From NCBI GenBank assembly GCA_944389465.1, contig CALXML010000006.1, positions 13-64,012 of the forward strand: a stretch of 64,000 nt of DNA. The letters run 5' to 3'. How positions within the stretch are numbered: position 1 is the first letter of the stretch; every line of letters begins with the position of its first letter. Below are positions 1 through 64,000 of this stretch, piece after piece. This DNA comes from an uncultured Alphaproteobacteria bacterium (lineage in GTDB: Bacteria > Pseudomonadota > Alphaproteobacteria > Rs-D84). The notes below the pieces were generated by a model. It did no database searches and was not told the DNA's origin. It was given only the letters and a program-made list of their open reading frames with translations. A program made the position numbers and the translations under genes.

Positions 1-49
1 TAATATCGTGTTAGTATGAATAATGCAAGGGGCATTTATGTCCCGTTTT

Positions 50-766
50 TTATTCCAATACTTGTTTTTGTAATTCGATTAATTTTTTGCACCCATCGGT
101 GGCCATATCCATTAACTGTTCAATCTGGTCGCGGTCAAATGGGTGTTGTTCACCAGTTGCCTGAATTTCGATAAATTTACCGTCACCAGATACAACAAAG
201 TTTGAATCCATTTCAGCGACACAATCTTCGTCATAATCCAAATCCAATATCAATTCGCCGTTCCACAGACCTGCTGAAATTGCGGCAACATAATCCCGTA
301 TAGGGTTTTCGCGTATGCGTCCCGCATCAATCAGCCACCGCACTGCCAGCACCAGTGCCACGTACCCGCCAGTGACCGCCGCGCAACGTGTCCCGCCGTC
401 GGCCTGAATCACATCACAGTCGATTGTTATTGTGTGCCGCCCCAGTTTTTCCATATCAACGACACTGCGCATTGCACGGCCAATCAGGCGCGAAATTTCC
501 GCGCTGCGATGATCCTTCATCAAAGTTTCGCGACCCTTGCGCGTGCCGTTTGCGCGCGGCAACATTGAATATTCTGCCGTAACCCAACCGCCGGTTTTAT
601 TCTGTATTCGTTTCCAAAGTGGCTGATTCATTTCAACTGATGCGGTGCATAAAACCTGGGTCCCGCCCATTTTTATCAGGCACGAACCTTCGGCCCACTT
701 GTTGACACCGGTTTCCATCGAAACGGGGCGAATTTGGTCGGTTTTGCGCATAGATGGTCGCATCAT
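50..766 (-). CDS. rph: ribonuclease PH
   Basis: 238-aa ORF with RNase PH hallmarks: MRPSxRxxDQIRPV N-terminus, GSCLIKMGGTQVLCTAS, TAEYSMLPRA, DCDVIQADGGTR. Length is typical. Confidence 0.9.
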   Translation of the reverse strand: MMRPSMRKTDQIRPVSMETGVNKWAEGSCLIKMGGTQVLCTASVEMNQPLWKRIQNKTGGWVTAEYSMLPRANGTRKGRETLMKDHRSAEISRLIGRAMRSVVDMEKLGRHTITIDCDVIQADGGTRCAAVTGGYVALVLAVRWLIDAGRIRENPIRDYVAAISAGLWNGELILDLDYDEDCVAEMDSNFVVSGDGKFIEIQATGEQHPFDRDQIEQLMDMATDGCKKLIELQKQVLE

Positions 767-889
767 AAATAAATCCTTTGTTTTTGAATTGCTGTATACT
801 ATATAATAAAGGGACAGGATTGCAATGCTTTTTGCATTTGCTTTTTTACTGCTATGCGTGTATCCTGTCCAGTCGGTAAAAGGATTTTT

Positions 890-1912
890 ATGTCAGCCAA
901 GGCAAAACGCTTGTTCAAAAAGTTAGTTAGTTATTCAGGCATTTTTTTCTTTGCACTGGCCGCCTTTATGTTGTGGTGGCAATTGCGTGAATACAGTTTA
1001 TCAGATATTTTTCATGCATTGATAAATATACCTGTGATTAATTTAATTGCGGCGTGTATTGCGTGTGTGGCGGGCTATGTTTGCTTGTCTATGTATGATT
1101 TTTTGGCATTGCGGTATATTGGCGCACGTGTTTCGTGGTGGAAATGGATGCTGGCGGGGATGCTGGGGTTTGCAATCAGTAATAATGCCGGTAACGCTGT
1201 GGTCAGTGGTGGCGCAATTCGCTACAGATTATATACACGGTGGCGCATCAGTGGCGGCGACATTGTGAAAATGATAACTTTTTCGGGGTTAACGTTCTTT
1301 CTGGGATGCTCTGCCATTGTTATAATAGGATATTTTTTAGTCCCATCACGTATTTTGGAACAGTCTGTCGGGGCCAGTGTCGGCATAAACACGCTGTTTA
1401 TCATATGCGCTGCGGCCGTATTGGCTTATTTTGCGGTAACACTGTTTTTCAGCAAAAAAAGCATAAAGGTTGGCAACATAAAATTCCAAGTGCCAACAAC
1501 AAAAACGGCGTTGTTTCAAACCCTGTTGGGCGCAACAGACAGTGTTTTGGCCGGACTGGTCCTGTATTTTTGCCTGTTGCCGTTTGTGCAAATTCCATTT
1601 GGCACGTACATCGGATTGTTTGTAATCGCACAGGCAACGGGTGTTTTCAGTCAGGTCCCCGGTGGAATTGGCGTATTTGAAAGTATATTTTTGTTGGCAT
1701 TGCCCGATGGTGTGGACAAGGCGGACATATTTGGCGCATTGTTGGCGTACAGAATAATATATTACGTATTACCACTGATTGGCGTTGGGGGGCTGTTTTT
1801 CATATATGAAAATTGGCTGCGTTCGCGGATGAAGCGTTGGCTGGCCGAGGCCAAGGATAAAATCCCCCATATCCCACACAAGGTAAAAAAATCCACCCCC
1901 AGAAAAAAATAA
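890..1912 (+). CDS. integral membrane protein, lysylphosphatidylglycerol-synthase TM-domain (UPF0104) like
   Basis: Multi-pass hydrophobic ORF with the C-proximal QVPGGIGVFES motif typical of this family. ATG at 890 follows AAAGGA; the in-frame ATG at 854 lacks an RBS. Confidence 0.6.
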   Translation: MSAKAKRLFKKLVSYSGIFFFALAAFMLWWQLREYSLSDIFHALINIPVINLIAACIACVAGYVCLSMYDFLALRYIGARVSWWKWMLAGMLGFAISNNAGNAVVSGGAIRYRLYTRWRISGGDIVKMITFSGLTFFLGCSAIVIIGYFLVPSRILEQSVGASVGINTLFIICAAAVLAYFAVTLFFSKKSIKVGNIKFQVPTTKTALFQTLLGATDSVLAGLVLYFCLLPFVQIPFGTYIGLFVIAQATGVFSQVPGGIGVFESIFLLALPDGVDKADIFGALLAYRIIYYVLPLIGVGGLFFIYENWLRSRMKRWLAEAKDKIPHIPHKVKKSTPRKK

Positions 1913-2118
1913 ATACCTTGCTTGCGCGGGCCTGTCATGTTATGCTGATGGGTAACGTATGAAATGGGGTTGATATAAAGTGTTTATATTATCACTATTT
2001 TTTCTAATTCGATACGCGCTGATTGTTATCGTGGCGCACTCTCTTGGCATGGGCTGGGACGCCCCACAGGGACGGATTATTGCCATTCCATACGCATATA
2101 ACATAAAAGGATTACTAA

Positions 2119-3915
2119 ATGTCAAAGAAGATTTATGTGGACGCGGTCCACCCAGAGGAAACCCGTGTTGTGGTGGTGGATACTGCCACGAACCGTGTTT
2201 CTGATTTTGACGTTGAAACAACCACCAAACCCCAGATAAAAGGGAACATTTATCTGGCCAAGGTTATTCGCGTTGAACCTTCCTTGCAGGCGGCATTCGT
2301 TGATTATGGTTCGGGAAAAAATGGATTTCTGCCGTTTTCTGAAATTCATCCGGACTATTATCAGGTAACCCCAGAACAAAAGAAAAAGTTACTGGAATTG
2401 GCGCATGCCAACATTGTTGACGACGACGACGACCCCGATGACGAGGCTGATGAAGTCGCCGAATACGATGACCACAGCGCGGGCGAGGATAACAAAGAAC
2501 TGGTCAAACGTTCGCACGAATTTAAAATTCAGGACGTTATAAAACCAAAACAAATCTTATTGGTCCAAGGGGTCAAGGAAGAACGCGGTCAAAAGGGCGC
2601 GTCTATGACAACATATTTGTCATTGGCGGGACGTTTTGCCGTGTTAATGCCTAATTCCCGCAAGCGTAACAGTTACGGTATTTCCAAAAAAATTTCGGAC
2701 AAGGCCGAACGTGCCCGTCTGCGTGAAATTTTGCACGATTTGAAAATACCCAAGGGCATGACTGTCGTCCTGCGCACTGCGGCAATGGGCGCGAATCCGG
2801 TTGATATTGCCAAGGATTATGATTATCTGGTAAATCTGTGGAATGAAATTCGTAAAACCACATTGGAATCTGTTGCGCCGGTTACCATTCATACCGAAGA
2901 TTCCCTGTTGCGTCGCGTTGTCCGTGACTTTTTGTCTGACAAGGATGATGTTCTGATTATTCAGGGCGAAGAGGCTTATGACGCCGCCAAGCAATATTTT
3001 CAGCAAATGTATGGTCGCGCGCCACGTAAACAGTTGGTGCAATATCGTGATGCCGCCGTTCCATTAATGGTCAAGGCCGGCGTTGAAAAACAACTGGAGG
3101 GTCTGCACGGCCCATACGTCCAATTGCCATCCGGCGGTTCATTGGTTATTAACCAGACCGAGGCAATGGTTACAATTGACGTTAATTCATCACGCGCGAT
3201 AAAGGAAAAAGATATTGAACAAACGGCATTAAATACTAATCTAGAGGCCGCCGAAGAAATCGCCCTGCAATTGCGCCTGCGTGATTTGGCGGGCATTGTC
3301 GCGATTGACTTTATTGATATGGAAGAAGAAAAGAACAATCGCAAACTGGAAACCAAAATGCGCGAGGTTATGAAGCGCGACCGTGCACGTACACAGGTGG
3401 CAAAAATTAATAACTTTGGCGTGTTAATGTTGTCGCGTCAACGTCTGCGCAGCAGTTTTATGGAATCGTCGTATGTTCAGTGCCCGCACTGTATGGGGGC
3501 GGGGGTTGTGCCGTCTATTCAAACATCGGCCATAATACTGTTCCGTCATCTGCAGGAAAAATTGCTGGCCAAAAGTGCCCAGAAAATCATTATGACCGTT
3601 CCAACGGACGTTGCGATTTATCTGTTAAATCATAAACGCGCGGAATTGGCCGCAATGGAATCTGAATTTGATACGGAAATAGTCATTGTTGGGGACGACA
3701 GTTTAATGAATATTGAACAATATTCAATTCAGCGTGTCGCACCCGAACAAAATAAAACCGAAGATTTGCTGGGTGCATACGCACCGTCAACAGATGCGAA
3801 AAAGAAAAACGCCCAGCATGCGGATGCGAAAAAAACAACAATGAACGCACCCCATCGCAAGCGTAAAAAGCAACCATCCAAACATAAAACCATTTGGCAA
3901 AAATTGGTTGGGTAA
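2119..3915 (+). CDS. rne: ribonuclease E/G family endoribonuclease
   Basis: S1 domain (GNIYLAKVIRVEPSLQAAFVDYG), Zn-link CPHCMGAG, acidic insert DDDDDPDDEADE, lysine-rich tail. RBS AAAGGA lies upstream. Confidence 0.85.
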   Translation: MSKKIYVDAVHPEETRVVVVDTATNRVSDFDVETTTKPQIKGNIYLAKVIRVEPSLQAAFVDYGSGKNGFLPFSEIHPDYYQVTPEQKKKLLELAHANIVDDDDDPDDEADEVAEYDDHSAGEDNKELVKRSHEFKIQDVIKPKQILLVQGVKEERGQKGASMTTYLSLAGRFAVLMPNSRKRNSYGISKKISDKAERARLREILHDLKIPKGMTVVLRTAAMGANPVDIAKDYDYLVNLWNEIRKTTLESVAPVTIHTEDSLLRRVVRDFLSDKDDVLIIQGEEAYDAAKQYFQQMYGRAPRKQLVQYRDAAVPLMVKAGVEKQLEGLHGPYVQLPSGGSLVINQTEAMVTIDVNSSRAIKEKDIEQTALNTNLEAAEEIALQLRLRDLAGIVAIDFIDMEEEKNNRKLETKMREVMKRDRARTQVAKINNFGVLMLSRQRLRSSFMESSYVQCPHCMGAGVVPSIQTSAIILFRHLQEKLLAKSAQKIIMTVPTDVAIYLLNHKRAELAAMESEFDTEIVIVGDDSLMNIEQYSIQRVAPEQNKTEDLLGAYAPSTDAKKKNAQHADAKKTTMNAPHRKRKKQPSKHKTIWQKLVG

Positions 3916-3939
3916 AAAACGGGGCATTGCCCCGTTTTT
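3914..3939 (+). terminator. rho-independent terminator after rne
   Basis: AACGGGGCATTGCCCCGTTTTT hairpin plus T-run directly after the stop codon. Confidence 0.75.
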
Positions 3940-4133
3940 GTTAGAGTGCAGAGTACAGATAACAGAGAAAGTTACTCGTGTTTGTGTACAGTCCACCGTC
4001 CTTGTCATTGCGAGCCACGTCAGTGGCGTGGCAATCCATAAAAACGCATTTGCGGACGCAAATAAGTTTATATTAACTGGATTGCTTCGCTTTGCTCGCA
4101 ATGACAAAGGTGTGGAATGACAGCGGTCATTCC
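3914..4133. repeat. dispersed terminator-carrying palindromic repeat, full copy
   Basis: Shares about 100 nt with 14167-14306 (terminator hairpin, GTTAGAGTGCAG..ACAGATAACAGAGA.AGTTACTCGTGTTTGTGTACAGTCCAC.GTCCTTGTCATTGCGAGC). Internal inverted repeat CTTGTCATTGCGAGC (4001-4015) / GCTCGCAATGACAAAG (4094-4109), ending in hairpin GGAATGAC-AGCG-GTCATTCC. Confidence 0.8.
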
Positions 4134-4408
4134 AACGGGCATGCGGACGTATATTCGTATGTACCGGATGCATCCGTATAACTGACACCGGTTGGCGCAA
4201 ACATTATGCATGAACCGGACGGACTGGATACCAAACAGCTGTCCGCCGTGCCGGCGGATGTGTATCCGGTGGGGCAATTATAGGCCTCCGCAATAGTCAT
4301 ATATTTCTCTTCTATTGTTACATAACCCGATGGACACGATGTTGATGGTGCGACGGCAAATGATGCACACGGCGCAATGGCCATAATTAAAACAAAAATT
4401 CTTTTCAT
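4127..4408 (-). CDS. small secreted Cys-rich protein (93 aa)
   Basis: Internal ATG at 4408 preceded by GTGGGGG. Signal peptide MKRIFVLIMAIAPCASFA and 6 Cys. C-terminal SGTYEYTSAC resembles TGTYTYTRDC in the 51867-52448 protein. Confidence 0.55.
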   Translation of the reverse strand: MKRIFVLIMAIAPCASFAVAPSTSCPSGYVTIEEKYMTIAEAYNCPTGYTSAGTADSCLVSSPSGSCIMFAPTGVSYTDASGTYEYTSACPLE

Positions 4409-4422
4409 ATTTGCCCCCACAT

Positions 4423-4875
4423 TTAATCGGACAGATAATTGAACAACCCAGACCGGAAAGACGCATTGGACGCTGCGAAGTCCGCACAGTTGATCGCGCA
4501 ACGGGAGGCACAAGCAGACGCCGTCCCGCGGGCGTTGGCGAACACCCAAGACGACACGGCCGGTGATATCATTTTGCACCAGCAATACTTGTCATCAGTA
4601 CCGCCACTAACTTCCAAAGACGTCGTTGTTTGGTCAGCTGAACTGCCACTTGTGCTGGAACATTGACTTATGCCCCTTATTGCAACACTCGTCCCACTGG
4701 ATGTACAATTTGATGTCCAGTCAACAACATTACTCTCGGGATTAAGATAGGAACACGTTGTTGATGATGTTAATTTTACGCATTTGGTAACTTGGGCTGC
4801 CGGTGCGGGTACCGCGTTGGCCGGTGGAATTGTGGCCACACAAATCAGGCCGGCAATTAATATTTTTGATTTCAT
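4423..4875 (-). CDS. secreted Cys/Ser/Thr-rich protein (150 aa)
   Basis: Signal peptide MKSKILIAGLICVATIPPANA, 10 Cys, RBS AAGGAG upstream. Forms a tandem operon with 4127-4408. Confidence 0.6.
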   Translation of the reverse strand: MKSKILIAGLICVATIPPANAVPAPAAQVTKCVKLTSSTTCSYLNPESNVVDWTSNCTSSGTSVAIRGISQCSSTSGSSADQTTTSLEVSGGTDDKYCWCKMISPAVSSWVFANARGTASACASRCAINCADFAASNASFRSGLFNYLSD

Positions 4876-5078
4876 TGTGAACTCTCCTTGTGTTTGGGTA
4901 AAACAAAAACCACCGAAATTAAGGTGGTTGGAGGTTCATAGCTATATCAGGTATAGTGTGCTTATTCTATATATTCGCAGCCCTCCAACCCAAAACAGTT
5001 GGAGCATTTTTACATCTTGATTTGATGCCTGAAAACGGGCTATGACACCCCATCAATGGAACACCCATTGACAAAATA
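4876..5078 (-). promoter_or_regulatory. conserved structured 5' leader (copy 1) with intrinsic terminator
   Basis: Aligns block-wise with 51630-51866. Hairpin 5053-5071, hairpin 4983-5004, terminator ACCACC-N8-GGTGGTTTTT at 4905-4928 (minus-strand sense). See findings. Confidence 0.55.
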
Positions 5079-5107
5079 ATTCTACAGCACGCGCCCATAT
5101 AATGCAA
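5079..5107 (-). promoter_or_regulatory. sigma70-like promoter of the Cys-rich operon
   Basis: TTGCAT (5107-5102) - 17 nt - TAGAAT (5084-5079) on the minus strand. Positionally equivalent to TTGCTT-17-TAACAT at 51601-51629. Confidence 0.5.
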
Positions 5108-5162
5108 GATTAAAACTTTTTATTATTGCCATTTTTGTATATTTTGACTAATTTTATAGTAT

Positions 5163-7223
5163 ATGAGGCGCGAATTATTTGAATTTTTAAATACTGACCT
5201 GCAGTTTATCAAGGGCGTTGGCCCAGTTCTGGCCACGCGGTTTAATGATGTGTTGGGTGGCCGGCGCGTGTTGGATTTTATGTTGCATACGCCCGCGTAT
5301 ATTCGCGCACGCGGAATTACTGAAAATGTGGCCGATGCCAATGCGGGTGACATTATAACAATACCCTTATTGGTTAAATCGCACAGGGCCGGCGGCACAT
5401 TTCGTGGTCATCGCCGTCCCACGCAAATTACATGTGCCGACAAAATGGGCAACACTGTAATTTTACAGTTTTTTAATGTGAACTTTCTGGATTATTGGCT
5501 GAAAAAATTGCCAATTGGCGAATGGCGTATGGTCAGTGGTAAATTGGAACGCAACCCGCGACCGACGATAAATCATCCTGATTTCATAGAAGAAATGCAA
5601 AACGCAAATAAAATACCATCTGTTCAGGCGATTTATCCCGCAGGCGAGGGATTAACACAAAAAACTTTTGCCAATGTGCGCGACCAGATTTTTAATATTT
5701 TGCCGGATAAAATTTCCGGCGAACCGGATGATAATGTTCGTGAATTTTTTGATGCGTTACGTCATGTGCATTATCCTGAAACGGCCGATGATTTATCACC
5801 AAATTCGCCATATGTTGTAAAACTGGCGTATTGGGAATTATTGGCGCACCAAACGGCAATTGTAATCAGCCGTCGCAATCGCACCGATGTGCGCAATCAT
5901 CGCACTGTGCGGCCAAAGAAGTATGATTTAATGGGCAAATTTTACGCGGTGCTGCCGTTTTCAATGACGGGGGCACAAACGCGAACTTTGCGGGAAATAT
6001 TTGCTGATTTGGCGCGTGACGTACCAATGATGCGTCTGGTTCAGGGCGATGTGGGCAGTGGTAAAACAATTGTCGCATTGGCGGCGGCGGTAAAAATGGC
6101 TGAATCTGGGGCACAAACAGCATTACTGGCCCCCACAGATACACTGGCCCAGCAACATTATGCAAAAATAAAGCCGATGTGCGATAAAATGGGTATCGTG
6201 TGCGATGTTTTAACCGGTCGGGACAAGGGCGCGTCCCGTCGTGAAAAATTAGTATCGCTGCGTTCGGGTCGCACAAAAATAGTTGTTGGCACTCATGCGT
6301 TGTTTTCCGACGATGTTGAATATCGTGATTTGGGTTTGGTAATTGTTGATGAACAACATCGCTTTGGGGTTTCCCAACGCGAAGCATTACGGGCCAAGGG
6401 CAATAATCCTGATTTGTTGGCACTGTCCGCAACGCCGATTCCGCGTACTTTATCCATGACAATATATGGCGATATGGACGTATCGGTTATAAATGAAAAG
6501 CCCGCCGGCCGATTGCCAATTATCACGACCAAGTTACCAATTGCGCGTATTAACGAATTGATTGCGCGTCTGCGTGTACAAATAGATTCTGGTGCAAAGG
6601 TTTTCTGGGTCTGTCCATTGGTGGATGAATCCGACACGTCCAATTTAACCGCTGTAAATGCGCGATATGATGAATTACAGAAAATATTTCCGCATGCGGG
6701 GTTGGTGCACGGCCAAATGGATAAAAAGCAGCGCGATGCTGTAATGGCCAAATTTGCAGATGATAATTCAGATATGCGCCTGTTGGTTGCCACCACGGTC
6801 ATAGAGGTTGGCATTGACGTCCCCCGTGCAACAATAATTGTTATTGAAAACGCGGAACGGTTTGGTTTGGCGGCGTTGCATCAGTTGCGTGGGCGTGTGG
6901 GACGCGGGAATTTACAGTCGTATTGCATATTACTGTATGGGGGCAACATCAGTGAAATGGGACTGAAACGTTTGGATGTATTAACAGAAACAGATGATGG
7001 CTTTGCCATTGCAGAACAGGATTTAATTATGCGTGGCACGGGCGAATTATTGGGCACGCGGCAAAGTGGTTGGATAAATTATCATTTTGTGGATTACGCA
7101 CGTCATCGGGATTTATTCAAATTGGCGGCGGCCGCTGCACGTGATAATGTTGATATAACAAACGACACGTGGACGCGTGATTTGATGTTTATATTTGACC
7201 GTGGGGTGACAATCGGTGCGTAA
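5163..7223 (+). CDS. recG: ATP-dependent DNA helicase RecG
   Basis: 686 aa with GDVGSGKT Walker A, VDEQHRFG motif II, QLRGRVGRG motif VI and an N-terminal wedge region. Confidence 0.9.
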   Translation: MRRELFEFLNTDLQFIKGVGPVLATRFNDVLGGRRVLDFMLHTPAYIRARGITENVADANAGDIITIPLLVKSHRAGGTFRGHRRPTQITCADKMGNTVILQFFNVNFLDYWLKKLPIGEWRMVSGKLERNPRPTINHPDFIEEMQNANKIPSVQAIYPAGEGLTQKTFANVRDQIFNILPDKISGEPDDNVREFFDALRHVHYPETADDLSPNSPYVVKLAYWELLAHQTAIVISRRNRTDVRNHRTVRPKKYDLMGKFYAVLPFSMTGAQTRTLREIFADLARDVPMMRLVQGDVGSGKTIVALAAAVKMAESGAQTALLAPTDTLAQQHYAKIKPMCDKMGIVCDVLTGRDKGASRREKLVSLRSGRTKIVVGTHALFSDDVEYRDLGLVIVDEQHRFGVSQREALRAKGNNPDLLALSATPIPRTLSMTIYGDMDVSVINEKPAGRLPIITTKLPIARINELIARLRVQIDSGAKVFWVCPLVDESDTSNLTAVNARYDELQKIFPHAGLVHGQMDKKQRDAVMAKFADDNSDMRLLVATTVIEVGIDVPRATIIVIENAERFGLAALHQLRGRVGRGNLQSYCILLYGGNISEMGLKRLDVLTETDDGFAIAEQDLIMRGTGELLGTRQSGWINYHFVDYARHRDLFKLAAAAARDNVDITNDTWTRDLMFIFDRGVTIGA

Positions 7224-8514
7224 AATATTTGTAATTTTATTATGCGCAATATTTTCAATATCCGCACACGCGGCATCATTGATTAATGATACAGAAACAG
7301 AACGCGTTTTAACGAAATTAATAGAACCTTTGGCGACCGCGGCGGATATCCCATCGGGGCGTCTGCGTGTGCATATTATCGGCAGTAATGAATTTAATGC
7401 ATTCGTTATGGGGGGCGAGGATGTATATGTTTACACCGGATTGCTGACGCAAATAAAATCCCCAGATGCATTACAGGCCGTTGTTGCCCACGAATTGGGC
7501 CACACGCTGGGCGGGCATATGGCGCAAATGGCCGACCGGATGAGTGCCGAAATGACACGTACTATGTTAATTCAGGCATTGGGTGTTGGACTGATGGCGT
7601 TGGGTGGCGACCCGTCGTTGGGGGCGGGTGTATTGGCGGGTTCCAGTGGCGTTGCCCAGCAATCTATGTTGGCATTCACACGGGACGAGGAACGCATTGC
7701 TGACGATATGGGATTAAAATTAATGATACGTGCAAAATTAAATCCAGATGGTTTTATTCAGGTTTTTGAACAAATGGAACATATGACGGGCGCGTTGGAA
7801 TCACGTATTAATCCAAACAGAATAAATCACCCGCTGACCGCAGAACGGTTAAGCAATGTTCGGGCACATATTTCTGAAATGGATTCTGATTACAACGCCA
7901 CAAATGCACCAACAGATGCGCAACGCGCGGAATATGAATTGGTGCGTGCTAAACTGATTGGGTATTTGGACAGTGCCGCCAATGTCGCAACCGCATATCC
8001 AAATTCTGATACATCCGATGCTGCATTATATGCGCGTGCAATCGCGCGTATGCAGGCGGGCAATCTGGACGATGCACGTGTGGGAACATTAACATTAATA
8101 TCCCGAAATCCCGACAATCCGTATTTTTATGAATTGTTGGGGGATATAGAATATCAATTGGGGCACTATGATGACAGTGTGGACGCATATGAACACAGTT
8201 TGGAATTATTAAATGATAATGCGCCACAAATTGAAACTGCGCTGGCACTGGTATTGGCCGAACGTAATAAAACGGGTGACCGCGACCGTGCAATTGAAAT
8301 GTGTAAACGTGCATTATTGACCACGCCAATGCCGCTAACTTATTGGGTGTTGGCGCGTGCATATGGCGATGACGACGGGCGTGCAAATTGGGCGCGTGCA
8401 GAATATTATAATATGATTGGGAAACCAGAACGCGCGCGTGAATATGCACGCCGTGCCCAAAAATTATTAAAACCAAATACCCCTGAATATATCAAAGCCG
8501 GCGATTTATTATAG
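7216..8514 (+). CDS. M48 family metallopeptidase with TPR-like C-terminal domain (BepA/YfgC-like)
   Basis: Signal peptide, HELGH zinc motif, helical-repeat C-terminus. GTG start overlaps the recG stop by 8 nt. Confidence 0.8.
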   Translation: MRKIFVILLCAIFSISAHAASLINDTETERVLTKLIEPLATAADIPSGRLRVHIIGSNEFNAFVMGGEDVYVYTGLLTQIKSPDALQAVVAHELGHTLGGHMAQMADRMSAEMTRTMLIQALGVGLMALGGDPSLGAGVLAGSSGVAQQSMLAFTRDEERIADDMGLKLMIRAKLNPDGFIQVFEQMEHMTGALESRINPNRINHPLTAERLSNVRAHISEMDSDYNATNAPTDAQRAEYELVRAKLIGYLDSAANVATAYPNSDTSDAALYARAIARMQAGNLDDARVGTLTLISRNPDNPYFYELLGDIEYQLGHYDDSVDAYEHSLELLNDNAPQIETALALVLAERNKTGDRDRAIEMCKRALLTTPMPLTYWVLARAYGDDDGRANWARAEYYNMIGKPERAREYARRAQKLLKPNTPEYIKAGDLL

Positions 8515-8518
8515 GAAT

Positions 8519-9199
8519 TTATCGGGTCGTATGCGTTGGTGTTTCTGTTAATGCATTCCCCAATAATTGTTCAAAGTGCATTGATGCAAACGCATCTGAA
8601 TCCAGCCAATCTGTGATATGACCCAAAATATTTTTTATATATTTTGCAGCGATGCGTTTATTTTTTCTGAAACTGTGTTCATTAATTAATTGGGATATTT
8701 CGCGCATTATTGTTGCCACAGATTGTATTTCATCAGCAGACAAAACATTTGCATTTGAATTATGATAAATCAATTCGTTCAGTTCATTGTGTACCGCACG
8801 CAATGCTGTCAGTGAATTTTCCGTTATTTTCAGGTGTGACGCAATATAATTAACACTTAAATCGCCCATATTATTCAGTGATGTAAAGGTTAATTTTCCA
8901 CGTTGTCCTGTTATTTGTCTGATTATCATTGTTAATTTTAGTAATGTTACACTGATTTTATCGCCCATATTATCAGATAAATTCTTTTTCAATTGTTTGG
9001 ATACGCGGTAATTAGAATAATCATACAATAAAAACACCAATGGTATGGATAACAATGATGCAGAAATATTGTTTATTAAATCTGCCACACTGGGGTTGTG
9101 AATATCGTCTTTGGTAACAATAAATAATACCAGTCCGCCGGCCACAGACAAAACATACGGTATCATTTTTAAAATTGTATTACGCAGATTAATTTTCAT
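8519..9199 (-). CDS. hypothetical membrane protein
   Basis: 226-aa ORF with two N-terminal TM helices. No family recognised. Confidence 0.5.
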   Translation of the reverse strand: MKINLRNTILKMIPYVLSVAGGLVLFIVTKDDIHNPSVADLINNISASLLSIPLVFLLYDYSNYRVSKQLKKNLSDNMGDKISVTLLKLTMIIRQITGQRGKLTFTSLNNMGDLSVNYIASHLKITENSLTALRAVHNELNELIYHNSNANVLSADEIQSVATIMREISQLINEHSFRKNKRIAAKYIKNILGHITDWLDSDAFASMHFEQLLGNALTETPTHTTR

Positions 9200-9241
9200 A
9201 CCGATATTTTAATCAATCGGATATGATAAATATATAGGAAA

Positions 9242-10474
9242 CTATGCCTTGCCCGCGGGATGCGTGGTTTTAACGGCACGTGCGCCAATAGCGGGTGTCA
9301 CAGCGCATTTGTCGCGCACAAACAACAGCGACCACAATCCAACACCAATTAATATTAATCCCAACGCGCAAATACTGTAACGCCAACTGCCCAGCATGCC
9401 ACCCAAACCGATAACCAAGCACGTCCCTATATAAATAATATTATCGCCAATGCTGTATAACGACAGTATAACAGAACGGTAAGTTGTCGGCACAAAATCT
9501 TGGAAACGCGAATACAGTAAAACATTCAATCCGCTGAATAAAACATACGCCAATCCCAATGCCAATAATCCAGACAGCGAATAAAACAACGAAAACAGCA
9601 CAAATGCCGCGCCACCGGCGCAAATCAGACTGTATAAAATCCAATCGCGAACACGTGAAAAGCGATACGCAAACGTTTGCCCCAACACCGCACATCCCAA
9701 AATAAAGAATTGCATCATACCAACAAATTCAACCGGTAAACCTATTTCCAAACCAATTGGACTTAAATAATCATCCAGATACGCGACATTTGCAACCAGC
9801 AAACTGATAATCAGCATTAACAAAATGCATGGTGTTTTTGCGCAAATACGAACACCTGTTTTGAACAATTTCATAAAGTGTGTTTTACGCACACGGCGTT
9901 TGGTATTCGGATGTGATTTTATTTTTATGCGCATTATGCATATCGCAGACAAAGCCAACGAAATTAACGACGCAAACGTAATCCAACCGTATCCTGCAAA
10001 CATTAACAGTGAACCAAATGCGGACAGGGCGGTTCCAGCGGCCTGAACGTTGTAACGCACCCCCAGAACTTTGGAATAAATTTTTTGATGATGTCGCGCC
10101 CGCAGTTCATCGTACACCATACTTTCAAAAGATACATTGAAAAAGGCCCATTCCATACCCCATAAAAACATACCAATGGCAAATCCCCAAAATGTTGGCC
10201 ACACCAGCCACAGTACAAACGCGATTGCCTTTAATAATTGTCCCAATAATATGGCGGGCTTTACACCCAATTTGTTCGTTATCCATGTAACAGGAATTTG
10301 CGTTAAAAAAGTGCCAGCGGATAAAACCACAAACATTAATGACAACTGCATATCTGTCAGGCCATTTTCCTGCATAAATACGGCATAAACGGGTGTTAAC
10401 AGTATCAGTTTATTAAAGAAAGAATATCCATAAACATTACGTAAAAACCGACGTAAATCAGATTTTTTATTCAT
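9242..10474 (-). CDS. MFS transporter
   Basis: 410 aa with about 12 hydrophobic segments and a basic central loop (KSHPNTKRRVRK) typical of MFS topology. Confidence 0.75.
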   Translation of the reverse strand: MNKKSDLRRFLRNVYGYSFFNKLILLTPVYAVFMQENGLTDMQLSLMFVVLSAGTFLTQIPVTWITNKLGVKPAILLGQLLKAIAFVLWLVWPTFWGFAIGMFLWGMEWAFFNVSFESMVYDELRARHHQKIYSKVLGVRYNVQAAGTALSAFGSLLMFAGYGWITFASLISLALSAICIMRIKIKSHPNTKRRVRKTHFMKLFKTGVRICAKTPCILLMLIISLLVANVAYLDDYLSPIGLEIGLPVEFVGMMQFFILGCAVLGQTFAYRFSRVRDWILYSLICAGGAAFVLFSLFYSLSGLLALGLAYVLFSGLNVLLYSRFQDFVPTTYRSVILSLYSIGDNIIYIGTCLVIGLGGMLGSWRYSICALGLILIGVGLWSLLFVRDKCAVTPAIGARAVKTTHPAGKA

Positions 10475-10571
10475 AAACGTTCCTTTCCCATTACGATGGG
10501 AATTATAGCGTAAATATTGATTTTTGTCAAAAAAAGCACTATAATAATATGGGTATACATGGGGCGAAAAT

Positions 10572-12821
10572 ATGGCAAATATGAATGAATTTTTATTGCA
10601 GTATTATATGCAACGGCGTTTTAACAATATGCCGGCTGAGGTTCGTGCCCAATTTGATGTATACCTGTCGTCTGATGATTTCCGTGGAAATATGAAGAAT
10701 TGGAAATCAAAATTAATGCATCAGGATGCCAATGGCAAATGGGTTAATAATGATATGCCCGACCCCACAGATGCGAATGGCAACTGGTTTATGGATGACA
10801 AAGAATGGACCAAATTTTTTAATGCGTTTCAGGACGCATTCCGTGAAATGTCCGCGTCCAAGGACAGTTTCAAGGAAAATGCCAAGGCCACCAGTTTCCT
10901 GAACGAATATTTTGGCGACCCTGTAACGCACCTGTTTTCAAACGCAGTTGCCAACCCCACGGCCGAGGCATTAATTAACGGTGAATTTAAAAACTTTTTA
11001 ACCACGCATAAAAATGGTTTGGAAATTTATTTTAAGCAGTGGGGGTTGGTTGATTCTGATTTTTCTTATTCAGATTTATTAAGTGGCATTGATTCTAAAA
11101 AATATAATACATCGCCGAATTTTCAGAAAAAAATAAAAACTGTTGCACAATATATAACATTCTATGCGCAACAGGCAGAATTTCAACAGGCCATTGGTCT
11201 GACGGGGCAACCAATTCCTAATTTTAATGATGTGGAAAATGGCTTTGACACCAGTACCGTTAACCCAAATAAATTGGATTATTTCAAGCGTAACTATAAA
11301 TCATTGTTAAATACGCTGGCCACCGATTCCAAGGTTTATGATGTATTCAAATTATATGACCGTGGCAAAATATCCAAACATCTTGATGCGTCGGTTACCA
11401 ATGTTGATTATGCCAATTCCGACAGCAAGGATTATGTTCCGCCAAAGCGCAGTGATGAATTAACCCCGTGGCAACACCTGAAGGATAATGTCAAAGATAC
11501 TTGGACCGATTATATGGATAAGTATATCAAGTTCAAGGGTGACCGCCTGTTCTTTTCTAATTCCGCCCAATTGATATTCAAGGCATTAACCGGTGCAAAA
11601 TTCAAGCCCACCGACGGGTTGGCCAAACTGGTTGACAGTGCCGGTGATATAAAAAAGAATTTGATGTATAAATCACCCCGTGCGGTTGACCATTTTGATT
11701 GGATGAATAAAACACTGGGTGAATTAAAAAATACTATGCCGCGGGCATTTGCCGGTGCGCTGAAAACCGGTCGTCAAATGAAAGCACTGGTTTCCGAACT
11801 GGTTATCAAGGCCGTCCGTGAAAACAAAATGGACGAGGCTAAAACCGCGATGGAGGTTTTATCCGTAATTAAATATGGTTATACCACCAGTAAAATTATG
11901 GATGTATTGGGAAAAGAAAAACTATCTATCTTTTCCGATGGTGGATTATCGTGGAATAAAAATCAGGCCGTGCAATTTGTAACAAATGCAATGGACAAAA
12001 GTATCAAGGCCGCCTTTATGGGTATCGGCTATTTAATAACAATTGGTGGAAATGCAATCCGCCTGAACGGCAGTAAATTTAACGGTAAAACGGGACGCAT
12101 AAAGAATGCCCGTGATACTTGGATTGCGGATACAGCGGCGCAAAAAAACGTCACCCAGCAACAAAAGGCATCAAACGAAACACAAAAGACCAATTTGGAA
12201 AATGATTTAACGGCAATGCGCAACCGTGGCATAACGGAACAGGCATTGGATGCATCAATTGGGCAATACAGACAGGATATTTCCACATTAAATCAAAATC
12301 TGGACATTCAGGTTAAAAATTTGATTCAATGGGTTCAGAACAATCAAACGCACCCTGATGCAAACAATGTTGCAACATATTTAATGCAAATGCAGGCGGG
12401 GCAAAATCCCACGCCCCCAACTGTTACCGACCCCGCAATTCAGACACAGTTGCAGGCCGTTGTCAATTCCCAGCACGACATTACGGTTAAAACCAAACAA
12501 ATGGACAGAAAAATAAATAAACGTCAGGAATTTGAAAACGCAACACAAACAATCCAGATGTTATCTGACCAAATTACAAAACAAACCGATACGCTGAATA
12601 ATTGGGACAGTAATCATCAGGATAAATATCGCGAATTAATGGCGTATTGGGATATGCTGGAATCTGGCCGCGACAGTCATACCGGCAAAATGTATTCTTG
12701 GATGTTCGGCAACGCAAAAGACAAGCAAAAGAACTTTCACAAGAAAAATCCAAACACCGGCATTTCCGTTGCTGATAAAATAATTTTGGACAATTTGAAT
12801 AACTATTCAATTGCCGCATAA
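10572..12821 (+). CDS. large hypothetical protein (749 aa), Asn/Gln/Lys-rich with coiled-coil C-terminal third
   Basis: Long uninterrupted ORF followed by a clean terminator. No signal peptide and no recognisable domain. Confidence 0.6.
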   Translation: MANMNEFLLQYYMQRRFNNMPAEVRAQFDVYLSSDDFRGNMKNWKSKLMHQDANGKWVNNDMPDPTDANGNWFMDDKEWTKFFNAFQDAFREMSASKDSFKENAKATSFLNEYFGDPVTHLFSNAVANPTAEALINGEFKNFLTTHKNGLEIYFKQWGLVDSDFSYSDLLSGIDSKKYNTSPNFQKKIKTVAQYITFYAQQAEFQQAIGLTGQPIPNFNDVENGFDTSTVNPNKLDYFKRNYKSLLNTLATDSKVYDVFKLYDRGKISKHLDASVTNVDYANSDSKDYVPPKRSDELTPWQHLKDNVKDTWTDYMDKYIKFKGDRLFFSNSAQLIFKALTGAKFKPTDGLAKLVDSAGDIKKNLMYKSPRAVDHFDWMNKTLGELKNTMPRAFAGALKTGRQMKALVSELVIKAVRENKMDEAKTAMEVLSVIKYGYTTSKIMDVLGKEKLSIFSDGGLSWNKNQAVQFVTNAMDKSIKAAFMGIGYLITIGGNAIRLNGSKFNGKTGRIKNARDTWIADTAAQKNVTQQQKASNETQKTNLENDLTAMRNRGITEQALDASIGQYRQDISTLNQNLDIQVKNLIQWVQNNQTHPDANNVATYLMQMQAGQNPTPPTVTDPAIQTQLQAVVNSQHDITVKTKQMDRKINKRQEFENATQTIQMLSDQITKQTDTLNNWDSNHQDKYRELMAYWDMLESGRDSHTGKMYSWMFGNAKDKQKNFHKKNPNTGISVADKIILDNLNNYSIAA

Positions 12822-12825
12822 TGTT

Positions 12826-12849
12826 CACCGCCATTGGCGGTGTTTTTTT
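12826..12849 (+). terminator. rho-independent terminator
   Basis: CACCGCC-ATT-GGCGGTG followed by TTTTTTT. Confidence 0.8.
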
Positions 12850-12914
12850 GCACTTTTACTGTTGAAACACGACGGTGCGTGTGTTATGCTGACCCCATAG
12901 AAAAAGGGGTTATT

Positions 12915-14156
12915 ATGTACATACTTGCTTTGAACTGTGGTTCGTCTTCATTAAAATATCAGGTTTTTGACGCTGATTCAAAAAAATACGTTGTTGGTGG
13001 AAATGTTGAAAAAATTGGACTGCCGGATTCTTTTATTACTCAAAAATATCCGGATGGCACAAAACAGCGCAAAGATACAGAAATGAAAAACCACGACGAA
13101 GCATTAAATGTCGTATTATTTATGTTGCGCGATGCGTCCATTGATATGAATGAAATTGGCGGCGTTGGACACCGTGTTGTTATGGGGGGCGATAAATTTG
13201 CGTCTTCGGTTGAAATTACTGATGAAGTAATGCGCACTATTGATGAATTGTCACCAATTGCACCGCTGCATAATCCATCTGCATTAATGGGTATTGTTAC
13301 GGCAAAACAATTATTGCCAAATGCAAAGCAGGTTGCCGTGTTTGACACCGCTTTTCATCAGACTATGCCGGATTATGCATATCGTTACGCTGTGCCACAT
13401 GCGTGGTATACTGAATTGGGCGTGCGCAGATACGGTTTTCACGGAACATCACACCTGTATGTTTCTAAACGTGCGGCAAAAATGTTGGGTAAACCGGCCG
13501 CGCAGTGTAATTTGATAACATTGCATATTGGGTCGGGCGCATCTGCCACTGCAATTAAAAACGGTGTATCTGTTGATACATCACTGGGGATGACGCCATT
13601 GTCGGGATTAACCATGGGAACGCGTCCGGGGGATGTTGACCCGGGGGTTGTGCTGTATGTTATGGAACGTCTGCATTTAACACCGGACCAAATGCAAAAG
13701 CATTTGAACAAAGATTCGGGCCTGATGGGGGTAACGGAATGCTTTGTTGACCGTCGTGATGTGGAACAAAACCGCGAGGTAAATGATAAATGCCGTTTGG
13801 CCATTGAAATGGAGGCCCACAATGTAAAAAAATACATTGGTGCATATATGGCTGAATTGGGGCACACGGACGCATTGGTATTCACGGCTGGCGTTGGTGA
13901 AAATGATGACTACCTGCGTGAAAAATTCTGCAGCGGATTGGAAGAATTGGGAATTAAATTGGATAAAGAAAAAAATGCCGCCGCATTGGCACGCAAGGGC
14001 GTTGATGAAATGGAAATTTCAGCCCCAGACAGTCGTGTAAAAATATTTATGATTGCCACAAATGAAGAATTAGTTATCGTAGAGGATACAATCGCAATTA
14101 TGAATGGCACATATAATCCAAATCATCTGGTAATGGATTATTCGTTCGCAAAATAA
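12915..14156 (+). CDS. ackA: acetate kinase
   Basis: MYILALNCGSSSLKYQVF N-terminus and YGFHGTSH motif. ATG at 12915 follows AAAAGGGG; the ORF-track extension from 12834 overlaps the upstream terminator. Confidence 0.9.
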   Translation: MYILALNCGSSSLKYQVFDADSKKYVVGGNVEKIGLPDSFITQKYPDGTKQRKDTEMKNHDEALNVVLFMLRDASIDMNEIGGVGHRVVMGGDKFASSVEITDEVMRTIDELSPIAPLHNPSALMGIVTAKQLLPNAKQVAVFDTAFHQTMPDYAYRYAVPHAWYTELGVRRYGFHGTSHLYVSKRAAKMLGKPAAQCNLITLHIGSGASATAIKNGVSVDTSLGMTPLSGLTMGTRPGDVDPGVVLYVMERLHLTPDQMQKHLNKDSGLMGVTECFVDRRDVEQNREVNDKCRLAIEMEAHNVKKYIGAYMAELGHTDALVFTAGVGENDDYLREKFCSGLEELGIKLDKEKNAAALARKGVDEMEISAPDSRVKIFMIATNEELVIVEDTIAIMNGTYNPNHLVMDYSFAK

Positions 14157-14166
14157 AAAAAACGAT

Positions 14167-14191
14167 AAAAACGGGGCATCGCCCCGTTTTT
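14167..14191 (+). terminator. rho-independent terminator after ackA
   Basis: AACGGGGCATCGCCCCGTTTTT, one mismatch from the rne terminator. Confidence 0.75.
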
Positions 14192-14306
14192 GTTAGAGTG
14201 CAGATAACAGAGAATGTTACTCGTGTTTGTGTACAGTCCACAGTCCTTGTCATTGCGAGCAAAGCGAAGCAATCCAGTCATTATAAACTTATTTGCGTCA
14301 GCAAAT
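14167..14306. repeat. dispersed terminator-carrying repeat, partial copy
   Basis: Same module as 3914-4133. Its right part (CATTGCGAGCAAAGCGAAGCAATCCAGT..TATAAACTTATTTGCGTC) is the reverse complement of 4045-4103. Confidence 0.8.
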
Positions 14307-14316
14307 ACATTTTATT

Positions 14317-14390
14317 GTGCAAATTTTGTGCAAAAAATGTGCAAAATTGTGTCAAATTGTGCAAAAATATGACAAAAAACGCAAAAATTT
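14317..14390. repeat. seven helically phased A-tracts (GTGCAAAA-like, 10-11 bp period)
   Basis: Motif starts at 14317, 14328, 14339, 14349, 14359, 14370 and 14380. Confidence 0.7.
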
Positions 14391-14410
14391 TGTGATTGGA
14401 TTAAATCACC

Positions 14411-14441
14411 CAAAAACAAAAATCCCGCGGGAATCCGCGGG
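14411..14441 (-). terminator. terminator downstream of tRNA-Lys
   Basis: CCCGCGG-ATTC-CCGCGGG followed by ATTTTTGTTTTT on the minus strand. Confidence 0.7.
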
Positions 14442-14448
14442 TTTATCT

Positions 14449-14524
14449 TGGTGGGGACACAGGGACTCGAACCCTGGACCCAATGATTAAAAGTCATTTG
14501 CTCTACCAACTGAGCTATGTCCCC
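14449..14524 (-). tRNA. tRNA-Lys (anticodon UUU)
   Basis: 76-nt cloverleaf folded by hand: GGGGACA acceptor, GCTC/GAGC D-stem, anticodon loop CTTTTAA, CAGGG-TTCGAGT-CCCTG T-arm, encoded CCA. Confidence 0.9.
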
Positions 14525-14715
14525 AAAACTGAACCTGAAAATAATGCACATGACATTATTTCCAACGTTCGGGCTCAATTTTGCCATATAAAAAATCAAA
14601 AATCAAGAAAAAATACCACAAAAATTGTTTTGGTTTATAAACACCCCCACCGACCCCAACCAACAAATTATGATACAGGTAAAAAACTGTATAATCAGGT
14701 TGGGCAAAGGGATGT

Positions 14716-15981
14716 TTACTTGCCAATTCGTTTGTATGTGACGTTTTCCTTGGACTGCATAATATTTTCGTCCAACAAATTTCTGTAATCCAATATAACT
14801 GTTGGGCGGCCAAAGGTTACAGATTCCAATTCTTTGAAATCGGGCCATTCTGTTAGTATCACGATTATATCAGCATTTTTAATGCATTCATGCACAGATT
14901 TTTCATATACGATGTTATCGCCCAATACCTGTGATGCGTTTTTCATTGCCTGCGGGTCATACGCATAAATTGGGTTATGGTGTATATTTTTTATAACATC
15001 AATTGCAGGACTGTATCTGACGTCATCCGTACCGTTTTTAAACGCCAATCCCAACACAGCCACGCGTGCATTTTGGCCAACGGATTTAATTTGTTCGTTT
15101 ATACGTTCTGCAATTCGGAATCTGCGGTCATAATTTCCTTGGATAGTGGTGGATACAATTCCCAACTGTACGCCATATTTTCCGGCCATATACGCCAAAG
15201 CATTGGTATCTTTTGGAAAGCAACTGCCCCCATATCCAATGCCGGCGTTTAAAAATTTGCGTCCAATTCTGGAATCTGCACCCATACCGTTGGCGACGTC
15301 GTCCACATTTGCGCCCGCCTGTTCGCATAAGTCGGCTATTTCATTTATAAAATGTATTTTAGTGGCCAAAAAAGCATTTGATGCATATTTTATAATTTCT
15401 GCAGACCGGCGATTTGTATGAATAATTTTTTCTGGTGCAATGTGCGGTGCATATAAATTATAAATTTTATTAAAAGCATCCATACTGTCGGTGCCAATTA
15501 TAATTCTGTCTGGGTGAAAAAAATCATACAGGGCATAACCTTCGCGCAGAAATTCCGGCATAGAAACCACATCCACATTTGGGTTATCTATAATGCGTTC
15601 AATTTCATCGTTTGTTCCCACCGGCACTGTTGATTTAGTCGCAACAATTGCGCCATTTTGCAAGTAAGGCTTTATTTCATTGGCGGCGGCATAAATGTAT
15701 TGTAAATTTGCAGAACCGTCATCTGACATTGGTGTTCCGACGGCCAAAATAATTAATTCAGCATTTTGAATATCAGACATATCGCCAGAAAATCTGATAT
15801 TGCTGTTATTGGATTCATACAATTCCTGTAATCCCTGTTCAAACAACGGCATATGGCCAGATTGCAATACCGCCAGTTTTTGTTCATTATTATCAATGCA
15901 TATAACATTATGACCAAAACTGGCCAATCCACAGGCTGTTGGTAATCCAACATATCCAGAACCAATAACTGCAATATTCAT
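14716..15981 (-). CDS. ugd: UDP-glucose/nucleotide-sugar 6-dehydrogenase
   Basis: N-terminal Rossmann IAVIGSGYVGL and catalytic GGSCFPKD; 421 aa. Confidence 0.85.
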   Translation of the reverse strand: MNIAVIGSGYVGLPTACGLASFGHNVICIDNNEQKLAVLQSGHMPLFEQGLQELYESNNSNIRFSGDMSDIQNAELIILAVGTPMSDDGSANLQYIYAAANEIKPYLQNGAIVATKSTVPVGTNDEIERIIDNPNVDVVSMPEFLREGYALYDFFHPDRIIIGTDSMDAFNKIYNLYAPHIAPEKIIHTNRRSAEIIKYASNAFLATKIHFINEIADLCEQAGANVDDVANGMGADSRIGRKFLNAGIGYGGSCFPKDTNALAYMAGKYGVQLGIVSTTIQGNYDRRFRIAERINEQIKSVGQNARVAVLGLAFKNGTDDVRYSPAIDVIKNIHHNPIYAYDPQAMKNASQVLGDNIVYEKSVHECIKNADIIVILTEWPDFKELESVTFGRPTVILDYRNLLDENIMQSKENVTYKRIGK

Positions 15982-16091
15982 ATTTATACTCCTTGGCTGT
16001 GTATAACAGGAATGAATACATTATTTTTTTTATTAATTCAATAAATAATAAAACTTTGCAATATTCAGAATAAAGATTTAATATTTTCAGT

Positions 16092-16808
16092 ATGAAATTC
16101 ATAGATTCACATTGTCATCTGCAGCAATCTGGGGATGTGGCGGATATTTTGCACAGGGCCACTGATGCTGGCGTTCAGTATTTTATTTGTAATGCAACGT
16201 CACCAGCAGATTGGGCGAATGTTATTAATACAGCAAATAATTATGATGCCGTGCGTGGCTGTATTGGTGTTCATCCGTGGTATATTAATAAATTGCCGGT
16301 AAATTGGGCCGACACAATGAATACAGAATTATTAACAAATCCGGCCTTGATGGTGGGCGAAATCGGGATTGATATCCATCATCCTGATATTTCCGTACAA
16401 CAGGCGGTCTTTGCCACGCAATTAAGTATGGCGCATAAATTATATCGCCCTGTATTTATACATTGTGTTGGGGCGTGGGACCGCATTTTGCGCATTTTAA
16501 AATTAAACCGCGGCAATTTACCGCCGGTTATGGTTGCGCATTCTTTTTCAGGCAGCACCGACATAATGCAACGTTTGGCATCTGAATATAATATGTATTT
16601 TTCATATTCACCAATGATATTTAATAAAAAGCGTACCGGACTGATGCGCAGTGTTTATCAAACTCCATCCGACAGAATTTTGGTTGAAAGTGATGGCATG
16701 AACCCGTCTGTTGTTGTGGATGTTGTTGGGCGTATATCTGAAATAAAATCAGTTGCGAACGATAAAATGGCGGATATCATTTATAGTAACACCATTGGAA
16801 TTTTATAA
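16092..16808 (+). CDS. TatD family metal-dependent hydrolase
   Basis: FIDSHCHL N-terminus and conserved His/Asp positions; 238 aa. Confidence 0.8.
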   Translation: MKFIDSHCHLQQSGDVADILHRATDAGVQYFICNATSPADWANVINTANNYDAVRGCIGVHPWYINKLPVNWADTMNTELLTNPALMVGEIGIDIHHPDISVQQAVFATQLSMAHKLYRPVFIHCVGAWDRILRILKLNRGNLPPVMVAHSFSGSTDIMQRLASEYNMYFSYSPMIFNKKRTGLMRSVYQTPSDRILVESDGMNPSVVVDVVGRISEIKSVANDKMADIIYSNTIGIL

Positions 16809-16812
16809 GATT

Positions 16813-17490
16813 ATGGACAGATTACACAGAACACGTTTATTATTTGGCGATGATGCGATAAAAAAACTGAACAATGCAACAGTGATGATTGTCGGATGTG
16901 GTGCGGTTGGTTCTTTTGCGGCCGAGGCTTTGGCCCGCACCGGCGTTGGCAATATAATATTAATTGATTCTGATTTAATAGAAAAATCAAACATAAATCG
17001 CCAGTTGTTTGCGCTGGATTCCACCATTGGCCGGCCAAAGGTTGACGTGGCCGCCGCGCGGATTCACGATATTAATCCAGATATTCGCGTGACAGCCATG
17101 CAAATGTTTTTTGATGAAAACACCCAATTAAACATCACCCCAGATTTTGTACTGGATGCCATAGATACCGTTCAATCCAAAATGGCACTGTATAAATGGT
17201 GCAGGGCGCATAACGTCGCATTTATATCCAGTATGGGGGCCGCGCGTAAAACTGACCCGACACAAATCAAGATTTCAAAAATATCAAAAACCAGCGTTTG
17301 TCCATTGGCATCAAAAATCAGAAAGTTGTGTCGCGATGAACACTTGCCAGATTTCCCAGTTGTATATTCAACCCAGCCCGCAGATAACAATGTTAACGGC
17401 AAAACGTTTGGTTCGGTTATAACTGTGACCGGAACATTTGGATTGTATTTGGCCAATTACGCCATTGACTTTATCATAAATAATCAATAA
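16813..17490 (+). CDS. tcdA: tRNA threonylcarbamoyladenosine dehydratase (ThiF/MoeB-like)
   Basis: Rossmann VMIVGCGAVGSFAAEALARTGVG plus NRQ motif. ATG at 16813 sits just after the tatD stop. Confidence 0.75.
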   Translation: MDRLHRTRLLFGDDAIKKLNNATVMIVGCGAVGSFAAEALARTGVGNIILIDSDLIEKSNINRQLFALDSTIGRPKVDVAAARIHDINPDIRVTAMQMFFDENTQLNITPDFVLDAIDTVQSKMALYKWCRAHNVAFISSMGAARKTDPTQIKISKISKTSVCPLASKIRKLCRDEHLPDFPVVYSTQPADNNVNGKTFGSVITVTGTFGLYLANYAIDFIINNQ

Positions 17491-17656
17491 TACAGTTGCG
17501 GCAATATATACCTGTTTTTATTTCGTAACATATTGATTTTACAATATAAGAACCTTTTCCTAAATGCGTTATTGCCATTGCAAGTGGTTTTAAAAACAGT
17601 TATAATTCGCTTGTCTTTATACAAGACATATTAAATCTGCAAAAGGAGAAAAAGAG

Positions 17657-17872
17657 ATGAGAGGATTGACAACCTTTGTATTAATGCCATTGACGATTAT
17701 CGGGGCACTGAATTGGGGACTGATAGGAATCTTTGGTTTTGATATTGTCGCGTTTATCTTTGGTCCGGCCACGATTGCCAGCAGCATTGTGTACAGCATA
17801 ATTGGTATTGCGGCATTGGTCTGGGTTATTTGGATGTTCATAGACAGACCACGTAATCGTGATGAACGCTGA
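17657..17872 (+). CDS. DUF378 family small membrane protein
   Basis: IIGALNWGLIGIFGFDIVAFIFG signature and strong RBS AAAGGAGA. Confidence 0.7.
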   Translation: MRGLTTFVLMPLTIIGALNWGLIGIFGFDIVAFIFGPATIASSIVYSIIGIAALVWVIWMFIDRPRNRDER

Positions 17873-17900
17873 TTCAGCATTCAGTATTTTCATGTCAATT

Positions 17901-17921
17901 CGCCCCAAACGGGGCGTTTTT
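17901..17921 (+). terminator. rho-independent terminator
   Basis: CGCCCC-AAAC-GGGGCG followed by TTTTT. Confidence 0.75.
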
Positions 17922-17988
17922 GGTCCGCGTTTATAACAGATATATTTCTGAAACGTATAATTTATTGTCATAACCACAGGAGTATAAA

Positions 17989-18585
17989 ATGGTATATGGC
18001 TATATACGCGTCAGTACGGACCACCAAGATTGTGAAAATCAAAAATTGGGTATAGAAAACAAAGCGCGTGAATTGGGACTGCGTATTGAAAAATATATCC
18101 AAGATTCCGGCGTTTCCGGCACAAAAGAACCAAACAAGCGTGCATTGGGGCTGTGTTTACGCCGATTGCGTTCAGGTGATGTTTTAATATGTTCAGAATT
18201 GTCACGTTTGGGGCGAAAAATGTTTATGATAATGCGAATTTTGGAACATTGTATGAATGTTGGTGCGCGTGTTTATACTGTCAAAGACGGATATGAACTG
18301 GGCGATAATATTCAAAGCAAGGTTTTGGCATTTGCATTTGGCCTGTCTGCTGAAATAGAACGTGATTTAATCAGCCAGCGGACCAAGGAAGCATTGGCCC
18401 TGCGTCGTGCACAGGGGCACAGATTGGGGCGTGCATACGGCAGTCGGAACAAACATCACAAAATGGACGGTAAATACAATATTGTGCAACAAATGTTGGA
18501 AATGGGACATACAAAAACACAGATTGCGCGTAACTGTCATGTATCGGTTGCAACGGTTTCGCGTTTTCTGCGTTTAAACGAATAA
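17989..18585 (+). CDS. serine recombinase (resolvase/invertase family)
   Basis: GYIRVSTDHQ catalytic serine motif, about 140-aa catalytic core, C-terminal HTH (TQIARNCHVSVATVSRFL). RBS CAGGAG. Confidence 0.85.
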   Translation: MVYGYIRVSTDHQDCENQKLGIENKARELGLRIEKYIQDSGVSGTKEPNKRALGLCLRRLRSGDVLICSELSRLGRKMFMIMRILEHCMNVGARVYTVKDGYELGDNIQSKVLAFAFGLSAEIERDLISQRTKEALALRRAQGHRLGRAYGSRNKHHKMDGKYNIVQQMLEMGHTKTQIARNCHVSVATVSRFLRLNE

Positions 18586-18594
18586 TTTTTCAAT

Positions 18595-18716
18595 CAAACG
18601 GTGGTTAGTTTGTTTGTAATTACAATGCCTTTATAATACAAAAAATAATCGTTCAATCAAGTTATTTTTCTTGCATTTTAACCACCGTCAGTTTACATTA
18701 TATTAACCACCGTTTG
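18595..18716. promoter_or_regulatory. inverted-repeat-flanked promoter region (candidate invertible switch or operator cluster)
   Basis: CAAACGGTGGTTA (18595-18607) is the perfect inverted repeat of TAACCACCGTTTG (18704-18716). A third half-copy TTAACCACCGT lies at 18678-18688. TTGCAT (18671-18676) - 17 nt - TACATT (18694-18699) lies between the repeats and points at the downstream operon. Confidence 0.35.
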
Positions 18717-18757
18717 TTTGCACACGTGTTTTTACCATAAATACGGGGGATGCGCAT

Positions 18758-19726
18758 ATGCAAAAAAAGCGGGAATTAATAGTAAAAAAAGACATGGATG
18801 TGAAAAGACTGTTTTTGTTTGCCGCATATGACAAACAGGGTATCATAGATAATACCTTGCTGCACTATTTGCGCGCATTGTCGGGGTTGGGCGATATCGT
18901 GTTTGTTATGGACAGTGATGTGGCTGAAGCAGAATTTGCAAAATTAAAGCAAATTCCGAATATTTTACATGCTGTGGCCACGCGTCATGGTGAATATGAT
19001 TTTGGTTCTTATAAACGCGCATATCAATGGGCCGACAGCAGGGGATTACTGCAATCATATGATTGGATTTATTTGGTCAATGACAGTGTATATGGGCCTT
19101 TGTTTGATATTTCCAGAATTTTGGCGGATTTGGAATCGCGTGGCGTTGATTTGACCGGTATGATTGATTTCCAAAACAAGCAAACCCCAGTTCAGGTTCA
19201 GTCTTGGTTCGTGGGATTAAGCAGCGATTTGGCAAACCAGAAATTCATACGCAAATTTATGGATGGTGTTCGTACACAGGAAAACAAACAACTGATTGTG
19301 TTAAAATACGAAGTTGGCCTGTCAACCATTGCGTTACAGCACGGATATAAAATGTCCACCTTAATAAGTGGCGAGGTTGGCGATGACAAGCATCGCATAT
19401 ACGATTGCCCGTTAACAATGTTAAAATGTGGTTTGCCGTTTTTGAAAAAGAATGCGGTGGCAAATTTACCGGGGCTGCAGTATTTGTATCCATATACGAC
19501 GGTAAGTTTTGTTGATGACATATATCATAATTTGATGCGTTCCGGATTGACAATTGCGGTTACGGAATCAGAACGCCCCAAATATCAAAAAAGTTACAGA
19601 TTGACATGCCTGTCAATTCCATTGGTAACCATTTATCGCCAGCGGCATGCTTCGTCTGCATTAACGTGTTACAAGGTGGTTTTATTTGATTTCATCCCAG
19701 TGTTCAAGATTTTAATACATAAATAG
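18758..19726 (+). CDS. polysaccharide biosynthesis protein, rhamnan-synthesis-F (RgpF)-like
   Basis: N-terminal LFLFAAYDKQGIIDNTLLHYLRAL..DIVFVMDSD pattern recalled from RgpF-like LPS proteins. Family assignment is from memory only. Confidence 0.5.
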   Translation: MQKKRELIVKKDMDVKRLFLFAAYDKQGIIDNTLLHYLRALSGLGDIVFVMDSDVAEAEFAKLKQIPNILHAVATRHGEYDFGSYKRAYQWADSRGLLQSYDWIYLVNDSVYGPLFDISRILADLESRGVDLTGMIDFQNKQTPVQVQSWFVGLSSDLANQKFIRKFMDGVRTQENKQLIVLKYEVGLSTIALQHGYKMSTLISGEVGDDKHRIYDCPLTMLKCGLPFLKKNAVANLPGLQYLYPYTTVSFVDDIYHNLMRSGLTIAVTESERPKYQKSYRLTCLSIPLVTIYRQRHASSALTCYKVVLFDFIPVFKILIHK

Positions 19727-19732
19727 TCATAA

Positions 19733-20410
19733 ATGAAAAAAATGACCAAAATTTTAATTGCGATTATATCAATTGCCATTTTATGTTTGGCGGGATGGTA
19801 TATGTATAATCGTGAATATCAAAAAATCTTGCTGGCGGATATTGCGGGGACTGCGATTGATAAATCAGTGTACAAACCATATATTTTGGGCACAACAATA
19901 TCCTTTGCACGTGGCGGCAACAGTGCAGAATATATAAATATATCTGATGGCTGGGGCGGGCAAGAGGATTTACACAGATGTGCCGTTGGAAAAACGTCCG
20001 TTATTCGTCTGTATATTCCCGATGGCGCACACAGAAATTTGCGTTTAACGGTTAATGGGTTTGGTGTATGGAATCAAAAATTATCCGATGCCCAGCAAAT
20101 AACAGTTTATGCCAATGACACGCAATTGGCCATATGGCAGGTTGGCGGTGTTGCCCCGTATTCAGTTATTATACCTGATTATATAATGGCTGATAACACG
20201 CTGGTTTTGCGGTTTGTCGCCGCCCAGCCACATTCCCCACCCCCAGATAAAAGAAAATTAAGTATGGCGGTTTACAATATCGTCATAGATAAAGTTTACG
20301 GCGCAACCGTTAAACGCCAGATAGGTATTTGGATAAAAGATAATTTGATGGATGGCGGCGTACCACAAACATTTGATACAGATGTGGTCGCTGATGAAGA
20401 TTGGTCATAG
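19733..20410 (+). CDS. hypothetical membrane-anchored protein
   Basis: 225 aa with a single N-terminal TM helix; sits in the polysaccharide operon. Confidence 0.5.
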   Translation: MKKMTKILIAIISIAILCLAGWYMYNREYQKILLADIAGTAIDKSVYKPYILGTTISFARGGNSAEYINISDGWGGQEDLHRCAVGKTSVIRLYIPDGAHRNLRLTVNGFGVWNQKLSDAQQITVYANDTQLAIWQVGGVAPYSVIIPDYIMADNTLVLRFVAAQPHSPPPDKRKLSMAVYNIVIDKVYGATVKRQIGIWIKDNLMDGGVPQTFDTDVVADEDWS

Positions 20411-20429
20411 TTGTACAAAGGGTTTGGTT

Positions 20430-22217
20430 ATGGGAACGGACAAGAAAAAAAGTGCCAGTGCATTGGCCCGCAACGCATTTGTAAAAAATTATCGGCGTAT
20501 GTGGCCGTATGTAAAACCATATTGGGTCCAAGCATTACTGTCTGTATTATTGGCAATGCCCATTGGCGCACTAGAGGGCGTAATCGCCATGTCATTAAAA
20601 CCATATATGGATTTGGTAATGATTGACAAATCATTACAGGCGGCGTGGTACATTCCTTTTGTAATTGTTTTGTTTACTTCATTACAGGGCGCACTGACAT
20701 ACGCGGCAAATTATTTAAACACGTGGGTTGGCGCAAAAATTACAAATTTATTAAAACTGGATTTGTATAAAAAGATGCTGTCTTTTGATACAAATTTCTT
20801 TAACCGCAAAAATTCCGGCGATGTGTTAATTATGTTTAATAACAATGCTGATATGGCGTGCGCTGGATTACTGACGAATTTAAAGAATTTTGTGCAAAAG
20901 ATTTTTACCGCTATATCATTGATATTTGTGCTGTTTTATAATTCGTGGCAATTGGCATTGGTGTGCGTAACCATCCTGTTTGTGGCCTTTTTACCAATGA
21001 CTACACTGAAAAAGAAACTGCAGTCTGTGTTTAATAATACATTGGTTGCAGATTCCACAATGATGACCGCATATAACGAAACATACGCCGGTAATAAAAC
21101 CATTACGTCATATAATTTGGCGGATTTTCAACAGAAAAAGTTTAAAAACATTTTGGACGGTGTGTTTAACCTGCAAATAAAAATGGTTCAAAAAACGCGT
21201 TGGTTAACGCCGGTTATGCATATTATTTTGTCTGTTGGTATTGGTGCGGCCATATGGTTTGGTTCTTATTTGGTATTAAACGATTATATTACCAGTGGTG
21301 GTTTTGTATCGTTTTTAACTGCATTAATAATGTTGTATAACCCGATGAAAAGTTTGGGTTCTAATTATAATGCAGTATTAATGTCGTTTATGGCAATTGA
21401 ACGTGTGTTTAACATATTGGATACAACACCCGCCATATCAGACCGACCAAACGCCCGCGAAATGCCGGCAACGCATCACACAATTGAATTTAAAGATGTG
21501 TCATTTGAATATAATCGTGGCGTTCCAATCTTGAAAAACATAAATTTAACCGTGCAACAGGGCCAGATTATTGCATTGGTTGGTAATTCTGGGGGCGGCA
21601 AAACAACATTGGTCAGTTTATTGCCACGCTTTTATGACCCGACCGGTGGTGCAATATTGATTGATGGCACAGATATTCGCGATTTCACATTAAAATCATT
21701 ACGCGAAAACATAGGTGTCGTATTCCAAGATAACTTTTTATTCGCGGGTTCAATCCGTGAAAACATTATGTTGGGCAATGAAAACGCCACGGACGCACAG
21801 TTGCAAAATGCGATAAAAATGGCGTGTCTGGATGACTTTATCGCCAGTTTGCAAAACGGATTGGATACCCAGATTGGTGAACGTGGAATATTGCTGTCCG
21901 GCGGTCAAAAACAGCGTGTGGCAATCGCGCGCGCATTTTTGAAAAATGCCCCCATATTGATTCTGGACGAGGCCACATCCGCACTGGATAATAAATCCGA
22001 GGCCGTCGTCCAACGTGCCATAGAAAACCTGATGCAGGATAAAACGGTGTTTGTAATTGCGCACCGCCTGTCCACGATACGTAACGCATCCAAGATAGTT
22101 GTTGTAAATCAGGGTCAGGTTGTTGAATCTGGCACTCACGAAGAATTAATGCAAAACGAATGTGGCGCATACAGAACGCTGTATGATATGCAATTTAAAT
22201 GTCGTACAGAAAAATAA
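20430..22217 (+). CDS. ABC transporter permease/ATPase fusion (MsbA-like exporter)
   Basis: Six-TM domain followed by Walker A GNSGGGKTT, signature LSGGQKQR and Walker B ILILDEATSALD. ATG at 20430 chosen over the upstream extension. Confidence 0.85.
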   Translation: MGTDKKKSASALARNAFVKNYRRMWPYVKPYWVQALLSVLLAMPIGALEGVIAMSLKPYMDLVMIDKSLQAAWYIPFVIVLFTSLQGALTYAANYLNTWVGAKITNLLKLDLYKKMLSFDTNFFNRKNSGDVLIMFNNNADMACAGLLTNLKNFVQKIFTAISLIFVLFYNSWQLALVCVTILFVAFLPMTTLKKKLQSVFNNTLVADSTMMTAYNETYAGNKTITSYNLADFQQKKFKNILDGVFNLQIKMVQKTRWLTPVMHIILSVGIGAAIWFGSYLVLNDYITSGGFVSFLTALIMLYNPMKSLGSNYNAVLMSFMAIERVFNILDTTPAISDRPNAREMPATHHTIEFKDVSFEYNRGVPILKNINLTVQQGQIIALVGNSGGGKTTLVSLLPRFYDPTGGAILIDGTDIRDFTLKSLRENIGVVFQDNFLFAGSIRENIMLGNENATDAQLQNAIKMACLDDFIASLQNGLDTQIGERGILLSGGQKQRVAIARAFLKNAPILILDEATSALDNKSEAVVQRAIENLMQDKTVFVIAHRLSTIRNASKIVVVNQGQVVESGTHEELMQNECGAYRTLYDMQFKCRTEK

Positions 22218-22239
22218 ACTTTGAACAGGGATACAAATT

Positions 22240-25200
22240 ATGAAAAAATCAGAAGAACAGCGTAATGAAATGCATGAATATCGTTTAATTGCAAAATCTG
22301 CGTTATTCAACAAAAAATGGTATTTACAGGCATATCCAGATGTTCGTGATGCCGGATTTGACCCTGTGCGTCATTATTTGCAGTACGGTTGGCGCGAAGG
22401 CCGCAACCCCAGCAGCAAATTTGACACGGCGTCATATTTAAACGCAAATCCAGACGTTAAACAGGCTGGAATTTGTCCATTGGTCCACTATTTACAGTAT
22501 GGTGTGCATGAAAACCGCACAATGAACGCCACGCATCATAATTTGTATATTGATTTAAAACAAATAATGCGACACATAGAATCCCAGATATCAGATGCGC
22601 GCATCCAATACGTCAGTTTTGATATTTTTGATACCCTGTTGGTGCGGCCCGCCATTGACCCACGGGATATATTTTACCTGATTGCGAAACGTGTTGACCA
22701 CTTGTATAAAGTTGATTTTATGGCCATGCGTTATAATGCTGAAAAAGAAATGAATAATAAATACGCGTCTATTTACGATATTTATGATTTCATTCAACAG
22801 CGGTATAAATTAAAGAAAAACGTGGCGCGTGCCATAATGAATTGTGAAATAGAATGCGAAACACAATTATTGTTCCCGCGCCCAGATGGTAAAAAATTAT
22901 ACGATTTGGCGGTAAAAAATAACAAGCATATTATCGCCGTATCTGATATGTATTTACCATCAGATGTGTTAAGAAAAATTTTGGATAAAAATGGATATGA
23001 TAAAATAGAAAAAATATTCGTATCCAATGAATTTCGTGGTCGTAAATCTGACACCAGATTATTCCGCGCTGTCACAGGAAATTTAAAAACATCCCCCAAA
23101 AACATTTTGCATATTGGTGATAATTATCAATCTGATTATGCAATACCACGGTCACTGGATTTTAACGCGTGTCAATTGCCATCTGTATTGGATGTTGCAC
23201 TTTCACATTCTGCATATGCGTCTGTATTTGGTAAAAATGTGTTCAGCCACGATTTTGGCACACGTATATTAATGGGATTTGCATTTAATTTTGCCTTTGG
23301 CGATTCAGACGAAAATAACATTGATAATTTCAGAAAATTTCCGAATTTATCAGTATTAACCAATTTGTATATTGCACCGGTATTGTTTTATATTGGTTCA
23401 CATATTTTAACTGACAAAGATATTCAGAAAAAATACAAACGTGTTTTATTTGCGTCGCGTGATGGTTGGTTGCCCAGTTGTGCATATGAATCTTTGCGTT
23501 CTGTGTTTGGTGGTGTGCCATCTGAATACATATATACCGGACGTCGTGCATACTATGTGGCGCGTATCAAAAATTTCTGGGATTTTTTGCAGTCTTTGAC
23601 CTTTTCAGCCAAGGGCATATATACATTACAAAATGTCATAGATTGCTATATTTTGGATAAAAAATTACACGACAAAATAATTGCCGGTATATCCAGCGAT
23701 ATATTGAATTTGGATTTTGACCAGAACAAGCGCAAATGTATTGCCGAATTGCGCCGCTTTGATACTGAAATTTCCAAACACATTACACAATTAAAAAATA
23801 ACGCCATAAAATATTATAAATCGCACACAACCAAGGGCAGAAATATAATATTTGATTGTGGATATGGTGGTTCTGTGTCTGATGCGCTGACCCAAATTAC
23901 CAAACAGCCATTTGATAAAATTTACCTGTGGCAAAATGCAGACAATATTAAAATGGATAAAAAGAATAAAACAAAAACATTTGTTTTGTTCGGTGAACAA
24001 TTTGCCTATCCACAGGAACACATCATTCTGGAAGAGTTATTTTCACCATTATCCGGAACGTGTGTTGGGTTTGATAAATCCGGTGCACCAATTTTGGAAC
24101 AATTGAATTTTTCTGATGCGATGCAACAGGATGTTTTGCAAATTTCTGATTCCTGTACCGCATTTTTTGACGCGATAAAGAATTTATTTGGTGATTGGTT
24201 GCCATTGCTGGACGTATCAGATGGTGACGCATTACGCAAAATTCCAACCGCTGCGTTCAAGGCAATGGATTCGGTGGACAAATCGTTATTTCATAACATT
24301 GTGTTCCCAGACAATATGTTTTATGCCAATGCATTGTCATTGGAACAAAAATTAATGCCGTATGTAATAAATAATAATGCCACCGATGCCAGACCCAGAA
24401 TTTTATTGGTGTCACACGAAATGACTTATTCCGGCGCACCGCATTCATTATTGCGTATATGCAGGGTATTAAGGGGGACGTATAATTTAACCGTTTGGAC
24501 GTTAAAGGCGGGCCCATTTGAAAGGGAATTTAAGAATCTGGGCATAGATGTAAAATCCATATCAGTTGCTGATTTGTCAAACCCAGAAATTATCAAGGAA
24601 ATAAAAACATTTGATTTGGCGATATGTAATACAATTGCCACGGATACCATATGTGCAGAACTGGAAAAATATGTGCGCTGTATTTGGTATATTCGTGAAG
24701 CGCACAATATCCCCAAATGGTTAAATAATAATAACCAGCGTTTCTTTGAAAATCATAAAAATACAGATATTTATTGCGTCAGTGAATATGCCAAACAATT
24801 CATAGATAAAACATTTAACACAAACGTTGGCGTTTGCCATAATTGTGTAGAGGATTATAACGACGGATATAAAAAGAAATTTTACAAAAACGGACAGTTA
24901 AATGTTTTGGTTATGGGGAACTTTGAACCCAGAAAGAATTTTGGCATTGTCATAGAGGCCATAGAAAAATTACCAGAAAAATATAAACAAAAAATTCATT
25001 TAAATATTGTTGGGCGTTCTTTTAACGGACCGTGCAGCACCAGCATATTATCTGCGGTTAACAGAAATGCCAATATATCGTATTTGGGTGAAATCAGCGA
25101 CATAAATGACAAAATAAATTTGTACAAGGAAACAGATATTGTCATTGTTCCGTCCACGGACGAAAGTTGCTCTTTGGTTGCACTAGAGGGCATAATGATG

Positions 25201-27309
25201 GGCTGTCCGATTATTGTCAGCAAAAATGTTGGTGCACAATATGTTGTTGATGATAATGTTGGTTGGATATTTGATACAAACAGTTCAGATGAATTATGTA
25301 ATATATTCCAAGATGTTCTGGCCGGCCATGCAAATTTACCAAAAATGGGAATTGCGGCACGTAAAAAGTATATGGAAACATCCAATATGGACATATACCA
25401 ACAGAATATTTTGAACATCGTTCAAAAATCTATATCGGCGTCTGTGACCCCAAAAGTGTTGGTGCATTTACATTTGTATTATGATGACCAATTGGATTAT
25501 ATGTTATCTAAATTGTCCAATATTTCGGGGTGTGATTGGGATTTATTCGTCACAATGCCCGATACAAATAATCATAATGTTATATCAAAAATAAAGCACC
25601 TGAAACCAGATGCGAAAATCATAACAGTTGATAATATCGGATATGATGTTTGGCCATTTATTCAGGTTTTACAATCGGTTGATTTGGATGAATATGATTA
25701 TGTCTTGAAAATCCATACCAAGGCGTTCCAACAACAACCAAACGCCTTGGGCAAGACTGGATTTTGGTGGCGTGATGAATTGATTGACGTATTGTTGGGC
25801 AATCCTGACCAGTTTATCAGAAATGTGAACTTGTTCAAATTACATGATAATATTGGAATGATTGGCAGTAAACTGATGTCACGTGTCGCATCACGCAACA
25901 TCCCCGAAGAAACAACTTTGTTTAACAAAGAATTTCGTCGGATAAAATTTAACACATCCAACAGACAATATATCGCCGGCACTATGTTTATGGCCCGCGC
26001 ATCTGTGTTTAAATTTGTTCAAAATGCGGGATTGACGGCTGATATGTTTGCGGGGAAATCTGAAACACATGGTTCTGGAACGCTGGCACATGTATATGAA
26101 CGTATATTCGGTGTTGCCACCGCACAGGCGGGATATGAAATATATCCACAAATCCAGCACAGGGAAAACCAAATAATACCGGTGGTGTATGCGACGGATA
26201 ATTCATATATGCCGTGCACGATTGTTTCAATACGGTCACTGTTTGCAAATAAATTGCCAGATACCAAATATGATGTAATCGTACTGTATGCATCTGATAT
26301 CAGCAAAAAATATTTGCGCAAAATATCAAAAATGGCCAAACGAAATAATTCAATGGCACATTTCTATAATATGCGCGATTATTTCAAAAATGCTAAATCT
26401 TCAATTGCGCATATTTCCGTGGTTACGTATTACAGGTTGATGTTGCCCAGTTTATTGCCACAATATGACAAATTAATATGGCTGGATGGCGATACGATTG
26501 TATGCCGCGATTTATCTGGATTTTTCAATACAGATATGGGTGACAATTATATTGCTGGCGTTATCGCCCCAATGGCCAAGGATACAGATTACGCCAAAAT
26601 TTTAAATATACCAAATATGAATACGTATATAAATGCGGGCGTATTATTGTGGAATTTGGATGCAATGCGTAAAAATAACTTGGAACAGCAATTTATGTCA
26701 TTGGTACCCATAAATTATTTATTGGCAGACCAAGATATTTTAAACACCGCCTGTTTTGGCCGTATTATGCTGTTGCCATTGCGGTTTAATATGATGAATA
26801 AATTGGTTAAACCGGTAAATAAAACAGACGCATTAAATGCGAAACTGTATTCATTACAGGAATTTGATAATGCTGTATCTGCACCGGTTATAATACATTA
26901 TTGCGACGCGCAAAAACCGTGGAATACCCCAAACAGTCCAATGTTTGATAAATGGGAAAAATATTCCGACAAAAAACCACGTCACCATTCCCGCACAACC
27001 CCGCGTTCGCGACGGAATTGGCGTCATTGGTTATTTGATGTTAAACATGATAATGGCGAAAAAACATATACGATATTGGGCGTGCGCTTTGTGACCAGAA
27101 ATCAGTACACAATTATAAAGAATATGATTTATGGTCATGAAAAAACGTTTATATCAAAATATATGGATTTGGTTAATCGTATAAATAATATGAATGCAGA
27201 ATTAAATAATATAAAAAAAGAAACTGCATCACAAACCACGCAAATAATAACGGGGATAAATTCAATTAACCAACCAAAAACACAAACAACAAAACGCCGT
27301 AAAAAATAG
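22240..27309 (+). CDS. 1689-aa multi-domain polysaccharide biosynthesis enzyme (HAD-like + GT4 + RgpF-like + GT8)
   Basis: Two N-terminal YLxxNPDV..HYLQYG repeats, HAD-like VSFDIFDTLLVRP, GT4-like region (EGIMMGCPIIVSKNVGA), RgpF-like VLVHLHLYYDDQLDYM, GT8 (IPVVYATDNSY, WLDGDTIVCRD DxD), C-terminal coiled coil and basic tail. Confidence 0.8.
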   Translation: MKKSEEQRNEMHEYRLIAKSALFNKKWYLQAYPDVRDAGFDPVRHYLQYGWREGRNPSSKFDTASYLNANPDVKQAGICPLVHYLQYGVHENRTMNATHHNLYIDLKQIMRHIESQISDARIQYVSFDIFDTLLVRPAIDPRDIFYLIAKRVDHLYKVDFMAMRYNAEKEMNNKYASIYDIYDFIQQRYKLKKNVARAIMNCEIECETQLLFPRPDGKKLYDLAVKNNKHIIAVSDMYLPSDVLRKILDKNGYDKIEKIFVSNEFRGRKSDTRLFRAVTGNLKTSPKNILHIGDNYQSDYAIPRSLDFNACQLPSVLDVALSHSAYASVFGKNVFSHDFGTRILMGFAFNFAFGDSDENNIDNFRKFPNLSVLTNLYIAPVLFYIGSHILTDKDIQKKYKRVLFASRDGWLPSCAYESLRSVFGGVPSEYIYTGRRAYYVARIKNFWDFLQSLTFSAKGIYTLQNVIDCYILDKKLHDKIIAGISSDILNLDFDQNKRKCIAELRRFDTEISKHITQLKNNAIKYYKSHTTKGRNIIFDCGYGGSVSDALTQITKQPFDKIYLWQNADNIKMDKKNKTKTFVLFGEQFAYPQEHIILEELFSPLSGTCVGFDKSGAPILEQLNFSDAMQQDVLQISDSCTAFFDAIKNLFGDWLPLLDVSDGDALRKIPTAAFKAMDSVDKSLFHNIVFPDNMFYANALSLEQKLMPYVINNNATDARPRILLVSHEMTYSGAPHSLLRICRVLRGTYNLTVWTLKAGPFEREFKNLGIDVKSISVADLSNPEIIKEIKTFDLAICNTIATDTICAELEKYVRCIWYIREAHNIPKWLNNNNQRFFENHKNTDIYCVSEYAKQFIDKTFNTNVGVCHNCVEDYNDGYKKKFYKNGQLNVLVMGNFEPRKNFGIVIEAIEKLPEKYKQKIHLNIVGRSFNGPCSTSILSAVNRNANISYLGEISDINDKINLYKETDIVIVPSTDESCSLVALEGIMMGCPIIVSKNVGAQYVVDDNVGWIFDTNSSDELCNIFQDVLAGHANLPKMGIAARKKYMETSNMDIYQQNILNIVQKSISASVTPKVLVHLHLYYDDQLDYMLSKLSNISGCDWDLFVTMPDTNNHNVISKIKHLKPDAKIITVDNIGYDVWPFIQVLQSVDLDEYDYVLKIHTKAFQQQPNALGKTGFWWRDELIDVLLGNPDQFIRNVNLFKLHDNIGMIGSKLMSRVASRNIPEETTLFNKEFRRIKFNTSNRQYIAGTMFMARASVFKFVQNAGLTADMFAGKSETHGSGTLAHVYERIFGVATAQAGYEIYPQIQHRENQIIPVVYATDNSYMPCTIVSIRSLFANKLPDTKYDVIVLYASDISKKYLRKISKMAKRNNSMAHFYNMRDYFKNAKSSIAHISVVTYYRLMLPSLLPQYDKLIWLDGDTIVCRDLSGFFNTDMGDNYIAGVIAPMAKDTDYAKILNIPNMNTYINAGVLLWNLDAMRKNNLEQQFMSLVPINYLLADQDILNTACFGRIMLLPLRFNMMNKLVKPVNKTDALNAKLYSLQEFDNAVSAPVIIHYCDAQKPWNTPNSPMFDKWEKYSDKKPRHHSRTTPRSRRNWRHWLFDVKHDNGEKTYTILGVRFVTRNQYTIIKNMIYGHEKTFISKYMDLVNRINNMNAELNNIKKETASQTTQIITGINSINQPKTQTTKRRKK

Positions 27310-27310
27310 A

Positions 27311-27337
27311 ACAGGGGGGATTTTCCCCCTGTTTATT
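27311..27337. terminator. bidirectional terminator
   Basis: ACAGGGGG-GATTTT-CCCCCTGT flanked by A-run and T-run, between convergent genes. Confidence 0.75.
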
Positions 27338-28096
27338 TCAGGCGCATACAATCAACCGTTGGAAATGGATGGTTCTTAACGTTGGGACGATTAAATTTAA
27401 TGCTTGGTTTTTTGAAACGGGCATTAATACGGTTGTTTTACGGCCCTCGGTTACATCTTGGTTATATATGGTTTTGCCGTTAACGTTGTATATTTCAACA
27501 GTTCCATTCACATCAGGGGTAAACATCGCGGATAAAAATCCATTATTCGCAGGAATATATTGATGTGCCCCTGCGGTCTTTTCCAGAAAATCCAGTTCTG
27601 TGATATCGCCAGACGGAAATCCCCATGATGCTATTTTGTTTTTGCCATTTGTTGTAAAATTATTTGCGTTTTTCAATGCGCTGATATCATTTTGCACCTG
27701 TTCCAGATTGGGCAGTGACGCAATTGAATCATAATTTTCTGTCAATATGTCAATTTGTTCGTGGACATCTTTTAATAATTCTATTATAAAAGAAAAATCT
27801 TGGTTTAATGCCACCGTGTCAATTGGTACGGTTGGTTGGTAATCTGTGATACGCGATAAATTCAAACTGCGATAAATGGTAATTGTGTCGGTGCTGGCCG
27901 GCGCAGAATCAAATATAACCGTTCCACCAGAAAAAGGAATGTCTGCATTTGCACCCTGACTGACCGTGGTAATTTCGTATCCTGTGTTTATTATTTCGTT
28001 GTTTTTTTTGACTTTTATATCAGACTTTAAAAAAAATGGAAAAGTAAATGAAAAATTTGTGGTTTCACCGTTGCCAGTATATGTGATTTTATTCAT
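27338..28096 (-). CDS. phage tail-fibre N-terminal-domain-like protein (orphan)
   Basis: MNKITYTGNGETTNFSFTFPFFLKSDIKVKKNN..ITIYRSLNLSRITDY..LNQDF matches the pattern I recall for phage tail-fibre N-termini. ATG at 28096 follows AAAGGA. Confidence 0.45.
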   Translation of the reverse strand: MNKITYTGNGETTNFSFTFPFFLKSDIKVKKNNEIINTGYEITTVSQGANADIPFSGGTVIFDSAPASTDTITIYRSLNLSRITDYQPTVPIDTVALNQDFSFIIELLKDVHEQIDILTENYDSIASLPNLEQVQNDISALKNANNFTTNGKNKIASWGFPSGDITELDFLEKTAGAHQYIPANNGFLSAMFTPDVNGTVEIYNVNGKTIYNQDVTEGRKTTVLMPVSKNQALNLIVPTLRTIHFQRLIVCA

Positions 28097-28250
28097 ATTA
28101 ATCCTTTTGGTAAAAATAAAAACAGCAGGCAAAACCTGCTGTTAATGTTTACATATTATATCATAAATTGACCACAAAAGCAATATGTTTAGATATTGCC
28201 ACAAATACAAATCCCCCCGCGCGTAAAAAAACAATGGGGCAGGGCGCGGA

Positions 28251-30287
<2,037 letters not shown>

Positions 30288-30311
30288 CTAATACAATATG
30301 AAATATATACT

Positions 30312-30563
30312 TTATTGCCGCCCATTATCACGTGGGAAATAGTCCGCAAAATCGCGCCAACTGGTATTGGTCGCATTCATTATTTTTACTAAACTGCCAA
30401 CAGACATCCAATGTGGTTTTCCATCATTACCGATACGTTTACTTTTGTTTAATGCAGTTAAATCTAAACCACTTATTTGTGCCAATCTGGAACAAGAAAT
30501 ATTGTGTGCTTCTGCTAAATTATCTATTGCTCTCCAAAACATATAATTGGTCAGTTTTTTCAT
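30312..30563 (-). CDS. small helix-turn-helix DNA-binding protein
   Basis: 83 aa from ATG 30563 (RBS AAGGGGGA). The segment NISCSRLAQISGLDLTALNKSKR is HTH-like. Confidence 0.5.
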   Translation of the reverse strand: MKKLTNYMFWRAIDNLAEAHNISCSRLAQISGLDLTALNKSKRIGNDGKPHWMSVGSLVKIMNATNTSWRDFADYFPRDNGRQ

Positions 30564-30664
30564 CGTATCCCCCTTACCGGCCTTTGTATGTACGAACATA
30601 TTCTAATTATGATTGTATTCTGGTATAAAATCAATTGCTTTTTGTAGGAAAACATTCGTAATAA

Positions 30665-30727
30665 ATTTGTACAAAACACGTACAAAAAACTGCATAAAAA
30701 AGCATACAAAAAGTGCACAAAAAAATC
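30665..30727. repeat. five phased A-tracts (GTACAAAA / GCATAAAAA, about 11 bp period)
   Basis: Motif starts at about 30668, 30679, 30690, 30702 and 30713. Same motif style as 14317-14390. Confidence 0.6.
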
Positions 30728-30749
30728 CCGCCAGTATACATGGCGGGAT
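30718..30749 (-). terminator. terminator downstream of fabI
   Basis: ATCCCGCC-N9-GGCGGGAT with a T-run on the minus strand. Confidence 0.65.
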
Positions 30750-30768
30750 GATTTTTTATACGGTTAAA

Positions 30769-31590
30769 TTATTGCTTGTTTTGTTCATCCAAACCCTTTA
30801 ACAGAACTTCTTTCAAATCGTTTGGAATCATACCAGTTGTTGAATAACCGCAATCTACGTGATGGATTTCACCGGTTACTGCGCTGGACAGATTGCTGAA
30901 CAAATAAATGGCCGCGCCAGAAACGTCATCTAATGTCATATTGCGACGCAGCGGTGTTTGTTCCGCATTTAAACGCAACATAGATTTCATACCGCCAACA
31001 CCGGACGATGCCAATGTCATAATAGGACCCGCGCTGATTGCGTTAATACGAATGTTATCGCGTCCCAAATCAGATGCCAAATAGCGTACACTGCTGTCCA
31101 ATGCTGATTTTGCAACACCCATTACATTGTAATTTGGAACAGATTTTTCACCACCGTAATAGGTCAGGGTAACAATACTGCCGCCGTCTGTCATTAATTT
31201 AGATGCGCGACGTGTCAAATCAACCAATGAATACACAGATACGTCCATGGTGTTTTTAAAATTGGCACGCGTTGTATCGGCATAGCGACCCTGTAATTCG
31301 TTTTTATCAGAAAACGCAATCGCGTGTAACATACCGTCTAATTTGCCCCATTCACGTTCAATATTTTCAAACAAAGAATCCAACTGTTCATCGTTTTGAA
31401 CATTGCATTCCTGAACGAACTTTGCCCCAATGGATTCAGCCAATGGGCGTACACGTTTTTCCAAATTAGGCATTGCATAAGGCATTGCGATTTCAGCACC
31501 TTCTTCGTGTGCACGGCGTGCAATAGCCCAAGCCATAGACCAATCATTTGCCACGCCAGTAATTAAAATCTTTTTTCCTTTTAATAACAT
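30769..31590 (-). CDS. fabI: enoyl-ACP reductase (NADH)
   Basis: 273 aa, SDR fold, GVANDWSMAW N-terminus, YNVMGVAKSAL catalytic Tyr/Lys segment. Confidence 0.9.
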   Translation of the reverse strand: MLLKGKKILITGVANDWSMAWAIARRAHEEGAEIAMPYAMPNLEKRVRPLAESIGAKFVQECNVQNDEQLDSLFENIEREWGKLDGMLHAIAFSDKNELQGRYADTTRANFKNTMDVSVYSLVDLTRRASKLMTDGGSIVTLTYYGGEKSVPNYNVMGVAKSALDSSVRYLASDLGRDNIRINAISAGPIMTLASSGVGGMKSMLRLNAEQTPLRRNMTLDDVSGAAIYLFSNLSSAVTGEIHHVDCGYSTTGMIPNDLKEVLLKGLDEQNKQ

Positions 31591-31711
31591 TTTTTAATCC
31601 TCTATTTAAATCCTATTGGACGGGGAAAATATATCACTAAAAAAGCAAAATCGCAATAAATAAAAAAACACTTGAAAAGTGATAAAAAGTGTTATATTAT
31701 ATGCGGGCTGT

Positions 31712-31787
31712 TCGGGCATAGTTCAGTCGGTAGAACAACGGACTGTTAATCCGTATGTCACTGGTTCGAGTCCAGTTGCCCGAGCCA
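31712..31787 (+). tRNA. tRNA-Asn (anticodon GUU)
   Basis: 76-nt cloverleaf folded by hand: TCGGGCA acceptor, anticodon loop CTGTTAA, ACTGG-TTCGAGT-CCAGT T-arm, encoded CCA. Confidence 0.9.
31743..31787 (+). repeat. attL: 45-bp direct repeat (3' half of tRNA-Asn)
   Basis: CTGTTAATCCGTATGTCACTGGTTCGAGTCCAGTTGCCCGAGCCA is identical to 43461-43505. Confidence 0.9.
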
Positions 31788-31795
31788 CGAATTCA

Positions 31796-31824
31796 GCGGG
31801 ATTCAGCAGATTCCCGCCTTTTTT
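31796..31824 (+). terminator. island-borne terminator for tRNA-Asn
   Basis: GCGGGA-N10-TCCCGC followed by CTTTTTT. Confidence 0.55.
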
Positions 31825-31833
31825 ATTCCCTGC

Positions 31834-31855
31834 TTTGGGACACATTTGGGACACA
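31834..31855 (+). promoter_or_regulatory. candidate integrase arm-type sites
   Basis: TTTGGGACACA occurs twice in tandem (31834-31844, 31845-31855). Related GTGTCCCA lies inverted at 31954-31961 and TGGGACGCA at 31971-31979. Confidence 0.4.
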
Positions 31856-32120
31856 CCAGATAAACGAATATAAAAACCCACAACACAATTCACATTAAAC
31901 CAGCGCACCAAACCATCGGATTTGTGGCAAGTTTTGTTTTCCATATCCCACCAGTGTCCCACGAACAAAATGGGACGCACAGGAACCCTTGAAATTCTGC
32001 TGGATTGACCTATGTTGACAAACGGATTGTGATTCTTATTGCCAAAAAAACAAGACGATATGAAGCAGAATAAACGACATTGTTTTGACCAGTTAGTCAA
32101 ACAACCAAAGGAACAGAAAA

Positions 32121-33194
32121 ATGGCAACAATTGAAAAACGACCATCAAAGAAAACCAACAAAGTTAGTTATCGTGCAAGGGTATGTGTATTTGGATATCC
32201 AAGGGCATCAAAAACATTTCCAACCAAGACCGCTGCTGAAACTTGGGCAAAAATGACCGAAGCCAGAATGTTGCAGGGTGCGAATCTTGCGGTTATAGAA
32301 GCACAAAGGCACACCGTGGCTGAATTGGTCGACTTGTATGAAAAACATTTGCAGGCCAACCCAAAGAAAGCGTCTGTTGACACCATCAGACATATCAGAA
32401 TGTGGAAAACAGTATTGGGCCAATATGCTTTATCCAGTTTGACCCCGTCCTTGCTGATTCAAGCACGCGACCAAATTTCAGAATCAAAAGATGCCCGATT
32501 GCAAAAGAAAAAAAGCAACGCAACCATTAACCGTTATATGGCCGCATTATCTGTTATGTTATCGTATGCTGTCCGTGAATTGGAATGGTTGGAAAACAAC
32601 CCTGTAACCAAGATATCCAAATTATCTGAACCACGTGGCCGTGTCCGTTATTTAAGCGATGAAGAACGTGAAAATTTGCTTGCTGAAACCAAGAAAGCCA
32701 ACAACCCTTATCTGCATCCTGCTGTGTTAATTGGCATAACCACTGGTGCCAGACGAATGGAAATAATGTCGTTAAAATGGCAAGACGTTGATTTGAATGC
32801 AGGTCGCGCAATATTACAAGATACCAAGAATGGTGAAAGACGTTATATGCCATTGGCTGGGCCTGCATTGGCAGAATTGCGTAAATTATATACCAACCGC
32901 AAACCAAACGACATTTATGTATTCCCAAGCCACGATGGCACCAAACCATTTGATATCCAGCGCAGTTGGTATAAAGCAATGGCAGATGCTGGTCTTGAAA
33001 ACTTTCATTTTCACGATTTGCGACACACTTGTGCATCATATTTGGCTATGAACGGTTATTCAATGGCCGAAATTGCCGCTATTTTGGGCCACAAGACCCT
33101 GCAAATGACTAAAAGGTATGCACACCTGTCCGATGAACATTCACAAACCATTGTGGAAACAATGGCCAATAAAATATTCGGGGAAACAGACTAA
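32121..33194 (+). CDS. int: tyrosine site-specific integrase
   Basis: Catalytic ARRMEI (R), HDLRHTCAS (HxxR), LGHKTLQMTKRYAH (H..Y); 357 aa; next to the tRNA. Confidence 0.9.
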   Translation: MATIEKRPSKKTNKVSYRARVCVFGYPRASKTFPTKTAAETWAKMTEARMLQGANLAVIEAQRHTVAELVDLYEKHLQANPKKASVDTIRHIRMWKTVLGQYALSSLTPSLLIQARDQISESKDARLQKKKSNATINRYMAALSVMLSYAVRELEWLENNPVTKISKLSEPRGRVRYLSDEERENLLAETKKANNPYLHPAVLIGITTGARRMEIMSLKWQDVDLNAGRAILQDTKNGERRYMPLAGPALAELRKLYTNRKPNDIYVFPSHDGTKPFDIQRSWYKAMADAGLENFHFHDLRHTCASYLAMNGYSMAEIAAILGHKTLQMTKRYAHLSDEHSQTIVETMANKIFGETD

Positions 33195-34060
33195 TGAAAT
33201 TCAAACCATTAACCAGAAAAGATTTTGCAGACACAACCAGTTATAACGCATTGATGCCAATTGCCACAGATATAGACCGTCAATTGCACAAAAAACTGCC
33301 AAAAAAACGCAGTTATGCGACAATTTTAAATGAACTTGGTGGTTATTTATTCCAAAATTTTGATTATTCCAACATAACCAAACCACAATTAACAGAATTA
33401 AACAGGTTGATTCAATTAGGCAAACAGATAATGGATACATATATTCCAGAACAAGAACAACCAAATATAAATTTGGCCACATTCCCTGTGTATTTATTCA
33501 GGGCCGTCCGTGAATTCAATGTACCCCACGTATCGCCAGAACGTTTAAAAATGGCGAGACGTAATGAAGATGCCAACCATTATGGCAGACAGTTAAAATA
33601 TGGCCCACGCGTTTTCCTGCATTCTGGTATTTGCCCCGATTATTTGCCCCGTCAGATTAAATCCCAAGCGCGTGACGCATTTAATAAAGAATATGGTGTA
33701 TATCCAGAAAACATCTTTATTGCCATAGTGTTTTACATAACACCTTATGTTCTTGGTATTAAACCAGCGCAGCCAGGTTGTGATGTCGGTTTGTTGCGAT
33801 TGGTATTAAACAATGTGAGTTCCACACTGCATAACAAACAATGCGGCACAGCCCAAAAGAAATCGTGGAAAAATTATGCTGATGGGCTTTTTGAATTCTT
33901 TGAAAAGTGTATGCTATCTGGCAAATATCGTGGGCAATCCGCCCTTGAAATTAAATTGAGCATTCGGGCATCGCATAAATTGCGTGACGATATGGTTTCA
34001 CGGTTCAACAAAAAATACAATTTGAAGCGCATAACTGATTTTTACAAACCTAAAAATTAA
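33194..34060 (+). CDS. hypothetical island protein (288 aa)
   Basis: Start overlaps the int stop (ATGA). No family recognised. Confidence 0.5.
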   Translation: MKFKPLTRKDFADTTSYNALMPIATDIDRQLHKKLPKKRSYATILNELGGYLFQNFDYSNITKPQLTELNRLIQLGKQIMDTYIPEQEQPNINLATFPVYLFRAVREFNVPHVSPERLKMARRNEDANHYGRQLKYGPRVFLHSGICPDYLPRQIKSQARDAFNKEYGVYPENIFIAIVFYITPYVLGIKPAQPGCDVGLLRLVLNNVSSTLHNKQCGTAQKKSWKNYADGLFEFFEKCMLSGKYRGQSALEIKLSIRASHKLRDDMVSRFNKKYNLKRITDFYKPKN

Positions 34061-34214
34061 CCTGTATTTTTATTCAAAACCCCTGATTCTTGCGCCACAC
34101 AAAAGCCAAAACCTGCTTTGGCTCGGCGGGGACGATATTATTCTTGTTATCACTTATATTCCTAGTAACAGATGATAAAAATCTGCAAAACCAATTAACA
34201 CAAGGAGTAAAGTT

Positions 34215-34442
34215 ATGGTTGATAATAATCTGTTACAAACACCGCAACAATTCGTTGCGAATAACCCTGCCTTCAAAATGGGCGGATTGCGTAATCTTCT
34301 GTTTTTCAGAAACACGAATGGTTTGGTATCCAGTGGTGCCGTGTGCAACATTGGCCGCAAACTGCTAATCAACGTTCCCAAGTTTTTGGCTTGGTTGGAA
34401 TCAAATCCACAACCAAAGGGGGTGAACAATGATAAACAATAA
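34215..34442 (+). CDS. small excisionase/AlpA-like DNA-binding protein
   Basis: 75 aa, strong RBS AAGGAG, island position and size fit Xis. HTH-like GGLRNLLFFRNTNGL..KLLINVPKFLAWL. Confidence 0.4.
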   Translation: MVDNNLLQTPQQFVANNPAFKMGGLRNLLFFRNTNGLVSSGAVCNIGRKLLINVPKFLAWLESNPQPKGVNNDKQ

Positions 34443-34588
34443 ATGGGGCGCCATCGCATTAACGAATGGCACCGATATACACGATGTTAATTATAGTGTT
34501 TATCCCCTAAAAAAACAACAAAAAACAACCCCTGTGCAGTTGTATTTCACCCAAAGATTTCTTTGGCTTCCAACCAAAGGCGGGACAA

Positions 34589-35137
34589 ATGAGTAAAACT
34601 GCTGCAAATATGAACAACAAAACCAAATTCAAGAAGATTAAAGGCGGTTTTGTGATATTCCGTTGGGACGTTATAGATTCACCCGCATTTGCTGATTTGT
34701 CGGGCCGTGCAATAATTGTGTTTGTTTTTCTAAAACGCGAATTCAACGGCAGTAACAATGGTGAAATCCTAATGTCGTGCCGAATGATTAGCAAAAGAAC
34801 ACGAATGTCACGCGCAACAGTAAGTCGTGCATTCGTAGAATTGCAGGTTCACGGTTTTATCAGGATAACCAGACCAGGGTTATATGCTGGTCACACCGCA
34901 ACAACGTGGGAATTAACCGACACATATAACCGTATGACCTTATGTGAAGCCAAAGATTTATGGAAGCGATGGGAACCTGGTATAGATTGCAGGACATTAG
35001 ACCCCGATTATTGCGGTATGGAACCATTAGATGCAATTCAAAATAAAGTCCCACCTATGCAACCAAATGGCAACGACGTGAATCCAACACGCGCTGAACT
35101 GGTTTCACAATCTGACATAGGTGTTTCACAGGTGTGA
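34589..35137 (+). CDS. hypothetical winged-helix-like DNA-binding protein
   Basis: 182 aa. The segment ISKRTRMSRATVSRAFVELQVHGFIRI resembles an HTH. Confidence 0.4.
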   Translation: MSKTAANMNNKTKFKKIKGGFVIFRWDVIDSPAFADLSGRAIIVFVFLKREFNGSNNGEILMSCRMISKRTRMSRATVSRAFVELQVHGFIRITRPGLYAGHTATTWELTDTYNRMTLCEAKDLWKRWEPGIDCRTLDPDYCGMEPLDAIQNKVPPMQPNGNDVNPTRAELVSQSDIGVSQV

Positions 35138-35396
35138 TGATGGCGATGATGTTGGGTGTATTTCTGGTTTCACAAATGGGACATACTATATATAATATAC
35201 CATATAGGGGGCGACAGCCCCCGTCTATCTGCACCTATAAACAACACTTCATCATTCCCCATTATATTCCCCCCCACTATCAGCCCAATACCCCCACCCC
35301 TGTGTTCATTCATCACAGCCCCCCACCACCCCATTTTCGGGTTGCCTTTATTCCCAAAATTGCTGTAAAATATCCGCAGGAAACAAAAGGAAAAAT

Positions 35397-36971
35397 ATGT
35401 CAAAAGAACAAGAACGCGCCGAATTGCACCGTATTATCTGGAAAATAGCCAATGACCTGCGTGGTTCAGTGGACGGGTGGGACTTTAAATCATATGTTTT
35501 GGGTATGTTATTTTATCGTTACATATCTGAAAGAATTGCCACAGACGTGGATAAAGTTGAACATAAAGCAGGAAACACGCAATTCAGTTATGCAAAAATT
35601 TCAGATGCGGATGCAGAGAATGGACGTGCAGATATTGTGGACACATATGGTTTCTTTATTGCACCGTCTGAATTATTCGTGAATGTTCAAAAACGTGCCA
35701 GTACAGACGATAAATTAAATGAAACATTGGCCGCAGTATTCAAACACATTGAAAATTCGGCAATTGGCACCGAAAGCGAAAACGATTTCAAGGGCCTGTT
35801 TGATGACATAGACGTTAATTCTAACAAATTGGGTGCCACGGTTATTGAACGTAACAAGAAACTGGTCAAGATATTGGATGCAATTGCTGATTTGAACCTT
35901 GGTGAAATTCAAGACAGCACCATTGACGCGTTTGGGGACGCATATGAATATTTAATGACAATGTATGCGTCCAATGCTGGTAAATCAGGCGGTGAATTCT
36001 TCACCCCACAAGAAGTATCCAAATTATTGGCAAAAATCACCTTGGTTGACCGTAATCAACCAAATAATATGAAAACCGAAGTGAACAAGGTTTATGACCC
36101 TGCGTGCGGTTCTGGTTCGTTATTGTTGCAATTTGCCAAGGTTCTGGGTCGTGATGCTGTTCACCAAGGGTTCTTTGGCCAAGAAATCAACATAACAACA
36201 TATAACCTGTGCCGTATAAATATGTTCCTGCACGGTATCAATTATTCCAAGTTTGATATTGCCCACGGGGACACATTATTGAACCCCCAACATTGGGATG
36301 ATGAACCATTTGAAGCCATCGTGTCCAACCCACCATACAGCACAAAATGGGAGGGTGATTCAAACCCATTGTTAATAAACGACCCACGTTTTTCACCCGC
36401 TGGGGTTTTGGCACCGAAAAGTGCGGCGGATTTGGCATTCACAATGCATATGTTATCTTGGTTATCAACCGATGGCACTGCGGCAATTGTTGAATTCCCT
36501 GGGGTGTTATATCGTGGTGGCGCAGAAAAGAAAATCCGCCAGTATTTGGTTGATAATAACTTCGTTGATTGCGTTATTCAATTGCCACAAAACCTGTTCT
36601 TTGGGGTAAGTATCGCAACCTGCATCATTGTGTTAAAGAAAAGCAAGAACGATAACCACGTCCTGTTTATTGATGGCAGCGAACAATTCATCCATTCGGG
36701 CAATAAAAACAAATTATCGGACAAAAACATTGAAACATTGCTGAACGCATATATCAAACGTGAAAACGTGGAACATTTCTGCAAATTGGTAAAGAAAGAC
36801 GATATTGCCGAAAATGATTATAATTTATCGGTATCCAGTTATGTAGAAACCAAAGACACACGTGAAGTTGTTGACATAACAGAATTGAACCAGCGCATCA
36901 CAGGTATCGTTGCACGCCAAAACGAACTTCGCACCAAAATTGATGCCATTGTGAAAGATTTAGAGGGCTAA
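35397..36971 (+). CDS. hsdM: type I restriction-modification methyltransferase subunit M
   Basis: HsdM N-terminal domain (IWKIANDLRG), motif I VYDPACGSGSLL, motif IV NPPYS. Confidence 0.9.
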   Translation: MSKEQERAELHRIIWKIANDLRGSVDGWDFKSYVLGMLFYRYISERIATDVDKVEHKAGNTQFSYAKISDADAENGRADIVDTYGFFIAPSELFVNVQKRASTDDKLNETLAAVFKHIENSAIGTESENDFKGLFDDIDVNSNKLGATVIERNKKLVKILDAIADLNLGEIQDSTIDAFGDAYEYLMTMYASNAGKSGGEFFTPQEVSKLLAKITLVDRNQPNNMKTEVNKVYDPACGSGSLLLQFAKVLGRDAVHQGFFGQEINITTYNLCRINMFLHGINYSKFDIAHGDTLLNPQHWDDEPFEAIVSNPPYSTKWEGDSNPLLINDPRFSPAGVLAPKSAADLAFTMHMLSWLSTDGTAAIVEFPGVLYRGGAEKKIRQYLVDNNFVDCVIQLPQNLFFGVSIATCIIVLKKSKNDNHVLFIDGSEQFIHSGNKNKLSDKNIETLLNAYIKRENVEHFCKLVKKDDIAENDYNLSVSSYVETKDTREVVDITELNQRITGIVARQNELRTKIDAIVKDLEG

Positions 36972-36973
36972 TA

Positions 36974-37771
36974 ATGCGTTTAGCAGAAGTGCTATCTTCG
37001 CCACAAACTAATACCTTTGTGCAAGTAGATTCTTTTTTGGACCGAAAACTTGCCCCTGGCAGACAAAAACGTGTTGATATCGGCAGAATCCGTTCAACAT
37101 ATTTTTGTAATCACTGTAATGATTTGATGACTTTTGCCACTCGAGAAAATGGGAAATTATATTGCGTTGGTGTATCTGATACACAGGTAAGCATTGATTG
37201 CGTATTGGAATGTGCAATATGCAAAACACCCGTAAAAAAATGGTTTTTAATAGAGAGCAAAGACAAAATATATTATCCGGCCCCCGAAGTACATATATTA
37301 AAGCAATCAGAACATTTGTCTGACGATGTAATGCTAGAAAACAGATGCCCTGTGTCAATTGGTGTATTATTGGATAAAGCACAACACGCATACTATGAAA
37401 AACTTGGTGCTGGTGCAGCGATTTATTTAAGAAAAATTTATGAACAAATTACAGTTAAAGCCGCAGAAGCAAAAAATATTCCAACAAAAAATGCTAACGG
37501 ACATAGAAAAAAATTTGCTGAATTATTGAAAAATGTAGATGTTATTGCACATATTGTACCACACGAGTTTTCTGCAAATGGCTATAGATTGTTTGGCGAA
37601 TTAAGCGATATTTTGCACAATGATTATGACGAATGTATTGCATTGGAAAAATATAACGATTTGCGTAGATTAATATGTGGCATTTTAGATAACATAAAAA
37701 ACAATGAAGAAATGTTGAAATCCCTTGAACGATTGGGGTGGAACGAGGAGGATAACAATGTCCAGGATTGA
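36974..37771 (+). CDS. DUF4145-like protein embedded in the R-M operon, with N-terminal Cys4 module
   Basis: C-terminal half (LDKAQHAYYEKLGAGAAIYLRKIYEQI...LFGELSDILHN) resembles DUF4145 as I recall it from type I R-M loci. N-terminal CNHC...CAIC pairs suggest a zinc ribbon. Confidence 0.5.
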   Translation: MRLAEVLSSPQTNTFVQVDSFLDRKLAPGRQKRVDIGRIRSTYFCNHCNDLMTFATRENGKLYCVGVSDTQVSIDCVLECAICKTPVKKWFLIESKDKIYYPAPEVHILKQSEHLSDDVMLENRCPVSIGVLLDKAQHAYYEKLGAGAAIYLRKIYEQITVKAAEAKNIPTKNANGHRKKFAELLKNVDVIAHIVPHEFSANGYRLFGELSDILHNDYDECIALEKYNDLRRLICGILDNIKNNEEMLKSLERLGWNEEDNNVQD

Positions 37772-38426
37772 TGAACTTATTGCCAAATATTGCCCGAATG
37801 GTGTTAACCATAAAGAATTGTGGAAATTAACAACCTGGGATAAAAAATTCAACGGTGTTGATAAATCAATGCAACCAAAGGTTATAAAATATCCATATTT
37901 GTTAGCAGCAGATATGAATACATTGGAAACCGAACAAGGCAACGTCAGGTTATTGGCAACAGGTATAGGTGCAGAAAAATATACAACAGAAAAATTAGCG
38001 GGCAGTAACTTATGCGAGGGAGAAATTGTTGCAATCCCCTGGGGTGGAACACCGAATGTAAAATATTATAAAGGAAAGTTTGTCACAGCAGATAACAGAA
38101 TAGCAACCTCCAATGATACAACAATATTAAACAATAAGTTTTTATATTATTATCTTTGTGCAAATTTGGATTTGATAACTTCTTTTTATAGGGGCGCAGG
38201 GATACAACATCCACATATGAAATCCGTGCTAACAATGAAAATCCCTGTTCCGCCACTGGCTGTGCAGGAAGAGATTGTTAATATACTAGATTCTTTCACA
38301 TTATTGGAAGCGGAGCTGGAAGCGGAGCTGGTGGCCAGAAAAAAGCAATATGAACATTATCGTGATAAGTTATTGAATTTTGCTGATATTTCACAGGGGG
38401 GGGGTAAGGACGATGGCACTTTGTGA
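37758..38426 (+). CDS. hsdS: type I R-M specificity subunit, N-terminal half (TRD1 + central conserved region), truncated after a G9 tract
   Basis: MSRIDELIAKYCPNGV start, conserved helix PPLAVQEEIVNILDSF..LEAELEAELVARKKQYEHYRDKLLNF. The frame ends 22 nt after the homopolymer. Confidence 0.85.
   Translation: MSRIDELIAKYCPNGVNHKELWKLTTWDKKFNGVDKSMQPKVIKYPYLLAADMNTLETEQGNVRLLATGIGAEKYTTEKLAGSNLCEGEIVAIPWGGTPNVKYYKGKFVTADNRIATSNDTTILNNKFLYYYLCANLDLITSFYRGAGIQHPHMKSVLTMKIPVPPLAVQEEIVNILDSFTLLEAELEAELVARKKQYEHYRDKLLNFADISQGGGKDDGTL
38307..38330 (+). repeat. perfect 12-bp tandem duplication GAAGCGGAGCTG x2 (EAEL-EAEL) in the hsdS central helix
   Basis: 38307-18 and 38319-30 are identical. Confidence 0.9.
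38396..38404 (+). repeat. G9 homopolymer at the hsdS half-junction
   Basis: Nine consecutive G counted directly. It separates frame 0 (37758-38426) from frame +1 (38380-38949). Confidence 0.95.
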
Positions 38427-38949
38427 AATAGCAAAAATTACAATTGGAGAATTTGTTCATAAAAACAATCAAACATCAGATGGCTTGTATCCTGTTTATA
38501 ACGGTGGAACCAGCAACACAGGTTTTTATAATGAATATAATCACACAAGCAACAATATTATAATAAGTGCAAGGGGAGCAAATGCTGGGTTTGTAAATAG
38601 GGTTTTTGTAAATTATTGGGCAGGAAATAGTTGTTATAGTGTTGATGTGATAGACAGAGAAAACATCAATTGGACGTATATTTATTATGTATTAAAAAAC
38701 AATCAACAAAAACTTATTGGTGAACAACAAACAGGTAGCATCCCTGCTATTTCAAAAAAACAGGTGGAAAATTTTAGAGTTCCTATTCCATCACTTGCTG
38801 AACAGGAACGTATTGTTTCCATATTGGATAAATTTGATGCGTTGGTGAATGATATATCTGATGGTTTGCCTGCGGAAATAAATGCACGTCGCCAACAGTA
38901 TGAGTATTATAGGGATAAATTATTGAACTTTGAACCAATTGCTGCATAA
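38413..38949 (+). CDS. hsdS: type I R-M specificity subunit, C-terminal half (TRD2 + distal conserved region)
   Basis: ATG at 38413 follows TAAGGA. Ends with PSLAEQERIVSILDKFDALV...RRQQYEYYRDKLLNF, parallel to the end of the first half. Confidence 0.8.
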   Translation: MALCEIAKITIGEFVHKNNQTSDGLYPVYNGGTSNTGFYNEYNHTSNNIIISARGANAGFVNRVFVNYWAGNSCYSVDVIDRENINWTYIYYVLKNNQQKLIGEQQTGSIPAISKKQVENFRVPIPSLAEQERIVSILDKFDALVNDISDGLPAEINARRQQYEYYRDKLLNFEPIAA

Positions 38950-38960
38950 AGGAGAAAAAA

Positions 38961-39245
38961 ATGGTCAAAACAAACAAAAAATGGTCTATGAATAAAATAT
39001 TGGTAACAGCATTGTTATCATTGTGTGTTGTTTATACTGGTGTTGGTTTGATAAATCAAGCAATTAAACCAGCACACGCATTTGATAGTTGGGATTTAAA
39101 AAATGCCATAGAAGATGTCGTGTCAGATAAAATATCCGCATATGATTATGATTTTAAATCCGCCGTAAGACGTGTTGTTAATAATAATTGTTCAGTATCG
39201 TGTTATGAATCTTATGGAAGTGTTAGTTGCAGTATAGATTGCTAA
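38961..39245 (+). CDS. small exported/membrane protein (94 aa) inserted between hsdS and hsdR
   Basis: RBS AAGGAGA, N-terminal hydrophobic segment, C-terminal CSVSCYESYGSVSCSIDC. Confidence 0.5.
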   Translation: MVKTNKKWSMNKILVTALLSLCVVYTGVGLINQAIKPAHAFDSWDLKNAIEDVVSDKISAYDYDFKSAVRRVVNNNCSVSCYESYGSVSCSIDC

Positions 39246-39268
39246 ACTTTGAACCAATGGCTGCATAA
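39245..39268 (+). repeat. duplicated hsdS 3' end
   Basis: AACTTTGAACCAATGGCTGCATAA versus 38926-38949 AACTTTGAACCAATTGCTGCATAA (1 mismatch). Confidence 0.85.
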
Positions 39269-39276
39269 CAAAAGGA

Positions 39277-42200
39277 ATGATTATGGTAAATTATAGTGTT
39301 GTTGCAGAAAATAAAGAATCCACCGTTGTGGCACAATATAAATCCACAAATGGCCGTGAAACAACATACCAATCCGAAGCGGAATTGGAAAGGACCTTTA
39401 TCAAACAATTGGAAAAACAGGCATACGAATATCTTCCTATTCACAGCGAAGAAGATTTAATAAACAACCTGCGTCACCAATTGGAATTGCTAAATGACTA
39501 TAAATTTACTGATAACGAATGGGCAAACTTTTTTAAACAAAACATTGCCAACCAGGCCAATGGCATCAAAGAAAAGACCGCAATGTTGCAACGTGACGGG
39601 CATATTCAATTGCTAACACGTGATGATGGCACCACCAAAAACATTTATTTGCTGGATAAAAAAGACATTCACAATAACCGCCTGCAAGTTATCAACCAAT
39701 ATACAACCGATGCTGGGGTTCACGAAAACCGTTATGACGTAACCGTATTGGTTAATGGGTTGCCAATGGTGCATATTGAATTAAAACGTCGTGGGGTTGA
39801 TATCAAACAGGCATTCAACCAAATCAACCGTTATCAACAAGATAGTTTCTGGACAGGTTGCGGATTGTATCAGTATATCCAGATATTCGTTATATCCAAT
39901 GGCACATATACAAAATATTATAGCAACACAACACGTGACCTGCATATAAATGAAGCCAAGAATAATTCAATCACACCACGCAAGAAAACCAGTGACAGTT
40001 TTGAATTCACATCTTGGTGGGCCGATGCCACAAATATGCCAATCACTGACCTGATGGACTTTGCCAAGACATTTTTTGCCAAACACACCATTTTGAACAT
40101 TTTAACCAAGTATTGCGTGTTTAACACCGATGACCACTTGTTGGTTATGCGCCCATATCAAATCGTTGCCACGGAACGAATTTTGAACAAAATCAGAGTG
40201 TCTTCAAATTACAAGAAATATGGCACGATTGATGCTGGGGGGTATATCTGGCACACCACGGGTTCTGGTAAAACGTTGACCAGTTTTAAAACCGCACAAT
40301 TGGCCAGCGCAATGCAGGAAATCGACAAGGTTTTATTCGTTGTTGACCGTCGTGATTTGGATTATCAAACAATGCAGGAATATGACCGTTTTGAAAAAGG
40401 TGCCGCCAACAGTAACACCAGCACCGCTGTATTAAAACGTCAATTGGAAGATTCCAATGCCAGAATTATAATCACAACAATTCAAAAACTGTCCCTGTTC
40501 ATTGAAAAGAATCCAAAGCATCCTGTATTTGATAAACACATTGTTTTGATATTTGACGAATGCCATCGTTCCCATTTTGGTATTGCCCACGAACAAATTG
40601 TCAAAGCATTCAAAAAATATCACCTGTTTGGCTTCACTGGAACACCTATATTTGCACAAAATGCCAGTGCTGGTGGCAAAGCACATTTGAAAACCACAGA
40701 CCAAGCATTTGGGGAACGTCTGCACGTGTATAGCATTGTGGACGCAATTCGTGATAAAAATGTTTTGCCATTCAAGGTTGATTATGTTGGAACAGTGAAG
40801 TGCAAGAACGCAGAAAACATTGAAGATAAAAAGATAAGTGACATTGACCGTGAAAAGGTTTTAATGGCCCCAGAACGCATTTCTAACAACGTAGGATACA
40901 TATTGAACAATTTTAATACAAAGACCAAGCGGAACGATAAATCGTTCTTGTTCAGTATTGTAACAAACGTTGAAAAGGTGGCCAGCGCAAAAGACCGTAA
41001 CAAGATTGAAAAAGTTAAACAAGCAATTCGTATGTCTGGGTTCAATTCTATATTTGCGGTGCAATCCATTCCAATGGCACGTCTGTATTATAACGAATTC
41101 AAAAAGCAGATGGCCGAACACCCTGAAAAAGGGTTAAAGATTGCCACCATATTCAGTTTTGCCGCCAATGGTGACGAATATTCTGATGACGGTATGTTTG
41201 ATGAAAATCCAGAAAACACAGGTGCATTGGATGCAACGTCACGTGAATTCTTGGAATCTGCTATTGACGATTATAACAAAATGTTTGGCACCAGTTATGA
41301 CACGTCCAGCGACAAATTCCAGAATTATTATAAAGACGTTTCACTTCGTATGAAAAACCGTGAAATTGACCTGCTGATTGTGGTTAATATGTTCCTGACA
41401 GGATTTGATGCCACGACATTAAATACGTTGTGGGTTGATAAAAACTTGCGTATGCACGGTTTGTTGCAGGCATTTTCACGCACCAACCGTATATTGAATT
41501 CTATCAAGACACACGGGAACATCATTTGCTTCCGCAATCTTGAAAAAGCAACCAATGAAAGTTTGGCTCTGTTCGGTGATAAAGATGCTGCAGGTGTCGT
41601 GTTATTAAAGACATTTGACGAATATTACAATGGTTATGAAGACAAAGGAAAACAAGTCCCAGGGTATAAAGAATTGGTTGATGAACTGTTGGAAAAATTC
41701 CCAATCGGACAAATGATTCTTGGCGAAACCGCAGAAAAAGAATTCGTGCGTTTGTATAGTGCAATTATCCGTTTAAGCAATGTTCTGGCTTCGTTTGATG
41801 AATTTGCGGATAAACAGATATTAACTGAACGTGATATCCAAGATTATGCCAGTATGTATATTGAAATGCACAGCAAATATATCAGAACCAAGGAAGCAGA
41901 AAAAGAAAATATCAACGACGACTTGGTATTTGAAATGGAACTTATCAAGCAGATAGAAGTGAATATTGACTATATTCTGGCCTTGGTTAAACAGTACCAC
42001 GACAAAAATTGCCAAGACAAAGAAATCAGGGTTTCAATTGAACGTGCAATAGATGCCAGTGTTGATTTGCGTAACAAAAAAGACCTGATTATGCAGTTTA
42101 TAGATTCTTTAACACCAGATTCTGTTGTGGATAGAGATTGGTTGGTGTTCGTGAATGAAGCCAAAATATCTGAATTGAACAAGATTATTGACCAAGAAAA

Positions 42201-42408
42201 TCTGAACAAAGAAGAAACATACACGTTCATCAGGAATTCGTTCCGCAATGGTTCAGTGCAGACAAATGGCCAAGACATTGAAAAGGTTTTGCCACCAATA
42301 TCACGTTTTGATAAATCTGCAAATCGCACCCAGCGCAAACGCAATATCATAACACGTCTGCTGGAATTCTTTGACAGATTCTTTGGCATATCTAATGGTG
42401 AATTTTAA
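39277..42408 (+). CDS. hsdR: type I restriction endonuclease subunit R (type IC-like length)
   Basis: 1043 aa. N-terminal nuclease region (VLVNGLPMVHIELKR), helicase motif I TGSGKT, motif II FDECHRS, motif VI region QAFSRTNR. Confidence 0.9.
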   Translation: MIMVNYSVVAENKESTVVAQYKSTNGRETTYQSEAELERTFIKQLEKQAYEYLPIHSEEDLINNLRHQLELLNDYKFTDNEWANFFKQNIANQANGIKEKTAMLQRDGHIQLLTRDDGTTKNIYLLDKKDIHNNRLQVINQYTTDAGVHENRYDVTVLVNGLPMVHIELKRRGVDIKQAFNQINRYQQDSFWTGCGLYQYIQIFVISNGTYTKYYSNTTRDLHINEAKNNSITPRKKTSDSFEFTSWWADATNMPITDLMDFAKTFFAKHTILNILTKYCVFNTDDHLLVMRPYQIVATERILNKIRVSSNYKKYGTIDAGGYIWHTTGSGKTLTSFKTAQLASAMQEIDKVLFVVDRRDLDYQTMQEYDRFEKGAANSNTSTAVLKRQLEDSNARIIITTIQKLSLFIEKNPKHPVFDKHIVLIFDECHRSHFGIAHEQIVKAFKKYHLFGFTGTPIFAQNASAGGKAHLKTTDQAFGERLHVYSIVDAIRDKNVLPFKVDYVGTVKCKNAENIEDKKISDIDREKVLMAPERISNNVGYILNNFNTKTKRNDKSFLFSIVTNVEKVASAKDRNKIEKVKQAIRMSGFNSIFAVQSIPMARLYYNEFKKQMAEHPEKGLKIATIFSFAANGDEYSDDGMFDENPENTGALDATSREFLESAIDDYNKMFGTSYDTSSDKFQNYYKDVSLRMKNREIDLLIVVNMFLTGFDATTLNTLWVDKNLRMHGLLQAFSRTNRILNSIKTHGNIICFRNLEKATNESLALFGDKDAAGVVLLKTFDEYYNGYEDKGKQVPGYKELVDELLEKFPIGQMILGETAEKEFVRLYSAIIRLSNVLASFDEFADKQILTERDIQDYASMYIEMHSKYIRTKEAEKENINDDLVFEMELIKQIEVNIDYILALVKQYHDKNCQDKEIRVSIERAIDASVDLRNKKDLIMQFIDSLTPDSVVDRDWLVFVNEAKISELNKIIDQENLNKEETYTFIRNSFRNGSVQTNGQDIEKVLPPISRFDKSANRTQRKRNIITRLLEFFDRFFGISNGEF

Positions 42409-42428
42409 TCAAAGGGGGAAATTGACAG

Positions 42429-42671
42429 ATGCCGTATGATTGTTCACTTAATTCTGCACACGCAGTGAACGAAAAATATAAACGCGAAGAAGCCGCGAAA
42501 CAGGTGCAATTGGTCAAAGAACAGAAAAAAGATGCCTATGATGCAGAAATGAAATCATTGGCTGAACAGAATTTGCAGGCCGCGATTAAAAACCAGCACA
42601 TCGCAAATAAAACTTTCTGGGTTGCTGTGGTTTCTGGTATAATTGGGTTGATATCACTGATATTCAAATAA
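42429..42671 (+). CDS. small tail-anchored membrane protein (80 aa)
   Basis: Charged coiled N-terminal part and a C-terminal TM helix (FWVAVVSGIIGLISLIF). Confidence 0.4.
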   Translation: MPYDCSLNSAHAVNEKYKREEAAKQVQLVKEQKKDAYDAEMKSLAEQNLQAAIKNQHIANKTFWVAVVSGIIGLISLIFK

Positions 42672-42684
42672 AGGGTTAATAGAG

Positions 42685-43125
42685 TTGGGTGAAATAATAA
42701 AATTTTTACAACAAAATGGTGATTGGATTGCTGGTTTGGGAATGGTGTTTTTTGCAGGCGTCCAAGTTTGGTTGATGTTTTCACAAAATCGTCAGCAGTT
42801 GTTATTAAAACGTCTAGAATTGCTCCAACAATTTGATGAAATAGCAATCAAGTTTGACGGTTCAATAGAAACAGCAATAGAAATCCAAGAATGGTTAAGC
42901 AAACACCAAAGTGTTTTTGCTGTATTATTAAAAAAGAAAGATGTTAAAACGGTGGAAAATTTGTTTAATTTTTTGATGGGCATTCGTAAATCCCCGAAAA
43001 CCAACGAAACACAAGTGCTTATACAACGTGTTAAAGATTTCAATATTATTGCCAATAAAGTCACGCTGTGTTTAGGTAAAGCCCGTTATGGAATGACAAA
43101 AGAAAACTTGATTAAAATCAAATAA
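42685..43125 (+). CDS. small N-terminally anchored membrane protein (146 aa)
   Basis: TTG start, TM helix WIAGLGMVFFAGVQVWLMF. Last gene before attR. Confidence 0.4.
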   Translation: MGEIIKFLQQNGDWIAGLGMVFFAGVQVWLMFSQNRQQLLLKRLELLQQFDEIAIKFDGSIETAIEIQEWLSKHQSVFAVLLKKKDVKTVENLFNFLMGIRKSPKTNETQVLIQRVKDFNIIANKVTLCLGKARYGMTKENLIKIK

Positions 43126-43460
43126 AAAGCAAACACATTATAACCCAGTGGGTATCACCCCACCCATAGATGTCACGTTAAATTCTGGTGCCACATAAAA
43201 AGAATGCTTTTTTTATTGTATCGCTGTTTGTAATAAACTATAATAATGCGTGAAACCAGACGGCAATATCCCAAAAAACATATTGTCGTTGAAACAGTGA
43301 AACCAAAGGACTAACAAAAGAACAAACAATTTTCTTGGGATACCAGTGGGATTTATCAAATCACAATTTATAAAAATTGCTGAAACTTGATAAAACATAA
43401 CCTGTTGATTTATGTGTTATATTGTGTGTTGGTATCTTATGTTTTTTTATCTGGCCAATG

Positions 43461-43505
43461 CTGTTAATCCGTATGTCACTGGTTCGAGTCCAGTTGCCCG
43501 AGCCA
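43461..43505 (+). repeat. attR: 45-bp copy of the tRNA-Asn 3' half
   Basis: Identical to 31743-31787. Confidence 0.9.
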
Positions 43506-43513
43506 AGGATTTT

Positions 43514-43539
43514 AAGGTCTTCGGTATGAAGACCTTTTT
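43514..43539 (+). terminator. ancestral tRNA-Asn terminator
   Basis: AAGGTCTTC-GGTAT-GAAGACCTT followed by TTT. Confidence 0.65.
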
Positions 43540-43582
43540 ATATTTTATGCATTGGTTAATCGCAAAAATTTAGGCAATTATT

Positions 43583-43595
43583 CAGCCATAGGTTG
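43583..43595. repeat. solitary array-type box
   Basis: ATTCAGCCATAGGTTGAATTT (core CAGCC-ATA-GGTTG), same family as the 45.4-51.2 kb array. Confidence 0.6.
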
Positions 43596-43691
43596 AATTT
43601 GTGTTTTTTATACAAATTTTGCCCCTAATAGAAAAACTTTCTAAATTGAACAATATTTCTATTAGACTGCTTGTGATGTCGGTTTAAGAAA

Positions 43692-43886
43692 TGTTATTCT
43701 GGAGTTGTGGAATATTACCAAGTGTCCAAATCCACATCAGATGAAAATGTTTTAAGACGGGAACAGGCTTCATTAGATGCCATAAAAGGCAGCTATCCTA
43801 AATACCTGCTGACTATGGATTTGGGTGGTGGCAACCATAATGGCATAGAACACAAGAATATATTGGATTGGCTGGTGGCAAAATAG
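43692..43886 (+). pseudogene. C-terminal remnant of an AAA ATPase (DUF4143-like)
   Basis: Frame reads ..GVVEYYQVSKSTSDENVLRREQASLDAIKGSYPKYLLTMDLGGGNHNGIEHKNILDWLVAK*. An upstream stop at 43674 leaves no N-terminal ATPase part. Family assignment is from memory. Confidence 0.4.
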
Positions 43887-43979
43887 CCACTGCGACCTTT
43901 ACCCATTCAAATAATTATATATGTCAGCAGAATTTCTTTTCTTGTATTTCGGTCAAAAAGAGTCTATAATTAAAAAAAT

Positions 43980-44011
43980 CCCGCGGGTCACCACTCCCCA
44001 CGGGGTTTTTT
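43980..44011. terminator. possible bidirectional terminator
   Basis: CCCGCGGG-N9-CCCACGGG (1 mismatch) flanked by an A-run and a T-run. Confidence 0.35.
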
Positions 44012-44132
44012 ATTGCGTGTTTTGCCCAATCTTTATGCAAAATTGACTGTCTATACCAAGGGCTGCAAAACGTGCCGCCAGAAGAGGGCGGCAGTATGAT
44101 AATTACAATTCAAAAACAGTTATTTTGGCTGT

Positions 44133-45308
44133 TTATCTATTAAAAAAGTCTTTTACTTTATCCAGTGCGTTTTGCACAAAAGACTTCTTTTGTGCCAGAC
44201 CATGGACTTTTTTTGTTGCTGTTGTCAAATTCTGTACTTGTTTGGTATAGAAATAATCATAAAAGGCTTCAATGGGCACGCCAATTCCACCATTATTATC
44301 CGCAGAAATAAATACACCGGTTATACCCAAATGTTTCAGTTGTTCCTGTATACCCTGTGTTGTTTCCGCGCCGGTTCGGGCCGCCAGCTGGCTGGGTACG
44401 GGGGAAAACCAAACCACTTTATCTTCTAGGGTTGAATTAGCCATCAAATCTGTTTTGCGAATTTTCCCCAATGTGTCAAGTTCGTGAATCCGTAATGCGC
44501 CACTTGTAATTTCCAGAAAATCTTTTGGTGCGGCCCGCCATGCATCAATTATTGCCGGTAAATATATTATATGATTTCTGTAGTATTGATATGGACTGCG
44601 TTCATTATATGGCATTCCTTCTGCAAATTCACTGTTAGCAGATTGTAATAATGCGTCTATGTCCGCGGCGGGCAATTCCATATTTAATGCGCGCTGTTTA
44701 AATATTGCCGCAGGATACTTTTTCTCTAACATTTGGCAAACCAAATCCAATTCTGGATATGGATTTTTATTCATGTCCGGCATTTTATTCAACCAACCGG
44801 CGTCAGAAATTCCCTGTAACGGATACCATTTGCCAGACGCGATTCCGTATTCTGCTTCCTTGCCAGATAATCCGGACGATACATAAAAAGGCAAACGATG
44901 ACCATTTATAATTACAACAGCAATCGCGCGGCCCCCACGACCAACAATGCCAGACACTTTGCCGGACTTGGTCGGGATTAATTCTAAATAGACATTGTTA
45001 CCATGAACTTTGCCTATGGGCTGGGTTTCCGTCAAATCTGTAACACGCCCCCACATAATATTTTCTATGCGATTTTTATCTAATTGATTTTGCAAAACAA
45101 TAACCGACACGTTACCGTCCGGATATTCCAGACATGTATAGATAACATTTGGTCGTTGATTTAATTCGCCGGCAATTCGGTGGTATTCACTATCGTTGGC
45201 GCATTTGTGCTCGTAATATTTTACACCAAACTTATTTTTATCCGCAGGAACAAAATTAAAATCAGCACCTGATATACGATTTAATTTTTTTAATTGTGTT
45301 TGTTGCAT
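44133..45308 (-). CDS. hypothetical protein (391 aa) abutting the repeat array
   Basis: Long clean ORF with no signal peptide and no recognisable domain. Confidence 0.6.
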   Translation of the reverse strand: MQQTQLKKLNRISGADFNFVPADKNKFGVKYYEHKCANDSEYHRIAGELNQRPNVIYTCLEYPDGNVSVIVLQNQLDKNRIENIMWGRVTDLTETQPIGKVHGNNVYLELIPTKSGKVSGIVGRGGRAIAVVIINGHRLPFYVSSGLSGKEAEYGIASGKWYPLQGISDAGWLNKMPDMNKNPYPELDLVCQMLEKKYPAAIFKQRALNMELPAADIDALLQSANSEFAEGMPYNERSPYQYYRNHIIYLPAIIDAWRAAPKDFLEITSGALRIHELDTLGKIRKTDLMANSTLEDKVVWFSPVPSQLAARTGAETTQGIQEQLKHLGITGVFISADNNGGIGVPIEAFYDYFYTKQVQNLTTATKKVHGLAQKKSFVQNALDKVKDFFNR

Positions 45309-45358
45309 ATCGTATCCTTTGCGTCAATTATACTATATTTTCGCAAAGATATCTATAC

Positions 45359-45520
45359 AATTGGCGCGGGACGACCGCACCGAACAGTACCTATTATTTA
45401 TGGCGCACGCCACAACACACGGCACAACGCGCGGCAATAAAACATACGCGGTGATTGGATGAACCGCCGGCCCCAATAATGATTGGCGGCGCGTTGACGC
45501 GCCTGTGACGCCGCAAGACA
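45359..45520. repeat. GC-rich terminal module, left
   Basis: AATTGGCGCGGGACGACC...GGCGCGTTGACGCGCC... is the reverse complement (with small indels) of 51044-51194. Confidence 0.85.
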
Positions 45521-48225
45521 CAACCAGTGGTTGAATACACGGTTGATTTTCTGCCGGATATAACAGCCTATGACTTTGCATTTTTTCAAATCACGATTAC
45601 CGCAACACAACCACAGGTTGAATATTTTTAAAAATTCAACCAAATATGCAGATTACATCCGAACGGTTAATGTTGAATATGTTGTATTTTTGCCATAATG
45701 CTTGCGATATTAATACCAAATACAACCGATGGTTGAATTTATTGCGACGCTCAACCAAAATAATTGGACGATTATTGAATTAAAAGAACGATTTCGTTAA
45801 TGCCCCAAAATGGCAGGACAAAACACAACCTGTGGTTGAATATACTGCAACATTCAACCAATAATGACGCTGGCGAACCCCGAGCCACGAGAAGCGTTTT
45901 CAGCAACGCCCAAGATTAACAAGACTAAACACAACCTACGGTTGATTTTGTTGTAATATTCAATTAAGTATAGATAGCAAGTAATTGTATAGGCAGTTGT
46001 TTTAATATTTTGCTACAGTACCAAGATTAAATACAACTTGTGGTTGTGTTTATTGCAGTATTCAATCAAAAAATAATGTGCCAATTATTGGATTAAGAGA
46101 ACAAATTCATCAATGTCTGAAACAGCGTGGAAAAATACAACTTACGGTTGAATTTGTTGTAACATTCAACTAATGGCAGTGCGTTAGACTATTAGATTAT
46201 GCCCCCCAAGTTCAGTAACGTTTGGATTATAACCGTTAAACACAACCTGTAGTTGAATAATTTATAAAATTCAACCAAATACGCAGCTCTATGCCAAAAT
46301 GCCTAACAGAAATTACATTATATTTTGCTACAACCAGTACAATATTAGCATCAAATACAACTTCTGGTTGAATTTATCATAGCGTTCTGCTAACGACGGG
46401 CTCTGTCATTAAATTACAGATAGCGTTTTGCAATAATGTCCAGATTATCAAGAATCAATACAATCAGAGGTTGAATATTTTTAACAATTCAACTAAATAT
46501 ACAGGTTTATGTCCAAATAATTAGTGAAAAATATGTTATATTTTGTTGTCATAAGCGCAATTTTAACGCTAAATACAGCCTACGGTTGATTATATTATAA
46601 TATTCAATTAATCATAGGCGACAAGTGATTAGATTACAAACAGTAATTTTACCAACGTCCTATATTATCAAGCTCAAATACAACCTACGGTTGAAATCGT
46701 TGATATATTCAATTAAATACACTCCCAGCCAATTGCGCGGATTACCAGCATCAATTTCAACCTACGGTTGTATTTGATACATTCCGCACACCGACAGATA
46801 AAATGCAAACGGACACGATTTCAACTATAAATTCAACCTGTGGTTGTATTGCTCTTTGCATTTACGGACTTCTAATGAAATGCTAGACAAATGTATTTCG
46901 CAGGGCAATTAATAGACAATCCCCGACATTATGCATAATAATTCAACCTACGATTGTATTTAACCTTGTGTTTCTAGTATAATTCCAACCAGATAAACGT
47001 AATTAACTACTAACTTACCGAATGTAATTTTTTACTCATGGATACAACCTGTGGATGTATTACATTTGCACAAGTGCAGACGAGCGGATAATACGAGAAT
47101 TTAAACAAAGTTTCAACCCTTGGTTGTATTGGGCTTTGCGTTTGTAATGTTTTACTTAATATAACAAGATAAGTTGCAAACAATCGTAATTTTGATAAAA
47201 TACGATAATTTTTTACAACAATACAACCTATGGTTGAATTTGTTTTGATGTTTCCAGTATTTGCATCTATAAGGTTGGCAAACGTCTATAATCAGCGGCA
47301 AAATTGTTGACAACTCTCATTAGCGACATTTGCCGGTTTTGTCGCCATAAATTCAACCATAGGTTGTATTGTGGTTCGGGTTTTCCGCAATTTTTCTGTG
47401 CCGCCCCCAAAAGCATCAACCAAGCGACTACACCGCACAATGTAACTATTTTAAAAGTTCAATCCACATTAGGCACAATGACCAAATACAACTATGAGTT
47501 GAATATTACTTCTGATTTCTGCCGATTGTGCGAGCGTACAAGTTACACCGTCCTGTGTGATGGAATAATGTTTTTTCTGTTCTCCAATTGTCTGTTACGA
47601 AATTTGAACACTTTCGGAAGCCCGACCAAGTAAATTGCTATCTAAATGACTGATATGCATCGCCATGTGTGTAATATCAATACTAAATACAACTTGTGAT
47701 TGAATTTGCTAACGTATTCAACCAGTTATAACACGGTCAGCACATCCGGACTTTTAATGACGATTTGATAAAACATCTAGCTTAACCCACATGAATACAA
47801 TCTATAGTTGTAAGAAATACAAATTTCTATTCTTTGTTTTGTCGCGGGGACACATTCTGTCACAATCCGATTTTTTCTAAATTATCGGTGCTCAATCACT
47901 GTATTTTTATTCTTGCATATATGATGGCGTACACGGGACAATTTTTAGTCTTTTTGACTAGAAATATTTACAATATTCAACTACTGGTTGATTGCTAGTG
48001 CTGAAATCCGGTACTATTTTAGAAAACAATTAATGCGTTAAGAGCCAATACTTTTACAGAATGTAAATATACTACCTTGGATTGAAAAGTTTAATAAATT
48101 CTATCACTGGTTGAAGCGCATAGCTAAATATCAGCGTTTTTAACAAATTAATAAAATACAAAATTTTAAAAATGCTGCGTACAATGATGGGTTGCAACTC
48201 TGAAAAAACGCTAAATACTAACATA

Positions 48226-48248
48226 AAATTCAACCAATGGTTGAATTT
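48226..48248. repeat. perfectly palindromic 23-bp box near the array centre
   Basis: AAATTCAACC-AAT-GGTTGAATTT. Confidence 0.85.
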
Positions 48249-51043
48249 TATTATTCTGTCTAGTTTTTTATTGGGGCTTTGATAACCAAAACATCAAAAG
48301 GTTGCTTGCTAGTAATCAGCAGGACAAAAAACGTAAAATATTAAACGTAATTTCAACTGTGAGTTGAATTTTATTGGCTTGTCTTGTCTTTTTTTGATGA
48401 ATATAAAAAAGTATTCAACCATAGGTTGATTTTACGCCCAATATTGTAGTTGTTATCATAGATTTAGAACCAAACACTCGGATGGCGCGCACTTATGTAA
48501 ATTGGGGTGAAGTGTTTAACAAATACAACCACAGGTTGAATTTTGGTGTAAAATACTGCGGACTACCGTTAATTATCGTGTCAATCAAAGAATACATGTG
48601 TCCGACGAACATCCAGCAAAGCGTAATAAATTCAATACGAAATTCAACCAGAGGTTGTATTAGATTCTTTTCTATTGTACATAGGTGACCTTATAAGATG
48701 TATGCAAGTGGAATTTTATACTAAAACCAACCCTAGGTTGAATGAGCTGGCGTTAATGCAGGATATTGGTGGGGTGCTATCCGTAATCCAACAATCAATG
48801 GCATTATTATAAGTTGAATATATTTGTAAATTCAACCGTCGGTTGTATTTATGTCTTATTATCTCATATAAATAATGTTTTATAATGATTGTCCAACGGC
48901 TGTTGCAGATAATGATACAGCATATGTAGGCTGAACAAATTTTATTGTCATTACAGGTTGAATTAATGTCTGCAAAATCGCCTGTACCGCCATTTACAAT
49001 TATGTTTTGTTTGCTATTAGTCTTCCTTTGGTGGTGTTTTGGGGTGCACGGCTAAAAAATGTAACATCCACAACCACAGGTTGAAATTTCTGCTGTAAAT
49101 CTGCACTGTTTCCGAAGTTATCCCCAATAAGTCAATAATTGGGTATATGGGTTTTGATTAATTGAATAATACGATAGTTTCAATCATGGGTTGAATCTGT
49201 GTGCTTAATTTTGCGTTTTACAGCGGAGTATTGAATTATGAACAATATTTTTCAGCTATGCTGAATTTGTGGTGACGATATATGTTGGTGGTTGAATAAA
49301 TGACAAAAAAACAACCTTTGGTTGAATATTTATCCGTATTTTATAGACGTGTCGGATAAATGCTTTAAAAATACGAATTATAGATTAATCATTGGTGCTG
49401 TATATTTGTTGTCAAAATATCGGTAAAAATACCGAATGCTGATTATATACCAGAAGAAATACTAGGTAATAACAGACAAAAACACCATACAAAATTTAAC
49501 CATAGGTTGTACCCATGAGTAATAAATTACATTCGGTAAGTTATTAATAGTTTTAATTATAGTTATATGGTTTGTGTTATGTCAAAACACGGGGGTGAAT
49601 ACAACCATAGATTGAATCGTTGCGCAAAATCCCGCAAATTTACTTATTAAAATTTCTAATAATTCAGACAACTCATTTGCAACCAATGTAATTAAAGTAA
49701 AATACAACCACAAGTTGAATTATGACGCTATTTCTATTATAAGTTGATCATTTGTGTTAAGGTGTCTGAAGTGGAGAAACTTACATCAAAATCAACCCTA
49801 GATTGAATTTAGTGTTGGTATTTGTTTGTATAGAGCATTTGATTGTAGGAAACGGTTAGATTTTTCCAGATTAAACTTTTGTCATGTATAACTACTTGAA
49901 CTCTCAATCACTCTTGTTATTAATATTAAAGTTGCCAAAACACTGAACGCAATACAACCACAGGTTGAATTTATATTTAAAATCGTGTCTGTTTGCACTT
50001 TATCTGTCGGTGTGCGGAATGTATTAAATGCAACCGTAGGTTGAAATTAATGCTGGTAATCTGCGCGGTTGGCAGGAAATGCATTTGGTTGAACATATCA
50101 ATAAATTCAGCCGTAGGTTGTATTTGGGCTTGGTGATATAGGGTATTAGTAAAATTACTGTTTATAATCTAATCACTTGCCATCTATGATTAATTGAATA
50201 TTATAATAAATTCAACCACAAGTTGTATTTAAACCTGATAAGAAAGGAGTTTCAGAAATTGTAGATTATAATCCATCTATTGATAGTGTTGTCATTGGTT
50301 GAATGTTCTGTCAAAATCAACCACAGGTTGTATTTTTATGCCGTTGTTTCAGGCATTGATGAACTTGTTCTCTTAATTCAATAATTGGCACATCGTTTTT
50401 AATTGAATATTGCAACAAAATCAACCATGGGTTGTATTTTTGTGCCGTTGTTTCAGGTATTGATGAACCTGTTCTCTTAAGCCAATAATTATCCGCATCG
50501 TTTTTTTGATTGAACCTCGTGATAAATGCAACTACAGATTGTGTTTAATACTGGTAATCTAGGATGTTAACAAAAATTGTTAAACCAACTGTTGATAGTG
50601 TCGTCATTGGTTGAATGTTCTGTCAAAATCAACCACAGGTTGCATTTTGTCTTGATAATTTAAGGTATTATAAAAATCACTGTTTGCAATCTATTAATTT
50701 AATTGAATATTATGCAAAATTCAACCACAGGTTGTGTTTTATCTTGCTGTTTTGGGGCATCAATGAAATCGTTCTTTTAATTCAATAATCGGCCAATTAT
50801 TTTTTAATTAAATATCGTAATAAATTCAACTATCGGTTGTATTTAATATAAATATCGCAAGTGTTATGGCAGAAACGCAACATATTCAACATTAACCGTT
50901 CGGATGCAATCAGCATATTTAGTTGAATTTTTAAAAACATTCAACCTGTGGTTGTGTTGTGGTAATCGTTATTTGAAAAAAAACGCAAAGTCATAGGTTA
51001 TTACATCCGGCGGAAAATCAACCGTATATTCAATCTGTGATTG

Positions 51044-51194
51044 TGTCTTGCGGCGTTACAGGCGCGTCAACGCGCCGACAATCATTATTACGGGCCAGCG
51101 GTTCAGCCAATCGCCACGTATGTTTTATTGCCGCGTGTTGTGGCGTGCGTCATAAATAATAGATACTGCTCGGGCCGGTCGTCCCGCGCCAATT
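51044..51194. repeat. GC-rich terminal module, right
   Basis: Reverse complement of 45359-45520, with an approx 11-nt deletion and scattered substitutions. Confidence 0.85.
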
Positions 51195-51304
51195 TGGTGG
51201 CGGGATTATAAAATGTACCATATATTTAAATGCCAATTCGTCATACGACTTCTTTCACTTGTCTTGTTATAAATATCGTGTCGGCGGGATTTTAGCCGTT
51301 TGTT

Positions 51305-51317
51305 CAACCGGTGGTTG
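51305..51317. repeat. solitary perfect box outside the inverted repeat
   Basis: TGTTCAACC-GGT-GGTTGGAT. Confidence 0.6.
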
Positions 51318-51600
51318 GATTTGCCTTGGGTATATTCATTTGCGGGCGGGTGGGGCGGTCACGTTGTGGCCTGATATTTCGCGGTTATTGGAAATCGCAT
51401 AGTCATTATTGCATAATCATTATATTAAATATCGTCTATTCCCCATCGTTTGCGTTCGTTGTGTTGCCAGTGGCGGGGCGTGCCGTATGTGTCGGGACGT
51501 CACATCCATAAATTTGCCAAAACGCCCAAATGCCAGTGGCCACGTTGTCCATATATCATAATAATTCATCGCCTTGATTTTTCTGTGTTAATTTTTCATC

Positions 51601-51629
51601 TTGCTTTGCGGTACGATGCAGGATAACAT
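51601..51629 (+). promoter_or_regulatory. sigma70-like promoter of the Cys-rich gene
   Basis: TTGCTT - 17 nt - TAACAT, in the same position relative to the leader as at 5079-5107. Confidence 0.45.
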
Positions 51630-51866
51630 AATTTATGTTGATGGGTGTTCCGTCAATGGGGTGTGAGAACCCGTGCATACGCGTCGGAATATTGGGACGG
51701 TGCGGTTGTGCCGACCGTGTGGTATTACGACGAAAAATAAACTCCTGATATTTGGTCAGGAGGGTCGTGAATATAAAATAAGCGACACAATTCGTATGAT
51801 TGTTCTCAACCTCCTGACCACCAAGTTTTTGGTGGTTTTTCGTTAAGAAAAAACAGGAGTTTGAAA
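51630..51866 (+). promoter_or_regulatory. conserved structured 5' leader (copy 2) with intrinsic terminator
   Basis: Hairpin 51638-51656, hairpin 51742-51762, terminator ACCACC-N8-GGTGGTTTTT at 51817-51840. Confidence 0.55.
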
Positions 51867-52448
51867 ATGAAAAAAACATTATATATAGCACCGCTTATTG
51901 CGGGCTTGTGCAACAGTGCTGTTGCTTGGACGGCTGGTCAACAGTGTGCCGCCGATTATGATATGTCCACATATTATCAATGCGATTGCCCAATAGAAGA
52001 CAGATTGGCCAGTGGCTGGATTGTTGGGCCGTGTGATTCTTATGAACAAATCTGGTGTTATGATACGAATGGCGTTTGTGCCGGTGACGGTGGCGAGGGT
52101 GCATGTGGGGTATGCCACTGCACAGATTCTGTTGGTGATTGGGAAAAAATGACAGACCCGTTTATCGGCGAATTTATGCAACGCGTTATCACGACGTACA
52201 GTCATTCAGATAATTATTATATATGCAAGGCATCCACCCAGCGTGAAAAAGCATGTTTGGCTGGGTATTATAAATCTGGTACTTCTGGATTAAACTGTCG
52301 CTTGTGTCCGTCATTTAATGGTGTGGCCGGCGCATCAGATATTGGTGCCACCAGCATAACAGATTGTTATATAGCATCCGGCACAATATTGTCAGATACC
52401 ACCGGAACGTACACATATACACGTGATTGTTATTACAGTAACCAGTAA
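51867..52448 (+). CDS. secreted Cys-rich protein (193 aa)
   Basis: ATG at 51867 lies 7 nt after AGGAG. Signal peptide MKKTLYIAPLIAGLCNSAVA and 19 Cys. GYYKSGTSGLNCRLCP and the C-terminal TGTYTYTRDC motifs are shared with 4127-4408. Confidence 0.65.
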   Translation: MKKTLYIAPLIAGLCNSAVAWTAGQQCAADYDMSTYYQCDCPIEDRLASGWIVGPCDSYEQIWCYDTNGVCAGDGGEGACGVCHCTDSVGDWEKMTDPFIGEFMQRVITTYSHSDNYYICKASTQREKACLAGYYKSGTSGLNCRLCPSFNGVAGASDIGATSITDCYIASGTILSDTTGTYTYTRDCYYSNQ

Positions 52449-52460
52449 TTACAAATAAAT

Positions 52461-52487
52461 ACCCCGCCGTTCGGTGGGGTATATTTA
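52461..52487. terminator. terminator between convergent genes
   Basis: ACCCCGCC-GTTC-GGTGGGGT plus a T-rich tail. Confidence 0.6.
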
Positions 52488-52502
52488 TCAATATTGGTTT
52501 TG

Positions 52503-53144
52503 TTACAGTCCAAATTTGTATGCCGCGCCAATGTATAATTCTGTGGCGTCAACCTCTACTGAAATATGGTTGCCGGCGTCGTCACTCATTTCAATATCGC
52601 CATAGTTTTGATATTTTAATCCTATGTTTAAATCTATGCGTGTGTTTAATGCAAAGTTTACACCAACCATTGCGCCCCACGACATATCAGCGGTTGAATC
52701 AGACATATGCATTCCGCCACCAACATCGCCCCAAATGCCTGAAACACCAATGCCCAATCCGGCATATGGTTCAACCGCGCCACCAAATTGCTGGTACACG
52801 TACACATTCAGCATATTTGACCATATGTTAAAATCATAATCATTGCCGTATTTTTCTTCGCCGCCATATGTGTATGCTGTTTCAAATTCTATTTTTATAT
52901 GGTCTGTTAATCTGTTTCCGATATTCAGGCCAAAACCAAAACTGTCATCGCGCAATTTAGTATCGTTGCCATCTTTAAATTCAACACCAAATGCCAAGTG
53001 TTCATTTTGGTGCAATCTGATACCGACATAGTTATCACGACGTGGTGCATTGCCATAATCATAACCATATCCATAATCATCGGCCACAGCGGGCAGGGCA
53101 GACAATCCCAAAATGCTGCATAATATAATAGACAGTTTTTTCAT
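52503..53144 (-). CDS. outer-membrane beta-barrel protein (small OMP/porin family)
   Basis: Signal peptide, alternating aromatic/Gly beta-strand pattern, C-terminal ..AAYKFGL. Confidence 0.7.
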   Translation of the reverse strand: MKKLSIILCSILGLSALPAVADDYGYGYDYGNAPRRDNYVGIRLHQNEHLAFGVEFKDGNDTKLRDDSFGFGLNIGNRLTDHIKIEFETAYTYGGEEKYGNDYDFNIWSNMLNVYVYQQFGGAVEPYAGLGIGVSGIWGDVGGGMHMSDSTADMSWGAMVGVNFALNTRIDLNIGLKYQNYGDIEMSDDAGNHISVEVDATELYIGAAYKFGL

Positions 53145-53230
53145 CTCTTATCCTCTGTTTTGTGTGTTTAGTAATTATAGTTTTAATTTATGGAAAAAGG
53201 CAAGTCGTTTATGATATAATTCCATAACGG

Positions 53231-55024
53231 TTGGAGATTACTGCATTGTTTCGCACAGAATCAGATGTTCACAGTCGTGATAAAAAAAATCAACAGCGCG
53301 CCCCGTCGCGTTGGGTGCGTTTATTGGTTTGGGGCATAGATTTATTTATGTTGTGCTTGGTTGGTGTTGCGATATATGTGGTTGTCATATTTTTGCAAAT
53401 GCCATCACTGGATGCGATTTTGCATGAAACGCGCCCCGCAGCAATAGTGTTTCTGGACAAGGATGGCAATGAGTTGCGTTCATCAAATCGCATAATGGGT
53501 GTGCCGGTATCTGTGGAAACTTTGCCGCCCCACGTATGGCAGGCCATTGTTGCAATAGAAGACAAACGTTTCTTTGAACATGGGCCGATTGAAATTCGTG
53601 CCATTGCGCGTGCGATGATTTCTAATTTAATGCATGGGCGGTTGGCGGCCGGTGGTTCAACAATAACACAGCAAACTGCAAAAAATATATTCTTGTCCCG
53701 TGAAAAAAAGATTTCGCGCAAGGTTCAGGAATTAATTTTATCATATTGGCTGGAAAACAGATTTACTAAAAATCAGGTTTTGGATTTATATATGAACCGT
53801 GTGTCTTTGGTTGGCGGAATGCGTGGAATTGACGCGGCCGCGCGTGTTATGTTTCAAACATCTGCAAATAATTTAACAATTGCACAGGCTGCACAAATCG
53901 CCGCAATGTTAAAAGCCCCAACAACATACAGTCCATTGGTAAACCCCGATAAAAATATCGCACGTGCCCGCACTGTATTACAGGAAATGGTGCGTCAGGG
54001 ATATATTTCATTAAATCAGGCGCGTATTGCGGCACGTCAATTACAACCTGCAACCCCCGCACCAAATACAAATATATACCGTTATTGGACAGATTTTGTT
54101 CTGGACGAAGTTGAATCCACAATAGGTACATTGGAAACAGATGTTTATGTATACACCACAATGGATATGGAGTTACAGGAACATATTGCCGACATATTAC
54201 CCACGCGGGTTGGTGAATATCAGGGGGCGGTTGTTGCCATGAATACCGATGGTGCGGTGCGTGCAATGGTTGGTGGCACTAATTATCAGGAAAGTCAATT
54301 TAATCGCGCATTGGCACTGCGTCAACCCGGCAGTTCGTTTAAGCCTGTTGTTTATCTGGTTGCGTTGGAAAATGGTATGACACCCGACAGTTATGTTAAT
54401 GATTCCCCATTTTCAATTGGCGATTATTCGCCGCAAAATTATAATAAACGTTATTATGGTGATATAACTTTGGCAACAGCGTTTGCAAAGTCTGTTAATT
54501 CAGTGCCATTAAAACTGACACAGGAATTTGGTATTGACAGTGTGCTGAATATGGCGGGCCGTTTGGGTGTGGGCAATAAATTGCGTCGTGAATATTCAAC
54601 AGTGTTGGGGGCGTCTGAAATGTCGCTGTTGGATTTAACGACCATTTATGCGGTTATTTGGAATGATGGGTATTCTGTGCGTCCCTATTCAATTACAAAA
54701 ATAACAGACCCACAGGGAAATATAATTTATCAACGTAATCCATCAGAACCACTGCAAATTTTAATGCCACAAACTGTGGAATATATGACGGATTTATTGG
54801 CAGACGTTGTCGCTGTTGGTGGTACGGGACATCGCGCAATGGCATCCGGTGTGCTGGGTGGCAAAACCGGTACCAGTAATGACAACCGTGATGCGTGGTT
54901 TGTTGGTGCATGGCGTGATTTGATAATAGGTGTCTGGATGGGCTACGATGATTTTACATCAATGTCATCAAAAATAACCGGTGGCACAATCCCAGCAACC
55001 ATATTCCATGAAATAGTGAAATAA
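53231..55024 (+). CDS. mrcA: penicillin-binding protein 1A family (bifunctional transglycosylase/transpeptidase)
   Basis: EDKRFFEH and GGSTITQQ transglycosylase motifs; SSFK, SVN and KTGT transpeptidase motifs. The TTG start is uncertain. Confidence 0.85.
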   Translation: MEITALFRTESDVHSRDKKNQQRAPSRWVRLLVWGIDLFMLCLVGVAIYVVVIFLQMPSLDAILHETRPAAIVFLDKDGNELRSSNRIMGVPVSVETLPPHVWQAIVAIEDKRFFEHGPIEIRAIARAMISNLMHGRLAAGGSTITQQTAKNIFLSREKKISRKVQELILSYWLENRFTKNQVLDLYMNRVSLVGGMRGIDAAARVMFQTSANNLTIAQAAQIAAMLKAPTTYSPLVNPDKNIARARTVLQEMVRQGYISLNQARIAARQLQPATPAPNTNIYRYWTDFVLDEVESTIGTLETDVYVYTTMDMELQEHIADILPTRVGEYQGAVVAMNTDGAVRAMVGGTNYQESQFNRALALRQPGSSFKPVVYLVALENGMTPDSYVNDSPFSIGDYSPQNYNKRYYGDITLATAFAKSVNSVPLKLTQEFGIDSVLNMAGRLGVGNKLRREYSTVLGASEMSLLDLTTIYAVIWNDGYSVRPYSITKITDPQGNIIYQRNPSEPLQILMPQTVEYMTDLLADVVAVGGTGHRAMASGVLGGKTGTSNDNRDAWFVGAWRDLIIGVWMGYDDFTSMSSKITGGTIPATIFHEIVK

Positions 55025-55088
55025 AATTCATCAGTACAGAAATAAAATCTGTTTTTATTGTGTTGGATTTTGTGATATAATATATGGT

Positions 55089-56072
55089 ATGAGAAGTAGG
55101 AATCTGCTGTTTTTACCAATTGTTTTATGTGCACTGGTTACGGGCACGGCCCGCGCAAATTGGGAATATTCCGGATATTATGTGGGGGATGGTGCGTATA
55201 CTGATGACGGCAGTCGCTTTATCGTATCTGTGCGTGGCGGTGCATCAATTGGTATGGGGGCAATTAAAAACGAAATTGGTGAATTAACCCCGTTGTATTA
55301 TATGAGTCCCGATGGCAGCACCATTATGTCTGAATTGGGATATTATCAGTGTCAGGACCGTGGTGAATGCATGGACTTTATTCCCGCCGGTTATGTGAAT
55401 TTGGGCGATTTGCCCGCGACCAAGGATTTTGAATCATTTGGTTTTGCGGCCGGTGCCAGTGTTGGTTGGACAATTCCAAATACGCCCCAATGGCGTGTTG
55501 AATTGGGCTGGGACCATATAATGAAAAGTGAATATAACGCATCCCCATTCATAGAGGGCGACGCCCCATTATTCAGTGGCGATGCCGCTGGCGCAATTGC
55601 AACAATTTCCAGTGGTGCGGTTCAATCATCTGTTGAAACGGATATTATCAGCGTAATGGCGTTTTACGATTTTTACGATGGTATACAAAAACCCGCACGT
55701 CAGGTTATTCCATACATCGGATTTGGTGTTGGATATGCGGATATAAAAACAACATTGAATTTGTCTGACCCGTACGGGGATTTGTCTGGCATATATGAAT
55801 TATTACCATACGGGGTCAAGGAACAGTCTGATGATGTAATTCAATTTTATCGTTCTGAATTAAGTTCTGCCAATATTGCGGGATTGTTATCGTTGGGCCT
55901 GTCGTACGGCATAACAGAAAAAATGTTTTTTGATATTGGTGCACGTGTCGCATATATTCCACGTATTCGTTGGGCCTTAAGTAACGAAGACGCCAGTCAG
56001 CACCGCGATTGGTTCAGTGCAGAAAACGCAATATATGCAAATATTATGTTAAGCCTGCGATTTGAATTTTAA
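55089..56072 (+). CDS. outer-membrane beta-barrel protein
   Basis: Signal peptide ..GTARA, beta-strand periodicity, C-terminal LSLRFEF. Confidence 0.6.
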   Translation: MRSRNLLFLPIVLCALVTGTARANWEYSGYYVGDGAYTDDGSRFIVSVRGGASIGMGAIKNEIGELTPLYYMSPDGSTIMSELGYYQCQDRGECMDFIPAGYVNLGDLPATKDFESFGFAAGASVGWTIPNTPQWRVELGWDHIMKSEYNASPFIEGDAPLFSGDAAGAIATISSGAVQSSVETDIISVMAFYDFYDGIQKPARQVIPYIGFGVGYADIKTTLNLSDPYGDLSGIYELLPYGVKEQSDDVIQFYRSELSSANIAGLLSLGLSYGITEKMFFDIGARVAYIPRIRWALSNEDASQHRDWFSAENAIYANIMLSLRFEF

Positions 56073-56076
56073 TAAG

Positions 56077-56101
56077 AATCCGCCCAAATGGCGGATTTTT
56101 T
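56077..56101. terminator. bidirectional terminator
   Basis: AATCCGCC-CAAAT-GGCGGATT followed by TTTT. Confidence 0.75.
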
Positions 56102-57620
56102 ATCGCACCCCGTATTTTCCGCGGTTAATTGGGCGGTATGATAATGCCTCGGCTAAATCCGGCATTTCTATGTTTATGCCGCCACGTAAATCGGCAATGG
56201 TTCGTGCCAGTCTGCGAATGCGGTTATATCCGCGTGCAGACATACCCATTTTTTCGGCGGCGGTATTTAAAAAGTTTTTCAATTCGTCCGATAATTGTGT
56301 AACGGCGTCTAAATCCGCACCATCCAAATATGCGTTTGGTTTTCCCTGACGTTCAATTTGGCGATTTCGTGCGGCAACCACACGTGCCCGAATTTGTGCA
56401 GACGTTTCAACCGGCGCGGTGTCTGTATTATTCATTTCCCATGGATTTACTGGGTCAACATCAACGTGCAAATCAATTCTGTCCAACAGTGGGCCTGAAA
56501 TCTTGTTTTGATACGCCTCGGCACAGCGTGGCGCACGGGTGCACGATAATGCTGCATTTCCCAAATGGCCACACGGACACGGGTTCATCGCAGCGATTAA
56601 TTGAAATCGTGCCGGATATGTGGCGGTGCGTTTTGCGCGTGCGATGGTTATTTCGCCGGCCTCCATCGGTTGGCGTAATATTTCCAGTGTGGTTCTGTTA
56701 AATTCCGGCAATTCGTCCAGAAACAAAACCCCATTATGTGCCAAAGAAATTTCCCCCGGACGTGCGCCCGCGCCACCACCTGCCAAAGATATTGCACTGG
56801 CCGTATGATGAACGCTGCGAAATGGTCGTGTGGTTATCAAAGATTTATCATTTAACTGCCCTGCAATGGAATAAATTATGGATGTTTCCAAAATTTCATC
56901 TGGTGTCATTTCGGGCAATATTGTCGGCAGTCTGGACGCCAACATAGTTTTTCCGCCCCCCGGTGGCCCAACCATTAACATTGCATGGCCACCTGCCGCC
57001 GCAATTTCCAGTGCACGTTTGGCAGCCGCCTGTCCATGCACATCGGCCATATCAATGTGGTAATTGTTTTGTACAATATTTGATTCCATTGCCGGCACAG
57101 GTAATATTTGTGTGCCCTTGAAATGATTAATTAAATCCAGCACATGGGATGGTGCAATTATATTTGTATGTCCGGCCCAGCGCGCTTCGGCCCCCTGTAC
57201 AGATGGGCAAATTATACCCATATTATTTTGTGCGGCCCAAACACTGGTTGGTAACACACCATTTGTTTTTACAATTGCGCCGTTTAATCCAACTTCGCCA
57301 ATAATTACATATTTGGCCAGTTCGTTTTCAGGTAATACACCAATGGCGCACAGTATTCCACACAGAATGGGCAAATCAAAATGCGAACCTGTTTTTTCAA
57401 CATCGGCCGGCGACAGATTCACGGTTAACCGCTTTGGCGGCAATGACAGGTTTAATGCAGATAAAACATTTCTGATTCTTTCGGCAGATTCTTTGACCGC
57501 GCGGTCCGCCAAACCAATGATGTTAAATTCTGGTTTTGCCAGTCCAGCAGATAACTGAACCTGAACGTTTATGGGTGTTGCGTCCATCCCATTAAATATT
57601 ATTGAATTTAAAGAAATCAT
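56100..57620 (-). CDS. comM: Mg-chelatase-like AAA+ protein YifB/ComM
   Basis: 506 aa with an N-terminal Lon-protease-like domain, Walker A GPPGGGKT and a ChlI-like core. Confidence 0.85.
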   Translation of the reverse strand: MISLNSIIFNGMDATPINVQVQLSAGLAKPEFNIIGLADRAVKESAERIRNVLSALNLSLPPKRLTVNLSPADVEKTGSHFDLPILCGILCAIGVLPENELAKYVIIGEVGLNGAIVKTNGVLPTSVWAAQNNMGIICPSVQGAEARWAGHTNIIAPSHVLDLINHFKGTQILPVPAMESNIVQNNYHIDMADVHGQAAAKRALEIAAAGGHAMLMVGPPGGGKTMLASRLPTILPEMTPDEILETSIIYSIAGQLNDKSLITTRPFRSVHHTASAISLAGGGAGARPGEISLAHNGVLFLDELPEFNRTTLEILRQPMEAGEITIARAKRTATYPARFQLIAAMNPCPCGHLGNAALSCTRAPRCAEAYQNKISGPLLDRIDLHVDVDPVNPWEMNNTDTAPVETSAQIRARVVAARNRQIERQGKPNAYLDGADLDAVTQLSDELKNFLNTAAEKMGMSARGYNRIRRLARTIADLRGGINIEMPDLAEALSYRPINRGKYGVR

Positions 57621-57691
57621 ATTTGCATATTAAAACTTGCGCAACATCAATTCAAGTTATAAAATGGTGCGCGTATAAAGGGTGAAAAGAT

Positions 57692-58579
57692 ATGCCAGCC
57701 AAAAAGAAATCTAATGTTGCACGCGATTGGTTTAATACCATTTTTTATGGTGCATTAATTGCAATTGCTTTCCGCAGTTTTTTGCTTGAACCATTTAATA
57801 TTCCATCTGGTTCTATGATACCAACATTAAATGTTGGCGACCATATTTTTGTGGAAAAGTGGCCATATGGATATTCTCGTTATTCTTTCCCGTTTGGTTC
57901 GTGGCATTTATGGGATGGACGCTTTTGGGGACACGAACCAGAAATTGGTGATGTAATCGTTTTTCGTAATCCAATTAATGAATCACAGGATTATGTAAAA
58001 CGCTTGATTGGCAAGGCCGGCGACACAATTCAAATGATAGAAGGTCGCCTGTACATAAACGGTGAAATTGTACCGCGTGAAAATCCGCGTCCATATATAA
58101 TTGCTAATTTGCCAAAATCATTGCGCAGTGCGGGCTATCATATCCCTGAAAAAAACATAATGATAAAGGGTAATAAAATTTGGGTTGATAACCAGCCAGC
58201 GGACTTTAATTACACCATTGAATACAAGGATGATAAATATTGTCATATGAATGGTTGGGATTGTGGTGTATTTTTCGGCACGGAATATACGGAAACATTG
58301 CCAAATGGTGTAAAACACAGTATTGTTGAAATGTCTGATGATGCGCATTTTGATAATACAATGTTATACACTGTGCCGGAAAATCATTACTTCTTTATGG
58401 GTGACAATCGTGATAACAGTGGCGACAGTCGTGCAGATATTGGCTTTGTCCCACGTGATAACGTATTGGGGCCGGTGTGGTTTATATGGTATTCGCATAA
58501 TTATTATTCGCCAATGCTGGCCATTTGGAATTGGGGTAATAAAATGCGCTGGGACAGAATAGGTATGGGGATAGATTAA
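57692..58579 (+). CDS. lepB: signal peptidase I
   Basis: IPSGSM catalytic Ser box, YVKRLIG Lys box, GDNRDNSGDSR box. Confidence 0.9.
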   Translation: MPAKKKSNVARDWFNTIFYGALIAIAFRSFLLEPFNIPSGSMIPTLNVGDHIFVEKWPYGYSRYSFPFGSWHLWDGRFWGHEPEIGDVIVFRNPINESQDYVKRLIGKAGDTIQMIEGRLYINGEIVPRENPRPYIIANLPKSLRSAGYHIPEKNIMIKGNKIWVDNQPADFNYTIEYKDDKYCHMNGWDCGVFFGTEYTETLPNGVKHSIVEMSDDAHFDNTMLYTVPENHYFFMGDNRDNSGDSRADIGFVPRDNVLGPVWFIWYSHNYYSPMLAIWNWGNKMRWDRIGMGID

Positions 58580-58580
58580 A

Positions 58581-59213
58581 TTGATAAAACTGAATTATAC
58601 TTTTAATAATCCACAGTTATTGGAATTGGCGCTGACCCAAAGTGGTGCAGATGCCAAACATAATAATGAACGTCTGGAATTTGTTGGCGACAGGGTTTTG
58701 GGCCTGTCTGTTGCGGCACTGTTGTATAAAATGTTTCCATCAGAACACGAAGGTGAACTGGCGCGTCGCCATGCGATGTTGGTATCCACTGAAACATTGG
58801 CCAGTGTTGCTGTTCGGTTGGGTGTTGCCAAACATATTCGCCATGGCCATATGACCGCCGGCCGCAGCCAGCATATGTACGCCGACGCGATGGAGGCTGT
58901 ATTCGGTGCAATATTCATTGATGGCGGTTTTGATGCGGCACAAAAAATAATTGTTGATATTTGGGGTGAATTGGCGGCCGCTGATATTACCGCACCCAAG
59001 GATGCAAAAACAGCATTACAGGAATTGGTGCAAAAGGCGGACGGGGGTGCGTTGCCGGTATATGAATATTTGGAACCAACCGGCGCATCACATAAACCAA
59101 CATTTAATGTGCGTGTAACGGCAATGGGGCATACCGCCACCGGCAGTGGGGCATCTAAAAAAAATGCCAGTATTGCCGCCGCCGAAGAATTGCTGAAAAT
59201 CCTTGCAATTTAA
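58581..59213 (+). CDS. rnc: ribonuclease III
   Basis: NERLEFVGDRVLG signature and a C-terminal dsRBD. lepB-rnc synteny; TTG start. Confidence 0.9.
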   Translation: MIKLNYTFNNPQLLELALTQSGADAKHNNERLEFVGDRVLGLSVAALLYKMFPSEHEGELARRHAMLVSTETLASVAVRLGVAKHIRHGHMTAGRSQHMYADAMEAVFGAIFIDGGFDAAQKIIVDIWGELAAADITAPKDAKTALQELVQKADGGALPVYEYLEPTGASHKPTFNVRVTAMGHTATGSGASKKNASIAAAEELLKILAI

Positions 59214-59257
59214 TGTAATGGCATATAAAATTAGCGCAAAGTAAAGGATAAAAACGT

Positions 59258-59626
59258 ATGTTTACAATTTTATTAGTATTATTAATTATCGTTGCAATAT
59301 TGATGATTTGCTTGATTTTATTACAGAAATCCGAGGGCAGTGGTATGTCCGGTTCGTCTGCGGCATCTATGTTTGGTGGCGCATTGACGGGGGCGGCGGC
59401 CGGTAATTTTTTAACGCGTGCAACGGCGTGGTTGGCGACAATCTTTTTTGTGCTGTGTGCGTTATTGGCGTTGGTGTCCGCTAAATCAGACGTTGCAATG
59501 CAGCAAAGTGATTTGCGTAATGAATTAATATTACAGGGCGACCAACAGGGACAATCTGCAATACCGGCGGTATCCACGGAATCAGAATCCACAACTGAAA
59601 CAACCGCGCCCACTGAAACGAAATAA
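59258..59626 (+). CDS. secG: preprotein translocase subunit SecG
   Basis: Two TM helices with LLQKSEGSGMSG between them; low-complexity tail. Confidence 0.8.
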   Translation: MFTILLVLLIIVAILMICLILLQKSEGSGMSGSSAASMFGGALTGAAAGNFLTRATAWLATIFFVLCALLALVSAKSDVAMQQSDLRNELILQGDQQGQSAIPAVSTESESTTETTAPTETK

Positions 59627-59629
59627 AAA

Positions 59630-59653
59630 ATCCCACGATTGTGGGATTTTTTT
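59630..59653. terminator. bidirectional terminator
   Basis: ATCCCAC-GATT-GTGGGAT followed by TTTTTT. Confidence 0.8.
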
Positions 59654-59668
59654 ACAAACAAATTTAAT

Positions 59669-59953
59669 TTATTTCCCAGATGTTTTCTTTTTGGTGGTTG
59701 CTTTCTTGGCCGGCCGTTTTCCTGTGGCAGGTTTTTCCGTTGCAGAAACTGTTTTTTTACCAGCAAAAGCATCACGAAATGCGCGATACAAACCAGCCCC
59801 ACAAACATACGCCACCAGTGCACTGGCCGCCGTCAACAGCCCCGGAATTAAACCATCTGAAAAATATGCAAAAAATATAACCGCGACAATCAATACGATT
59901 GTGTACCCCAAATTTTTGCCAAAAACGTTCATAATTTTTTCAAAAGTTTTCAT
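59669..59953 (-). CDS. small membrane protein with lysine-rich tail
   Basis: 94 aa with two TM helices and a KKATTKKKTSGK C-terminus. Confidence 0.45.
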   Translation of the reverse strand: MKTFEKIMNVFGKNLGYTIVLIVAVIFFAYFSDGLIPGLLTAASALVAYVCGAGLYRAFRDAFAGKKTVSATEKPATGKRPAKKATTKKKTSGK

Positions 59954-60000
59954 ATTTATTCCTTTCGCTTGGACGGGTTATATTATATCACATTTTGCAT

Positions 60001-60039
60001 AAAAAATCCACAAAAAACGGTTGCATAATTGCAACCGTT
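60001..60039 (-). terminator. terminator downstream of the 257-aa gene
   Basis: AACGGTTGCA-TAAT-TGCAACCGTT with a T-rich run on the minus strand. Confidence 0.6.
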
Positions 60040-60065
60040 CGGGGAAAGAAAATGAAAATCTGAAT

Positions 60066-60839
60066 TTATAATATTACCTGACCACCAATACGTGCCGTGG
60101 CTGGAATCGGACCAAACGAAGATGATGGTGTCACGTAAATATTGCCAGTAACTGTAAATTCGCCGGCAAATTGCAACATACCCATATCACGCAGGAACAA
60201 GTTACCTTCTATACGCACGCCACGTGGCAGTGTATATTTGCGCATATGCTGCAGATACAGGTTGCCGCGCACAATGTCGCCGTTTTTCAGCATTGTTGCC
60301 GCACCGCGACTGTCAATTATTACATCGCCATACATTACATTGCGCACGCGGGCCGTCTGGCGGATGGCGGTTTTATCTGCTGTTGCACGTGCAACATTGA
60401 TTGGGACATCAACGAATTGACGGGCACAATCTTTTTTCATTGGCAAACTGGCCACGCGTTGCACGTTACGATTACGTACCGCCCGTGGTGCAGATTGTTC
60501 TGTAACGGTTATTTGTGGATTTGCAATTTGTTCTGTGCTGTTTTTTGCAATTATAACAACCGGCTTTTTATTGCAGCCGATAATATCCATAATCAGCATT
60601 GAAAATAAAACGATTATCGCAGATAACAGGGTGATATTAACCAAACCAATTAAATCAATGCTGCGCACCCATTTCCAAAATGCGCGAATCCAGCGGCCCA
60701 TTGCGCGAAATGGCACACAAATTGCATTCCATACGCGTGCCCAAAACGAATTTTTGCGCACTTGCTTTTTTGATTTTTTTGCGCTGCCTTTGCGTTCCAT
60801 ACGACGGGCCGCGATTTTCATTTTCAATGCTTTAAACAT
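60066..60839 (-). CDS. hypothetical membrane-anchored protein with beta-helix-like C-terminal repeats
   Basis: Basic N-terminus, one TM helix, repeated GN(L/I)Y(L/V) segments. Confidence 0.5.
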   Translation of the reverse strand: MFKALKMKIAARRMERKGSAKKSKKQVRKNSFWARVWNAICVPFRAMGRWIRAFWKWVRSIDLIGLVNITLLSAIIVLFSMLIMDIIGCNKKPVVIIAKNSTEQIANPQITVTEQSAPRAVRNRNVQRVASLPMKKDCARQFVDVPINVARATADKTAIRQTARVRNVMYGDVIIDSRGAATMLKNGDIVRGNLYLQHMRKYTLPRGVRIEGNLFLRDMGMLQFAGEFTVTGNIYVTPSSSFGPIPATARIGGQVIL

Positions 60840-60980
60840 CTGCTCACCTTTTGTTTTATTTATAGTTATTATGTACTTAAATTTTTATTTGTCAAGTATT
60901 TTGTCAACAATTTTGTCAAAAAAATAAAAGTGATGTAATATTTGACTGTATCAACGCAATGCAGTACCATGTGGTATACT

Positions 60981-61721
60981 ATGTCATATGGCAGGTTAGT
61001 GTTTGTTTTTTTCTTAACCGGATGTGTGTCTGCAACGAATTGGCACGCACCAGACGATTTTATATACACACCAATTTCAACTGATGCCTTTGAAATTGCC
61101 ACATGGCAGAAAATAACAAATGCCACCGCCCCAATACATATTTATATAGAGGGCGACGGTCATTCCTTTAACGGTCGTGGAATGCCGACGAATGACCCAA
61201 CGCCACATGACACATTTTTACGTGATTTGGCAACCGCGGATACCGCGCCAAATGTGGTATATGTTGCGCGACCGTGCCAGTATATAATGTCACCAACCTG
61301 CACCCAATCTGATTGGACAGATGGGCGTTTTTCGCCACGTGTTATAAATTCAATGGCCGTGGCGGTAAAAAAAATCGCTGCATCCCGCCCAATAATTTTG
61401 ATTGGATATTCGGGTGGGGCAATGGTCAGCGGACTTATTATACAAAATTATCCGGATTTAAATGTAGAAAAATGGATAACAATAGCAGGTGTTTTAAATC
61501 ATTCTGATTGGACTGAATATTTTGGCGATAGCCCGCTGTCACATTCGCTAAACTTGGACGCATTGCCGAATGTGCAACAGGTGCATTATGCCGCAGAAAG
61601 CGATAAAACAGTGCCAATTGCATTAACATATAAATGGACGGGCGGGGCGAATACAATTGTTGTGCCAAACGCAACGCATAACAGTTTTGATAATCTGGTG
61701 CTGGATTTCAATATGGATTGA
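60981..61721 (+). CDS. alpha/beta-hydrolase-like lipoprotein
   Basis: Lipobox FLTGC after ATG 60981; nucleophile elbow GYSGG. Confidence 0.55.
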   Translation: MSYGRLVFVFFLTGCVSATNWHAPDDFIYTPISTDAFEIATWQKITNATAPIHIYIEGDGHSFNGRGMPTNDPTPHDTFLRDLATADTAPNVVYVARPCQYIMSPTCTQSDWTDGRFSPRVINSMAVAVKKIAASRPIILIGYSGGAMVSGLIIQNYPDLNVEKWITIAGVLNHSDWTEYFGDSPLSHSLNLDALPNVQQVHYAAESDKTVPIALTYKWTGGANTIVVPNATHNSFDNLVLDFNMD

Positions 61722-61808
61722 TTTCATATAAAAATAAATTAAAAAGGAAGAATTTTTACAAAAAATATATTGACAAAAATATGATTTTGTACTAAATATA
61801 ACAAAGCA

Positions 61809-62564
61809 ATGAAAGACATAAACATTATACCTATTTTTAATCAGGCGGCCCCAGATATTTGGGACAGTTTTATTAACATTCGTGCGTGTGCAATGCGCGA
61901 AGTTTACAATTATAAATTTACCGCTGACGATTATGTTGTCGCGATGGATGATTTTTGGGATGTTTGGCATAAACAGTGTCCACACTTTGCATTTGGTGCA
62001 TATGATGGCACGGAAATGGTCGGCTTTGTTCAGGGATATTGCATTGATAAAACCGCAAAGTTGGATAATTTATACGTTATGCCAAAATATATGCGCCACG
62101 GCATAGGTGGTAAACTGTTATTAAATGCGGAACGCAGTATTGCGCCATACGCCGATTATATAGAATTGGTATCTTTACTGCATGCACAGAAATTTTACCG
62201 GCAAAATCAATATTTGCCTGTATTCAGTAACGGATATTATAAAAATATAACTGCTGATGCGATGCGTACTGCGGTTGTGCCGGTATTTCATCCAAATGCA
62301 AAAATAATTCGTGAATGTAAACGCATTGCAAAAATGAATTGTTCAGATTTTGTTTTTGAATGCAGCACCAAAAACGCACATATGCCAATGTTTGTGTATG
62401 TTGATACAGATGCGGTTATTCGTGGATTTGTTGTTGGCGATGACAACAATAATAAAATAAATATTACACGCCAATTTATTACGCCACATTTTATGACACA
62501 ATGTATATCCAGCAGATTTGCATCTGCCATACAGGCAATAAATATGACGCGCGGTGGCAGATAA
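61809..62564 (+). CDS. GNAT family N-acetyltransferase
   Basis: LYVMPKYMRHGIGGKLL acetyl-CoA-binding motif. Confidence 0.7.
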   Translation: MKDINIIPIFNQAAPDIWDSFINIRACAMREVYNYKFTADDYVVAMDDFWDVWHKQCPHFAFGAYDGTEMVGFVQGYCIDKTAKLDNLYVMPKYMRHGIGGKLLLNAERSIAPYADYIELVSLLHAQKFYRQNQYLPVFSNGYYKNITADAMRTAVVPVFHPNAKIIRECKRIAKMNCSDFVFECSTKNAHMPMFVYVDTDAVIRGFVVGDDNNNKINITRQFITPHFMTQCISSRFASAIQAINMTRGGR

Positions 62565-63456
62565 TAAAAATAACAGGAAAACAAAAATGGTCAGAAAGAA
62601 GTCTAATTTTGGTTTAATGGATATTCCCTTGTCATGCAGTATGTTTTTGGAACCTGCATTGAACAAGTATGTTCGGAACATAGAACCTTTATCGCGTGAA
62701 ACAAAAAAGTTTGTTCATGAATGGAACTTGGCATTGGTGGATATATTAAAAACATCCAAATACAGTGTACATTTGGGTGACGTTGGTCGTAAAATTTTAT
62801 CCCGCACAATCAGTTCTGAAACATTTCCTGCAAAATGCGTTGATACGGCTAAAAACGTTCCTTTGCATTCGTTGCACTATGCGATACGTTTTTCAGAAAG
62901 TATGAACTTTTTGGCGACCAAAATAAAATCAGGTTCAGATGTAAAATTTGTTGATTTGGGATGTGGTTTTTCACCATTGGCCCCGATTGTTCAATCTGAA
63001 TACAATATCAGCAACGCATACTGCATAGATGATAAACCAGAAATCATTGATGTATATTGTCGTGTTTCAGAAATGGTTTCTGGCAAAACCCCAACCAGTA
63101 TTTCATGGGATGACGCCAAATCAATGGCATCGTCGGATACGTTGGATACAATTGTTGCCATGGGTGTATTGCCGTATATTAATCTGGACGAACAGGTTTC
63201 AATGTTAAAGTTTATAAATTCTAATTTCCCCAACTTTATGGTGGAAATTAAATATAACAATAATTCTGAAACAGCCGGTGAAAACGTATTTGATTTAAAG
63301 CGTTTACAAAAATTACGCTTGGCCGTGGAAAACACAAAAACGTTGGAAACGACAATGATTCAAAATTCATTGCGCTATTTGCATAAATTTATGTGCGCAA
63401 TGCCTGACAAGCGTTACTTTCTGGCCAATGACCGCAGTTTGTTTTTAAGCAGATAA
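62554..63456 (+). CDS. putative class I SAM-dependent methyltransferase
   Basis: Motif I-like VKFVDLGCGFSPL. Confidence 0.45.
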   Translation: MADNKNNRKTKMVRKKSNFGLMDIPLSCSMFLEPALNKYVRNIEPLSRETKKFVHEWNLALVDILKTSKYSVHLGDVGRKILSRTISSETFPAKCVDTAKNVPLHSLHYAIRFSESMNFLATKIKSGSDVKFVDLGCGFSPLAPIVQSEYNISNAYCIDDKPEIIDVYCRVSEMVSGKTPTSISWDDAKSMASSDTLDTIVAMGVLPYINLDEQVSMLKFINSNFPNFMVEIKYNNNSETAGENVFDLKRLQKLRLAVENTKTLETTMIQNSLRYLHKFMCAMPDKRYFLANDRSLFLSR

Positions 63457-63477
63457 AACACAAATTCGCATTCCAAA

Positions 63478-63987
63478 ATGACAGAACAGCAAATCAAAAC
63501 ACGTATAACAGAATTGGCGCAAATGAATGACGCACAATGGGAAAGTCTGTGCAAACAGTGCGGTGTTTGTTGTATGTTAAAACATTCGCGTATTAATGGA
63601 ACTTTTTATGCAGGCGTCGCGTGTAATCATTTGGATTTAAAAACGCGTTTGTGCGATATTTATTCCACGCGTCTGTGCCATCATGTTTTTTGTTCGCGCG
63701 TGGATTTATCGGTTGTTTTGCGCACTGGATTATTGCCTGATTCATGTGGATATATTGAATATATTTATGGACCGGCAACCAACCAAATTAAACCAGATTT
63801 CAACAAAATTATTCATGAACGCGATATGAATGCGACCGCCGATACGATACACAAAAAAACTGCACGCGGCCCATGGAATTTTATTATCCCAGAATCTTTA
63901 TATTGGCGCACCCGCGCAATGGAACTGCGCGATAAATATGCGGATTTCGGTCGTGACATTGTCCGCCGAATGGAAAAACAACATTAA
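63478..63987 (+). CDS. YkgJ-family cysteine-cluster protein
   Basis: CKQCGVCC cluster plus downstream Cys residues. Confidence 0.6.
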   Translation: MTEQQIKTRITELAQMNDAQWESLCKQCGVCCMLKHSRINGTFYAGVACNHLDLKTRLCDIYSTRLCHHVFCSRVDLSVVLRTGLLPDSCGYIEYIYGPATNQIKPDFNKIIHERDMNATADTIHKKTARGPWNFIIPESLYWRTRAMELRDKYADFGRDIVRRMEKQH

Positions 63988-64000
63988 TACAGCAACAGTA

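What the first reader, a model, noticed from the sequence alone, without database searches (positions are those of the whole stretch)
45608..46693. Unit architecture: three half-sites, about 105-bp (10 helical turns) phasing and about 312-bp higher-order repeat
In the left arm each unit reads AAATACAACC-N3-GGTTGAAT-N10-ATTCAAYY-AA followed by about 60 nt of spacer. That gives three copies of the half-site AT(A/T)CAACC in direct, inverted and direct orientation. The second and third can form an 8-bp stem with a 10-nt loop, which is mutually exclusive with the first/second palindrome. Successive cores at 45608, 45723, 45826, 45932, 46034, 46138, 46243, 46358, 46461, 46576 and 46681 are spaced 115, 103, 106, 102, 104, 105, 115, 103, 115 and 105 bp. 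This is close to 10 turns of B-DNA, so all boxes would face the same side of the helix. Spacers are not unique. They fall into recurring families with a three-unit period: 45723-46033 resembles 46034-46345, and on the right arm 50281-50330 equals 50593-50642 with 1 mismatch. This resembles a higher-order satellite organisation with a conserved protein-box, which I regard as very unusual for bacteria.
Basis: partly seen in the sequence, partly recalled or inferred. Interest (0 to 1): 0.75.

Follow-up and report, generated by a model that had tools for sequence, protein, structure and literature searches.

The report
Mosaic palindrome-box repeat array
The flagged stretch is one arm of a 5.8-kb gene-free array of about 50 copies of a short palindromic DNA box in an uncultured gut alphaproteobacterium; it is built like the known mosaic repeat arrays of Neisseria and E. 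coli, changes fast between strains, and is not a helically phased protein scaffold.

Summary
The cores, their spacings and the third half-site are real and far above chance. The 1.1-kb finding is the left arm of a larger element, 45355-51198. This element has no credible ORF, is 33% G+C, and holds 43 boxes at 1 mismatch or fewer (about 53 at 2 or fewer). The box consensus is AAATWCAACC-N3-GGTTGWATTT. The element is an imperfect palindrome: arms 45355-47054 and 49500-51198 flank an asymmetric centre.

Five independent metagenome assemblies reproduce it at 99.8-100% identity.

The roughly 105-bp period comes from duplicated units, not helical phasing. The centre, the right arm and three related arrays show no 10.5-bp phasing. 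The 312-bp period is a local duplication in the right arm and is barely above control in the left arm.

Related species carry arrays of the same box in the same chromosomal neighbourhood, with different numbers and orders of modules. A sister strain has 99-100% identical flanks, but its array is 10-25% diverged and its central roughly 2 kb is inverted, with the junction at a box.

This is the organisation of Neisseria NIME arrays and enterobacterial BIMEs. The sequence-specific criteria of both families fail, and no RAYT, Ssn, IS110, Cas, Par or Rep gene lies in the 64 kb. I call it a new variant of a known kind. Its function is unproven.

The parts
45355..51198 (.). Whole element: a 5.84-kb, 33% G+C repeat array with no credible ORF (only short mechanical ORFs of up to 109 aa overlap it), organised as an imperfect palindrome
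   Evidence: ORF list; inverted repeats; composition; reproduced in independent assemblies L001-L003 (43929-49045) and L217/L218 (47414-57229) at 99.8-100% identity
45355..45520 (.). Left terminal inverted repeat: G+C-rich, box-free, and abutting the -35-like hexamer of the promoter-like site of the neighbouring 391-aa ORF
   Evidence: Pairs with 51035-51198 at 88-91% complementarity (I3/I7/I11; alignment A4); promoter-like site on the minus strand at 45355-45327
45521..46693 (+). Left-arm box series (the finding): 12 boxes, 11 of them in the orientation ATACAACC-N3-GGTTGAAT (the box at 46034 reads GGTTGtgt on its right side). Most have a third half-site ATTCAAYY 10 nt downstream. Spacings are 87-115 bp.
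46758..47054 (.). Inner part of the left arm, with boxes mostly in the opposite orientation (ATTCAACC-N3-GGTTGTAT). It is mirrored by 49500-50043.
   Evidence: (I1, I14)
47055..49499 (.). Asymmetric centre: about 20 boxes in mixed orientation, spaced 29-238 bp. It is not mirror-symmetric beyond the boxes. A slightly smaller interval, about 47385-49432, is inverted in sister strain L215.
   Evidence: real score 246 against unit-permuted 209 +/- 30
48223..48251 (.). Near-perfect 29-bp palindromic box (13-bp stem, -10.3 kcal/mol), about 40 bp from the centre of symmetry of the element (about 48277)
49500..51034 (-). Right arm, the inverted copy of the left arm. Boxes are in mirror orientation with TTGAAT 10 nt upstream. 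It contains the local 104-bp and 312-bp duplications.
51035..51198 (.). Right terminal inverted repeat: G+C-rich and box-free
45736..45825 (.). Member of the only multi-copy spacer family. The other members are 46047-46137, 50331-50421, 50435-50528 and 50735-50826.
50281..50330 (+). Segment repeated at 50593-50642 with 1 mismatch. This is the source of the 312-bp lag.
43583..43595 (.). Solo box (1 mismatch, with typical flanks attCAGCCATAGGTTGaatt), 550 bp downstream of the 391-aa ORF. It sits where relatives L008 and L026 carry their arrays.
51305..51317 (.). Solo exact box just outside the right terminus
44133..45308 (-). Neighbouring 391-aa ORF of an uncharacterised lineage-restricted family. 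It recurs next to boxes but is probably not required for the array.

Best explanation
The region is one arm of a fast-evolving intergenic mosaic repeat array. It is functionally analogous to Neisseria NIME arrays (dRS3 boxes flanking RS modules) and enterobacterial BIMEs (REPs plus linkers).

The constant part is a 19-23-bp inverted-repeat box, AAATWCAACC-N3-GGTTGWATTT. The variable parts are 16-225-bp AT-rich modules bounded by those boxes.

Shown: the array grew by duplication of box-plus-module units. This gives the roughly 105-bp period, the local 104-bp and 312-bp repeats, and the extra half-site, which reads as the remnant of a second, inverted box. One large inverted duplication made the whole element a 5.8-kb imperfect palindrome.

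Shown: the array turns over much faster than its flanks. Module content differs between species. Homology between arrays stops at a box. The centre is inverted between two strains, with the junction at a box.

Inferred: the boxes are the joints at which recombination happens. The agent could be a box-specific recombinase or nuclease encoded elsewhere in the genome, as for RAYT with REP, SsnA with NTS, or the phage transposase with dRS3. Alternatively, recombination and template switching could be stimulated by the palindromes and the long inverted arms.

The array encodes no protein or known RNA. Any benefit to the cell, such as a recombination hot spot, a protein sink or an insulator, is unproven.
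For: Box enrichment is 48 against 2.4 expected. The box is kept while about 35 of 52 spacers are unrelated to each other. Oriented consensus.

Arms and termini. The structure is independently assembled five times.

The same box forms arrays in three related alphaproteobacterial MAGs, in the LigA / enoyl-ACP reductase / 391-aa-ORF neighbourhood. They differ in size and order: L008 has 11 boxes, L026 has 24 boxes with 167-243-bp superunits, and L079 has 19 boxes.

The L008 and L026 arrays are about 95% identical for 160 nt, and homology ends directly after the second box.

Sister strain L215 has flanks 99-100% identical, but the array is only 73-96% identical per 100 nt. Its centre, about window 47385-49432, is inverted. 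The left junction lies inside the box at 47354. Window box 49497 is a hybrid of two contexts. The L215 arms are 92-94% alike, against 88-91% here.

Promoter-like sites are not enriched (32 against 30.9). There is no Rfam family. There is no similarity to plasmids or phages and no array in viral contigs.

The NIME definition and behaviour (syntenic but dynamic arrays, modules of 19-214 bp in families) are described in PMC1797815. BIME tandem amplification by a REP-associated transposase is described in PMC3333891.
Against: No box-specific enzyme was found. The 64-kb window has no RAYT, IS110, GIY-YIG or adjacent recombinase, and the rest of the genome could not be searched.

The box is not a dispersed high-copy repeat in the DNA available. 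Only two solo boxes lie in the 58 kb outside the array.

Between the two arms, the box cores are not significantly better conserved than the spacers (90.6% against 84.6%, p=0.12).

End points of internal similarity blocks are not enriched at boxes (0.42 against 0.33 +/- 0.09).

The inversion in L215 is bracketed by long inverted repeats, so ordinary homologous recombination could explain it without any box-specific step.
Confidence: 0.6

Rival explanations
1. Phased protein-binding scaffold. Each box is a dimer site, and the array is a centromere-like, nucleoid-organising or titration locus in which the roughly 105-bp spacing puts all sites on one face of the helix.
For: A 5-3-5 (up to 8-3-8) palindrome is typical of dimeric helix-turn-helix sites. 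The box is conserved across species while the spacers are not. Left-arm spacings cluster at 102-115 bp.
Against: There is no 10.5-bp phasing in the centre, the right arm or the three related arrays. Copy number and order change between close relatives, and the array is 10-25% diverged where the flanks are identical. No ParA/ParB, Rep or regulator gene lies next to it. GC skew keeps the same sign on both sides, so the site is neither origin nor terminus.
Confidence: 0.17
2. ORF-less shufflon or inverton. A site-specific recombinase acts on the boxes, with 8-bp arms around a CC-N3-GG overlap, and flips or deletes the segments between them.
For: Boxes occur in both orientations in the centre. The centre is inverted between strains, with the junction inside a box. 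N3 is mostly TGT/ACA, TAC/GTA or TAT/ATA. Two recombinase genes exist in the window, at 17989-18585 (resolvase/invertase type) and 32121-33194 (integrase).
Against: Neither recombinase is adjacent. The integrase belongs to a tRNA-Asn island that is bounded by a 45-nt direct repeat and is separate from the array. A 3-bp centre does not fit the 2-bp core of Hin-type sites (my own knowledge). The inversion is flanked by long inverted repeats, so homologous recombination suffices. All near-identical assemblies share one orientation. There is nothing to switch: no ORFs, and promoters are not enriched.
Confidence: 0.12
3. REP/RAYT-type or NTS/Ssn-type hairpin repeat. The box is recognised as a single-stranded hairpin by a domesticated transposase or nuclease, which copies it. 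The neighbouring 391-aa ORF could be that partner.
For: Hairpins are predicted. Boxes flank the 391-aa ORF or its homologue in the window, L008, L026, L004/L210, and as a variant palindrome GAACC-ATT-GGTTC inside 111-nt direct repeats on both sides in L208. The box-gene-box layout is the hallmark of REPtrons and of ssnA (PMC3333891, PMC11893778).
Against: There are no SRM matches and no conserved GTAG. No Y1-transposase or GIY-YIG gene lies in the window. Boxes are absent near the homologues in L006 and L211-L214.

Strain L215 keeps a full array but has lost about 920 bp of the 391-aa gene between two 21-nt direct repeats.

The protein's central domain is shared with giant phage virion-type proteins. 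It has no match to a solved structure at E <= 0.001; the best weak alignments (E 0.04-0.5, TM about 0.1) are not interpretable.
Confidence: 0.08
4. Assembly artefact or chance low-complexity sequence.
For: Metagenome assemblers can create false palindromes, and several contigs end inside the array.
Against: The arms are only 87-91% alike and contain indels. Five contigs from different samples cover the whole element with an overlap at 47414-49045. A 224-kb contig of a sister strain spans a homologous array.
Confidence: 0.01

Closest known systems
Neisserial intergenic mosaic elements (NIME: dRS3 boxes flanking RS modules; PMC1797815)
   Same: A roughly 20-bp inverted-repeat box separates modules of about 20-200 bp that fall partly into families. 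Arrays are long and gene-free, sit at syntenic positions, and differ in repeat number and length between genomes. Sequence exchange ends at or near the arrays.
   Different: The box sequence differs (ATTCAACC-N3-GGTTGAAT, not ATTCCC-N8-GGGAAT) and the phylum differs. Here there is one large locus rather than hundreds of dispersed copies. There is no G+C wave (box 35.5%, spacer 32.6%). The whole array is a palindrome. No dRS3-targeting phage recombinase or SsnA was seen.
REP/BIME of enterobacteria and their RAYT (TnpA-REP) transposase (PMC3333891)
   Same: Imperfect palindromes with one non-complementary position (A.A) give the box an orientation. Boxes in alternating orientation are separated by linkers (clear in L026). 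There is tandem local amplification and high variability between strains.
   Different: There is no 5' GTAG. No RAYT lies in the 64 kb. The box is not dispersed at high copy in the DNA available. The stem is much shorter (5-8 bp) and the linkers are much longer.
NTS/SRM hairpin repeats and the Ssn GIY-YIG single-strand nucleases (PMC11893778)
   Same: An oriented hairpin repeat clusters at particular loci, and a small gene is flanked by the repeats. The family is reported in several Alphaproteobacteria.
   Different: The SRM pattern has 0 matches in the window. No GIY-YIG gene lies in the window.
R64-type shufflon (Rci recombinase acting on 19-bp sfx repeats; my own knowledge)
   Same: Many 19-bp repeats in both orientations separate short segments, and a segment is inverted between strains.
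   Different: There is no adjacent recombinase. The segments are non-coding. The inversion can be explained by the long inverted arms.
Eukaryotic foldback elements and alpha-satellite with a protein box (my own knowledge)
   Same: Long inverted arms are built from tandem units, and a short conserved box sits in variable monomers.
   Different: There is no evidence of mobility, and no empty site was found. The four bases outside each terminus (AATT) are themselves palindromic, so a target duplication cannot be called. There is no regular higher-order period.

Membership tests
REP/BIME | 20-40-nt imperfect palindrome able to fold | tested here: met
   19-23-bp box, 5-8-bp stem with an A.A mismatch
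REP/BIME | High copy number, dispersed through extragenic DNA | tested here: inconclusive
   Only 2 solo boxes in the 58 kb outside the array. L004 has 4 in 21 kb. The whole genome was not available.
REP/BIME | Conserved GTAG 5' of the palindrome foot | tested here: not met
   No conserved tetranucleotide; the flanks are A/T runs
REP/BIME | RAYT (Y1 transposase) gene flanked by the repeats | tested here: not met
   No PF01797-type hit among the roughly 50 ORFs of the window that were scanned. The rest of the genome was not testable.
NIME | dRS3 box ATTCCC-N8-GGGAAT, genus Neisseria | tested here: not met
   Different box. The host is an alphaproteobacterial MAG, by the names of homologues.
NIME | Inverted-repeat boxes flanking roughly 50-150-bp modules that form families, clustered in long arrays | tested here: met
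   Spacers of 16-225 bp. One five-member family and six two-member families.
NIME | Arrays syntenic between genomes but variable in number and length | tested here: met
   Window, L008, L026, L079 and L215
NIME | G+C wave with peaks at the boxes | tested here: not met
   Box 35.5% against spacer 32.6%
Ssn/NTS (SRM) | Match to the SRM pattern HGTCWY...RNCYNB, and an adjacent GIY-YIG ssnA gene | tested here: not met
   0 matches in the window; no GIY-YIG hit in the window
CRISPR array | Near-identical direct repeats, unique spacers of uniform length, cas genes | tested here: not met
   Boxes vary and occur in both orientations. Spacers are 16-225 bp and some recur. No cas domains.
Integron cassette array (attC) | attC sites with RYYYAAC/GTTRRRY cores separating ORF cassettes, next to intI | tested here: not met
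   The half-sites ATTCAAC/GTTGAAT happen to fit the degenerate cores. There are no cassettes with ORFs and no adjacent integrase.
Plasmid/chromosome centromere or iteron origin | Regular direct repeats next to parA/parB or rep genes; origin-type skew change | tested here: not met
   No such genes. Irregular spacing and orientation. No change in skew sign.
Shufflon | Adjacent Rci-type recombinase and coding segments between the repeats | tested here: not met
   No adjacent recombinase; the segments are non-coding

The most novel reading that the evidence does not exclude
The array is the cis-acting substrate of a dedicated, still unidentified box-specific protein. This would be a third kind of repeat-associated system, beside RAYT with REP and Ssn with NTS. 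The protein might be the fold-novel 391-aa family that sits between boxes in several genomes. Under this reading, the three-half-site core with its two mutually exclusive pairings is the recognition switch that drives copying and inversion of modules.
Probability: 0.1. Interest if true: 0.75.

Novelty: new variant of a known kind. Interest (0 to 1): 0.45.

Why it matters
The 2007 FAM18 genome paper (PMC1797815) reported that NIME-type arrays had not been observed outside Neisseria, and no clear function is known for them. Here an independent lineage of uncultured gut Alphaproteobacteria has built the same architecture from an unrelated box. It reaches 5.8 kb at a single locus, and natural alleles differ by inversion, module turnover and 10-25% sequence divergence next to identical flanks.

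This suggests that box-plus-module mosaics are a recurrent product of recombination at short palindromes. It also offers a compact natural system for asking which enzyme, if any, drives them, and whether such arrays serve as recombination hot spots.

For genome annotation, it warns that long ORF-free palindromic arrays in MAGs can be real, and that they break assemblies.

Tried and rejected
- Genome-contig scan. Only L026 and L079 were relevant.
- Other collections. The JGI metagenome scan, the viral-contig scan and blastn against plasmids and phages found no related array.
- RNA. Rfam at gathering thresholds found only two tRNAs.
- 391-aa ORF. There is no Pfam, NCBIfam or PDB sequence hit. 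One PHROG match (phrog_32390, unknown function, E 0.0011) covers residues 123-195. The AlphaFold model is confident (pLDDT 89), but Foldseek against PDB gives nothing better than E 0.04. BFVD and a profile search link only its central domain to giant phage proteins that have no annotation.
- Mirror symmetry of the centre: not above a unit-permuted control.
- Purifying selection on boxes between the arms: not significant.
- Enrichment of similarity-block ends at boxes: not significant.
- Neisseria DUS and Haemophilus USS: absent.
- Origin or terminus: rejected on GC skew.
- Type I restriction-modification island as a partner: rejected. The island is bounded by a 45-nt tRNA-Asn repeat, and there is no match to it in the loci fetched from relatives L008, L026 and L079, which carry arrays.
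- DnaA-box, IHF and CcrM resemblances: checked by eye and judged too weak to pursue.
Full report
WHAT IS THERE

The window is chromosomal DNA of a bacterium. It carries genes for RNase PH, RNase E/G, RecG, acetate kinase, LigA, a class A PBP, ComM-type Mg-chelatase and signal peptidase. The only named homologues of a lineage-specific ORF come from uncultured Alphaproteobacteria MAGs.

Between 45309 and 51555 the mechanical ORF list shows only short ORFs of up to 109 aa. The 109-aa ORF has no Pfam hit. In this gap, CAACC-N3-GGTTG occurs 44 times at 1 mismatch or fewer, and about 54 times at 2 or fewer. The whole 64-kb window has 48 at 1 mismatch or fewer, against 2.4 +/- 1.7 in shuffles.

CHECK OF THE OBSERVATION

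The oriented consensus of 35 boxes is aAATACAACC-NNN-GGTTGAATtT. One side reads ATA where the other reads AAT. The box is therefore an 8-bp palindrome with one A.A mismatch, which gives it a direction.

The third half-site is real. ATTCAA lies exactly 13 nt after GGTTG in 10 of the 13 cores from 45521 to 46681, and is mirrored in 7 right-arm units. The pattern GGTTGAWT-N10-ATTCAA gives 28 hits against 0.2 expected.

Folded as single-stranded DNA, the second and third half-sites make an 8-9-bp stem with a 10-nt loop (-6 to -7 kcal/mol, z about -3). This excludes the weaker first/second hairpin.

Autocorrelation has its top peak at lag 105 in the left arm, and at lags 312 and 105 in the right arm. 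The 50-nt duplicate at 50281 and 50593 differs by 1 mismatch.

The three-unit repeat in the left arm is not convincing. The two 311-bp blocks are 67% identical, and shifted controls give 62-67%. Mean unit identity at lag 3 is no higher than at other lags. TRF reports only a two-copy 104-bp repeat at 50312-50505.

THE LARGER ELEMENT

The finding is one arm of an element spanning 45355-51198.
- Its outermost roughly 165 bp on each side are G+C-rich, box-free inverted repeats.
- The arms 45355-47054 and 49500-51198 pair at 86-93% with indels.
- The centre of symmetry is near 48277, about 40 bp from a near-perfect 29-bp palindromic box at 48223-48251.
- The central 2.4 kb holds about 20 boxes in mixed orientation, spaced 29-238 bp. 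It is not more mirror-symmetric than a unit-permuted control.

Of 52 spacers, five form one family, twelve form pairs (mostly mirror images across the arms), and about 35 are unique. The array is 33% G+C against 41% for the rest of the window.

The element is not an assembly artefact. L001-L003 cover 43929-49045 and L217/L218 cover 47414-57229. They come from different samples and match at 99.8-100%.

PHASING

The ten-helical-turn reading fails as a general rule. Neighbour spacings are concentrated only in the left arm, and equally so for periods 10, 10.5 and 11. That simply reflects units of similar length. The centre, the right arm and the arrays of three relatives show no 10.5-bp phasing. 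The roughly 105-bp period is best explained by descent: duplicated units keep their length.

RELATIVES

- L008. The homologue of the neighbouring 391-aa ORF is 80% identical. There are 11 boxes in 1.1 kb just downstream of that gene.
- L026. The homologue is 77% identical. There are 24 boxes in 2.6 kb, starting 46 bp after the stop codon. Box orientation alternates, and there are superunits of 167-243 bp.
- L079. There are 19 boxes in 2.9 kb upstream of the enoyl-ACP reductase and LigA genes.

These genes are the same neighbours as in the window. The window also has a solo box at 43583, at the position corresponding to the L008 and L026 arrays.

L008 and L026 are about 95% identical for the first 160 nt after the gene. 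Homology then stops directly after the second box.

More distant relatives have a few scattered boxes (L004, L210) or none (L006, L208-L214).

A SISTER STRAIN

L215 comes from a 224-kb contig. It is 99-100% identical to the window in every 100-nt bin right of 51193, but only 73-96% identical inside the array.

Its central segment, about window 47385-49432, is inverted. At the left junction, the sequence up to and including the left half of the box at 47354 matches the window. From the right half onward it matches the reverse complement of the sequence next to window box 49497. That window box is itself a hybrid of two contexts.

L215's inverted arms are longer and more alike, at 92-94%. L215 has also lost about 920 bp of the 391-aa gene between two 21-nt direct repeats, yet keeps about 48 boxes.

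WHAT IT IS AND HOW IT WORKS

The anatomy is a constant inverted-repeat box, variable modules partly in families, and arrays that are syntenic but dynamic. This is the published description of NIME arrays (PMC1797815). The alternating orientation and tandem amplification recall BIMEs (PMC3333891).

I therefore read the array as a recombination-driven mosaic.
- Shown: unit duplication, one large inverted duplication, rapid turnover, and an inversion with a box at the junction.
- Inferred: the boxes are the joints. The agent could be a box-specific enzyme encoded elsewhere, as for REP with RAYT, NTS with SsnA, or dRS3 with the phage transposase (PMC11893778, PMC3333891, PMC1797815). Alternatively, recombination could be stimulated by the palindromes and the long arms.

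Several results temper the enzyme version.
- No candidate gene lies in the 64 kb.
- The box cores are not significantly better conserved than the spacers between the arms.
- Ends of similarity blocks are not enriched at boxes.
- The long inverted repeats alone could explain the inversion.

THE 391-AA ORF

It is flanked by boxes in several genomes, and in L208 by 111-nt direct repeats that each carry GAACC-ATT-GGTTC. That resembles REPtron or ssnA layouts.

The evidence against it as a partner is stronger.
- Synteny can explain the association.
- Five of eleven loci lack boxes near the homologue.
- L215 keeps the array without the gene.
- The protein has a confident model but no informative structural match. 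Its central domain recurs in giant phage virion-type proteins.

I keep it as a low-probability candidate.

REJECTED ALTERNATIVES
- CRISPR. The boxes are variable and bidirectional, some spacers recur, and there are no cas genes.
- Integron cassettes. The half-sites fit the degenerate attC cores by chance. There is no intI and there are no cassettes.
- Centromere or iteron origin. There are no par or rep genes, and spacing is irregular.
- Origin or terminus. GC skew does not change sign.
- Ssn repeat. There are 0 SRM matches.
- Transcription units. Promoter-like sites are at the shuffle level. The 'terminator-like' excess is the boxes themselves.
- RNA genes. There is no Rfam family.

VERDICT

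The element is best described as a new variant of the intergenic mosaic repeat array kind. It is unusual for its size, its single-locus concentration, its overall palindromic build and its three-half-site core. Its function remains unproven.

Noticed in passing
window 31712-43505: An 11.7-kb genomic island is inserted at tRNA-Asn. The tRNA lies at 31712-31787 and a tyrosine integrase at 32121-33194. A type I restriction-modification system (HsdM, two HsdS, HsdR) spans 35397-42408. An exact 45-nt direct repeat of the tRNA 3' end lies at 43461-43505.
   Followed up: yes
window 44133-45308 (-), and L215: The 391-aa ORF belongs to a family of about 40 close homologues, all without Pfam domains. 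Its AlphaFold model is confident (pLDDT 89) with no match to a solved structure at E <= 0.001. Residues about 95-235 form a domain shared with 1-5-kaa proteins and with large phage virion-type proteins. In strain L215 the gene is deleted between 21-nt direct repeats (window 44292-44312 and 45234-45254).
   Followed up: partly
L208 9799-9909 and 11227-11337; L209 9690-9759 and 9893-9962: In two distant relatives the homologue of the 391-aa ORF has duplicated sequence at its side. In L208, 111-nt direct repeats (93% identical) bracket the gene on both sides, with a second, outer 57-nt pair. In L209, a duplicated tRNA 3' end plus terminator (70 nt, 94% identical) lies just upstream of the gene. 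This hints that the gene sits in a recombination-prone or cassette-like context.
   Followed up: no
window 17989-18585: A 198-aa serine recombinase (resolvase/invertase type with a C-terminal HTH) lies at the edge of a glycosyltransferase cluster. The cluster includes a 1689-aa multi-domain glycosyltransferase (22240-27309). This stretch finds no match in the L008 or L026 loci at the corresponding TatD-ThiF position. No box lies near it.
   Followed up: no
window 16092-31590 versus L008: Synteny with the relative L008 is broken on the array side of the 391-aa gene. L008 has DUF378-ThiF-TatD where the window has the array. The LigA-to-391-aa-ORF block is inverted relative to TatD-ThiF.
   Followed up: partly
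window 14314-14388: A short tandem repeat with a 10-11-bp unit (ATTGTGCAAA, about 5 copies) lies next to tRNA-Lys (14449-14524).
   Followed up: no
L071 4241-6900 (MAG OZ244188.1): An unrelated array of 15 near-identical copies of a roughly 55-nt repeat. The repeat contains the palindrome GTGAAACAACCAGCGGTTGTTTCAC. Spacings are 100-276 bp. It surfaced only because it contains CAACC-N3-GGTTG.
   Followed up: no
window 43700-43886: A short open frame looks like the C-terminal remnant of a larger gene. It lies between the island end and the 391-aa ORF, in a 1-kb stretch with no ORF of 60 aa or more in the mechanical list.
   Followed up: no

Follow-up and report, generated by a model that had tools for sequence, protein, structure and literature searches.

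Within the window, by which we mean the whole 64-kb stretch of DNA (64,000 nucleotides) analysed here, two related leaders each precede a gene for a secreted protein. Copy 2 occupies positions 51601–51866 of the forward strand, and copy 1, found by a motif search on the reverse strand, where it has its own terminator, occupies positions 5107–4876. The two are related at E ~5e-10 (nhmmer), show 73 per cent column identity when aligned and are the sole leader copies that nhmmer finds in the window. Relative to copy 1, copy 2 carries a 36-nt insertion that folds as a hairpin, and the two represent different leader types: copy 2 is of the UGA type and copy 1 of the AA type. The gene downstream of copy 2, its cargo (51854–52448, forward strand), has the RBS CAGGAG at 51854–51859 and an ATG at 51867; it encodes a 193-aa secreted protein with 8.3 per cent Cys and has no separate promoter. 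The cargo of copy 1 (4127–4889, reverse strand) has the RBS AAGGAG at 4889–4884 and an ATG at 4875 and encodes a 150-aa secreted protein with 6.7 per cent Cys that extends to 4423; a second small Cys-rich ORF (4408–4127, same strand) lies 3′ of it.

The promoter of copy 2 (51601–51629, forward strand, as are all features of this copy) consists of a −35 element TTGCTT (51601–51606), a 17-nt spacer and a −10 element TAACAT (51624–51629), and the TSS probably lies at ~51635–51637. The first hairpin, P1 (51637–51657), is built of GTTGATGG, a GTGTT loop and CCGTCAAT. It is followed by the motif GGGGUGU (51658–51664), whose partner in the terminator (T) state is AACCUC (51808–51813; RNAalifold columns 25–31/259–264) and for which ACUCC in the 5′ arm of P5 is another possible partner. 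The P2 5′ strand GAGAAC (51665–51670) has its partner GTTCTC at 51802–51807, and the P3 5′ strand CATACG (51676–51681) has its partner CGTATG at 51793–51798, a pairing also present in the MFE fold. The P4 hairpin (CGTCGG...CGACG, 51682–51732), of variable length, holds the insertion relative to copy 1. A conserved A-rich linker, AAAAATAAA (51733–51741; consensus GACGAAAAAnAAA in alignment A2), leads to P5 (51742–51764), with the 5′ arm CTCCTGA (51742–51748) and the 3′ arm GGTCAGGAGGG (51754–51764). Next come the P6 hairpin (TCGT...GCGA, 51765–51785), with its conserved interior GAAUAU..AAUAAG, and an ACAC junction with the local hairpin P7 (51785–51802; CAATT 51788–51792 and GATTG 51798–51802). 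The pre-terminator segment AACCTCCTGACC (51808–51819) can pair with GGGGUGU in the T state or, over ~10–11 bp, with the P5 3′ arm in the antiterminator (A) state. A terminator scan places the intrinsic terminator, GACCACCAA-GTTT-TTGGTGGTT plus a T run, at 51816–51838 for the hairpin and to 51840 with the Ts.

Copy 1 has the same parts on the reverse strand. Its promoter (5079–5107) has a −35 element TTGCAT (5107–5102), a 17-nt spacer and a −10 element TAGAAT (5084–5079). The AA-type leader (4905–5072) comprises P1 (5072–5052), GGGGTGT (5051–5045), P2 (CATAGC 5044–5039 with GCTATG 4942–4937), P3 (TCAGG 5032–5028 with CCTGA 4951–4947), P4 (5027–5013), P5 (CTCCAAC 5004–4998 with GGGTTGGAGGG 4991–4981), P6 (4979–4959), P7 (CTATA 4956–4952 with TATAG 4946–4942), the pre-terminator segment AACCTCCAACC (4936–4926) and a terminator (4929–4905; AACCACC...GGTGGTT, 4929–4908).

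In both copies, two segments are complementary to the P5 3′ arm (GGUCAGGAGGG or GGGUUGGAGGG): the 5′ arm of the same hairpin and the segment that enters the intrinsic terminator. An earlier, sequence-only reading of copy 2 had taken this double complementarity as a sign of terminator/antiterminator switching. The three segments on which it relied, CTCCTGA, GGTCAGGAGGG and CCTCCTGACCA, are present in the sequence at 51742–51748, 51754–51764 and 51810–51820; the last runs into the terminator, and the overlap between terminator and antiterminator is 4 nt. Its pairing stands, with the string written as TGGTCAGGAGG really at 51753–51763, one nucleotide off its label. Of the structure, it had recognised P5 (its hairpin 2) and the terminator, and had missed P1, P2, P3, P4, P6, P7 and the GGGG/CCUCC pairing.

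Both window leaders are members of a previously undescribed RNA family of ~170–230 nt that resembles transcription-attenuation leaders and orphan riboswitches. A scan of 185,579 species genomes with the query GGGTGTTCCNNNNATGGGGTGT returned 113 loci, of which ~105 are genuine; nearly all hosts are Candidatus Enterousia or other gut Alphaproteobacteria MAGs (from human, chicken, deer, goat, sheep and yak). An independent metagenome scan, with a pattern drawn from the 3′ half of the element only, gave at least 120 loci, and the element is present in 98 among the matches listed. The genome set holds 101 distinct leaders and the metagenome set contributes at least 62 further near-full-length ones, which brings the distinct homologues in public genomes and metagenomes to more than 160, nearly all from Candidatus Enterousia-like gut MAGs. 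An nhmmer profile search of the fetched loci added 19 more divergent copies, some of them 'mini' forms without P4. One MAG (OH_HBB_125) carries at least 11 copies on six contigs. Enterousia belongs to Rs-D84, an uncultured order in which most genomes are smaller than 1 Mb; Enterousia and related Rs-D84 bacteria are frequent in the guts of animals and humans, and their lifestyles are unknown (PMC12306168).

At gathering thresholds, the sole Rfam matches in the whole window are two tRNAs. When both copies were searched against Rfam 15 (4227 families) at E ≤ 10, only chance-level matches of the wrong strand or the wrong type were returned, such as Phe_leader with 18.7 bits on the opposite strand against a gathering score of 55. 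None of the described families c-di-GMP-I/II, ydaO, T-box, Phe/Trp/His leaders, ykkC and crcB came near its gathering threshold, and no description of the leader RNA was found in the literature on Enterousia, Rs-D84 and antiterminator/cysteine-rich themes. What is new is the family itself; the terminator/antiterminator logic is of a known kind.

A sigma-70-like promoter of its own immediately precedes every copy, and across 101 homologues this promoter is conserved in position: a UP-like T/A tract and cTTGtaT-N17-TAtAAT, the end of which lies ~6 nt before P1, so that the RNA begins at the structure. As in attenuation leaders, an intrinsic terminator stands between the promoter and the cargo ORF, in both window copies and in ~100 homologues (columns 267–273/289–295, 98.6 per cent paired). 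An SD and an ATG follow 20–60 nt past the terminator in ~97 of the 101 leaders, a spacing into which a second promoter would not fit.

Alignment A2, composed of 90 non-redundant leaders and analysed with RNAalifold and a pair count, resolves seven helices. P1 is a hairpin with a GUGUU loop, and P2 and P3 form a long-range closing helix, the outer end of which is extended by pairing of the invariant GGGGU.U with A.ACCUC. P4 varies in length and is absent from the 'mini' variants, and is therefore peripheral; the P5 loop ranges from ~3 to 16 nt; P6 and the terminator hairpin complete the T-state fold. The fold pairs 96.1 per cent of T-state cells in the alignment, compared with 33–54 per cent when partners are slid by 1–3 columns, and compensatory changes occur in 30 of the 49 T-state pairs. 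Its covariation score is 0.408, against at most 0.086 in the slid controls, and none of 500 shuffles reached the observed values. Among individual helices, P1 (columns 4–11/17–24) is 99.9 per cent paired with compensatory changes at 4 of 8 pairs, and P2 (columns 32–37/253–258) is 100 per cent paired with up to four pair types per position (e.g. GC in 34 leaders, CG in 25, AU in 23 and UA in 8). P3 (columns 44–50/241–249) and P6 (columns 179–182/228–231) have compensatory changes at all of their 6 and 4 pairs, respectively. The closing pairs of P1 also covary from G-C to A-U in the 62 leaders of the metagenome set.

Invariance of sequence has to be read with the sampling in mind: the query of the genome scan kept the columns of GGGTGTTCC and ATGGGGTGT constant, so that their invariance in the genome set is an artefact of how its leaders were ascertained. 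In the metagenome leaders, selected by the 3′ half only, GGGGUGU and the P1 loop are near-invariant without that bias (G25, G27, G28 and U31 in 62/62; loop UU in 62/62). Many invariant unpaired nucleotides lie in the A-rich J4/5, ACAC, the P6 interior and the GUGUU loop, and this core stays fixed while P4, the P5 loop and distal P6 vary in length. The family thus has a conserved aptamer-like fold, with covarying stems around invariant junction nucleotides, of the kind by which riboswitches are recognised. GGGG, CCUCC and GGAGG are invariant, which puts their pairings beyond a covariation test, and single variants point both ways: G26→A variants form A-U with U263 and fit the T-state pair, and a variant with G28→C together with C→G in the P5 5′ arm (L072/L017) is compensatory for pairing of GGGG with that arm (ACUCC) and fits the A state. 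The pairings of GGGG with CCUCC or with the P5 5′ arm are accordingly unproven candidates. Pairing of GUGU in J1/2 with ACAC is compensated in two leaders (L052 and L121) and contradicted in a third (L199). Also considered was a kissing contact of AAUAU in P6 with the P1 loop GUGUU; it was dropped, as loop variants GAGUU and GGGUU come without a compensating change (judged by eye).

Both arms of P5 and the pre-terminator segment are found as matched sets only, with no hybrid in 90 genome and 61 metagenome leaders (~150 in all). In the genome set, 42 leaders have UGA/UCA/UGA, accompanied by wobble variants, and 18 have AAC/GUU/AAC, never mixed; in the independently ascertained metagenome set, 33 leaders are AA/AA/AA, 22 are UG/UG/UG and none is a hybrid (among the matches listed). 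The AA/UU/AA type is one nucleotide shorter than the UGA/UCA/UGA type in all three segments, and both types occur together in single genomes, including the one sampled by this window. Rare variants also change in step: L094 has UGU/GCA/UGC, with GCA in the 3′ arm and UGC in the pre-terminator segment; L021 has CCCUGACC/GGCCGGGGGG/CUCCCCGACC (a CCCCGA/CCGGGG version); and L072 and L017 combine C261→A in the pre-terminator segment with G176→U in the 3′ arm. The three-way covariation proposed by the sequence-only reading is thus unbroken in a far larger sample, and the matched sets, the in-step variants and a shuffle test strengthen its terminator/antiterminator/anti-antiterminator logic. As the main covariation reflects two ancient classes plus a few rare variants, the number of independent events is small.

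In that shuffle test, contiguous pairs between the P5 3′ arm and the pre-terminator segment averaged 9.97 in 90 homologues, compared with 8.12 ± 0.2 with shuffled partners, and 0 of 1000 shuffles reached the observed mean. An antiterminator duplex of at least nine contiguous pairs is available in 85 of 90 genome and 57 of 61 metagenome leaders. As isolated duplexes, the antiterminator and P5 have energies of −21.2 and −14.2 kcal/mol, whereas cross-class controls have −13.9 and −8.7 kcal/mol. The terminator stem itself accepts G or A opposite the same U (columns 267/295; GU in 65, AU in 22), so the class-specific pre-terminator bases are not required by that stem, and their match to the P5 3′ arm points to an alternative helix. 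A helix that excludes the terminator and is maintained by covariation is the mark of an attenuation leader.

P7 (CAAUU/AAUUG) provides a second line of comparative evidence. The P3 3′ strand supplies its loop and P2 its last G; sharing these nucleotides, P7 cannot coexist with P2 and P3. It is nevertheless 98 per cent paired (columns 235/252 are AU in 84 leaders, UA in 6 and broken in none), and it forms in the fold in which the antiterminator is enforced. Conservation of the arm match together with that of P7 means that the comparative data support two exclusive conformations.

From these patterns, we consider it likely, with a probability of roughly 75 per cent, that the element is a promoter-proximal cis-regulatory leader that controls whether transcription passes a terminator and enters a secreted- or envelope-protein gene, and that its two exclusive folds are under selection. 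In state T, P1, P2 and P3 (extended by GGGGU.U/A.ACCUC), P4, P5, P6 and the terminator hairpin would all form. In copy 2, the P5 5′ arm CTCCTGA would serve as the anti-antiterminator and the 3′ arm GGTCAGGAGGG as the shared strand. In state A, the P5 3′ arm GGUCAGGAGGG would pair with CCUCCUGACC and take 3–4 nt of the terminator 5′ arm, the local hairpin P7 would replace P2/P3, and GGGG and the P5 5′ arm (ACUCC), both released, may pair with each other.

State T is the MFE fold of 90 of the 101 leaders, both at full length and truncated at the terminator 5′ arm, and a nested model puts the penalty for an enforced antiterminator at a median of +12 kcal/mol. State T would therefore be the thermodynamic default, and it suits the order of synthesis, as each helix could form as it is made. 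Given this default and the lack of room for another promoter, cargo expression should depend on relief of termination, and we infer a default-OFF, effector-ON attenuator. The switch from T to A would then require an effector that acts during transcription. Most plausibly, the effector would occupy or remodel the invariant 5′ domain (the P1 loop GUGUU, GGGGUGU and the P2/P3 5′ strands) and so block the closing helix; with GGGGUGU and the P2/P3 5′ strands occupied during transcription, CCUCC would be free to invade P5. Alternatively, the effector might stabilise the three-way junction of antiterminator, P6 and P7. The gap of 12 kcal/mol, as estimated in the nested model, is large for a simple ligand switch and counts against the mechanism.

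Of the cargo proteins, 95 of 97 have a signal-peptide-like N-terminus. UGA-type leaders precede small Cys-rich proteins (median 8.3 per cent Cys; at least 5 per cent in 63 of 71), and AA-type leaders mostly precede Cys-poor proteins (median 1.0 per cent) with a YVD..KQDK-like N-terminal motif. Pfam matched only an OMP beta-barrel, a PKD domain and, weakly, Ephrin_rec_like; most of the cargo proteins had no Pfam match, and the search gave no functional or metabolic clue to the effector.

These data also bear on the possibility that nothing is switched: a duplicating gene family may have carried along a structured 5′ UTR of constitutive function, or a terminated small RNA, and the complementarity may be a historical by-product of, for example, an internal duplication of CUCCUGA. 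Such an origin would fit a lineage-restricted family linked to paralogous orphan cargo, a covariation signal that consists mainly of a two-class split, and an in silico fold that strongly favours state T. It sits poorly, however, with the diversity of unrelated cargo families (Cys-rich, Cys-poor YVD-type, OMP beta-barrel and PKD), and the compensatory changes in a conserved leader imply selection on the RNA. It would also leave unexplained why the two classes share genomes without producing hybrids, why rare variants alter the 3′ arm and the pre-terminator segment together, why class-specific nucleotides are kept that the terminator stem can dispense with, and why P7 is conserved when it is impossible in state T. 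Moreover, the cargo has no promoter of its own, and a constitutive terminator would silence it. We regard this explanation as improbable and retain the attenuator.

A different way to operate the attenuator is translation of a leader peptide, in which a ribosome would sequester the 5′ strands, or else the 5′ arm of P5, and thereby permit the antiterminator, possibly in response to cysteine. The sequence-only reading had raised this on the strength of an ORF beginning MGVP in both leaders and ending in or just after P5. ORFs do exist in both window copies (37 and 35 codons, from 51635 and 51641 to 51748, in copy 2; 33 codons in copy 1), and among the matches listed, 56 of 62 independently ascertained leaders have NUG at the second start position followed by GGG UGU. 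A ribosome on the first ~10 codons would, moreover, cover GGGGUGU and the P2/P3 5′ strands and could thereby block the closing helix. The ORF is not, however, conserved across the family. At the MGVP position, the 101 leaders have ATG in 21 cases, TTG in 26 and GTG in 19, and in the other 35 a codon that is no start codon. An 82 per cent identical ortholog of the copy-2 cargo gene (P0002, loci L001–L004) carries the same leader with GCG in place of this ATG and with the base pair of the first hairpin preserved.

The second ATG (ATGGGGTGT) is near-invariant, yet it is lost in 6 of 62 metagenome leaders (among the matches listed) through U24→C, which turns a G.U into a better G-C pair in P1. Start-codon conservation was discarded as a sign of translation, as P1 and the GGGG helix already constrain A23, U24 and G25, and the change A23→U is accompanied by U5→A (by eye). 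No SD precedes either leader ATG, in contrast to the strong SDs of the cargo genes. ORFs from the second ATG span 6–78 codons and hold no conserved peptide beyond the RNA-constrained first codons. Compensatory changes in stems account for the codon variation that does occur; the L and S codons of the window copies, for instance, differ by two compensatory changes plus a wobble in P1.

A stop over segment 1, which together with a conserved, SD-preceded start defines leader-peptide attenuators, is likewise rare: ORFs end in or near P5 in 15–17 of 101 leaders, and a start codon combined with a stop in or just after P5 is found in 15. The Cys-dependent version fares no better: no regulatory codons recur, the only recurrent Cys codon being the UGU within the invariant GGGGUGU motif, and AA-type leaders mostly precede Cys-poor proteins. 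Control by a translated leader peptide is therefore quite unlikely, and no feature of the sequences calls for it.

As to what the effector might be, a lineage-specific RNA-binding protein is our tentative choice, slightly favoured over a small-molecule or ion ligand. The latter would make the leader a riboswitch for a metabolite, ion or second messenger, a sub-case of the attenuator model in which the conserved multi-helix junction would act as the aptamer, whether the four-way one of state T or the three-way one that antiterminator, P6 and P7 make in state A. The large covariation-supported leader with many invariant unpaired nucleotides, the terminator platform integrated in it and the fixed core with length-variable peripheral helices (P4, the P5 loop and distal P6) all suit a riboswitch. 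So do the several copies per genome ahead of genes for surface and secreted proteins, an arrangement seen in c-di-GMP-I riboswitches, which occur in multiple copies per genome upstream of such genes. Set against this, none of the 4227 Rfam families matches even at E ≤ 10, the cargo includes no metabolism or transport gene for a candidate ligand, the family is confined to one lineage, a single expression platform is used by all members with no sign of aptamer modularity, and the predicted bias towards state T is large. We therefore hold a riboswitch to be possible but somewhat doubtful.

Bolder still, and in our view rather unlikely, is the proposal that the leader is a riboswitch, or a comparably direct RNA sensor, of an unrecognised signal (a host or community small molecule, a second messenger or an ion), with which at least 10–25 copies per <1-Mb genome would switch on the whole secreted or surface proteome of an obligate gut symbiont. 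Its mechanism would be an unusual 'double-lock' strand swap, in which two identical anti-SD-like decoys (CUCCUGA) trade partners, an SD-like GGAGG and the G-run GGGG.

In its logic, the proposed attenuator is akin to classical 1:2/2:3/3:4 attenuators and to riboswitch expression platforms; its architecture is unlike that of any described family. With terminator/antiterminator riboswitches, above all c-di-GMP-I (GEMM), it shares a promoter-proximal structured 5′ leader with covarying helices and invariant junction nucleotides, the competition between a terminator and an alternative helix and the placement of several copies per genome before surface or secreted genes. It differs from them in having no sequence or structure match in Rfam, in the upstream position of the competitor strands (the 5′ arm of P5 and the 'double lock' GGGG) and in its restriction to Enterousia-like gut Alphaproteobacteria. 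The 1:2, 2:3 and 3:4 pairings of trp/his/phe attenuators correspond to the pairing of the two P5 arms as anti-antiterminator, that of the 3′ arm with the pre-terminator segment as antiterminator, and the terminator; unlike those attenuators, the leader has no conserved SD-preceded ORF or regulatory codons and possesses an extra ~110-nt 5′ domain (P1–P4) that is conserved as RNA. T-box leaders are likewise large, multi-helix and present in many copies per genome, and likewise set an antiterminator against a terminator, but the present family has no Rfam T-box match, specifier loop or T-box sequence, and its cargo are not aminoacyl-tRNA or amino-acid genes.

The leaders controlled by BglG/SacY-RAT, ANTAR, PyrR and TRAP resemble the proposed scheme in default termination, in an effector-favoured antiterminator that overlaps the terminator 5′ arm and in a regulon of many leaders. 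ANTAR targets consist of two tandem short hairpins with hexanucleotide loops (A at position 1 and G at position 4), the second of which overlaps the terminator. The family does not follow this pattern, given the ~3- to 16-nt loop of P5, and its antiterminator is a long-range helix of 10–11 bp that encloses two hairpins, rather than a short RAT or a dual-hexaloop hairpin.

If the attenuator operates as proposed, one RNA element would gate most orphan secreted proteins of Enterousia/Rs-D84, both Cys-rich and YVD-type, in a regulon defined purely from sequence. The leader would thus offer a handle on how these bacteria regulate their interface with host or partner cells. For RNA biology, it represents a large, covariation-backed class of orphan leaders in which both switch conformations are visible in comparative data, which makes the mechanism directly testable by mutagenesis and by ligand or protein fishing.

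The protein encoded downstream of copy 2 has 8 detectable homologues among 5.8 billion clusters. A 62 per cent identical ortholog (locus L006) is preceded, in place of the leader, by a promoter and a terminator-like hairpin only.

In UGA-type leaders, in which the 5′ arm of hairpin P5 reads CUCCUGA (CUCCAAC in the AA type) and is freed in the antiterminator state, the ribosome-binding site (RBS) of the downstream secreted-protein (cargo) gene is CAGGAG in 41 of 71 cases and CAGGGG in 5 more. Copy 2, a UGA-type leader, likewise precedes a CAGGAG site (window 51854–51859, + strand), and 11 UGA-type leaders have UCAGGAG at the cargo RBS. None of the 26 AA-type leaders has a CAGGAG cargo RBS. In UGA-type leaders, CUCCUG(A) thus has a fourth complement, the cargo RBS. 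The freed 5′ arm could exert an additional, translational control over the cargo gene, or the match could reflect mere shared ancestry.

Several leaders (L009, L016, L031, L115 and L116) have a conserved element of approximately 40 nt, GTTGTGGTGATGTGACCAATGACAATCCACCGATTGT, instead of an RBS just after the terminator, and their ORFs start approximately 95 nt further downstream. In leaders from red-deer MAGs (L007, L012 and L062), the terminator is separated from the ORF by GTCATTCCGGCGAAAGCCGGAAT elements. These resemble a GTCATTGCGAGCAAAGCGAAGCAATCC-type palindromic element (window 4060–4125, − strand) in the transcription unit of copy 1, the AA-type leader of the window, where it follows a second small Cys-rich secreted ORF of 93 aa (window 4127–4408, − strand).

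Leader-cargo units are often grouped, two or three per contig within a few kb (L017 and L018, both on DVJI01000012.1; L066:475-1715; L107), which suggests that secreted-protein genes gated by these leaders form tandem arrays. At least six leaders come from a MAG labeled 'Bacteroides fragilis isolate H07647-L1_cleanbin_000047' (CAVGNU01 contigs; L025, L026, L038, L066 and L080). They are nearly identical to leaders of Alphaproteobacteria bacterium UBA6376, and the record is probably mislabeled or mis-binned.

The leader is missing from L006, the locus of a 62 per cent identical ortholog of the copy-2 cargo. All that L006:240-340 contains downstream of ligA is a promoter, TTGACA-N17-TAAAAT, and a hairpin resembling a terminator, AAACCACCGATTTTGTTCGGTGTTTTT, that falls inside the called ORF start; this may be a leader remnant or indicate a different gene start. 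At L001–L004, the loci of an 82 per cent identical ortholog, ligA precedes the cargo gene. Absent from these four loci is a degenerate tandem array of the window (46500–51340), whose approximately 4.8 kb contain no credible ORFs and at least 40 copies of the palindromic site (A/T)TTCAACC-N3-GGTTG(A/T)A, spaced mostly approximately 105 nt apart. Some 88-nt units of the array share 86 per cent identity, and its 3′ limit is separated from the copy-2 promoter downstream by approximately 270 nt. The array core, CAACC..GGTTG, is similar to the upper part of hairpin P5 in AA-type leaders.
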